From an uncultured Spirochaetales bacterium (GTDB lineage Bacteria > Spirochaetota > Spirochaetia > DAHUYW01), in contig CAZDMH010000014.1 in the NCBI GenBank assembly GCA_964506755.1, positions 107,459 through 139,458 on the forward strand: a stretch of DNA of 32,000 nucleotides, in the 5' to 3' direction. The position numbers and the translations under genes are program-made. This document shows positions 1 to 32,000 of the stretch, piece by piece. Each line of letters opens with the position of its first letter. The stretch's first letter is position 1. The notes under the pieces are model-generated. The model was not told the DNA's origin and did no database searches. It was given only the letters and a program-made list of their open reading frames with translations.

Positions 1-333
1 TATTACGTCGGCGGCTTCTTGCCGGTTCAACGCAAACGGTTTCTCCATGTGGACGTGCTTGCCCGCCTCCAGCGCGGCAATGGCGATGGGCGCATGCAGA
101 TAGGTCGGGAGCGCGATAGAGACCGCCTCTATCTCTTGGTCTTCGAGCAGCTCGTCGATCGAGGTGTAGACGCGCGGAACACCGTATTCTTTTGCGAGCG
201 ACTCGGCCCTCTCTCGATTGGTATCACCTATGGCTACGAGCTCGGCAGACTGATGGCTTCGGATCCCCTGACAGTGTGTCGGTGAAATCGCCCCTGCTCC
301 GATGACCGCTACCCGAGTCTTTACCGTGTCCAT
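1..333 (-). CDS. Gfo/Idh/MocA-family NAD(P)-dependent oxidoreductase (ThuB-like); N-terminal 111 codons only, gene continues past the left window edge
   Basis: Absent from the ORF track because it is open at the edge. My minus-strand translation from ATG (333..331) is [111 protein letters not shown]. It shows the Rossmann VAVIGAG start and the EKP motif typical of this family. SD-like GGGAGGGG is the complement of 338-345. The gene overlaps the upstream ThuA-like stop by 13 nt. Confidence 0.8.
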
Positions 334-1064
334 AATGCCCCTCCCTCGATCGGCGACGGCCGATTCGGGGCCTCGTTCGTACTTCTGCTGATACGACGGC
401 GAGCCCATCGGGCAGCGTTCTCGAGCACTCGTTGCACGTTCGCGTCGTGGTAGATCGGATAGGTTTCGTGGCCGGGACCGAAATAGAATATCCGTCCGTG
501 ACCGCGCTCCCAAACGCAGCCGCTTCGGAAGACCTCCCCTCCTGAGTACCAGGAGACGAAGATCAGCTTGTCGGGTTGGGGAATGTCGAAACGCTCGCCG
601 TACATCTCCGAATGCGGAATCTCGAAGTAGTCTCCGATGCCCTGTGTTATCTCATGAGCGGGCGCGAGATTCCAGACCCGCTCTTTTTCCCCGCTCTCGC
701 GCCAAACAAGCGAGCAGTTCGTGCCCATCAACCGGCGAAAGATCTTCGAGTAGTGCGCGGAATGCAGCACGACCAACCCCATCCCTGCAAGCACTTGCTG
801 GGCAACTCGATCGACGATTCCATCCTGCACCTCCGCGTGTGCCCCGTGCCCCCACCAGAAAAGCACGTCGGTATTCTCCAGCGCCTTCTCGCCGAGTCCA
901 TGCTCCGGTTCGTCGAGCGTAGAGGTTTCAACCTCGAAGTCGGGAGACGCCCGAAGTCGCTCTGCTATCGTCTCGTGTATCCCTTTCGGGTAGATCCGTG
1001 ACACTTCGTCTCGCTCGCGCTCATGACGATATTCGTTCCAAATTCTCACGCGTATCCTGCCCAC
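321..1064 (-). CDS. thuA: ThuA-like (trehalose utilisation) family protein
   Basis: 247-aa ORF with full-length family look: [48 protein letters not shown] start at 1064 lies 4 nt after GGAGG (complement of 1069-1073). Followed by an overlapping Gfo/Idh/MocA gene, the classic thuAB arrangement. Confidence 0.85.
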
Positions 1065-1124
1065 ACATCCTCCGTATGCTGACCAGACTCCCGATTCTCC
1101 GGAGACTCTGCTGATCCTCCGCCC

Positions 1125-1535
1125 CTAATCGAACTTGCCCGTACGCCCGCCGGACACCGCATGGGCGACCATTTCGACAAGCCCGATTTCCGAGAAGGGT
1201 TTGCGAAGAACGCGATCGGCACCCGCCGCGCGCGACGCCTCGAGATCACGCTCCTCGTCATAGGCGGTCAGCATGATGATCGGAACGTGACCTTCCTCAG
1301 TGGCTTCGAGACGGCGGATCTCGCGAACCGCCTCCAGGCCGTCCATGATCGGCATTCTGAAGTCGATGAGTACCGCCGAAATGCCGCCGCCACGAAAAGC
1401 CTCAACTGCTTCTGATCCGTTTCTGGCCGGAATACATGTATAGCCCTCCTTTTCGAGAAGGGCAACGAGGTACATCCGGTTTATTGCTTCGTCTTCTGCA
1501 ACTACTATTCGAGCGGCGCTGCTCGCAAATGTCAT
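1125..1535 (-). CDS. Stand-alone response regulator receiver (CheY-like)
   Basis: The ORF track extends to 1853, but the receiver domain starts at the internal ATG at 1535 (MTFASSAARIVVAEDEAINR...). It has the acidic pocket AEDE, phospho-acceptor context VLIDFRMPIMDG, MLTA and RKP. There is no output domain. The upstream extension overlaps the ferredoxin gene in another frame. Confidence 0.85.
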   Translation of the reverse strand: MTFASSAARIVVAEDEAINRMYLVALLEKEGYTCIPARNGSEAVEAFRGGGISAVLIDFRMPIMDGLEAVREIRRLEATEEGHVPIIMLTAYDEERDLEASRAAGADRVLRKPFSEIGLVEMVAHAVSGGRTGKFD

Positions 1536-1668
1536 AGCTTGAACCGCGACTACTATACGCGTCCCCGCCGTGCTCGTCCAGCCGGAAACCGTCTCCCGGC
1601 CGGTCGATTCGCGGCGCCTCGAAGAGTTACCATCCAGGCTGCCCGCCTCCTGGGCAGCGCATTCGACC

Positions 1669-1902
1669 TCAGCGGGGGGCGGATATCCCCGGCTCGAGCA
1701 GAATGATCGCCCTCCCCGGGCAACGTTCTGCAACCAAGCGCACTCGTTGGACGAGATGAGCCGGCACGGCTTTCGACACGACGTCGGCGCGCTTGATCCC
1801 CTCTCTGAAGCGAAACAACTCGGGAAGCTCACGCACGCACAACCCCGAAGCACAACAAAGGTGCTGGTCCACTCGAACCGCTGTCGATTTGGATTTACTC
1901 AT
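1669..1902 (-). CDS. Small single-cluster ferredoxin (C-x5-C...CP, 3Fe-4S/4Fe-4S type)
   Basis: 77 aa: VRVDQHLCCASGLCVRELPELF...VAERCPGRAI. This matches the layout of the small ferredoxins that commonly partner P450s and oxidoreductases. ATG start at 1902; no strong SD. Confidence 0.65.
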   Translation of the reverse strand: MSKSKSTAVRVDQHLCCASGLCVRELPELFRFREGIKRADVVSKAVPAHLVQRVRLVAERCPGRAIILLEPGISAPR

Positions 1903-2124
1903 GGAAGTGGATTCTGCCTCGTTGGTGCCAAGCGGTCAAGGTCGAGACGCTCGACTGGTTGCCTCCGCCAAATGTAGACTACAGATGCTCGATACGGGCA
2001 CCGAAAAACTCTTTCGCTGTTGACAGCCGCCGGTGAAAATCCCATAGTGCCATGAGTGTCTAATCGTCCCCGGCAAGCGGTCGAGCTTGCTGAGGGCGGC
2101 GGAATCACGTAAAATGGAGACTGG

Positions 2125-3411
2125 ATGTCCTTATACCAGCGCGCTCTAACGCTTCGCGACAGTCGCCGCATGCCCGGCACACCGGCGCCGACAACCGATC
2201 AACAGCGGCTGCCGCCGCGCCCGGTCGAGCGTCTCATCGAAACCGTCGAGAGCATCTACAATATCAAGGAGCTCGACTCGCTGCTCGAGGCGGTACTGAC
2301 GGAGGCGCGCCGTTTCGTGAATGCGGATGCGGGTACGCTGTACCTGAAGGTCGGAGAAAGGCTTTATTTCAGCTTCGTTCAAAACGATACCCTTTTTGCC
2401 GGCGGAAAGGCCGAGAATAAGTACCTGTACTCCCAAGAGAGCCTCGTGGTAAACAAGGATTCGCTGGCCGGCTATGTTGCCGAGACGGGTGAATCGCTGT
2501 TGATCGACGATGTCTACCATATCAAAAGCAGCGTCTCCTTCTCGTTCAACCCTGCCTACGACTACAAGACGCAGTACAAGACCCAATCGATGCTGATCGT
2601 GCCTCTCAAAACCCGTGATGAGACCACCGTCGGAGTCCTACAGTTGATCAACGCCAAGACTCAAGCGGGAACGGTCATCCCTTTTTCAGAGCAGGATCGC
2701 ATCTTCATCCTCCAGTTCGCCCGAAGCGCCGCGAACACGATCGAACAGGCAAGGCTTTCTCAAGAGATGGTTCTTCGAATGGTCGAGCTTGCCGAGCTTC
2801 GCGACCCGTTCGAAACAAGCAACCACGCGAAACGCGTTGGAGCCTACTGCGTCGAGCTCTACGACCGGTGGGGCCGCAAGCAAGGTCTTCCCGAATCGGA
2901 GATCCGCAACACCAAGGAAATATTGAGGACGGCCGCGATGCTCCACGACGTCGGGAAGGTCGCAATCAGTGACATTATTCTGAAGAAGCCCGGCGAGCTG
3001 ACGGAGGAAGAAACTCGAGCGATGCGGATGCATACGATTTACGGAGCCCGTCTCTTCAAGCAGGCACGTTCCACCTGGGACCGGCTTGCCCAGGAGGTCG
3101 TCCTCAACCACCATGAGCGCTGGGACGGCAAGGGATATCCGGGGCGGGTCAACGATATCTTCGCGACGGACGTCCGGTTCGGACCCGGCAAAGTCGGAAA
3201 TGAGATACCCATCTCCGCCCGCATCGTCTCGCTCGCGGACGTCTATGACGCGCTTGTGTCAGAACGGGCCTACAAGGAAGCTTGGGACGAAGACCTGGTC
3301 CACGACTATATTCAGAATCAGAAAGGAAAGCAGTTTGATCCCGAGCTCGTGGAGCTGTTCCTCGCAATTCGGGACGTCATCGCGCAAATACACGGGAAAT
3401 ACTCCTACTAA
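2125..3411 (+). CDS. GAF-domain / HD-GYP-domain protein (putative c-di-GMP phosphodiesterase)
   Basis: 428 aa. The N-terminal half has a GAF-like pattern (ADAGTLYL...LIVPLK...GVLQLIN). The C-terminal half carries LHDVGKVAISD and HHERWDGKGYP, the HD and GYP signatures. GGAGA SD at 2116-2120. Confidence 0.85.
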   Translation: MSLYQRALTLRDSRRMPGTPAPTTDQQRLPPRPVERLIETVESIYNIKELDSLLEAVLTEARRFVNADAGTLYLKVGERLYFSFVQNDTLFAGGKAENKYLYSQESLVVNKDSLAGYVAETGESLLIDDVYHIKSSVSFSFNPAYDYKTQYKTQSMLIVPLKTRDETTVGVLQLINAKTQAGTVIPFSEQDRIFILQFARSAANTIEQARLSQEMVLRMVELAELRDPFETSNHAKRVGAYCVELYDRWGRKQGLPESEIRNTKEILRTAAMLHDVGKVAISDIILKKPGELTEEETRAMRMHTIYGARLFKQARSTWDRLAQEVVLNHHERWDGKGYPGRVNDIFATDVRFGPGKVGNEIPISARIVSLADVYDALVSERAYKEAWDEDLVHDYIQNQKGKQFDPELVELFLAIRDVIAQIHGKYSY

Positions 3412-3475
3412 CAGCAACTTCTATTCGCGATCCTTGATTTCCGATCATAATTGTTATTACTTTTGAAGGAATTGT

Positions 3476-4435
3476 ATGCGTCTTACCGATTTGCCTCTCG
3501 AGCAGCTCCCCGCCTACCAGGGCACGAACCCGCGCCCCGACGATTTCGACGACTACTGGCAAAGGGCCCTTGAAGAGCTCGACGCCCTGGCCCCAGACGT
3601 TCATCTCGAAAAGAGCGATTTCGAAACCTCTGTCGCTGACTGTTACGACCTCTATTTCACCGGAGTCCGCGGCGCAAAAATCCATGCGAAATACCTTCGC
3701 CCGAGACAGGTGCAGGAGCCGCATCCTGCGCTCCTCGAGTTTCACGGCTACAGCATGAGCTCCGGAGATTGGGCTTCCAAGCTCCATTGGGCGGCGGAAG
3801 GCATCAGTGTCTTCTCCATGGATTGCCGAGGACAGGGCGGCCTCTCCAACGACTCAAGCGCAGTGAAGGGGACGACCCTCCGAGGTCATGTCATCCGCGG
3901 ACTCGATGACTCGCCCGAAAATCTGGCCTTTCGGCAGATATTTCTCGACACCGTCGAGTTGGCACGGATCGCGATGCGGATGGACGAGGTCGACGAAGAG
4001 CGCATCGGAGCAACCGGTGCTTCGCAGGGCGGCGGGCTTACGATCGCCTGCGCTGCCCTCGAGCCTCGAATCAAGCGGGCTGCGCCGATCTATCCCTTCC
4101 TCAGCGACTACAAGCGGGCGTGGGACCTCGAGAGAACGGAACGCGCATATTCAGAAATAGAGGAGTACTTCCGCAGATTCGATCCTCAACACAATCGCGA
4201 GCGAGAAGTTTTCACGCGTCTCGGATACATTGATGTCCAACACCTGGCCCCGCGAATTCGGGCGGAGGTCGTGCTGGCAGTCGGCCTGATGGATGATGTA
4301 TGTCCACCGTCGACCCAGTTTGCCGCGTATAACAAAATCACTTCGACGAAAAACGTCGAGATCTATCCGGACTTCGGCCACGAGCCGATGCCCGGCCACC
4401 AGGATCGAGTCCACCAGTTCATGCGGAAACTCTGA
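3476..4435 (+). CDS. Carbohydrate esterase family 7 acetyl esterase (acetyl xylan esterase / cephalosporin-C deacetylase type)
   Basis: 319 aa with all three CE7 signature motifs seen in the translation: RGQ (MDCRGQGG), GxSQG (GASQGGG) and C-terminal HE (FGHEPMPGH). SD GAAGGA at 3465-3470. Confidence 0.85.
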   Translation: MRLTDLPLEQLPAYQGTNPRPDDFDDYWQRALEELDALAPDVHLEKSDFETSVADCYDLYFTGVRGAKIHAKYLRPRQVQEPHPALLEFHGYSMSSGDWASKLHWAAEGISVFSMDCRGQGGLSNDSSAVKGTTLRGHVIRGLDDSPENLAFRQIFLDTVELARIAMRMDEVDEERIGATGASQGGGLTIACAALEPRIKRAAPIYPFLSDYKRAWDLERTERAYSEIEEYFRRFDPQHNREREVFTRLGYIDVQHLAPRIRAEVVLAVGLMDDVCPPSTQFAAYNKITSTKNVEIYPDFGHEPMPGHQDRVHQFMRKL

Positions 4436-4454
4436 CAAACGAAGGAGTTTCACG

Positions 4455-5816
4455 ATGAAAGTTATGAAGTTCGGCGGAGCGAGCTTTCGTGACAGCGATT
4501 CTACGCGCTCGGTGCTCAACGCCGTGCGGATGGACGACGAACCCAAGGTGGTCGTGCTGTCTGCAATCCACAAGATTACCGATACTCTCGCACAGAGCCT
4601 TCACGATGCCCGCAGGAACGAGACGGGTGTGGCCTCTTCGATCAAGAGGATACGAGCAAGACATCAGGAGCTTGCAGACGCCTGCATCGAAGACACGAAG
4701 GTGCATGAGAGGGTGATGGCAAGGATCGACCAGAAAGTTGCCGAGCTCGAACGTCTCTTCTACGGTGCCTCGTATACGGGCGAGGTCAGCCCGCGCACCA
4801 AAGCGAAAGTGATGAGCTACGGAGAAAGGATGTCGGTCCATCTCTTCGCCGGAGTCCTGGAGTCGAACAGTATCCCGGCTGAAGCACTCGAGTCCGATGA
4901 CATCGGCATCGTCACGAGCGACGACTACGAGGCCGCTGCACCACGGTTCCCCATCATCCGGGAGAATCTCCAAGGGAATGTCTTGCCGCTCATGGAGACC
5001 GCGATTCCGGTCGTCACCGGATACTTCGGATGCAACGAGCGGGGCGAAACCACGCTCCTCGGGCGCAACAGCTCCGATTACAGCGCTGCAGTCATTGCGG
5101 ACGGGCTGGAAGCGGACCGCCTGGAGGTCTGGAAAGATGTCGACGGCTTCATGACTGCGGACCCAAGAATGGTTGCCAACGCACGACTCATTCCGCGTCT
5201 TTCCTACCAAGAGGCGGCCGAGCTTTCATATTTCGGGGCCAAGATCCTCCACCCGCGAACAGTGTCTCCCCTCATTCGGAAGCGCATACCGCTTTTTGTG
5301 AAAAACCTGGAGAATCCGAGCGCAAGCGGAACAGAGATAGCCGCGAAGCCGGAGGTTGAAAAGAACGTCATCAAGAGCGTGACATATGACCGCGACATTT
5401 CGATTTTGAAGATTCAGGGCACGGGCGTCGGCTATCGACCCGACGTGATTGTCGAGATCGGCCAGAAGCTGCACGAATCCGGAATCGAGATCTACAGCTT
5501 CATAACCTCCCAGCACTGTGTCAACCTTCTGCTCAAGACAGGCGACGTGCGGAAGGGCCAGAAGGCGATCGACTCTCTTACCGAGGATTTCATCGATGAG
5601 CTCGACCATCTCGACGATCTGGCGGTCGTCGGAGTCGTGGGAGAAGGCCTGAATGAGACGCCGGGCCTCGCCGCGAAGGTCTATTCGGCAGTCAGTGACA
5701 ACGAGGTCAATATCGAAATGATCTCCTCGGGAGCCTCCGAGGTCGCCTCATATTTCCTCGTCAAGGAACGGCATTTGTCGAGCACGGTCGGGGCAATTCA
5801 TGATTGCCTGACGTAG
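4455..5816 (+). CDS. lysC: Aspartate kinase (monofunctional, with C-terminal ACT region)
   Basis: The ORF track starts at 4293, but the family N-terminus MKVMKFGGASFRDS begins at ATG 4455, preceded by GAAGGAG (4441-4447). Other family marks are VVVLSAI, TGYFG, GRNSSDYSAA and FGAKILHPRT. The earlier start would overlap the CE7 gene. Confidence 0.9.
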   Translation: MKVMKFGGASFRDSDSTRSVLNAVRMDDEPKVVVLSAIHKITDTLAQSLHDARRNETGVASSIKRIRARHQELADACIEDTKVHERVMARIDQKVAELERLFYGASYTGEVSPRTKAKVMSYGERMSVHLFAGVLESNSIPAEALESDDIGIVTSDDYEAAAPRFPIIRENLQGNVLPLMETAIPVVTGYFGCNERGETTLLGRNSSDYSAAVIADGLEADRLEVWKDVDGFMTADPRMVANARLIPRLSYQEAAELSYFGAKILHPRTVSPLIRKRIPLFVKNLENPSASGTEIAAKPEVEKNVIKSVTYDRDISILKIQGTGVGYRPDVIVEIGQKLHESGIEIYSFITSQHCVNLLLKTGDVRKGQKAIDSLTEDFIDELDHLDDLAVVGVVGEGLNETPGLAAKVYSAVSDNEVNIEMISSGASEVASYFLVKERHLSSTVGAIHDCLT

Positions 5817-5818
5817 CT

Positions 5819-6514
5819 CTACTTCGAGAAATCGGCATCTATGCCGAGGTCGGCGCAGACGCGTTCGAGGCAGGTGGCACGGTCGATCTCGCCCCGTAGA
5901 TGGAGAGAGAGCAGCTCCCTGATACGCGGCGAGAATTGCTCCCAATAGCGGCGCTGCCAATCCGGTATTTCCTGATTCAGCTTCACCTGCTCGGAAACGC
6001 TCATCGACTCGTCACCGTAGGCGAGAAACTGTGTCACCATCGTCAAGATGACATCGGGTTTGAGGCGGGTGGTGCCCTTGCGGGGGGCTCTGCCCTTGCC
6101 TCTCGAAGCGGTTTTCTTGCTTTCACCGACGGCCGATTCAGACGCGGGGGACCGGTCCGCGCTATCGTCTTCTGACCCCCGATCGCTGCCGGCCTGAGCT
6201 TCCCGGTTCTCGGGTATCCAGGAATCGAGCAGCTCGTGAATCTGAGCGTCGGTCAACTCAGGCGCCTGCTTTTTCAAGGTTTCGGCCGCGAAGCTCGTTA
6301 CCATCGACCGAATCTGGTCAATCGACAGTCCGAGTTGCTCCCGTATGCTGGACGCCGTTCGCCGTGCAATGCGTCCCGGATCGACCCCCATCGCACCATG
6401 GGCGCGTTTGCCCTCGACCCGCCGCTTCAGCGCCGACCGTACAACCTCGAGCTCCTGCTCCGATGCCTCGTTGAGAATGAACTCGATGACGTCGTAGAGC
6501 CTGTCTCCCTTCAT
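5819..6514 (-). CDS. Hypothetical protein, 231 aa (two helical regions separated by a charged disordered linker)
   Basis: This is the C-terminal part of the 503-aa track ORF. The real start is most plausibly ATG 6514 (MKGDRLYDVIEFILNEASEQELE...), with AGGGAG SD (complement of 6515-6520) overlapping the ychF stop. I recognise no family. Confidence 0.55.
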   Translation of the reverse strand: MKGDRLYDVIEFILNEASEQELEVVRSALKRRVEGKRAHGAMGVDPGRIARRTASSIREQLGLSIDQIRSMVTSFAAETLKKQAPELTDAQIHELLDSWIPENREAQAGSDRGSEDDSADRSPASESAVGESKKTASRGKGRAPRKGTTRLKPDVILTMVTQFLAYGDESMSVSEQVKLNQEIPDWQRRYWEQFSPRIRELLSLHLRGEIDRATCLERVCADLGIDADFSK

Positions 6515-6519
6515 CTCCC

Positions 6520-7644
6520 TCACACGTTGAATCGAAAGTGCATGATGTCGCCGTCTTGGACGACGTAGTCCTTTCCCTCTATTCGAAGTCTTCCGGCCTC
6601 CCGAACCTTCTGCTCCGAACCGAGCTCGAAGAGGTCGTTGCAGTGATATACCTCGGCCTTGATGAAGCCCTTTTCGAAATCGGTATGGATGACACCGGCC
6701 GCCTGCGGTGCCTTCTCGCCGGCATTGATGGTCCACGCGCGAACCTCTTTCGGGCCTGCCGTGAAGTAGGTCCTGAGACCGAGCATACGGTAGCCGGCAT
6801 GGATTAGCCGATCGAGGCCGGATTCGCTGAGCCCCGCCTCCTCGAGGAACTGCCTCTTGTCTTCCTCCGATCCCAGTGCCGCAATCTCCGCCTCGAGCTG
6901 GCCGCACACGACGATCACCTCCGAGCCTTCCTGCTCGGCGATGACCCGCACCCGAGAAACCGTCTCCGGCTCCTTCCCTTCGAGAAATTCCGTAAGACCC
7001 GACTCGTCGACGTTGCAGAGGTAGAGTTGATCCTTCATCGTCATCAGCTGAAGGTCGCTGAGAAGCGCCTTCTGCTCGGGCGAAAGCCCGAGTGAACGGG
7101 CGGGTTTGCCCTCTCCGAGCGCGGTGCGCAGCTGCTCGAGAAGCGGAATGGCGGCCTTCGCCGACTTGGCCACCTCTTTCTCCTGCGCCCGGGTGAGCTT
7201 TTCGGCACGCACGAGACGTTTTTCCACTGTCTCGAGATCGGCAAGAGCGAGCTCGACGCCCACGATCTCGATATCGAATGCAGGGTCGACCTTCCCGGTC
7301 ACATGCACGATGTCGGGATTCTCGAAGCAACGCACGACGTGAACGATGACTCCGACGCTGCGGATGTGGGAGAGGAACTGGTTGCCCAGCCCCTCTCCCT
7401 TCGAGGCGCCCTTCACGAGGCCGGCAATATCGACGAACTCGACCGTGGCCGGGATGATTTTTTCCGGTGGGATGATCTCAGCGATCCGTGCGAGACGTGC
7501 GTCGGGGACACCGACAATTCCGACGTTCGGTTCGATCGTGCAAAAGGGATAGTTGGCCGCCTCGGCCGGGGCGGAGCTGAGAGCCGAAAAGATGGTCGAC
7601 TTTCCCACGTTGGGGAGTCCGACGATACCGCAATTGAGAGCCAT
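6520..7644 (-). CDS. ychF: Redox-regulated ATPase YchF (Obg-like GTPase/ATPase family)
   Basis: 374 aa: MALNCGIVGLPNVGKSTIFSALS, FCTIEPNVGIV, FVDIAGLVKGAS and the C-terminal TGS-like DGDIMHFRFNV. AAGGAAAG SD upstream. Confidence 0.95.
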   Translation of the reverse strand: MALNCGIVGLPNVGKSTIFSALSSAPAEAANYPFCTIEPNVGIVGVPDARLARIAEIIPPEKIIPATVEFVDIAGLVKGASKGEGLGNQFLSHIRSVGVIVHVVRCFENPDIVHVTGKVDPAFDIEIVGVELALADLETVEKRLVRAEKLTRAQEKEVAKSAKAAIPLLEQLRTALGEGKPARSLGLSPEQKALLSDLQLMTMKDQLYLCNVDESGLTEFLEGKEPETVSRVRVIAEQEGSEVIVVCGQLEAEIAALGSEEDKRQFLEEAGLSESGLDRLIHAGYRMLGLRTYFTAGPKEVRAWTINAGEKAPQAAGVIHTDFEKGFIKAEVYHCNDLFELGSEQKVREAGRLRIEGKDYVVQDGDIMHFRFNV

Positions 7645-7714
7645 TTTCTTTCCTTAAAGAACATGTTGTCGGCGAGCGCACCATCGACACTCGAGAGTAG
7701 GGCTCGGCCGCCCG

Positions 7715-7990
7715 CTATTGGCCGGATTCACTTTCTCGGCTCGGAGCTTGCGTTTCCGGGTTGGATCCGATCGCTTCGCGCCGCTCTATGGCGGTCAGCC
7801 GTGATTCAATCTCCTCGACCCTGGCCGCGAGACCGGAGACGCCATTTGCCGACGACCTGCGCTCCTTGAACCATCGCGCCGAAATCGCGAGCGCGGTAAG
7901 GCAAAGGATAATCGCGACGACGAGGGGGACCAGCCAAACGAGAACGTCTTTCAGTCCATGCAGGATGATAAAAAACTGGTATGTCGACAT
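7715..7990 (-). CDS. Small single-pass membrane protein with C-terminal coiled segment (architecture reminiscent of PspB; not assigned)
   Basis: MSTYQFFIILHGLKDVLVWLVPLVVAIILCLTALAISARWFKERR...ARVEEIESRLTAIERRE. One clear TM helix is followed by a basic stretch and a heptad-like helix. The start is ambiguous: ATG 7990 or GTG 8020. Confidence 0.4.
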   Translation of the reverse strand: MSTYQFFIILHGLKDVLVWLVPLVVAIILCLTALAISARWFKERRSSANGVSGLAARVEEIESRLTAIERREAIGSNPETQAPSRESESGQ

Positions 7991-8024
7991 GCCTCTCGGC
8001 AGTGAAGCTACCCCGCGCACTGCA

Positions 8025-8058
8025 AAAAATCAACCCGCCGCGAGTTCGCTGCCGCGGT
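8025..8058 (-). terminator. Weak hairpin plus U-run downstream of the otsB-like gene
   Basis: The minus-strand RNA would read CCGCG-gcagcgaact-CGCGG, then cggguuga, then UUUUUU (complement of 8025-8030). The stem is short (5 bp) and is 8 nt from the U-run. Confidence 0.25.
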
Positions 8059-8080
8059 CTGCAGCAGTCTTCCGACGCGA

Positions 8081-8860
8081 CTACATACTTTCGAGCATCA
8101 AACGAAGCCAAGCGCGCACGGAGCCGGGGTCGGGAAGGCTGCAATCCGCTCCCGACGTTTCTGCCGGATAGCGATCTCCCACGAGGATTGTCAGTCCCCC
8201 GTCTCGGTGAATCGCATCGAAGGCCTCGATATCCTTGTCGTCGTCGCCGAAATAGAGGGACAGCGCTGATATGCCCCTCTGTCGCAGGAGGAACTCCACC
8301 CCGTCACGCTTGTTCGCGGCCCGCGGTGCGGCCTCGAGAAACCGGTCGTCTTCGAGGAGACGGAAACCCGCAGGAATCCCCACTGCCTCTGCAAGATCAC
8401 GGGCAGAGGTAAGGACGCGGTCGGCGTCTTCTGCTCGAGCAAGCCGTGCATGGATGGCGACAGACCAGCCCTTGTCTTCCAGGAAGAAACCGGGAGCCCC
8501 CCCAAAAACCTCCCTCCACATCGGTATGAGCGTTTCGAGAAAGGGTCTCACCTCCTCGCGGCGTAGTCGCTCGATTCGTTCACCGTCTGAGGTACGAAGC
8601 TCGACTCCGTAGCTTCCTGCGAGAGTCATCCCTTCGACCGGCATGAGCGCTTCCACGGCGGCGAGACTTCTGCCGCTCAGGATAGTAGGGCTGATACGAG
8701 GGGACGCTGTCATGCGGGTCAGGAGCTCTACCACCTCGCGGTCGGGCTCGATGTGCTCGGGAGTAGGCGCGAACTCCGCGAGGGTTCCATCATAGTCGAG
8801 GAACAGTGATACCGCAGGCCGGGCAAGCACGAGGCTGAGCAGATCCCGCTCCGAGATCAT
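8081..8860 (-). CDS. otsB: HAD-superfamily sugar-phosphate phosphatase, trehalose-6-phosphate phosphatase (OtsB)-like
   Basis: HAD motif I LFLDYDGTL and motif III YFGDDDKDIEAF. I prefer ATG 8860, which forms an ATGA overlap with the upstream GT4 stop (8857-8860), over the GTG at 8914. Confidence 0.8.
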   Translation of the reverse strand: MISERDLLSLVLARPAVSLFLDYDGTLAEFAPTPEHIEPDREVVELLTRMTASPRISPTILSGRSLAAVEALMPVEGMTLAGSYGVELRTSDGERIERLRREEVRPFLETLIPMWREVFGGAPGFFLEDKGWSVAIHARLARAEDADRVLTSARDLAEAVGIPAGFRLLEDDRFLEAAPRAANKRDGVEFLLRQRGISALSLYFGDDDKDIEAFDAIHRDGGLTILVGDRYPAETSGADCSLPDPGSVRAWLRLMLESM

Positions 8861-10113
8861 CTCGCCGGCCTCGCGAGCAGGGGTTCGATCCGTTGTCGAA
8901 AAATCGCCCGCCACGTCAGGTCGGTGCGTACTCTGAGGCGAAAGGCGGCGATCGGGTTTGAACGGACGAACGAGAGAATACGGTCGGCAAGCGTCCCGGG
9001 ATCCAGGTTGGGATCGAAGATGAAAGCGCTTTCGCCACCGAGCTCCTCGGCCGCCGGTACGGCGGTGCAGACAACCGGGATTCCGAGCAGACCCGCTTCG
9101 AGAATCGGCATGCCGAATCCCTCGCGGTGGCTGGGCATAAAGAGAAGGTCGCAGGCACGGTAGAGCTGTGCCACCTCTTCCATCCCTATCAACAGAGGCT
9201 GCCCCGGCACTTCCCCGGATTCATACACGAACCGTATCTCCTCCTCGACACCGAGCTGAGACCTGAGCGCTCGCAGTGAATCGAAGTAGCGCATGCTGGC
9301 GGGGTCATGCGGGTCGGGCGGACCGGTAATAACCACCCGCGGATCGGCGCCGCGTTGCTTCAAAGCCGCGGATAGCCGAATCGCGTACTCCACATTCTTC
9401 GCCTCGGTTACCCTGACCGGCATGAGCAGACTGAGCCCGCAGTCGAGCAATCCGAGCCGCTCCACGAGAGCCAGCCCGACGCCCGAAAGCCCGAATAGAA
9501 TCGATGCGTCGACGCCGTTGTACACGACGGAGACATCTTCTTTCTCGCATCCGAGCAATCCCGCCAGCTCCACCTGCCTTCGTTCCGAGATGGTCACGTA
9601 GGTGACCCTTGCTAATCGGGTCCGGAGGAGATCCCAGGGATAACCCTCGTGAACCTTCGGACGGGAGTGGTCGCTCGTCCAGGTGAAGTCATGACACCAC
9701 GCGAGACAGCGGAGGGAACTGTGGTGCTCGAGAATCTCTGCAAGCGCGGCGGTGAAGGGTAGGTTGAAGTGCTTCGTGAACACGTTGTGAACGATGATCG
9801 TCTCGGCCCCTTCCAGCGCCTCTTCGAGCATCTGTCGGAGCCGAGCTCTGAAGGGCCCGAAACCTTCGGGGATCCTTCCCTCTTCGAGCTCTCGCGAAAT
9901 CGAGAGAACCGCCGGATGCTGGGAATCCAGCTCCGGGAGACGTATGAAGTCGACTCCCACGGGCAGTGCGTCGGCGGCGCCCTGCCCGCTAACTACCCTC
10001 ACCGGATATTCGTGGCCGATGAATGACTCCGCCTGGGCCCTCATGACGGCCTCCACACCGCCGACGACCGGAGGTGAGGAGTAGTGAACGATCGCGGTCA
10101 GCGGCTTCTCCAT
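8857..10113 (-). CDS. GT4-family (GT-B fold) glycosyltransferase, acceptor unknown
   Basis: E-x7-E motif EGFGMPILEAG, and N-terminal AIVHYSSPPVVGGVE typical of GT4. ATG 10113 has GAGG 6 nt upstream. The alternative GTG 10125 would give a GTGA overlap with the GT20 stop. Confidence 0.8.
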   Translation of the reverse strand: MEKPLTAIVHYSSPPVVGGVEAVMRAQAESFIGHEYPVRVVSGQGAADALPVGVDFIRLPELDSQHPAVLSISRELEEGRIPEGFGPFRARLRQMLEEALEGAETIIVHNVFTKHFNLPFTAALAEILEHHSSLRCLAWCHDFTWTSDHSRPKVHEGYPWDLLRTRLARVTYVTISERRQVELAGLLGCEKEDVSVVYNGVDASILFGLSGVGLALVERLGLLDCGLSLLMPVRVTEAKNVEYAIRLSAALKQRGADPRVVITGPPDPHDPASMRYFDSLRALRSQLGVEEEIRFVYESGEVPGQPLLIGMEEVAQLYRACDLLFMPSHREGFGMPILEAGLLGIPVVCTAVPAAEELGGESAFIFDPNLDPGTLADRILSFVRSNPIAAFRLRVRTDLTWRAIFRQRIEPLLARPAR

Positions 10114-10121
10114 GCTCCGCC

Positions 10122-11630
10122 TCACTTCCTCAGGCTGAAGACCGTATCGAGTTGCTGCTCCATCCAGTGAAAGATATCCTCCCGCTCGACTACCCTTCGC
10201 AGTTTGCCGATGAGCTCCGCTCGCTTCTCGGGTCCCATGGTGAGCGCCTCTAGAAGAGCCTGGTAGGTCGAATAGACATCGCAGGGTGGGATTATCAATG
10301 CCCCCACGTCGAGCTGTTGGCGGGCCCCGGCGTGTTCCGAAAGTACCAAAACCCCGTCGCGTTCATTGACGATCGGCCCCTCCTTGGCGACCAGATTCAT
10401 ACCGTCGGCGATGGGATTGACGAGCAGGATATCGTAGCGTCTGAGGGCTGCGATGGCCCGCGCGTAGTCGTCGCCGACGAGAAGACGTATCGGTTCCCAT
10501 CCGCTGTGGGTGAAAGCCGCGTTGATCCGCCCGACAACCGCCATAACCTCGTCGAGGTAGGTCTGATATTCCTCCATCTCGAGCCGTGAGGGCACGAGGA
10601 TGGAGAGAAACTGCAGGCGCTCCCGGTACTCAGGATGGGTCGACAGCAGCTCCTCGAAGGCGAGAAATCCTCGAACGATGTTCTTGCTCGGTTCGATCCG
10701 TTCGATACGGACAATGAGCCGACGATCTCCGGTAAGTGATGAAATCTCCTCGAGATGTGCGGCCACCTCCTCCGACTGCGCTTGCTTCTTGAGGGACTCG
10801 ACGTCGATCGAGATCGGATAGTCGCGCACGTGGGTAATATGGTCCTTGTAGACGACCTGCCCCGTGCGATACGAGACGCGTGAATGGTGGAGATGTGACT
10901 CGCAGGTCCGCAGGAAATTGAGGGCGTCGAGCCTCGTCTGAAACCCGAGCACATCGACGCTGCACAACCCGTCGAGTATGGCCGTCCGCATCGCAGACGG
11001 AAGGATATGCCAGTACTCCGGCCCCGGCCATGGTATGTGGATGAAGTGCAGGAGGCTCGGCTGACGTCTTCCCCTGAAACCCTCGCGAATGTTTCTCCCG
11101 ACGAGATAGAGATGGTAATCCTGAATCATGACGAGCGGCCGACTCCGGGCCGCTTCGATTTCTTGAACGACCGCTTCTGCAAAGAGGCGATTGACTGCAA
11201 CGTAACCTTCGTTCCATGCGTGCCAGGTCGTCCGATCGATGATCGGCTGCTTCGGCACATCCCACATAGAATGCTGGAGAAACCAGAGCAGAGGATTCGC
11301 GATGATGCTGTAGTACCCGTGATAGGCTTCCTTTGACGGTCGGAGGAGCTTCAGCCAGAGTTTCCCACCGGTCTCTCCCAACTCTATATCGCCCTCGCCC
11401 CACCGTGAATCCGCCGCCTTACGGGCACAGGCGATCCACCTCAGCTCCGTTCTTCTGCTCAAACCCAGAAGGGCGGTAACAAGCCCTCCCGAGTTGCGTT
11501 CCGGAACTATGGCTCCGTCGTCTGCTTCGAGAAAGGTCATTGGACCGGCGTTTGCGACGACGATGAGTGTTCGCCGCCCTAGGCGCCCCGTCTTGGGCCG
11601 GCTTGACGCTGCGGCCCTAGGTCTGATCAA
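10122..11630 (-). CDS. otsA: GT20-family alpha,alpha-trehalose-phosphate synthase (OtsA)-like; a GgpS-type specificity cannot be excluded by eye
   Basis: Aligns by eye along its length with E. coli OtsA as I recall it: IVVANAGP, NPLLWFLQH, MIQDYHLYL, FIHIPWPGPE, VDVLGFQT, RIEPSKNIVRGF, PIADGMNLVAKE, VLVLSEHAGA. The track start ATG 11684 overlaps the upstream gene by 68 nt. The in-frame TTG at 11630 is preceded by GGAGGAGGGA and overlaps by only 14 nt, so I prefer it. Confidence 0.8.
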   Translation of the reverse strand: MIRPRAAASSRPKTGRLGRRTLIVVANAGPMTFLEADDGAIVPERNSGGLVTALLGLSRRTELRWIACARKAADSRWGEGDIELGETGGKLWLKLLRPSKEAYHGYYSIIANPLLWFLQHSMWDVPKQPIIDRTTWHAWNEGYVAVNRLFAEAVVQEIEAARSRPLVMIQDYHLYLVGRNIREGFRGRRQPSLLHFIHIPWPGPEYWHILPSAMRTAILDGLCSVDVLGFQTRLDALNFLRTCESHLHHSRVSYRTGQVVYKDHITHVRDYPISIDVESLKKQAQSEEVAAHLEEISSLTGDRRLIVRIERIEPSKNIVRGFLAFEELLSTHPEYRERLQFLSILVPSRLEMEEYQTYLDEVMAVVGRINAAFTHSGWEPIRLLVGDDYARAIAALRRYDILLVNPIADGMNLVAKEGPIVNERDGVLVLSEHAGARQQLDVGALIIPPCDVYSTYQALLEALTMGPEKRAELIGKLRRVVEREDIFHWMEQQLDTVFSLRK

Positions 11631-13422
11631 CCGTCCCTCCTCCCTGAAGCACGAGGTCGATGAAGAGCGCCGCAGTCCAGCCAAACGCGTCGGCTGCAGT
11701 TGCCTGAGGTTGGCCGGTCATAGAATCATAGTATTCGTAGATGCTCGGGTTCTGCGATACGAGTCCGACGGTCTTTTCCAGAAGCTCTTTGGCCATACGG
11801 TGCTCGCCGACCGTGCGCAATGCCTCGATGAAAAAGTAGTTTACGTTGACCCAAACCGGTCCTCGCCACATCACCGTCGGTTCGTAGTGCGGATCGTTGC
11901 GAGCTACCGATGGGATGGGATAGTCCCCCCAGAACTCCTTCGGATCGGCAAGATGGGCTATCAGGCGCTTGCTTAAGGAATCAGGCAGCTCACCGGTCCA
12001 GAGAGGGAACAGGCAGATGGGAGATACCACCGGTATCGGTTTACCTTCGCAGCTGGGCCGAAAGAGGCCCGAATCCTCGTCCCAGAGATCCTCGATCATG
12101 CGTTTGACGATTGCCTTGGAGCGCTTTCGCCACATGGCAGCATCCCCTTGGAGGCCAAGCGCTTCTGCGATATCCGCGAGCGATTGCATCTGAACACACA
12201 GATAGGTGTTGAGATCAGGGGATTCGACCGGCATCCCGTAGTCCCATGTAGGGTTGTCGTCCATACCCGATGAGTAGGGGTGGTTGTATTGAACGAGCCC
12301 GTCGACGTCATCGTCGTTCATACTGAACCACCACGCGTTCCACCGGACGAGCGGGACATAGATCTCACGAAGAAACTCCAGATCGGGCGCAGACTCGTGA
12401 AGCTTGATCGCAGCCCACGCCAGGATCGGAGGCTTCGTTACCTCGGCGTAGATTGGGTGATCGATCGATGCAACGACGCCCTCATCGAATATCGCGTCCG
12501 GCAGCATCCCGTCTTCCAGCTGATTCGCGAGGATCGCCCGGATTTGATTCCTGGCGAGCTCGATGTCGGCGTGTCGATAGGCAAGCGCATGCATCGCGTT
12601 GTCCCAGAGCCACAGGCCCACATAGCTGGTTTTGGACGGCATCATGGCCTCGTGGGTCACCTTGCCTCTCGGGCTGATCAAGTTGTTTGCCATGATCCAC
12701 CAGGCGAGCGCGTAGGTCGGACGGTGGTCCTCCGGCACGTCGGGCACCCGATTGAACCATTCGAGCCATCGCGAGCGGGCGGCTTCGAAAGCGGCAGAGA
12801 AGGGCGCCGGAGGCTCGAATGATTCACCGTTCTCGCCGATCGAAACCTTGATCATGTCGTCTTCGCCCCCTGATACTACGAAGTCTACATGATAGCCGCC
12901 GCGGTCGGGAAGAATCTCATTCCTCTCGACCCTCCCGTTGGTTTCATAGTGCAGATTCTTCACACCCTTGAATGCGCCGCCGTCTCTCGTCTCAGTCCAG
13001 TAGAGCGGGGAGACGTGAAAGCTCAGCCCCAATCTGGAGCCCTGCGGTATGCTGAAAGCGAGAGTGTTGGGCGATTGGAAGACCAGACCGATTTTCCCGT
13101 GCCCGTTCGGAAAATAGAGTACGTACGGATGGGTCTCCGGCACGAGCTTGACCGGCTCGCCGTCTTCCCCGGTCAGTCGCAGATCACTGATGAAGGGGGG
13201 ACGTTTCAGGTAGGCCTCGACATCCGGCTGAAGGTGGACCAACCGTTCAGCAAGCCGGATTAGAAGACTCCCTCCATGTTCCGCAAGATAGATGAGGAGA
13301 CGCGAGCCGCGGTCGCTGAACGGAATGGCTCGAATATCGATTCGGTTCTTCAAGAGGTCGAGGTAGGCGCTGCCCTGCCCCTCTTTCTCGGCGTCTATAC
13401 GCCGGGGCTCGTCAATGTTCAC
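11617..13422 (-). CDS. GH63-like (alpha/alpha)6-barrel glycoside hydrolase (mannosylglycerate/glucosylglycerate-hydrolase- or trehalase-like)
   Basis: 601 aa. The C-terminal catalytic region carries VGLWLWDNAMHALAY, YNHPYSSGMDDNPTWDYG, MWRGPVWVNVNYFFIEAL and AFGWTAALFIDL, the pattern I associate with GH63/MGH-type and related trehalase-like barrels. The N-terminal ~250 aa look like a beta-sandwich. GTG start at 13422. Confidence 0.75.
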   Translation of the reverse strand: MNIDEPRRIDAEKEGQGSAYLDLLKNRIDIRAIPFSDRGSRLLIYLAEHGGSLLIRLAERLVHLQPDVEAYLKRPPFISDLRLTGEDGEPVKLVPETHPYVLYFPNGHGKIGLVFQSPNTLAFSIPQGSRLGLSFHVSPLYWTETRDGGAFKGVKNLHYETNGRVERNEILPDRGGYHVDFVVSGGEDDMIKVSIGENGESFEPPAPFSAAFEAARSRWLEWFNRVPDVPEDHRPTYALAWWIMANNLISPRGKVTHEAMMPSKTSYVGLWLWDNAMHALAYRHADIELARNQIRAILANQLEDGMLPDAIFDEGVVASIDHPIYAEVTKPPILAWAAIKLHESAPDLEFLREIYVPLVRWNAWWFSMNDDDVDGLVQYNHPYSSGMDDNPTWDYGMPVESPDLNTYLCVQMQSLADIAEALGLQGDAAMWRKRSKAIVKRMIEDLWDEDSGLFRPSCEGKPIPVVSPICLFPLWTGELPDSLSKRLIAHLADPKEFWGDYPIPSVARNDPHYEPTVMWRGPVWVNVNYFFIEALRTVGEHRMAKELLEKTVGLVSQNPSIYEYYDSMTGQPQATAADAFGWTAALFIDLVLQGGGTVDQT

Positions 13423-13575
13423 TGTAACTTCCCGGTTTTGTGATTTGTTCGTTATAGTATGGGACTGTGGGAAAAGGGTACCATGCGCCTCGAGTGCTCG
13501 TAAACCGGGCCGCGGGGAATGCGCGCGTTCGTCTGAACATCAGGCGAGCGATATCCAGCAGAAGAGGAGATTTCC

Positions 13576-15006
13576 GTGAAAGTACTCATCATTCATTTTC
13601 GCTCCGGACCGGGTGTCGGCAACGACAGGGAAGCAGCTATCGATGCCGGTGAGTCGGCCGGGACGGACGGAGTGTCACTCGAAATGGCCAAACGAGCGAA
13701 GCTCCTTGTGGAGATGGGCCACGAAGTGGCGATCGCCTCGGCCTACGGCTGGGCGGACATTACGATACCGGAGCTCGAGTTCGAACGCAGGGAGGTGGTC
13801 GGCCTCATGCGGGGGTTGTTCGACCCCGCACGGAAGGGTGATGAATCGGCCGACCGAATCAGGGCCAAGAGCGCGAAGAGTGCCGCCAACCTGCTCGACC
13901 GATTGCGGGAGGAGATCGGGGGCTACGCTCCCGATCTCGTCTTCGTGCACAACATCTTCTCGCTTCCGATTCATCCGGCAGCCACGATTGCGCTCGCCGA
14001 TTATATCCGAGAGAGCGGGATCCCGTGCGCCGCCATTCACCACGATGTTCGGAGCGAAGGCGCCTACAAGTTCACTCCGACCTGCTACTACGCACGGCGG
14101 GTCCTGGTCGACTACTTCCCTCCCGAGATGCCGAACCTGCGCCACTGGTCGATCAACAACCGAGACCGACGGTTCTTCGAGGAGCGTGGGATACCGACCG
14201 AGGTGATTCACGACACACTCGATTTCGCGGACCCGTTCGAGAAGTCTGAACGGGCGGCTCTTCGCCGACGCCTGAGACAGCTCTGGGGGGTCGGGGAAGA
14301 GGAGGTTGTTCTTCTGCTCTCCACCCGGATTGTTCCCAATAAGCAGGTCGAGCTGGCCGGAGCGCTGTGTCGTGAGGTTGCGGCGCGAATGAGCACGTAT
14401 GAAGGCAAGAGGCTCTACAACGGATTGAGAGTCTCAGAGAAGACGAAAGTCGTCCTCGTTCTTGCCGGACGGCCGGAGCGCTCGTTCCATCAATACCGCG
14501 ATGCAGTGTTCGAGCAGTTTCGGCGGATGGGAATTACCTGGAAATATGTCGGTGACGCAGTCATGCCGCGAAGAAATGAAGGCTCAGGCAAATTTGCGCT
14601 CTATCCCGACTGCTACGCCGCCGCGGATTTCGCTCTCTACCCGACCCGGTGGGAGGGGTTCGGCAATCAGCTGTTGGAAATCGCGGCCTCCCTGCTCCCG
14701 GTTGCTGTCTTCGAGTACCCGGTGTTCAAAGAGGACATCGCGCCGCTCGGGTTCGCGGTCGTCTCACTCGGCGATACCTCACTGAAGCCAAAGGGTGCGA
14801 ACGGGCTCCGCGAGCTGCCGACAAAGCGCCTGTCGGACGCCGCCGAAAGAATCTGGGAGCTCCTCACCGACGAGCGGCAGTATCAGGAAGTCGTAGAGCG
14901 CAATCAAGCGCTCGGTTCACGCCATTTCGGGCTGCAGGTGCTGAGGGAGCATCTTGAGGAAGTTACCGAATGGGCAGCTCACTACGATCGAGGCAAGTCG
15001 AACTAG
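13576..15006 (+). CDS. GT4-like (GT-B) glycosyltransferase, second copy, divergent from the GH63/GT20/GT4/HAD operon
   Basis: 476 aa. E-x7-E motif WEGFGNQLLEIAAS, and VFVHNIFSLP / AIHHD resembling the VHNVFTKH / WCHD of the other GT4. GTG start 13576 has GAGGAG (13564-13569) 6 nt upstream. Confidence 0.75.
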   Translation: MKVLIIHFRSGPGVGNDREAAIDAGESAGTDGVSLEMAKRAKLLVEMGHEVAIASAYGWADITIPELEFERREVVGLMRGLFDPARKGDESADRIRAKSAKSAANLLDRLREEIGGYAPDLVFVHNIFSLPIHPAATIALADYIRESGIPCAAIHHDVRSEGAYKFTPTCYYARRVLVDYFPPEMPNLRHWSINNRDRRFFEERGIPTEVIHDTLDFADPFEKSERAALRRRLRQLWGVGEEEVVLLLSTRIVPNKQVELAGALCREVAARMSTYEGKRLYNGLRVSEKTKVVLVLAGRPERSFHQYRDAVFEQFRRMGITWKYVGDAVMPRRNEGSGKFALYPDCYAAADFALYPTRWEGFGNQLLEIAASLLPVAVFEYPVFKEDIAPLGFAVVSLGDTSLKPKGANGLRELPTKRLSDAAERIWELLTDERQYQEVVERNQALGSRHFGLQVLREHLEEVTEWAAHYDRGKSN

Positions 15007-15986
15007 CCCGCCGCCTCTCCGGTGTCCCCTTCCGAGCCGGAGGCAACGTGGATGCCGGACCCCGGCCTCCGATCCGGACCGGTTTTCGTCGGCGCACCGC
15101 CCTCGCCTGAGGCATTCGATGCCCCCTCGCGGGCCTGTTGAACATAGCTCTTGAGCGGTTTGAGAAACTCCATCAACTCCATAGGGAAGAAGTACTTCGT
15201 CGACGGGCTTGCTCCGATCGTTTTCAAGGCATCCAGATACTGAAGAGCCATCGTCTTGGTATCGACGCCCTTCGCCGCACCGAATATCTTCTCGAGCGCA
15301 AGCGCGAACCCCTCGGCCTTGAGAACTGCCGACTGGCGCTCTCCTTCAGCCTTGAGAATCATCGACTGTTTGTCTCCCTCGGCGACGAGAATCGTAGACT
15401 GCCGTTTGCCCTCCGATTCGGTAACCATCGCACGGCGGTTTCGCTCGGCCGACATCTGCCGGTTCATCGCGTCCTGAATGTCCTTCGGCGGGACAATCTC
15501 TCGGATCTCGACGCTCGTCACCTTGACGCCCCAGCGCTCCGTGACCTCGTCCAGCTTCGCACGCAGCACTCGGTTGATGTCCTCGCGTTTTGCGAGAACG
15601 TCATCGAGCGGGATATCGCCGATAACGGCGCGTAGAGTCGTCGTGGCGATCCCCTGGCTCGCGCCGGCGAAGTTGCGAACCTGTATGACCGAAAGCGCAG
15701 GATCCATCACGCGGGAGTAGATGAGAAAATCGATATCGATGGGGGCGTTGTCCTTTGTGATGCAGGTCTGCCGTGGTATCTCGAGGTACTGCTCCCGCAG
15801 ATCGGCCCAGACGGCACGATCGACGATCGGTATCAGAAAGACGACCCCCGGCCCACGCGCCCCGACCGAGCGCCCGAGGCGAAAGACGACGAGCCGCTGA
15901 TATTCACGAACGACCTTGAGTGACGATAGGACAATCCCCACGAATGCGAGCACCGCAATGGCCCAAAGCACGATTCCCAATGACAT
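15003..15986 (-). CDS. SPFH/band-7 stomatin-like protein (slipin)
   Basis: 327 aa. N-terminal TM, then VREYQRLVVFRLGR...GPGVVFLIPIVD...ITKDNAPIDIDFLIY...RWGVKVTSVEIREI and an AEG-repeat coiled coil. GGGAGGGAG SD. The stop overlaps the convergent GT4-like stop by 4 nt. Confidence 0.9.
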   Translation of the reverse strand: MSLGIVLWAIAVLAFVGIVLSSLKVVREYQRLVVFRLGRSVGARGPGVVFLIPIVDRAVWADLREQYLEIPRQTCITKDNAPIDIDFLIYSRVMDPALSVIQVRNFAGASQGIATTTLRAVIGDIPLDDVLAKREDINRVLRAKLDEVTERWGVKVTSVEIREIVPPKDIQDAMNRQMSAERNRRAMVTESEGKRQSTILVAEGDKQSMILKAEGERQSAVLKAEGFALALEKIFGAAKGVDTKTMALQYLDALKTIGASPSTKYFFPMELMEFLKPLKSYVQQAREGASNASGEGGAPTKTGPDRRPGSGIHVASGSEGDTGEAAG

Positions 15987-16008
15987 ACTCCCTCCCGCTG
16001 CCGTCTCT

Positions 16009-16722
16009 TCAGAGCTTCCGCATGACGACCAGATGTACTCCCTTTACATCCACAACGTCGATTTCGTCCCCTTTCTTGATCTCGTCTCCGATCGAGGTTG
16101 CGCTCCACTCCTCGTTGGCCACCCGTACGGTTCCGGTGGAGCCTACGTCGGTCAGAGCGACACCGGGCTGCCCGACGAGCGTCTCGCTGCCGACGGTGAT
16201 CTTCCGCCTCTGCGCCTTCGCACCTATAGCTACTACCGCTGTCAGCACGCCCCCGAGAAGCACGGTCATTGCCCCGATGAGGAGCGGCGAAATCCTGGTT
16301 CGAGCGGAGAAGGGAGGGTTCGACGGGAAGAGGAGAAACGAGCCGACAAGCAGGGCGACGATGCCGCCGGCGGTCAAGATCCCGTGGGTGGGCGCCTTGA
16401 CGTCCACCACGAACAGAACAAGGGAGAAGAGTATGATCAGGACCCCCACGAAGTTCACAGAGAGAGCACCGAGTGCCACGAGCGCAATCAGAAGCGAAAG
16501 CCCGCCGATGATTCCCGGAAGCCCTATCCCTGGCATCGAGAGCTCCACCGCGATTCCGATGATACCGATAACGAGAAGAACGTAGGCGAGATTGGGATTG
16601 ATGAGATCGGCGAGGAATCTGGGAAATACGGACTGCATGTGTCCACCGGGCTCTTGGGCGAACAGGAGGCCCGCTGAAAGCACGAAGAGAAACGAAACCG
16701 CAAGACACGACGCACGTTTCAT
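16009..16722 (-). CDS. NfeD-family membrane protein (membrane region plus C-terminal OB domain; no ClpP-like protease domain)
   Basis: 237 aa. Signal-peptide-like N-terminus (MKRASCLAVSFLFVLSAGLLFAQEP), several TM helices, and C-terminal GTVRVANEEWSATS...GDEIDVVDVKGVHLVV typical of the NfeD OB fold. It lies directly upstream of the stomatin gene, the canonical pairing. Confidence 0.85.
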   Translation of the reverse strand: MKRASCLAVSFLFVLSAGLLFAQEPGGHMQSVFPRFLADLINPNLAYVLLVIGIIGIAVELSMPGIGLPGIIGGLSLLIALVALGALSVNFVGVLIILFSLVLFVVDVKAPTHGILTAGGIVALLVGSFLLFPSNPPFSARTRISPLLIGAMTVLLGGVLTAVVAIGAKAQRRKITVGSETLVGQPGVALTDVGSTGTVRVANEEWSATSIGDEIKKGDEIDVVDVKGVHLVVMRKL

Positions 16723-16767
16723 TTGCTTGCCTACATCCAGTATACTCCCAAAAACGTCCTACGGCGA

Positions 16768-16995
16768 CTATTTGTTTTTCTTGAGCCGAGGGGATTCTTG
16801 GAAGGCCGGACAGTGTTTCCCGGTGGACTGGAACACGAGGGTGCTCGGCATATCACGCGACTTGATCCCGAAGACCGAGCAACTGCGCGGGAAGCTCGGA
16901 TCCCAGGAAACGTTGAAGAACCGGCATTTCAGACAGTTGGGGGCACGACGCGGAAACTCGAGGCTGTCTCTGCCTCCGGAAGGGTCCGCGATCAT
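16768..16995 (-). CDS. Small Cys-rich protein (CxxC...C...C), function unknown
   Basis: 75 aa: NCLKCRFFNVSWDPSFPRSCSVFGIKSRDMPSTLVFQSTGKHCPAFQ. Four Cys are spaced like a metal site. GGAG lies 9 nt before the ATG, and the gene sits 19 nt downstream of the DUF302 gene. It resembles a small conserved family I cannot name with confidence. Confidence 0.5.
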   Translation of the reverse strand: MIADPSGGRDSLEFPRRAPNCLKCRFFNVSWDPSFPRSCSVFGIKSRDMPSTLVFQSTGKHCPAFQESPRLKKNK

Positions 16996-17014
16996 TTCCC
17001 CGCTCCAGATAGGC

Positions 17015-17401
17015 TCAAAGCGACTCTACCACCCCCCGGAGCTTTGCTTGTACCTGGTTCGCCACCTCCGCAAGAGCCGGATTGACGACCGCCTGCATCG
17101 AAGCGATCGGGTCGACGGCCGCTACCTCGATTTCCTCGTCCGTAACTTGCTGAACGATGACGTTGCACGGCAGCATCGTCCCGATCTTGTTCTCGATCTC
17201 GAGCGCCTTGTGGGCGAACTGAGGGTTGCAGGCTCCGAGAATCTTGTAGGGCTTCATGGAAACGCCCAGTTTCTTCTTCATCACTGCGGGAACGTCGATT
17301 TCAGTCAGGACGCCGAAGCCTTCCTTCTTGAGAGCTTCAGTGACCCGGTCGATTCCCGAATCGAAGCTCGTACGAATCCGCTTCGAAAAATAGTAGCTCA
17401 T
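17015..17401 (-). CDS. DUF302-domain protein
   Basis: Start moved to ATG 17401 (MSYYFSKRIRTSFDSGIDRV...), preceded by GGAGGG. GFGVLTEIDV...KPYKILGACNP...MLPCNVIV is the typical DUF302 pattern. Confidence 0.8.
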   Translation of the reverse strand: MSYYFSKRIRTSFDSGIDRVTEALKKEGFGVLTEIDVPAVMKKKLGVSMKPYKILGACNPQFAHKALEIENKIGTMLPCNVIVQQVTDEEIEVAAVDPIASMQAVVNPALAEVANQVQAKLRGVVESL

Positions 17402-17439
17402 CTCACATCCCTCCTGTACGTGATCAAAGATTACTGCGT

Positions 17440-17468
17440 TTGACATCGGCAGGCAAGGTTGCTATTGT
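17440..17468 (+). promoter_or_regulatory. Sigma70-like promoter upstream of the EXPERA/DUF1295 operon
   Basis: TTGACA (17440-17445), 17-nt spacer, TATTGT (17463-17468). It sits in the 99-nt divergent intergenic region, with SD and ATG 20-35 nt downstream. Confidence 0.4.
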
Positions 17469-17500
17469 TCCGGTTAACACGCCGAAAAGAGGGCTGAGCC

Positions 17501-18025
17501 ATGGACAATATCGCGCCTCTGCGCAAGCGCCCGCTCGACATTGCGATCGTAGCCTATTTCCTGTTCAACATCCTCTTCATCACCTATTTCTTCGATCTGG
17601 AGCAGATCGTGATACCGGATGTCTCTCATTTCAGCTATCCCGTGTGGCCGCCCCCATTCCTCGTGAATCTCTCCCATTGGTGGGGACGGACCTTCGATCC
17701 GCTGCTCCTTGCCAGGCCTGTTTGGTGGCGTGCGACGATCTGGATCGACGTCGTCCTCTTCGGCCCCTTCTATCTGTTCGGGATCTATGGGTTCACAAAG
17801 GGCAAGCGATGGATCAGAATGCCGAGCGTCATCTATTCGACGGTGATGATCACGAACGTCACGATCATTTTGAGCGAAGAAATCTGGGGACCCCATGCGT
17901 CACCGGCAATTCTCGCGGTGATCGGAGCGAACGCGAGCTGGGTGGTCTTTCCCATTCTCATCATCATCCGCATGTGGCGCGACGGAGAACCGTTCGCGAA
18001 ATCGAAGGCAGAGACCGATGAGTGA
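17501..18025 (+). CDS. EXPERA-domain membrane protein, sigma-2 receptor/TMEM97-like (EBP/TM6SF superfamily)
   Basis: 174 aa, four predicted TM helices. By-eye alignment to human TMEM97 as I recall it: YFLFNILFITYFFDLEQIVIP ~ YFLSHIPITLFMDLQAVLP; TFDPLLLARPVWW ~ FKDPLLQEPPAWF; YGFTKGKRWIRMPSVIYSTV ~ YAFLKGSCKWIRTPAIIYSV. SD AAGAGGG at 17487-17493. Confidence 0.75.
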   Translation: MDNIAPLRKRPLDIAIVAYFLFNILFITYFFDLEQIVIPDVSHFSYPVWPPPFLVNLSHWWGRTFDPLLLARPVWWRATIWIDVVLFGPFYLFGIYGFTKGKRWIRMPSVIYSTVMITNVTIILSEEIWGPHASPAILAVIGANASWVVFPILIIIRMWRDGEPFAKSKAETDE

Positions 18026-18944
18026 GAGCTCGAAGCGACTCGAACGAAGTGGGTCGGCGAGAGCGCTGCTCATCTGCGCAGCGGTCTACCTCCTCGCGGC
18101 AGCTGTCGGGATCATTGTGGGGATCGTCGTGTTCCGTGCCGCCGCCGGCAATCCCTTCGTCTCCTCGTCCGTCGCCGCGGCTGCTACGGGCGACGTCGCC
18201 GCGACGATCGTAGTCTTCTTCTTCAGCGTCGTTTTCAACAACTCGAGTACCTACGATCCCTATTGGAGCGTCGCGCCGCCGTTCATCGCCGGATACTGGA
18301 TCCTAACCGGCTTCCTGACCGCGCACCCCCTGAGGTTGAGCGGTATCATCGTCGTCCTGCTGCTGCTGCTCTGGGCCGGTAGGCTCACACTGAACTGGGC
18401 GCGCGGCTGGAGCGGCTTCGATCACGAAGATTGGCGATACGTCGATTTCCGAGCGACCTCGGGAAGAGCCTACTGGGTCGTGAGCTTCCTGGGCATTCAT
18501 CTCTTCCCTACGATCCTCGTTTTCCTCGGCTGCCTCTCGCTCCTCCCCGTCCTCGCGGATGCTCAGCATGATTTCGACACATTGTGGGTCCTGTCGGTCG
18601 TGATGATCACAGCAGCGATCTGGATCGAGACACGGGCCGACCGCGAGCTGTACGAGTTCAGACGCGAGCGGCGAGATCCCGAGGCGATCCTCGACAGCGG
18701 GCTGTGGAGCTACACCCGCCACCCGAACTACTTCGGAGAAGTGCTCTTCTGGTGGGGTCTCTACGTCGCCGGCCTTGCAGCGAATCCCTCCTACTGGTGG
18801 ACGATCGTCGGCCCTCTCGCTATCACAGCGCTTTTCATGTTCGTCAGCATACCAATGATGGAGCGGCACATGATCGAGAACCATCCGAGTTACGCCGAGG
18901 CCCGCTATGAGCGCTCCCGGTTCGTACCCTGGTTTCGTCGTTAG
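18018..18944 (+). CDS. DUF1295 family membrane protein (steroid 5-alpha-reductase / sterol-reductase / ICMT-like fold)
   Basis: 308 aa, polytopic. The C-terminal signature GLWSYTRHPNYFGEVLFWWGLY is typical of DUF1295 and steroid-reductase-like enzymes. The ATG overlaps the EXPERA stop (ATGAGTGA, 18018-18025). Confidence 0.8.
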   Translation: MSESSKRLERSGSARALLICAAVYLLAAAVGIIVGIVVFRAAAGNPFVSSSVAAAATGDVAATIVVFFFSVVFNNSSTYDPYWSVAPPFIAGYWILTGFLTAHPLRLSGIIVVLLLLLWAGRLTLNWARGWSGFDHEDWRYVDFRATSGRAYWVVSFLGIHLFPTILVFLGCLSLLPVLADAQHDFDTLWVLSVVMITAAIWIETRADRELYEFRRERRDPEAILDSGLWSYTRHPNYFGEVLFWWGLYVAGLAANPSYWWTIVGPLAITALFMFVSIPMMERHMIENHPSYAEARYERSRFVPWFRR

Positions 18945-19711
18945 TTGTTTCGATAGGCGACGTCGAATCTATAACTGACCGACCGGCCGCTTCCTGCATC
19001 GCGCTCCTCGAAGTAGGCCGAACCCTCGTGGTCGATCGCGAAGACAGTGGAACAGCGCGTGCCGTACTCTTTTCCCACTGTGAAGATCGGCGAAACCATT
19101 CGTTCCAGCTCGATGCCGAGCCCCGTATCCGGCAGCTCGCCATCGGGAGCCCGAGTCCGATCGCCTAGCATCTCGAAAAGCTCGTCAGTGGGAAGCCGGT
19201 CCCGATGGCGCGAGAGGATGTTCGTGAAGCGAGCCTTGCCTCTGCGCACCTTCGGCCACGGGGTGTCGAGCAGATGATTGCTGATACCGTAGATTCCGCT
19301 CTCGAGAGGTTTCCCCCCGTCGCCTCGATTCGAGTGGTATCCGAGGCTTCCGTCGGCTCCGAAGAGGAGGTTGTACCCGTTGTATTCACCACCTTCGGCG
19401 CGAATCCGTGAGAGAAACTCTTCGACGCCGCCGTCGCTCTCGAGAAACTCGCGTACCAGCCCGCCTCGTGAGGGAGCGTCACGGCGTTCCGACCCCGGTT
19501 CGCGATAGTTCGTTACGGCGGCGAAGCGGCCTCCTCGCGTGCATCCCAGCCAGGTGCCCATCTGCTCGAGATCCCGGCCGCCCAGGATGTCTGATGCGTC
19601 GTCCCACCAGTCCGCTCCGGCGGTCGGTCGTGCGAGAAACTCGTCGCGGTTCGCCGCGACGACGAGATGGTATCGAGGATGCGATTTGTAGGCACAGAGA
19701 ATCAAACACAT
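18941..19711 (-). CDS. NRDE-family protein (DUF833 / TANGO2 homologue; Ntn-hydrolase-like with N-terminal Met-Cys)
   Basis: MCLILCAYKSHPRYHLVVAANRDEF carries the eponymous NRDE motif. I prefer ATG 19711 (Met-Cys N-terminus) because AGGAG, which overlaps the upstream UvrA-like TAG stop, sits 5 nt before it. The track start is GTG 19717. Confidence 0.8.
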   Translation of the reverse strand: MCLILCAYKSHPRYHLVVAANRDEFLARPTAGADWWDDASDILGGRDLEQMGTWLGCTRGGRFAAVTNYREPGSERRDAPSRGGLVREFLESDGGVEEFLSRIRAEGGEYNGYNLLFGADGSLGYHSNRGDGGKPLESGIYGISNHLLDTPWPKVRRGKARFTNILSRHRDRLPTDELFEMLGDRTRAPDGELPDTGLGIELERMVSPIFTVGKEYGTRCSTVFAIDHEGSAYFEERDAGSGRSVSYRFDVAYRNN

Positions 19712-19719
19712 GTGCACTC

Positions 19720-22700
19720 CTATCGTGAAAGATGCGAAGAGAGGAATTTCCCCGTGTAGGAATCCTCGGAGCGGGCAACAAGCTCGCGAGGGCTTCCGGC
19801 CGCGACGAGACGTCCGCCGCCGTTGCCGCCTTCAGGTCCGAGATCGATCACCCAATCGGCTTCCGCAATGATATCGAGATTGTGCTCGATGACGATGACG
19901 CTATTGCCCGAGTCGACGAGACGGTGCAGGACGTTGATGAGCTTCTCCACGTCCGCTACATGAAGCCCGATCGTCGGCTCGTCGAGCACATAGAGGGTTC
20001 GTGCCCGAACCGTTGTTCCACCGCGCCTCAATGGAGCTCGGACAGTGTCCGCAGGCTTCGCCTTCGCAAGCTCGGTAACCAGCTTGATTCGTTGTGCCTC
20101 CCCGCCGCTCAAGGTCGGGCTTTGCTGCCCGAGGTGAAGGTACCCGAGCCCGACGTCCTGCAGAAGCTTGAGGGTATGATGAACCTTGGGATGAGCGACG
20201 AAGAAGCTTACGGCCTCGTCGATGGTCATCGCCAGCACCTCGGCAATGTTCTTTTCACGGTAGCGTACTGCGAGCGTTTCCTCGGTGAACCGAGAGCCGC
20301 CGCAACTTTCACAGGAGACGGTCACGTCCGGTAAGAAGCTCATCTCGATCTTCCGAATGCCCTGCCCGGCGCACTCCTCGCAACGCCCTCCTTTCGTATT
20401 GAACGAGAATCTGCTCGGTGTGTAGCCGCGCAGTCTCGCTTCGGGAGTCGCAGCGTAGAGCTTTCGAATGGCGTCCCACACACCGACATAGGTTGCAGGA
20501 CAGGAACGCGGTGTCTTGCCGATGGGGGTCTGATCCACCTCGAGCACCCGCTCGATCGCATCCCAACCGCGCAGCTCCCGCACCCCGTCGGGCTGTATCT
20601 CTGCCCTACCCCGCTTCCGCCGACTCCGGACGGAGATCATGGCCCGGAGATTGTCGTAGATCACCTCTCGAACGAGGGTGCTCTTTCCGCTTCCGCTCAC
20701 TCCCGTCACGCAGACCAGCCGACCCAACGGCACCTCGAGACTGAGATCCTTCAAGTTGTGCTTGGCGGCACCGACCACCTCGAGCACGCCGTTTTCCTCG
20801 GATTCATCCGACGATCCCACTCTGCCTACTCCGTTGCCGCCGGCCTCCCCGGGCGGCCCCGCCGCCCGCTCGCGCATGGGATGATGGAGCGGCGCCTTGA
20901 GCAGCCTTCCAGTCAAAGAATCCGGGCAGCGCATAAGCTCCTCGGCGTTACCTGCGCATACGAGATTGCCACCGTCCGCGCCGCCTCCGGGACCGAGATC
21001 GATAATGAACTCGGCACGCCGAATCGTATCCATGTCGTGCTCTACGACGACGACCGTGTTGCCCTTCTCCTTCAAGCGATGGAGCGTGCCGAGAAGCAGG
21101 TCGTTGTCGCGGGCGTGGAGCCCGATTGTCGGCTCATCGAGGATGTAGCAGACTCCTCGGAGGTTCGAGCCGAGCTGTGAGGCGAGTCGGATTCGCTGGG
21201 CCTCGCCACCGCTCAGGGTAGGGGCGGCGCGGTCGAGCGTCAGGTAGTCCAGCCCGACCTCGCCGAGAAACTCGAGTCGAGAGGAAACCTCGCCGAGCAG
21301 GTCGCGAGCGACATCGACCTCTCGGTTCGAGAGGTCGAGCGAGCCGAAAAACCTTTCGGCCTCTTCGATCGAAAGGGCGGTGAGCTCCGCAATGTCGCGA
21401 TTCCGGAATCGAATGGCAAGCGCTTCCGGACGAAGCCGCTTGCCCTCGCAGGTCGGACACACCCGTTCCTCGCCGTCCCACCATTCGTTCCACCATATCT
21501 CCTCTCCGGTCTGCTCCTCATCGAACCCCGATAGACGAAGCCCCGTTCCGTAGCAGTCGGGGCACCAGCCGTGTCTGCTGTTGAATGAGAACAGTCGCGG
21601 ATCGGGCTCCTCGAAGCTGCGGCCGCAGCTCGGGCAGGCGCGCCGAACGGAAAAGATGCGCTCGCCCCCATCCTCATCCCCGACACGAAGAGCTCCCTGC
21701 CCAAACTCCAACGCTCGCTCGACCGCCTTCCGCACCCCTTCACGGGGGGGTCGGCCGGGACGACGATACTCGGCAATCGGGAGGTCGATTGTATGCTCTC
21801 GGTAGCGGTCGAGGCGCGGCCAGGCGTCGGTCGGCAGGAGCTCCCCGTCGACACGCAGATGAGAGAATCCCTTGTTCGACGCCCACTGCGCGAGGTCCGT
21901 GTAGTAGCCTTTCCGAGCCTGTACCAATGGTGCCCTCAGTTGGAAGCCCCGCCTTCGATAGTCTGTCAGGATCTGAGTCACGATCGACTCGATGCTCCTC
22001 GGCTCGATCGGTGTGTTGCAGTCCGGACAATACTGGGTACCGAGCTTCGCGTAGAGCAGTCGAACGAAGTGATAGATCTCGGTCATCGTCGCGACCGTGC
22101 TCTTCCTGCCGCCGCGGCTCGTGCGCTGTTCGATTGCGACCGTCGGAGGCACCCCGCTGACGCTGTCGACGTCGGGACGTGTGGCGGGTTGAACGTATTG
22201 ACGGGCGTATGCGTTGAGGGACTCCAGATACCGACGTTGCCCCTCGGCGAACAGGATGTCGAACGCTATCGTGCTCTTGCCGCTCCCGCTCACTCCGGTA
22301 ATGACCGTAAAGAGATCGCGAGGAATTCGAATATCGATGTTCTTCAGATTGTGCTCTCGCGCATGTCGAATCACAATGGAATGGTCCGATTCTCCCGTCG
22401 ATTTGGTGCGGGCTCGAAGCGGCGGTGTCGACTCGGCCGCCTCGGACGCCCGCCGATCTCTCGAGGGGCCCGTTAGAGCCTGCCTTGAGGACCGGTAGTC
22501 TCTGAGCGCTCTTCCGGTATGGCTCCTCTTCGAGCGCATGATCCGTTCGGGAGGTCCGGTGCATACGACCCGTCCACCTCCCTCCCCCCCCTCAGGGCCG
22601 AGGTCGACGATCCAATCGCATGCGGCTATAACGTCTATGTTGTGCTCGATGACGAGGACGGAGTTGCCCGCCTCCACGAGCTGATCGAGCGCGCCGAGCA

Positions 22701-25443
22701 GCACCGCGATGTCGTCGAAATGCAGACCGGTGGTCGGTTCGTCGAAGAGAAACAGGATGCCGTCCGTTGCGGCGGCGACGCCCTTCCCTTCGGTTGCTGT
22801 TTTCTTTCCGTTCCTTCGGTGTACAGCGCGACGTGAGCTCGCCGTCTTCGCGAGGTAGCCGGCCAGCTTCAGCCGCTGTGCTTCCCCTCCGCTGAGGGTA
22901 GGCACCGGCTGGCCGAGGGTCAGATATCCGAGCCCGACCGCCTTCAGTGGACCGAGCAGCGCGACCACGGAAGGCGTCTCGCCAAAGAGCTCACAGGCAT
23001 CGTCGATCGTAAGCGCGAGGACGTCGGCTATCGACATCGGTTTTCGTTCGTTCCGCTCGGAGATCGTGGTAGCAATCTTTACCTCGAGCACCTCACTTCG
23101 GTAGCGCCTGCCGTCACAGTCCGGGCAGCGGATATAGATATCGCTTAGGAACTGCATCTCTATGTGCTCGAATCCGCTCCCCGAACAGGTCGGACAGCGA
23201 CCCGCGCCGGAATTGAAGCTGAAGGTTCCGGGAGTGTAGCCGCGCTGCTTCGAAAGCGGCTCCGCCGCGAAGAGCTTTCGGATCGGGTCGAGCGCTCCGA
23301 CGTAGCTGGCAGGGTTCGATCTCGTCGTCTTCCCGATTGGTGACTGGTCGACGAGGACGACATCCTCAAGCCCCTCGTGTCCGAGAAGCGCCCGGTGGAG
23401 GCCGGGAGGTTCTACCGGTTTGCCGGCGTAGGCACGGTAGGCGTTGTAGAGGACGTCCTGCACCAGGGTCGACTTGCCGCTTCCGCTCACGCCTGTGACG
23501 CAGACGAGTCTCCCGAGCGGGATCTCGACATCGATCTCCTTCAGGTTGTGCTCGCGAGCGCCTTTGATTTCGAGACTCCGACCGGAAGCGCCTCCGCCTG
23601 CAGCGACTGTTCTGCGCGCGCCTCCCCGGAGGGAGACCATTCTCGCGCCGCTCAGATATTTTGCCGTGAGCGAGCGCGGGCATGAAAGAAGATCCTCTCG
23701 ATCACCCGCGTAGATCACCTCACCTCCGTGCACGCCTGCGCCCGGCCCCATGTCGATGATCGAGTCGGCCGCCTGGATGACTTCGGGATCGTGCTCGACG
23801 ACGAGGAGGGTGTTGCCGGTATCCCGCAGGCGGTGAAGAACGCCGACCAGCCTCCCGATGTCTCGGGGATGAAGCCCGATGCTCGGCTCGTCGAGCACGA
23901 AGAGCGTGTTCACCAACGAGGTGCCGAGTGCGGTCGTGAGGTTGATCCGCTGCACCTCACCTCCACTCAGGGTACGCGACTGGCGGTCAAGGGTGAGGTA
24001 CTCGAGCCCGACCTCCACTAGGTAGCGCAATCTGGAGTTGATCTCGCCGAGTAGCAGCTCCGTCGCCTCGTCCTGAGCGTTCTCGTTGCCTGCTCCGCCC
24101 TTCCCCCCAACCTCGAGGTTGGCGAAGAACTTGGCGCATTCTCCAATTGGCAGAAGCATGACGTCGTGTATCGAGAGCTTCTCCTTTCCAAGCCGCCAAA
24201 GAAGAGCCTCCGTCTTGAGTCGTGCACCTTTGCATGTAGGGCATTCCCGGTAGGCGCGATACTTGGAGAGAAGCACCCGAATGTGCATCCGGTAGCTCCT
24301 TCCCTCGAGCCAATCGAAGAAACGCTTGATGCCGTACCATTTCCCATCGTCCCAGCTTCCCTCACCCTCGATGACCCAGCCGCGCTCTCGCTCTGAGAGC
24401 TCTCGCCAGGGGACATTCGTCCGTATCGAACGTCGTCGCGCGTGCTTCATGAGATCGTCCTGGCACTCGCCGTAGCTCTTCGATTGCCAGGGTTTGATAG
24501 CCCCCTCTTCGAGGCTCTTGCGGTCGTCGGGGATAACGAGCGAGTAGTCGATGCCGATCGTGCGGCCGAAGCCCCTACAGGTCTCACAGGCACCGATCGG
24601 GGAATTGAACGAGAAGAGATTCGGCACGGGATCACGATAGTGAATATCGCAGTCGGGACAGTGCAAGTGCGAGGAGAAACGCTTCGCATCACCGAGGGTA
24701 CCGTCGGCCCTCATCGGGGTTACAGCCACCATCCCCTGTCCGTACTTGAGCGCCGCCTCGAGATCCTCGACGATGCGTGAGCGGTGCGACGCCTTGAGAA
24801 TCACGCGGTCCTGCACCACGTCCAGTCTGCCTCCCTCACGGCCGAGGATCCTCCGATACCCCTGCTGCTTGAGCAGCTCTTCGACCTCCTCCTCGCTGAA
24901 ATTGTGGGGAACCGTTATCGGAAAGGTGATGACCGCCCGGCGTTCCTTTCCTGCTCCGAGAAGCTGCCGAGCGATGCTCTCGGGGCTGTCTCTTTGGACT
25001 GCCTTTCCACAGTTGCCGCAGTACAGCTGAGACGCCCGCGCAAACAGCAGCTTGAGGTGATCGTTGAGCTCCGTCATCGTTCCAACTGTCGACCGGGAGG
25101 TTCGAACCGGGTTGACTTGATCGATCGCGATGGCGGGAGGGATACCCTCGATATGATCGACCTGCGGCTTGTCCATTCGGTCGAGGAACTGACGGGTATA
25201 GGGAGAGAAGGTTTCGACGTATCGGCGTTGGCCCTCGGAATAGATCGTATCGAAGGCAAGCGAGGACTTGCCCGACCCGCTGACGCCCGTTATGACGGTG
25301 AGCCGGTTGAGAGGAATATTCACATCGACATTCTTTAGATTGTTCTGCCGGGCGCCGCGAACGATAATTGCTTCGTCGTTCATCGGTGGTGTCGACTTCC
25401 CAGACACCCGGTCGCGGCCGGGATGCTTTGTTGTTTTTGCCAT
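19720..25443 (-). CDS. Tandem-fused double UvrA-like ABC ATPase (two complete UvrA units, four nucleotide-binding modules, 1907 aa)
   Basis: Four GVSGSGKS Walker A motifs (nt 25264-25287, 23470-23493, 22273-22296, 20680-20703). Four TLSGGE(A/V)QR signatures. Four Walker B motifs ([48 protein letters not shown]). Six paired CxxC...CxxC zinc modules. Unit 1 is aa 1-983, the linker ~984-1022 (nt 22378-22494), unit 2 ~1023-1907. Confidence 0.9.
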
Positions 25444-25586
25444 GAATTGCTCGAATCTCTCGGATTATGCCACGGCGAGCCTTCTTTGGAAAAGGCGCCG
25501 ATCGACGAGCTGCCTGCCCCCCTGCCGCCCTGCCGCCTGCGTCGCCGCGCCGCTGGGCCGCAACGACTCGGTCACATCCGGCGATA

Positions 25587-25615
25587 TTGACAATTGATTA
25601 TTGAAACACTAAGTT
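25587..25615 (+). promoter_or_regulatory. Sigma70-like promoter upstream of acs (in the divergent region shared with the double-UvrA gene)
   Basis: TTGACA (25587-25592), 17-nt spacer, TAAGTT (25610-25615). It lies within the only AT-rich tract of the 239-nt intergenic region. Confidence 0.35.
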
Positions 25616-25623
25616 TTTAGTCA

Positions 25624-25650
25624 GGCGGATTTTCCGTCAAGGCATCCGCC
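25624..25650 (+). promoter_or_regulatory. Inverted repeat / hairpin in the predicted acs 5' leader
   Basis: GGCGGAT (25624-25630), 13-nt loop, ATCCGCC (25644-25650). It lies between the putative -10 and the SD. Confidence 0.25.
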
Positions 25651-25682
25651 GCTCGAATTAATAACACGAAGGAGAAAAAAAC

Positions 25683-27650
25683 ATGAGCCCGCAAGAACAA
25701 ACCGTGTTCGATGACCTCCTGAAGGAACAGCGTGAGTTCGTCCCCCCTGCGCAGTTCAAGGAGCAGGCCGTTGTCACAAGTCGAGAGCCCTACGAAAAGG
25801 CCGACCAAGACGTGCTCGCCTATTGGCGCGAACATGCCGAAGAGCTTGCGTGGTTCAAACCGTGGGACAAGGTGATGGAATGGGACCCGCCGCATGTAAA
25901 ATGGTTTACCGGGGCGAAGCTGAACATGTCCTACAACTGCATCGATCGCCATCTCGACAGCCCGCGCAGAAACAAGGCGGCGATCATCTGGGAAGCCGAG
26001 GACGGCACGGTAAAGACCTACACCTACCTGCAACTTCATCGTGAAGTCTGCAAGTTCGCGAACTGCCTGAAGGACCTCGGCGTGAAAAAGGGCGACCGGG
26101 TAGCCATATACCTCCCGATGGTACCCGAAGCGGCGATCTCCATGCTCGCTTGCACCCGCATCGGCGCCATCCACAACGTCGTCTTTGGTGGTTTTTCTCC
26201 GGATTCGCTCGCCGAACGAATCAACGACTCACAGGCAAAGGTTTTGATTACCGCCGACGGCGGGTGGCGCCGCGGAAACGTCGTCTCGCTGAAGCACAAC
26301 GGCGACCGTGCGCTCGAACAAACCTCGAGCATCGAACATGTGGTAATGGTCAAAAATCTTCCAGGAGAACACCACCTCCTGCATGTCGTCGAGGGACGAG
26401 ACCACTGGTACCATCGCATAATGGACCACCAAAGCGCCGATTGCCCGGCGGAAGAGATGGATGCGGAGGACGTCCTCTATATCCTTTACACCTCCGGAAC
26501 GACGGGCAAGCCGAAGGGCATCGTCCACACGACGGGTGGCTACGCGGTCGGCTGCTATGCGACGACGAAGTATGTTTTCGACATCAAGGAGCAGGACGTA
26601 TTCTGGTGCTCGGCAGACGTCGGATGGGTCACCGGTCACAGCTATGTAGTCTACGGACCGTTGATGAACGGCGCGACAGTGTTCATGTACGAAGGGGCAC
26701 CCGACTATCCGGACCGTGGCCGGTTTTGGGAGATGATCGATCGACACAAGGTGTCGGTCTTCTACACCGCGCCGACCGCCATTCGTTCCTTCATGAAGTG
26801 GGGAAACGAACACCCGGCAAAATCCGACCTTTCGAGCCTTCGCCTGCTCGGCAGCGTCGGCGAACCGATCAATCCCGAGGCGTGGATTTGGTATCACGAA
26901 CAGATCGGCGGAAAGCGCTGCCCGGTTGTCGACACATGGTGGCAGACCGAAACCGGTTCGATCATGATCAGCGGGCTGCCGGGGGTAACCGCCATGAAGC
27001 CGGGATTCGCAGGCCCGCCGATGCCGGGCATCAAGGCGACCATCCTCGACGAGGCGGGCAACGAAGTGAAGTCCGGAAGCGGTTTCCTCGCCATCAAACA
27101 TCCCTGGCCGTCAATGCTCCGCACCATTTGGGGCGACGACGAACGCTATGTCAGCACCTATTTCTCCAAGTGGGACGGAAAAACCTACTTCCCCGGTGAC
27201 GGGGCGAAGCGCGACGAGAAAGGCAACTTCATGATTCTCGGTCGGGTCGACGACGTGCTCAACGTATCGGGCCACCGAATCGGTACAATGGAGGTCGAGT
27301 CCGCTCTCGTGAGTCATCCGGCCGTCGCGGAATCGGCAGTTGTGGGCAGAAACCACGACACGAAGGGACAGGCTATCGTAGCGTTCGTCACCGTCAAGGG
27401 CGGCCAGAAATTCGACGACCGGCTCAAAGAGACCCTGAAGAAACACGTCGCAGAAAAGATCGGAGCCCTCGCGAGGCCGGAGGACGTCCTATTCTCCTCA
27501 GAGCTGCCAAAGACTCGCTCGGGCAAAATCATGAGACGACTGCTGCGCGACATTGCCGAAGGGCGGGCACTCGGCGACGTAACGACGCTCGCGGATCCTG
27601 CCGTTGTCGATGCGCTGCGCATGGAATACGAAGAAAAATACGGAACCTGA
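25683..27650 (+). CDS. acs: Acetyl-CoA synthetase (AMP-forming)
   Basis: 655 aa. The N-terminus [45 protein letters not shown] is highly characteristic of Acs. AMP-binding motif [11 protein letters not shown] and C-terminal [21 protein letters not shown] at 25669-25674. Confidence 0.95.
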
Positions 27651-27681
27651 ACGAAGGCGCATTCCCGGCCTTTCTTGACGT

Positions 27682-27700
27682 GGGGGGCTTTCCGCCCCCC
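27682..27700 (+). terminator. GC-rich hairpin ~30 nt after the acs stop (possible terminator)
   Basis: GGGGGGC-tttcc-GCCCCCC, a perfect 7-bp stem. Only TT follows, so it is not a textbook U-tract terminator. Confidence 0.4.
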
Positions 27701-27809
27701 TTGCACCATGAGTATATTTGGCGGGATTCTCGATACCACAAGACGACTACCAGTCCGTAACAAAGATTGCGAAGTGAGTAGCCTTGTCTGACCTACAAAG
27801 GAGATGCGA

Positions 27810-29849
27810 GTGTCTGCTTCTGCCGCCGACCGAACCAAGATACTGACCCTGGTAGGGGTGCTTCTCGCCCTCTTTCTCGGAGCCCTCGACCAGACGATCG
27901 TAGCTACCTCACTTCCCCGCATCGTGAAGGACCTCCAGGGGGTGAGTCGCTACGCGTGGGTGGCGACCTCCTATCTCCTGACTTCCACGGTGTTCGTTCC
28001 GATCTACGGTAAGCTCGCGGACATCTACAGCCGAAAGGCGATCGAGCTCTGGTCGATAGGCGTCTTCCTTGTCGGCTCCTTTCTCTGCGGGCTCGCCGGC
28101 GAGTTCGGTCCTCTCCCTCTCCTCGGCGACGGCATGAATCAGCTGATCGTCTTCCGGGGGATTCAGGGAATCGGGAGCGCAGGCTTCTTCGCGATGGCGT
28201 TTATCATCATCTCGGATCTCTTCCCACCGAGAGAGCGTGGCCGCTATCAGGGATTCGTCGGTGCAACATTCGGAATCGCGAGCGTGCTCGGGCCACTGGC
28301 GGGCGGTCTCCTGACCGACCACGGCGGCGCGATCATTCCGGGAGTCGCCGGTTGGCGTTGGATATTCTACGTGAACGTGCCCTTTGCAATCATCGCGCTC
28401 TGGTTCATCGTCAACCGAATGCCGCCCCTGCGTCCCGCCGAAGGCAAACACCGGCTCAGCTACCTCTCGGCCTTTCTCCTCCTTCTCGGGACGGTTCCAC
28501 TGATTCTCGCGCTCGAGCTCGACAAGACCGACTACCCCTGGGGAGGCGTAGTCACTCTGTCGCTGTTCGCCACCTCGGTCGTCGGCTTCCTCCTATTCGT
28601 CTGGCACTCATTCAAGGATGAGAATCCTGTCATTGATCTGAATCTGTTCAGGAACAAGATCTTCACTGTTTCGGTCCTTGCGATTTTCGTCTACGGAATC
28701 GTATTCCTGAGCACCGTCATCTTCCTGCCTCTGTTCATGGTGAACGTCGTCGGTGTCTCGGCGACCAGCTCCGGAATCACGATCATCCCCCTTTCACTCG
28801 GTCTCGTGGTTGGCAACGTCGTGGCGGGACAGCTCGTTTCGCGCTTCGGGAAATACCGCCCGTTCCTCATAGGGGGTGGCATCGCGCTTATCATTGGGGT
28901 CTATCTGCTCTCGACGATGTCGGTCCATACGACCTTCCTCGAGGCAACCCTCTTCATGCTGATCTGCGGGATCGGAATCGGCCCCTCGATGCCGCTCCTG
29001 CCCCTTGCCATCCAAAACTCAGTGGAGCGACGGCGAATCGGTCAGGCGACGAGCGCCAGCCAGTTCTTCCGGCAAATCGGCGGCACGGTCGGCGCCGCCA
29101 TCATGGGAACGGTCCTCGCCACGACGCTCACAACCGCCTTCGCGTCGAACATGCCGCAAGAGGTCAAGAGCGCCTTCTCGGGCGCCAGCAACGCGATGCA
29201 GAAGAATTTCCTATCCGGCGACGGCGGCGACCCCTCGGACCGGATCAAATCAGCGTTCAACGAGCAGTACAGCCTTATCGCACAGTACTTCAACACCGGC
29301 GACAAGAGCGCCCTTGCGAAGTTGGAGAACAATCCCTACGTGCCGGCTCAATTCAAACAACAGCTCAACGGCGGCACTCCGATGGAGAAGATCAAGGAGC
29401 AATTCGACTCCGAGTACGCGAGCATTGCTTCGGCCGCCAGAAGCGGTAACATGGACAGGCTGCGTGGCGTGCTGGCGCAAAGCAAGCTCCCGCAGGCGGC
29501 ACAGGGAGCACTCCTCGGATTGGTCGCCAGAGGCCGAGGCCCGGCCCTCGAGCGGCTCCTCGCCCAATTGAAGACCCAGCTCGACAACCAGGCGCAAACG
29601 GTCGGCGAGACGGTCACCGCGAGCACACTGTCCGCGATCAAGAAGCAGCTCGATGCACAGTCCGTCAAGGTTGCGGGCGAGGTGACTGCGGGAATCAAGA
29701 AGTCGTTCGCGGATGCGATCCAACGAATCTACTTCTATCTGTTCTTCGTTGCGATCCTCGGCTTGATCATCAGCACGCTCGTTCCTCAAATCCCCCTCAG
29801 AAGAACCCTGGAGCACCCGTCGGAACAACCGGCACCGGCAACGGAATGA
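27810..29849 (+). CDS. MFS transporter, DHA2 (EmrB/QacA-like, 14-TMS) family with a ~190-aa hydrophilic insertion before the last TM helix
   Basis: N-terminal LGALDQTIVATSLPRIV, plus GKLADIYSRK and FRGIQGIGSAG, typical of DHA2. The track start ATG 27804 directly abuts AAAGGAG (27797-27803). The in-frame GTG 27810 has 6-nt spacing, so I prefer it; the difference is 2 codons. Confidence 0.85.
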   Translation: MSASAADRTKILTLVGVLLALFLGALDQTIVATSLPRIVKDLQGVSRYAWVATSYLLTSTVFVPIYGKLADIYSRKAIELWSIGVFLVGSFLCGLAGEFGPLPLLGDGMNQLIVFRGIQGIGSAGFFAMAFIIISDLFPPRERGRYQGFVGATFGIASVLGPLAGGLLTDHGGAIIPGVAGWRWIFYVNVPFAIIALWFIVNRMPPLRPAEGKHRLSYLSAFLLLLGTVPLILALELDKTDYPWGGVVTLSLFATSVVGFLLFVWHSFKDENPVIDLNLFRNKIFTVSVLAIFVYGIVFLSTVIFLPLFMVNVVGVSATSSGITIIPLSLGLVVGNVVAGQLVSRFGKYRPFLIGGGIALIIGVYLLSTMSVHTTFLEATLFMLICGIGIGPSMPLLPLAIQNSVERRRIGQATSASQFFRQIGGTVGAAIMGTVLATTLTTAFASNMPQEVKSAFSGASNAMQKNFLSGDGGDPSDRIKSAFNEQYSLIAQYFNTGDKSALAKLENNPYVPAQFKQQLNGGTPMEKIKEQFDSEYASIASAARSGNMDRLRGVLAQSKLPQAAQGALLGLVARGRGPALERLLAQLKTQLDNQAQTVGETVTASTLSAIKKQLDAQSVKVAGEVTAGIKKSFADAIQRIYFYLFFVAILGLIISTLVPQIPLRRTLEHPSEQPAPATE

Positions 29850-29865
29850 TATAGAGATCGGTCGT

Positions 29866-29884
29866 CCCCTCTCGAGCAGAGGGG
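29866..29884 (+). terminator. Hairpin 16 nt after the MFS stop (possible terminator)
   Basis: CCCCTCT-cgagc-AGAGGGG, a 7-bp stem with no U tract. It is followed by the promoter-like element at 29901. Confidence 0.3.
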
Positions 29885-29900
29885 AACCGAATGGCTCCGC

Positions 29901-29929
29901 TTGACTTTTCATATCGGCCGAATTATGGT
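29901..29929 (+). promoter_or_regulatory. Sigma70-like promoter for the hypothetical-protein/hflX unit
   Basis: TTGACT (29901-29906), 17-nt spacer, TATGGT (29924-29929). It is ~37 nt upstream of ATG 29966. Confidence 0.35.
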
Positions 29930-29965
29930 TTTTTACGGATGACTGATATTGAAAAGAGGGGGTCT

Positions 29966-30736
29966 ATGCAAACTCACTACTATCTATCCGTGTTCCCTCT
30001 GGAGGCGTTGATTGCCTCACAACTAGAGCCGAGCCACTTCGGCGCATACATGGCCACTGGCTCGAAACGAGGCTCCGAGGAACAAATTGTCTTCATTGAA
30101 GTAGACGGTGGATTCGGCGATTATTTCGACTGGAACTACGCCAAAGAGCGTTGCGTGCCTCACGCAAACGGCGATCCCAAGCACTCCGTCTACCTTGGAG
30201 TCTACCGTGTGCTCGAGCATATTCCGCTCGATGCGCTCGGCGCCATCTACCTGACGACCCGGGACGGACGCACGCTCGAGATTGAGCGCGGGGAATACGC
30301 TTGGGCCGGTGTGAAACGTGACTACTTCGTCTACCAGGAGCTCTGCCCGATCAATCCGGTAATTGTGAGCATCCTCGACCCGGAAGCCTTGGCCAAAAGC
30401 ATATGCGGAACGGAAAGCAAGGTTCACGTGCCACATCTCGTCTTTACCGACCTGAAGGTCATCAACTTCGACGACGACGTCAACACCGGCAACATAGGTC
30501 CGATGTACGACCGGAAGAAGGGTCACCTCCTCGAGTGCATCGCCGCCGTTCAAGGCAAGGACAAGAAACCAAACAAGACGTTTACCCGCACGAACGTCGA
30601 GTCCTTCAGCTTCCAGATCATAAACCACGGCATCTATGCCACAGACGGCAAGAGCCTCGTCATGTACAAGATGCCGACGATTGAAGAGATCAAGCAGATC
30701 GACTATGACTGGGGACGCTCCGCGCTGATAATTTGA
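29966..30736 (+). CDS. Hypothetical protein, 256 aa, no recognised family
   Basis: Start moved from 29891 to ATG 29966 (MQTHYYLSVFPLEALIASQLEP...). A promoter-like TTGACT-17-TATGGT lies inside the longer ORF, and an AGAGGGGG SD precedes 29966. A same-length antisense ORF (30023..30868) was rejected as a shadow. Confidence 0.55.
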   Translation: MQTHYYLSVFPLEALIASQLEPSHFGAYMATGSKRGSEEQIVFIEVDGGFGDYFDWNYAKERCVPHANGDPKHSVYLGVYRVLEHIPLDALGAIYLTTRDGRTLEIERGEYAWAGVKRDYFVYQELCPINPVIVSILDPEALAKSICGTESKVHVPHLVFTDLKVINFDDDVNTGNIGPMYDRKKGHLLECIAAVQGKDKKPNKTFTRTNVESFSFQIINHGIYATDGKSLVMYKMPTIEEIKQIDYDWGRSALII

Positions 30737-30746
30737 ATCGGAGAGC

Positions 30747-32000
30747 ATGCACACGGACACACCGTACAATGACGTCGTATCGGCAGTTCTCGTCACCATC
30801 CAGTATCCCGGTGTGGCTACTGCGATATGCGAGGAGCATCTCGAAGAGCTGAAGGGTCTGGTCGGCACACTCGACTTCGAGGTTCGAGACGCCTCGATCG
30901 TGAAGGTTGCCTCCCCCCGTCCTCGCTACCTCGTCGGTTCCGGCAAGGCTGAAGAGATCGCTTCGAAGGCTCGAGATCTATCGACCGAATGCATCGTGTT
31001 CGACGACGAGCTCAGCCCATCGCAGCAGCGCAATTGGGAGCAGCTCACCGGACTGGCTGTAATCGATCGACATGAGGTAATCCTCGAGATATTCGCGGCC
31101 CGCGCCTCGACGCGCGAAGCTGCGCTCCAGGTGGGGCTCGCGCGGATGGAATACTCCCTTCCCCGCCTCACCCGGGCGTGGACCCACCTATCGCGACAGC
31201 ACGGCGGCGCCCGCGGAACCCGCGGCGAGGGCGAGACACAGCTCGAAATGGACCGCCGCGTCGTACTGCGGAAGATCGGCAGGCTCAAGGGCGAGCTCGA
31301 ACGGATGAAGGGACAGCGCGACCTGAGACGCAGACGCCGTGCGGTGCGCTCCCTGCCGGTCGGATCGGTCGTCGGCTATACGAACGCCGGAAAGTCGTCG
31401 CTCCTGAACGTGCTCTCCGGGTCTAACGTGCTCACGGAGGACAAGCTCTTCGCGACCCTCGATCCGACCACCCGCAAAGTGAGCCTCAGGGATGGACGCG
31501 AGGTGCTCCTCACCGACACCGTCGGATTCATCCGTAAGCTGCCTCACGATCTCGTAATGGCGTTTCGTTCGACGCTGGAGGAGACGGTCCTTTCGGACTT
31601 CCTCATTAACGTGCTCGACCTTTCCAACAGCGAAGTGGAAGAGCACCAGCACGCTACACTCGCAGTCCTGGAGGAGCTCGGGGCACGGGACAAACCGATC
31701 ATTACCGTCTTCAACAAGATCGACCGGGCGCACGATACCTGGTACGCCAATCACCTGCAGGAAGTCCATCCGGACGCAGTGTATGTCTCGGCGAAGACCG
31801 GACAGGGGATGGACGATCTCATCGCCGCGATTGCGCGCCTTCTCTCGCAGGACAGCCGCCCCCTCGCGTTCGCCCTGCCAAGCAGCCGGCATGACCTTCT
31901 TGCGCTACTCCATCGTACCGGTACGATCCTCGAGACCAACTATGAAGACGGCCACATCCTCGTCTCGGCCCAGGTGCCGGACCGTACACGAAACCTGCTC
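30747..32000 (+). CDS. hflX: GTPase HflX (418 codons; 3' end runs off the right window edge)
   Basis: Not in the ORF track because it is open at the edge. My translation is MHTDTPYNDVVSAVLVTIQYPG...LSPSQQRNWEQLTGLAVIDRHEVILEIFAARASTREAALQVGLARMEYSLPRL...RGEGETQLEMDRR...GYTNAGKSSLLN...DTVGFIRKLPHDLVMAFRSTLEE...FNKIDR. GGAGAG SD at 30740-30745. Confidence 0.9.
   Translation, partial: MHTDTPYNDVVSAVLVTIQYPGVATAICEEHLEELKGLVGTLDFEVRDASIVKVASPRPRYLVGSGKAEEIASKARDLSTECIVFDDELSPSQQRNWEQLTGLAVIDRHEVILEIFAARASTREAALQVGLARMEYSLPRLTRAWTHLSRQHGGARGTRGEGETQLEMDRRVVLRKIGRLKGELERMKGQRDLRRRRRAVRSLPVGSVVGYTNAGKSSLLNVLSGSNVLTEDKLFATLDPTTRKVSLRDGREVLLTDTVGFIRKLPHDLVMAFRSTLEETVLSDFLINVLDLSNSEVEEHQHATLAVLEELGARDKPIITVFNKIDRAHDTWYANHLQEVHPDAVYVSAKTGQGMDDLIAAIARLLSQDSRPLAFALPSSRHDLLALLHRTGTILETNYEDGHILVSAQVPDRTRNLL

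Follow-up and report, generated by a model that had tools for sequence, protein, structure and literature searches.

The operon and its surroundings

The window analyzed here is a stretch of 32,000 nucleotides from the genome of a spirochaete (an uncultured Spirochaetales bacterium). Its minus strand carries, from 13422 to 8081, four packed genes that encode successively a GH63-like hydrolase, a GT20 glycosyltransferase, a GT4 glycosyltransferase and a trehalose-phosphatase-type HAD protein (Table 1). The TTG start of the GT20 gene, just preceded by GGAGGAGGGA, overlaps the TAG stop of the GH63 gene (11619-11617) by 14 nt, an 8-nt gap separates the GT20 stop from the GT4 start, and the sequence ATGA at 8860-8857 superimposes the TGA of the GT4 gene and the ATG of the phosphatase gene. 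The four genes form one operon: the open reading frames and junction sequence agree with the initial annotation, which had claimed a four-gene operon with tight junctions. The GT20 open frame extends 5' to a TTG at 11684, with a strong Shine-Dalgarno sequence at 11630 only, and the predicted GT20 start is the least certain of the operon coordinates.

Table 1. Features of the operon and of its flanks in the window.
Feature	Positions	Strand	Description
GH63-like hydrolase gene	11617..13422	-	GTG start, 601 aa; first gene of the operon
GT20 gene	10122..11630	-	502 aa, OtsA-like; TTG start at 11630, TGA end at 10122
GT4 gene	8857..10113	-	418 aa, subfamily GT4-A; ATG at 10113
HAD-IIB phosphatase gene	8081..8860	-	259 aa, trehalose-phosphatase family; last gene of the operon
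Divergent intergenic region 5' of GH63	13423..13575		153 nt; presumed control region of the operon
Terminator-like hairpin and T-run	8032..8046	-	35 nt past the phosphatase stop; consensus scan, pattern match only
MggS-like glycosyltransferase gene	13576..15006	+	476 aa; adjoins the operon, resident gene

Upstream of the GH63 gene, the block GTTTACGAnCACTC and the start context GGAAGTTAC-GTG are conserved between the window and L005, the closest relative, which also retains the GTG start. Neither a sigma-70 consensus nor an Rfam match was found in the 153-nt region.

Family assignment of the four proteins

The GT20 protein matches PF00982 with 352 bits and scores higher against the OtsA model (TIGR02400; 318 bits, under the cut-off of 565) than against the GgpS model (170 bits). 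Its best relatives of solved structure are all OtsA or Tps1 enzymes, the first of which is the GDP-glucose OtsA of Streptomyces venezuelae (5lqd). These results do not support the proposal that the enzyme is GgpS-like, and GT20 is predicted to be a trehalose-6-phosphate synthase. The GT20 proteins of this cassette constitute a distinct subfamily with Pfam scores below those of canonical OtsA of the same class. The window protein keeps the donor-binding Arg and Lys as well as the 'PSR' Arg, and its N-terminal phosphate-binding Arg (R9 in E. coli, where it binds the phosphate of glucose-6-phosphate) is replaced by Ala, so that the window enzyme may deviate in activity or in acceptor. This replacement, the score below the OtsA cut-off and the distinctness of the subfamily would all fit a GT20 enzyme that uses another phosphorylated acceptor (e.g., glycerol-3-phosphate, as GgpS does) in a pathway toward a non-trehalose glycoside. 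We consider this highly improbable, since the N-terminal Arg is kept in 71 of 79 orthologues and the Tyr and PSR Arg in all of them, model scores and solved relatives point to OtsA, and the trehalose-phosphatase model recognizes the partner phosphatase.

Indeed, the phosphatase exceeds the cut-off of this model (TIGR00685; 100.7 against 68 bits), matches PF02358 with 93 bits, carries the DYDGT and GDDxxD motifs and has Salmonella OtsB (6upb) as its nearest solved structure. The GT20 and the phosphatase are each present as a single copy in the genome. The cassette shares with OtsA/OtsB the GT20 fold, the donor-binding residues and a HAD protein recognized as a trehalose phosphatase, but differs by its obligate intervening GT4, its OtsA score below the equivalog cut-off and, in the window, the Ala.

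The GH63-like protein combines an N-terminal beta-sandwich with an (alpha/alpha)6 catalytic domain and matches PF22422 (MGH1-like glycoside hydrolases; 249 bits) and PF03200 (GH63; 68 bits). Its nearest solved sequence is the Thermus mannosylglycerate hydrolase MgH (2z07), and E. coli YgjK presents the closest whole-protein fold (TMq 0.74). D388 (motif HPYSSGLDDSP) and E563 are invariant across 26 orthologues and align with the presumed acid and base catalysts of MgH and YgjK. The catalytic domain and the Asp/Glu pair are common to Thermus MgH (2z07/4wva), Mycolicibacterium hassiacum GgH (5ohc) and YgjK (3w7s), whose N-terminal domain also resembles that of the window protein; MgH and GgH are known to degrade glycoside solutes. 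The protein falls far under the equivalog cut-offs of GgH (107 against 550) and YgjK (118 against 625) and, unlike these three enzymes, is encoded inside a biosynthetic operon. The substrates of characterized GH63 enzymes are glucosides and mannosides with alpha-1,2 or alpha-1,3 linkages, and we know of no GH63 enzyme acting as a physiological trehalase. The conserved catalytic Asp and Glu are consistent with synthesis and breakdown being encoded within one operon, as suggested initially.

The GT4 protein matches PF00534 and PF13439, and its AF2 model (pLDDT 91.6) adopts a GT-B fold whose structural neighbors are generic GT4 enzymes only. Residues G18, G19, R234, K239, E331 and E339 are invariant in more than 100 sequences of both the GT4-A subfamily and a related subfamily, GT4-B. 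Conservation is also high in the acceptor domain. With these features the operon GT4 looks catalytic, and it is the predicted transferase of a second step. Over its full length, it is distantly homologous to glucoside mannosyltransferases of the MggS type (hhalign probability of 96.5% against the MggS-like neighbor in the window). To our knowledge, neither subfamily includes a characterized enzyme. In a profile search of solved structures, TreT matched over the C-terminal part only (24.6 bits), which does not support identifying the GT4 as TreT, and SPS and GlgM were no nearer than other GT4 enzymes.

Conservation and horizontal transfer of the cassette

We analyzed 80 independent species loci of Chloroflexota carrying the GT4. 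In 79 of them, GT20 and GT4 are neighboring genes of constant order and shared strand; the phosphatase follows in 71, and the GH63 gene lies directly upstream in about 54 (about two thirds); this arrangement is far beyond chance. When loci were sampled by GT20 instead of GT4, all cassette-type GT20 genes (8/8) adjoined the GT4. One genome (L044) retains the GT4, and GT20 and phosphatase were not detected there. The GT4 and the phosphatase are fused in two species (L022/P0083 and L039), and the GH63 and GT20 proteins form a single open frame of 1168-1188 aa in one species.

At most loci, no gene beyond the three or four core ones recurs. One lineage (L002-L004, L017, L023 and partly L025 and L033) presents a further GT4-like gene, wecB (UDP-GlcNAc 2-epimerase) and a GT2 gene ahead of the cassette, and these genes overlap GT20 in L002-L004. 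This lineage would fit a cassette whose trehalose-based product acts as a primer and is elongated to an intracellular oligosaccharide, polysaccharide or glycolipid, with no free solute. Such priming would resemble that of the mycobacterial methylglucose lipopolysaccharide by glucosylglycerate, and GpgS products are known to end up in GG-primed polymers. We nevertheless assign a small probability to this explanation, because most loci lack the further transferase genes and lipid- or export-related genes are not associated with the cassette.

The GT4 was found in none of the 300 genomes sampled from the phylum of the window, and the contig of a related spirochaete (L120) presents an empty site without the cassette, with homology resuming near the hairpin at 8032..8046, which delimits the inserted block on the left. 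In addition, the window GT4 nests within the Chloroflexota clade. These three observations indicate that the operon arrived by horizontal transfer and is an acquired copy of a cassette common in Chloroflexota (Anaerolineae). The MggS-like gene has a 55% orthologue at the matching syntenic position in L120; this gene is resident and lies outside the inserted cassette. Its product scores 235 bits against NF041101 (cut-off of 640).

A sister clade associated with GpgS

In the phylogenetic tree, GT4-A is monophyletic (100/100 support) and its sister is GT4-B (35-44% identity; 100/100 support for the joint group). The initial annotation had named a GT4 lying among cell-wall transferases in an unconserved arrangement as the outcome that would speak against it; we found this sister relationship and a conserved arrangement instead. 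At 13 of 16 loci, the immediate neighbor of GT4-B encodes a protein with a GpgS (glucosyl-3-phosphoglycerate synthase) domain (378 bits, cut-off of 262). P0256 and P0252 carry GT4-B and GpgS as a fusion, and a histidine phosphatase, of the superfamily that includes mycobacterial GpgP, follows at 5/16 loci. Among the fixed differences between the subfamilies is a lysine of the acceptor loop that is displaced by two positions. One GT4 family therefore partners two unrelated enzymes making a phosphorylated alpha-glucoside, GpgS with a GT-A fold and GT20 with a GT-B fold. The products of GT20 and GpgS both consist of a phosphorylated aglycone bearing an alpha-glucosyl group, and the sister clade suggests a chemistry common to the two subfamilies.

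Proposed pathway and alternative roles of the GT4

By analogy, we infer a pathway with its substrates, order of the second and third steps, added sugar, linkage and physiological role. GT20 would form trehalose-6-phosphate from NDP-glucose and glucose-6-phosphate. The GT4, as a competent retaining GT-B transferase, would then place one hexose from an NDP-sugar on the alpha-glucosyl part of trehalose-6-phosphate, perhaps through an alpha-1,2 or alpha-1,3 linkage, before the phosphatase removes the phosphate to release a glycosyl-trehalose. This product, probably a compatible solute or stress sugar, would be hydrolyzed by the GH63 enzyme once no longer needed. We give this scheme about an even chance. 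If true, the product would probably be a trisaccharide built on trehalose and not yet described, rather than plain trehalose; we found no literature report of bacteria that naturally contain a glycosyl-trehalose solute.

The closest parallel is the phosphorylating mannosylglucosylglycerate pathway of Petrotoga mobilis and Rhodopirellula baltica, in which GpgS, MggA and MggB act successively and MggA is a GT4 acting on a phosphorylated glucoside ahead of the phosphatase (PMC3736172). Both systems follow the same three-step logic (a synthase yielding a phosphorylated alpha-glucoside, a GT4 and finally a phosphatase), their genes can be consecutive, and the sister clade of the cassette GT4 is linked to GpgS, the first enzyme of that pathway. 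The first synthase differs, however: GpgS yields glucosyl-3-phosphoglycerate, whereas the OtsA-type GT20 would yield trehalose-6-phosphate, and the cassette further differs by its trehalose-phosphatase-family enzyme and its GH63 gene. By its gene context, the window GT4 may be described as MggA-like. The initial proposal that the GT4 would add a sugar to a phosphorylated intermediate ahead of dephosphorylation is partly supported, with substantial comparative evidence from the conserved GT20-GT4-phosphatase order, the GT4::phosphatase fusions and the GpgS association of GT4-B. The match of the phosphatase to the trehalose-phosphatase equivalog model fits plain trehalose-6-phosphate as its substrate, which counts against a glycosyl-trehalose product, as do the lack of literature reports of such a solute, the Ala of the window GT20 and the genome L044, where the GT4 was detected but not the GT20 or phosphatase.

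The main rival, although unlikely, is that trehalose is the sole product and that the GT4 serves as a subunit, structural or regulatory, of a trehalose synthase complex and activates GT20, the phosphatase or both, a role like that of TTX_1305 toward TPSP in Thermoproteus tenax. In the msc-gt-tpsp operon of that archaeon, a GT4 is co-transcribed with a GT20-type TPS and a TPP and couples to both physically and functionally: TPS activity depends on the GT, which also stimulates the isolated TPP domain, the two interact in a two-hybrid assay, and trehalose was the only product seen (PMC3634074). The T. tenax GT, which has no known catalytic role and offers a published precedent for a non-catalytic GT4 in trehalose synthesis, is likened to the cassette GT4 by gene setting and family. 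The resemblance extends to the mechanosensitive channel gene of that operon, which is also found upstream of the cassette in L002-L004; the two types of fusion fit a multi-enzyme complex, and GT20 and phosphatase are the only copies in the genome. TPS and TPP are fused with the GT upstream in T. tenax, whereas the cassette has its GT4 gene inserted between individual GT20 and phosphatase genes or joined to the phosphatase in a fusion; the T. tenax study stated that a comparable operon is absent from other archaeal or bacterial TPS/TPP genes (PMC3634074). A specific protein-protein activator is hard to reconcile with a GT4 family that partners or fuses with GpgS, an enzyme of different fold. 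The invariance of residues typically catalytic in GT4 also speaks against this rival. Finally, the T. tenax assays contained UDP-glucose only, so any further transfer from a different donor would have gone unseen.

It is distinctly less probable that the GT4 works independently as a second sugar-phosphate synthase and shares the phosphatase, being of the Saci_1249, TreT, SPS or GlgM type, thereby providing two donor specificities or two solutes. GT4 enzymes do participate in trehalose synthesis, as proposed for the cassette, including TreT (2x6q) and Saci_1249, a GT4 TPS of Sulfolobus acidocaldarius, and fusions of a synthase to a phosphatase such as those observed here are the classic architecture of these pairs. 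But the similarity to TreT is generic, SPS and GlgM are no closer, and Saci_1249 is set apart by its reported distribution, with close homologues restricted to the TACK superphylum, mainly Sulfolobales (PMC7688234). In addition, redundant synthases are not expected to remain obligately linked in about 80 species, and with GT4-B fused to the first-step enzyme GpgS, combining two first-step synthases in a single protein is less parsimonious than two consecutive steps.

Organization of the cassette

The genes for a GH63-like hydrolase, a GT20, a GT4 and a trehalose-phosphatase-type HAD protein had been described in the initial annotation as a four-gene overlapping operon. The list of open reading frames and the junction sequences bore this out: all four genes are co-directional on the minus strand, and the junctions read as that annotation had placed them, with an overlap of 14 nt between the GT20 start and the hydrolase stop, 8 nt between the GT20 stop and the GT4 start, and an ATGA that combines the GT4 stop with the phosphatase start. 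The consensus scan predicted a terminator-like hairpin and found no sigma-70 consensus promoter in the cassette region, and no Rfam element was matched within positions 7000-16000. Between the cassette and ychF is a small membrane ORF whose product begins MSTYQFFIILHGLKD; a 78-aa ORF in the corresponding place of L120, a contig labeled "Spirochaetia bacterium", shares 63% identity with it.

Features of the window, of its genome (G000) and of the compared loci (L handles); positions without a handle refer to the window
Feature	Position	Strand	Basis or remark
GH63-like hydrolase, 601 aa	13422-11617	-	ORF list, PF22422/PF03200
GT20	TTG start 11630	-	preceded by GGAGGAGGGA; PF00982
Ala replacing N-terminal Arg of SNRGP motif	11547-11549		GT20 residue 28
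GT4	ATG start 10113	-	junction sequence
ATGA, GT4 stop and phosphatase start	8860-8857	-	junction sequence
Phosphatase	end at 8081	-	Trehalose_PPase, TIGR00685
Terminator-like hairpin, predicted	8046-8032		downstream of phosphatase; consensus scan
Small membrane ORF	7715-8020	-	likely start 7990
MggS-like neighbor	13576-15006	+	in L120: L120:1064-2503
Stand-alone GpgS and two MggS-like paralogues, in the order listed	G000:C21:77192-78133; G000:C11:20119-21336; G000:C3:151379-152671
GH63::GT20 single open frame	L081:2764-6270
Locus with GT4-like, wecB and GT2 genes	L002:1517-7981
Locus with GT4 alone	L044:3952-8245
GT4-B cassette with GH63 gene	L113:3352-10002
MggS-like gene and GH130 gene	L118:7001-12154

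Conservation of the cassette in Chloroflexota

With each species represented by a single genome, our scan detected relatives of the GT4 in 212 species, and we examined the best 80 of these 212 as loci. All 80 belong to Chloroflexota, with Anaerolineae predominating. Among these best 80 of 212, 79 loci have the GT20 and GT4 genes side by side on the same strand, the phosphatase gene comes next in 71 (six of the remaining nine loci run to a contig edge) and a GH63 gene stands immediately upstream in about 54. The only further gene family that recurred in this set was a CarD-like gene (15 loci; upstream of the cassette in those checked). Since recurrence is confined to the three or four core genes and the flanking genes vary, we dropped the reading of the GT4 as a cell-wall or lipid transferase.

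A converse sample comprised 150 genomes of the same class selected regardless of the GT4. All eight cassette-type GT20 genes in it have an adjoining GT4, while five canonical OtsA genes have none and two more distant GT20 genes adjoin a TPP-like gene without a GT4. The core genes are also found fused, as GT4::phosphatase in two loci (L022, protein P0083, 680 aa; L039, 692 aa) and as GH63::GT20 in L081, where a single open frame of about 1170 aa contains no stop. The adjacency in the best 80 of 212 loci, the converse sample and the fusions together indicate that the arrangement is conserved; its lack of conservation had been named in the initial annotation as evidence that would count against the proposed pathway. 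The L081 fusion links the synthase with a hydrolase that would be expected to break down the product of the same pathway.

Several loci depart from this organization. In one Anaerolineae lineage (L002, L003, L004, L017, L023 and partly L025 and L033), a GT4-like gene, wecB (UDP-GlcNAc 2-epimerase) and a GT2 gene replace GH63 upstream of GT20; in L002-L004 these genes overlap with the cassette and are immediately preceded by a gene for a mechanosensitive channel. The extra transferase genes of L002-L004 would fit a cassette that makes a primer for a larger glycan, which we consider less likely than the pathway proposed below. In another Chloroflexota locus (L044), the GT4 gene occurs alone after genes for sigma-70, CarD, cold-shock and universal stress proteins, and no GT20 or trehalose-phosphatase was found in the assembly.

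The synthase, the phosphatase and the hydrolase

Trehalose synthesis via OtsA and OtsB is textbook biochemistry, and the whole genome of the window encodes one GT20 and one phosphatase of the trehalose type. The GT20 matches PF00982 (Glyco_transf_20; cut-off 32.5) with 352 bits, over model positions 3-469 of 473. It reaches 318 bits with the OtsA equivalog TIGR02400, below the threshold of 564.85, and 170 bits with the GgpS model TIGR02398 (cut-off 569). Based on these last two scores, we consider the enzyme OtsA-like although it lies under the equivalog cut-off, and we reject the alternative raised in the initial annotation, a GgpS-like enzyme. Its closest solved relative is 5lqd, the GDP-glucose OtsA of Streptomyces (299 bits), and the cassette GT20 belongs to a distinct GT20 subfamily.

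The GT20 of the window retains the donor Arg and Lys as well as the Tyr (Y107) and the "PSR" Arg (R348). In E. coli OtsA, the phosphate of glucose-6-phosphate is presumably bound by R9, Y76 and R300 (literature numbering of 1gz5), and we take R9 to correspond to the Arg in the N-terminal SNRGP motif of the cassette GT20. This position is Arg in 71 of 79 GT20 orthologues, His in six Chloroflexota and Ala in the window and in its close relative L005. Judging from this substitution, the spirochaete GT20 may have an altered acceptor affinity; that the GT20 uses a non-trehalose acceptor is, in our view, less likely.

The phosphatase passes the trehalose-phosphatase equivalog TIGR00685 (100.7 bits; cut-off 68.05), carries all the HAD motifs (DYDGT, SGRS, NK and GDDxxD) and has Salmonella OtsB as its nearest relative among solved structures. 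It is a predicted member of the trehalose-6-phosphate phosphatase family (OtsB, HAD-IIB).

The hydrolase matches PF22422 (MGH1-like; 249 bits) and PF03200 (GH63; 68 bits), and its structure was modeled with a pLDDT of 84.5. Its closest two-domain fold is that of E. coli YgjK (Foldseek TMq 0.74, E 7e-29), and its catalytic domain is nearest by sequence to the mannosylglycerate hydrolase (MgH) of Thermus. D388 and E563 are invariant among its orthologues and align with what we take to be the catalytic Asp/Glu pair of MgH and YgjK. Catalytic domain, Asp/Glu pair and fold place the enzyme in GH63. It falls short of the GgH/MgH equivalog level (NF047898; cut-off 550, score 107 bits), and MgH (420 aa) lacks the N-terminal domain of about 250 aa borne by the cassette hydrolase.

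The GT4 family and its two clades

The GT4 contains the domains PF13439 and PF00534 and was modeled by AF2 as a GT-B fold (pLDDT 91.6). The residues expected of a GT4 enzyme, G18 and G19 (Gly-Gly loop), R234, K239, E331 and E339 (E-x7-E), are invariant; for these as for the OtsA residues, we assume the roles given in the structural literature. Its structural neighbors are generic GT4 enzymes only (glycogen synthase, MshA, BshA, SPS-like). No solved chain scored above 36 bits with the GT4 profile; TreT (2x6q) reached 24.6 bits with this profile, built from 27 orthologues, over profile positions 309-408 only. We therefore rejected TreT, SPS, GlgM, MshA and BshA as identities, the similarity by profile and by fold being just that of generic GT4 enzymes. 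An independent GT4-type synthase (cf. PMC7688234) appears less likely to us than an enzyme working with its partner synthase. The GT4 scores 25.7 bits with the MggS equivalog NF041101, far from the cut-off of 640, and no match to an NCBIfam MggA model was obtained for it. It is distantly homologous to the MggS-like protein of the window (hhalign probability 96.5%, 26% identity). In the representative library, the GT4 family is a discrete set of 383 clusters (50% identity) at E <= 1e-30.

About 40 of the 150 Anaerolineae genomes encode a full-length relative with 35-44% identity, which we designate GT4-B, the cassette enzymes being GT4-A. The genomes with GT4-B have no GT20, with one exception (G444, GT20 on another contig). 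We retrieved 18 regions, 16 at GT4-B matches and two at distant GT20 genes, and the GT4-B ORF was found in 15 of the 16. In 13 of these 16 regions, GT4-B directly adjoins a protein of about 606 aa in which a Usp-like N-terminal half is fused to GpgS (glucosyl-3-phosphoglycerate synthase). A 199-aa histidine phosphatase, presumably of the same superfamily as mycobacterial GpgP, comes next in five of the 16. An MggS-like transferase lies beside or near GT4-B in most regions examined, sucrose-phosphorylase-like genes occur in some, and L113 contains a GH63 gene 45% identical to that of the window. The GT4-B cassette looks like an uncharacterized pathway to a glucosylglycerate-derived oligosaccharide. 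Its loci (L096-L113) form a second conserved cassette, which roughly one in four sampled Anaerolineae genomes carries; in L113 it comprises GH63, GT4-B, the Usp-like::GpgS fusion, the histidine phosphatase and a further GpgS-like transferase.

The library also contains fusions of GT4 with GpgS (P0256, 750 aa) and with GpgS and a sucrose-phosphorylase-like domain (P0252, GT4::GpgS::sucrose-phosphorylase-like, 1383 aa). Another library protein, P0369 (2722 aa), combines phosphoglucomutase/phosphomannomutase, HAD hydrolase and GT4 domains. In the maximum-likelihood tree, clade A is supported at 100/100 and A and B group together at 100/100, separate from the MggS-like proteins. The two clades share 69 conserved positions, including the Gly-Gly loop, R234, K239, E331, E339 and the acceptor-domain core, and are distinguished by 13 fixed differences, one of them an acceptor-loop lysine displaced by two positions.

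A proposed pathway and its alternatives

GpgS has a GT-A fold and GT20 a GT-B fold, and both yield the same type of product, a phosphorylated aglycone that carries an alpha-glucosyl group. GH63 enzymes with known function target alpha-1,2 or alpha-1,3 glucosides and mannosides. GT4-A stands between GT20 and the phosphatase and GT4-B adjoins or is fused to GpgS, a setting like that of MggA. Because the GT4 is obligately paired or fused with GpgS or GT20 and a matching phosphatase follows, it most simply acts on the product of its partner synthase, which is how the GT4 enzyme MggA works in mannosylglucosylglycerate synthesis (PMC3736172). If it acts on the phosphorylated product in this way, GT20 would form trehalose-6-phosphate, the GT4 would add a further sugar to it, the phosphatase would act last to give a glycosyl-trehalose, and GH63 would hydrolyze this compound; the specificity of GH63 enzymes suggests an alpha-1,2 or alpha-1,3 linkage. 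The proposal of the initial annotation that a phosphorylated intermediate is glycosylated before dephosphorylation thus gains from the conserved gene order, the fusions and the GpgS-linked sister clade, but we only infer the order of these last two steps (GT4, phosphatase), as we do the donor sugar and the linkage.

The main alternative is that the GT4 activates the synthase by forming a complex with it. In Thermoproteus tenax, a GT4 (TTX_1305) is co-transcribed with a fused TPS-TPP in the msc-gt-tpsp operon, complex formation activates the synthase and the phosphatase domain is stimulated (PMC3634074). The channel gene ahead of the cassette in L002-L004 recalls this operon. In the cassette, too, the GT4 shares an operon with TPS and TPP functions, and the GT4::phosphatase and GH63::GT20 fusions are compatible with a complex; against this model, the active-site residues of the GT4 are invariant, and the same GT4 family has a structurally unrelated partner in GpgS. 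Neither model precludes the other.

In a bolder reading, which we put at slightly less than even odds, this uncharacterized GT4 family of about 380 clusters (50% identity) would be a modular transferase for the second step, acting on whichever phosphorylated alpha-glucoside its partner supplies, glucosyl-3-phosphoglycerate from GpgS or trehalose-6-phosphate from GT20, and the trehalose branch would give an undescribed glycosyl-trehalose stress sugar in hundreds of Anaerolineae species and, by transfer, in the spirochaete, with GH63 dedicated to its removal. Our literature search turned up no paper dealing with the cassette, this GT4 family or natural solutes of the glycosyl-trehalose type, and the 2013 T. 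tenax paper reported a comparable operon for no further TPS/TPP genes of archaea or bacteria (PMC3634074). What would be new is that an operon both widespread and unstudied extends the three-step logic of mannosylglucosylglycerate synthesis to the trehalose pathway: an obligate third enzyme in the middle of OtsA/OtsB trehalose synthesis across a whole bacterial class, apparently unstudied so far. If the GT4 adds a sugar, abundant environmental bacteria would contain an unknown trehalose-based trisaccharide, and the new enzyme family would be of use for making such sugars. If it activates the synthase, the single prokaryotic trehalose synthase complex, from an archaeon, would become a widespread bacterial theme. 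The GpgS-linked and GT20-linked cassettes would represent a clean case of pathway evolution in which the first and last enzymes were swapped and the middle step was conserved.

Horizontal acquisition by the spirochaete

With genes for three FlaA sheath proteins, the genome of the window is that of a spirochaete. No GT4 orthologue was detected in 40 relatives or in 300 genomes sampled across the phylum; L005 is the sole close relative with one (74% identity, shared synteny). L120 contains the ychF gene, the small membrane ORF (63%), the MggS-like gene (55%) and the stomatin, NfeD, DUF302 and EXPERA genes without the cassette, and is an empty site for it. The maximum-likelihood tree places the window and L005 within the GT4 clade of Chloroflexota (support 97/95). 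Vertical inheritance of the GT4 is rejected by its absence from these samples and by this nesting; together with the empty site, they show that the cassette, roughly 8047-13560, is a horizontally acquired block. All four cassette proteins retain nearly all family-conserved positions, which indicates that they are under selection.

We also considered the MggS-like neighbor as a fifth member of the system and rejected it, as L120 shows that this gene is resident and predates the insertion. No MggS-like gene was found within about 7 kb of the cassette in the 80 Chloroflexota loci (best 80 of 212). Its relatives at 50-55% identity are mostly from Chloroflexota (Dehalococcoidia). In a Dehalococcoidia contig that is also found in a metagenome (L118), an MggS-like gene is followed by a gene for a 1204-aa GH130 protein; GH130 includes mannoside phosphorylases, and this adjacency would hint at a mannoside-related role of the MggS-like gene. 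Elsewhere, the genome of the window encodes two more MggS-like paralogues and a stand-alone GpgS that passes its equivalog model with 389 bits, and the spirochaete probably also makes glucosylglycerate-type glycosides.

Follow-up and report, generated by a model that had tools for sequence, protein, structure and literature searches.

The reading frame studied here raises the question of whether a single polypeptide can supply both halves of a UvrA dimer and, if so, whether the two halves are alike. It lies on the minus strand of a 32,000-nt window (the whole stretch of DNA that was analysed) from an uncultured Spirochaetales bacterium, and a preliminary description, made from the letters alone, had read it as two complete UvrA units in tandem, forming a covalent pseudo-dimer. 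The features located in this study are listed in Table 1.

An unbroken tandem frame with intact catalytic and zinc motifs

The tandem UvrA gene begins with ATG and runs for 1907 codons without interruption, and it is the single ORF that had been proposed. The Ser/Arg/Pro/Thr-rich linker of about 39 aa was likewise found between the units; among 120 homologues it is variable in length, with a mean conservation of only 0.39, compared with 0.66-0.80 for the UvrB-binding domain of either unit, the insertion domain of unit 1 and the mini-loop of unit 2 described below. The N-terminal 22 aa of unit 1 form an unconserved tail of low model confidence, and Met21 aligns with the position of the canonical UvrA start; the real translation start may therefore lie 60 nt further downstream.

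Table 1. Coordinates of the tandem UvrA gene and its parts within the window
Feature	Position (nt)	Strand	Details
Tandem UvrA ORF, 1907 aa + stop	19720..25443	-	ATG start; NCBIfam TIGR00630 1969.7 bits, NF001503 2047.6 bits
Unit 1	22495..25443	-	aa 1-983; NBD-I, divergent UvrB-binding domain, insertion domain, NBD-II
Unit 2	19723..22377	-	aa 1023-1907; NBD-I, canonical-like UvrB-binding domain, no insertion domain, NBD-II
Inter-unit linker, Ser/Arg/Pro/Thr-rich	22378..22494	-	aa 984-1022
Unit 1 UvrB-binding-like domain, between Zn1 CxxC pairs	24649..25020	-	aa 142-265; PF17760 30.8 bits, partial
Unit 2 UvrB-binding domain	21625..22029	-	aa 1139-1273; PF17760 77.9 bits, positions 2-107 of 109
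Unit 1 insertion domain, between Zn2 CxxC pairs	24232..24588	-	aa 286-404; PF17755 46.2 bits, profile positions 1-65 of 110
Unit 2 Zn2 mini-loop, in place of insertion domain	21448..21564	-	39 aa
Unit 1 Zn3 module	23116..23196	-	aa 750-776
Unit 2 Zn3 module	20302..20382	-	aa 1688-1714
Sigma-70-like promoter match TTTCCA-17-CATAAT with TG	25464..25492	-	about 20 nt upstream of ATG; consensus match only

Walker A motifs were located at aa 53, 651, 1050 and 1581 and LSGGE signatures at aa 492, 850, 1410 and 1778, together with four Walker B motifs and four H-loops. In an alignment to E. coli UvrA, all catalytic positions were matched to their counterparts (K37/K646, D513-E514/D857-E858 and H546/H890). 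Twelve CxxC pairs, located at the expected alignment positions, make up three zinc modules per unit and six in total. The earlier count of four Walker A, four LSGGE and four Walker B motifs and six zinc modules, all intact, holds on alignment; no degenerate catalytic residues were seen, and the ORF is a real, unbroken tandem UvrA with four ABC modules. Relative to canonical class I UvrA, both NBD-II modules carry extra basic loops between the signature and Walker B.

Both units resemble class I UvrA

The whole protein and each unit alone (962 and 1016 bits) exceeded the TIGR00630 cut-off of 729.8, whereas NF001503 (cut-off 1147) was passed by the whole protein and by neither unit alone (1001 and 1052 bits). 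Units 1 and 2 are 46% and 49% identical to E. coli UvrA, respectively (53.8% over the core), and 52.6% identical to each other over the core. Their AlphaFold models have pLDDT values of 85.2 and 83.5; unit 1 matched 2r6f_A in Foldseek with TM scores of 0.79/0.86, and the top matches of unit 2 were 3uwx, 2r6f and 3zqj. For each unit, class I UvrA structures (2r6f, 3uwx, 3pih and 3zqj) ranked over class II structures (2vf7 and 7sh1).

Class II UvrA is defined by a missing UvrB-binding domain (PMC3167621, PMC9328131), a definition that does not describe the tandem protein, in which neither unit lacks the Zn1 cysteines or the UvrB-binding domain. Because this domain is kept in both units and because of the Foldseek ranking, both units are judged, from sequence and models, to be class I-like and not class II (UvrA2/DrrC), which supports what had been proposed. 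The tandem UvrA does resemble class II proteins (D. radiodurans UvrA2, 2vf7; DrrC; Ecm16, 7sh1) in being a UvrA-family paralogue able to coexist with canonical UvrA. Tandem class II UvrAs, of about 1600 aa and with a different architecture, also exist.

Each unit shares with canonical class I UvrA two ABC modules with their motifs, three zinc modules, a UvrB-binding domain within Zn1 and a matching fold. The canonical protein, however, is a chain of about 940 aa that forms a homodimer, whereas here a 1907-aa chain contains two non-identical units, and the class I insertion domain within Zn2 is diverged in unit 1 and missing from unit 2.

A double-length UvrA in one ORF is also the subject of the Chlamydia-type model NF001885 (PRK00635, 1809 positions, "excinuclease ABC subunit A"), which we take to represent the double-length UvrA of Chlamydia. 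The tandem UvrA scored 1138 bits, short of the cut-off of 3054, and is therefore not a member; the cut-off was also unreached by five other tandem representatives and one single-unit protein in our scan.

The two units differ in their insertion and UvrB-binding domains

The gap between the Zn2 cysteine pairs is 115 aa in unit 1 and 35 aa in unit 2. The unit 1 segment is helical in the model and diverged with respect to PF17755. No counterpart of the insertion domain (about 110 aa; E. coli residues ~285-400) was found in unit 2 by alignment, and the PF17755 profile gave no match to it. Its place is taken by a conserved, Trp-rich mini-loop of 35 aa, whose family consensus begins with CYGTGl and ends with WWeG. 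Among close homologues, the Zn2 gap was 113-115 aa in the first unit and 35-36 aa in the second, each in 109/109.

A segment resembling the UvrB-binding domain had been claimed for both units, and PF17760 and the AlphaFold models located one between the Zn1 cysteines of each, that of unit 1 being divergent. The PF17760 scores were 30.8 bits for unit 1 and 77.9 for unit 2, compared with 132 for E. coli. Against PDB sequences, the unit 1 segment matched 3pih with 32 bits and 3fpn_A partially (E=1.5e-3), and the unit 2 domain matched 3pih with 58 bits, 4dfc_B (2e-9) and 3fpn_A (1.1e-5). About 13 aa of the canonical class I domain are deleted from that of unit 1, whose within-family conservation is 0.66. 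Both segments display the same order of helices and strands in the models, with pLDDT >90. Judging from its divergence, the unit 1 domain may not bind UvrB.

The description of two complete units is therefore wrong for unit 2, as judged by Zn2 spacing, alignment to E. coli UvrA and PF17755. A symmetric pseudo-dimer is contradicted by the loss of the insertion domain from unit 2 and the divergence of the UvrB-binding domain in unit 1; the two units are a built-in asymmetric pair.

The asymmetric fusion is widespread and old

Full-length relatives occurred in at least 80 species genomes, about 590 genomes from many phyla were matched, and the tandem architecture was found in >100 clusters at 50% identity; the nearest genome matches were Spirochaetota and Verrucomicrobiota MAGs (64-65%). 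The frame was fused in all of the 120 best homologues (1803-1986 aa) and in 80/80 best species loci. A full first unit followed by a second without an insertion domain was the layout in 109/109 close homologues and 74/74 scorable species genomes. In clustering, first units grouped with first units and second with second, and the fusion is therefore old and retained. Apparent single-unit proteins in the unit 2 clade seem to be fragments from contig edges or halves of a split gene, and a free-standing class of this kind was rejected.

A sample of 160 proteins was split into units by alignment to E. coli and with an HMM built on the N-terminus of NBD-I. Both UvrB-binding domains were kept in 85 of these and both lost in 15, with a mixed state in 8, and the insertion domain was gone from one unit in 50 and from both in 2. 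Paired UvrB-binding domains and one-unit loss of the insertion domain are expected if the two units are one functional dimer.

Ralstonia, Burkholderia, Cupriavidus and relatives carry, on secondary replicons, orthologues that are 55% identical across 99% of the length; these are annotated as "uvrA_2", "uvrA2" or "Excinuclease ABC subunit A, dimeric form" (RAST). These Burkholderiaceae proteins (e.g. on the Ralstonia solanacearum megaplasmid) are collinear with the one studied here and share its layout and its stand-alone gene, but have another phylum-level background and other neighbours. Canonical uvrA coexists with them: C. metallidurans has uvrA on CHR1 and uvrA2 on CHR2, and the gene name in Ralstonia is uvrA_2. 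The C. metallidurans CH34 genome paper names the chromid copy uvrA2; this gene, Rmet_4549, is presumably the tandem gene because no other UvrA match lies on a chromid of C. metallidurans.

No description or characterisation of tandem UvrA was found in the full-text literature searched, and the same literature yielded no functional data, Burkholderiaceae copies included. A 2021 review of NER (PMC7835731) does not mention it. The family thus appears to be widespread and recognised by annotators, yet unstudied.

Gene neighbourhood and regulation

Neither uvrB nor uvrC was found near the tandem UvrA gene. Clustering of the ORFs that flank the gene at 82 loci revealed no conserved neighbour, the commonest being present in only 8 loci; a TANGO2-family gene located 2 nt downstream in the window was accordingly not retained as a partner. 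Upstream SOS boxes (CTGT-N8-ACAG-like) were detected at 1/82 loci, against 1.6 expected, and none was detected in the window. This negative is weak because LexA motifs differ between phyla, and from these searches SOS control is not obvious.

Proposed function and alternative explanations

We consider it probable that the protein is a single-chain UvrA pseudo-dimer with built-in asymmetry that senses damage and loads UvrB. Two class I-type units on a flexible linker would pair like two canonical UvrA protomers, producing one damage-sensing ABC ATPase in which four nucleotide sites are active, with no need for concentration-dependent dimerisation. Unit 1 would contribute the sole insertion domain, a DNA-contacting element, and a diverged UvrB-binding domain, and unit 2 a canonical-looking UvrB-binding domain and the Trp-rich mini-loop at the insertion-domain site. 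Such a protein would scan DNA, detect distortions and load UvrB at least via unit 2; in Burkholderiaceae it is a second UvrA next to the canonical one. The pairing within the chain, the loading of UvrB and the role in excision repair are inferred from this architecture.

It is conceivable, though somewhat unlikely, that the protein is instead a specialised paralogue outside classical excision repair, whose UvrB-binding-type domains, especially that of unit 1, bind another partner. Such a role might lie, for example, in tolerance to certain adducts or to toxins that bind DNA, which has been proposed for class II UvrA, or in transcription-coupled or stationary-phase functions. The co-occurrence of canonical uvrA in Cupriavidus and Ralstonia, with the tandem gene on secondary replicons, is consistent with such a role, as are the single-unit scores under the NF001503 equivalog cut-off, the divergence in unit 1 and the lack of SOS-box enrichment; moreover, 4dfc, matched by unit 2, is the same UvrA domain crystallised with a transcription-repair factor. 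However, the UvrB-binding domain that class II lacks is kept and conserved in both units, both are nearer to class I than to class II in fold and sequence, and no biosynthetic or resistance gene context was found around the gene.

The single-chain pseudo-dimer also presupposes that partners are chosen within the chain. Pairing between two chains (1 with 1', 2 with 2', or crosswise), giving a higher-order assembly with eight ATP sites, would be compatible with the canonical interfaces, which are presumably kept in unit cores about 54% identical to E. coli UvrA. We regard it as improbable: the position-specific asymmetry, with one insertion domain per chain, rare double loss and paired UvrB-binding domains, fits 1:1 intrachain pairing better, and unit 1 and unit 2 are also encoded, in a split version, by adjacent genes. 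Although one metagenome contig (L084) has a stop that ends a unit-1-like ORF, with a unit-2-like ORF beginning 2 nt later, the possibility that an assembly error or a frameshift within the linker joined two neighbouring uvrA genes can practically be dismissed, because the ORF, unbroken in the window, is conserved as a fusion in 80 or more species genomes, among them finished replicons of Ralstonia, Burkholderia and Cupriavidus.

Beyond the single-chain pseudo-dimer itself, we tentatively suggest that tandem UvrAs of this layout might constitute a distinct class of sensor, each chain being an obligate, asymmetric "heterodimer" in its own right. A chain of this class would have a single insertion domain to clamp DNA, a Trp-rich module in place of the other, and two UvrB-binding domains that are not equivalent. 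Such sensors would work in parallel to canonical UvrA and outside SOS, possibly with one UvrB loaded or with another lesion spectrum.

Implications for UvrA biology

As a genome feature, tandem UvrA is ordinary and is routinely annotated as UvrA by pipelines. With both protomers encoded by one gene, the four ATP sites, two insertion domains and two UvrB-binding domains of a canonical UvrA dimer cannot be mutated singly. In a natural single-chain dimer, each site and domain could be altered on its own. The conserved asymmetry hints that one insertion domain per dimer may be enough and that UvrB-binding domains are kept in pairs, and it bears on the question of UvrA2B2 versus UvrA2B1 stoichiometry and on how work is divided between the ATP sites.

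An asymmetric pair of class I-like units in one chain

The tandem UvrA is encoded by a single unbroken ORF of 1907 codons plus a stop, which comprises unit 1 (aa 1-983) and unit 2 (aa 1023-1907). ORF translation and a motif scan bore out the ORF coordinates, linker coordinates and motif counts of a preliminary description: the Walker A motifs and LSGGE signatures are accompanied by four Walker B motifs and four H-loops, and 12 CxxC pairs form three zinc modules per unit. On alignment with E. coli UvrA, the catalytic positions K37/K646, D513-E514/D857-E858 and H546/H890 and the Q-loop glutamines are all kept in both units, with no degenerate position, as that description had also held. All four ATP sites and all six zinc modules, including both Zn3 modules, are intact. 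The N-terminal 22 residues show no conservation among homologues (62% gaps, pLDDT <50); Met21 aligns with the canonical UvrA start, so translation may in fact begin from the ATG at 25383. In both NBD-II modules the signature and Walker B are separated by basic loops of variable length, which measure 26-76 aa across the tandem family compared with about 25 aa in E. coli UvrA.

Features of the tandem UvrA and its surroundings in the window
Feature	Position (nt)	Strand	Residues (aa)	Remark
Tandem uvrA	19720-25443	-	1-1907
N-terminal segment	25383-25443	-	1-21
Walker A, GVSGSGKS			53, 651, 1050, 1581
LSGGE signatures			492, 850, 1410, 1778
Inter-unit linker	22378-22494	-	984-1022	junction of the units
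NBD-II basic loop, unit 1	about 22759-22881	-	855-895	modelled at low confidence
NBD-II basic loop, unit 2	about 19996-20097	-	1783-1816	modelled at low confidence
TANGO2-family gene (PF05742)	18941-19717	-		starts 2 nt past the tandem uvrA stop
DUF1295 gene, SPFH gene				close to tandem uvrA
Acetyl-CoA synthetase, MFS transporter				upstream of tandem uvrA, divergent
Trehalose phosphatase (PF02358), GT4 glycosyltransferase, GT20 trehalose-6-phosphate-synthase-like, MGH1-like glycoside hydrolase	8081-13422	-		four-gene run
ORF	5819-7330	-		no Pfam match
ORF	13576-15006	+		no Pfam match
ORF	16592-18021	+		no Pfam match
ORF	29891-30736	+		no Pfam match

The preliminary description had taken the protein for two complete units forming a covalent pseudo-dimer; two class I-type units do share one chain, but the pair is asymmetric, with only one insertion domain, and unit 2 is not complete. 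The Zn2 cysteine pairs are 115 aa apart in unit 1, where they enclose the insertion domain, and 35 aa apart in unit 2. This domain is present in E. coli UvrA, whereas unit 2 lacks it, having no counterpart of E. coli residues about 285-400 in the alignment and no match to the insertion-domain model PF17755 in the Pfam scan. Unit 1 matched PF17755 with 46 bits over profile positions 1-65 of 110 (E. coli UvrA, 135 bits). The bias of the UvrB-binding domain model PF17760 runs in the opposite direction, the match being full length with 77.9 bits in unit 2 (E. coli UvrA, 132 bits) and confined to the last third of the profile with 30.8 bits in unit 1. Compared alone with PDB sequences, the unit 2 domain matched T. 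maritima UvrA with 58 bits, as well as the isolated interaction domains 4dfc_B (2e-9) and 3fpn_A (1.1e-5); the unit 1 domain reached 32 bits, with a partial match to 3fpn_A (1.5e-3).

AlphaFold models, built one per unit with 50 homologues as input, were confident for both unit 1 (pLDDT 85.2, pTM 0.81) and unit 2 (83.5, 0.78), and in both the helices and strands of the segment between the Zn1 cysteines follow one another in the same sequence at pLDDT >90. In Foldseek searches with either unit, full-length class I UvrA structures (2r6f, 3uwx, 3pih, 3zqj) outranked the class II structures 2vf7 and 7sh1. The shared fold of the Zn1 segment and this ranking indicate that both units are class I-like, in agreement with the earlier view that they do not resemble class II (UvrA2/DrrC). 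Domain annotation by HMM and structure prediction thus recovered a UvrB-binding-type fold in both units and an insertion domain only in unit 1, and the tandem UvrA is a built-in asymmetric pair of class I-like units.

Conservation and spread

The best 120 homologues in the database range from 1803 to 1986 aa in length, share 62-66% identity with the query over 97-100% of its extent, and originate from Spirochaetia, Nitrospiria, Deltaproteobacteria, Geobacter, Kiritimatiellae and Manganitrophaceae. When a single genome of each species was scanned, at least 590 stretches matched, of which the best 80 loci, kept for analysis, all span about aa 1-1907 at 54-65% identity. These 80 include Spirochaetota, Verrucomicrobiota, Nitrospirota, Nitrospinota, Methylomirabilis, Geobacteraceae, Thermodesulfobacteriota, Lentisphaeria and many Gammaproteobacteria and Burkholderiales, with cultured isolates among them. 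Examples of finished genomes that bear the tandem gene are OY970371.1, OZ245051.1, OZ245050.1 and Castellaniella sp. FW104-7C03. In every one of the 109 scorable homologues the Zn2 spacing was 113-115 aa for unit 1 and 35-36 aa for unit 2, and the Walker A-to-signature distance was 416-524 aa and 334-396 aa, respectively, in 74 of 74 species loci.

Column conservation over the best 120 homologues was 0.75-0.90 in the NBD cores, 0.66 and 0.69 in the two UvrB-binding domains, 0.77 in the unit 1 insertion domain and 0.80 in the unit 2 replacement loop, whose consensus starts CYGTGl and ends WWeG, compared with 0.39 in the linker, which also varies in length. Both UvrB-binding-type domains are under constraint and the tether is unconstrained. 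Conserved domains (0.66-0.90) on either side of an unconserved, variable linker argue that the protein is functional, as first proposed, rather than a decaying duplication, and that its units are flexibly tethered.

Diversity of double-length UvrAs

In an exhaustive HMMER search with unit 2 as the query, 64,333 of 1.84 billion cluster representatives matched, and the top 150 were dominated by proteins of 1500-2340 aa, which corresponds to more than 100 clusters (50% identity) of double-length UvrA. Among proteins P0121-P0270 from this search, double-length UvrAs took full-full, full-noID and noID-full forms, besides tandem class II-like proteins of about 1600 aa without UvrB-binding domains; some reached 2300 aa. 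An HMM of the NBD-I N-terminus served to divide 160 proteins into their units, whose domains were then called present or absent by comparison with E. coli UvrA (B, UvrB-binding domain; I, insertion domain). The sample is biased to relatives of the tandem UvrA, and its counts are indications, not frequencies: 47 proteins were of the window type, [B+I+]-[B+I-], 33 were [B+I+]-[B+I+], 15 were tandems of class II-like units, [B-I+]-[B-I+], and a few had mixed architectures. UvrB-binding domains were both kept in 85 proteins, both lost in 15 and discordant in 8; loss of the insertion domain was frequent in one unit (50 proteins) but rare in both (2).

In a rough neighbour-joining tree of the units (637 core columns, few single UvrAs, without support values), unit 1 fell within a pure clade of 61 first units, and unit 2 within a clade of 54 second units and 13 apparent single-unit proteins, mostly fragments at contig edges. 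The grouping of first units with first and second mostly with second indicates that the fusion is old and position-specific. Core identity is 52.6% between units 1 and 2 and 53.8% between each and E. coli UvrA. A split tandem was found on contig Ga0187849_1022114 of JGI metagenome 3300017929 (L084:2-2991), where a unit-1-like ORF (...SHTGHFLRELV...) stops and the unit-2-like P0228 starts 2 nt on; either this is a heterodimer naturally encoded by two genes, or the sequence contains an error. The C-terminal end of the first ORF reads ...VVACERSHTGHFLRELV...PPR*, and P0228 (944 aa) is without an insertion domain.

Known orthologues and annotation

A tblastn search of PLSDB identified a tandem orthologue with 55% identity across 99% of the length, located on secondary replicons from Ralstonia (134 records), Burkholderia (9), Mycetohabitans (9), Cupriavidus (4) and Caballeronia (3). 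Annotations of the Ralstonia gene read "uvrA: excinuclease ABC subunit UvrA" or "uvrA_2: UvrABC system protein A", while RAST calls it "Excinuclease ABC subunit A, dimeric form". The Ralstonia megaplasmid has only this one match, and the "_2" suffix implies another uvrA in that assembly; in Burkholderiaceae the tandem UvrA is a paralogue of canonical uvrA. In the C. metallidurans CH34 genome paper, uvrA is placed on CHR1 and the chromid copy, on CHR2, bears the name uvrA2 (Rmet_4549). The single match on a C. metallidurans chromid, an ORF of up to 1982 aa, is inferred to be Rmet_4549. The tandem gene is also kept on the megaplasmid of the endofungal symbiont Mycetohabitans rhizoxinica HKI 454 (NC_014718.1 454329-459470; aa 255-1907 only, at the threshold used), and its retention in this presumably reduced genome would argue that it is useful rather than decaying. 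Membership of NF001885, an 1809-position NCBIfam tandem model that we take to be Chlamydia UvrA, was rejected (1138 bits against a cut-off of 3054). The literature searched, which included a 2021 NER review, contained no description of or experiment on a tandem UvrA; this kind of protein is already known to annotators, widely annotated and apparently unstudied.

Genomic context

With a gap of just 2 nt between tandem uvrA and the TANGO2-family gene that follows it in the same orientation, co-transcription of the two is probable; the pairing is not kept in 82 related loci. Across these 82 loci there was no conserved neighbour, the commonest occurring in 8; the genes around tandem uvrA in the window are commonplace, with no uvrB, uvrC or antibiotic gene cluster. 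The tandem uvrA ATG is preceded, at about 20 nt, by a sigma-70-like site. No E. coli-type SOS box precedes the gene in the window, nor were such boxes enriched upstream of its relatives (1 found, 1.6 expected), the consensus being that of E. coli and LexA motifs varying between phyla. The four-gene run resembles a compatible-solute operon of the trehalose or glycosyl-glycerate type. Several sizeable ORFs (193-503 aa) had no Pfam match at E<=1e-5, and some may be non-genes in this 60% GC window.

Proposed function

We consider it reasonably probable that the tandem UvrA is an intrachain-paired damage sensor that loads UvrB. Units 1 and 2 would pair with each other as canonical UvrA protomers do, yielding a pre-assembled sensor independent of ATP- and concentration-dependent dimerisation, and UvrB would be loaded through unit 2 at least. 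A specialised non-NER role, or another partner for the unit 1 domain, is a minority possibility to which the divergence of that domain points. Pairing of units between chains rather than within one appears less likely still, because the pattern of domain loss, in which one insertion domain is enough and the two UvrB-binding domains stay or go together, supports a single functional dimer in each chain. The conservation pattern among homologues rules out an assembly fusion, and we give an artefactual ORF practically no credence. The existence of tandem UvrAs would not surprise specialists; the strictly conserved asymmetry of the two units is their notable feature, and an intrachain pair of this kind would offer a natural single-chain dimer useful for dissecting UvrA.
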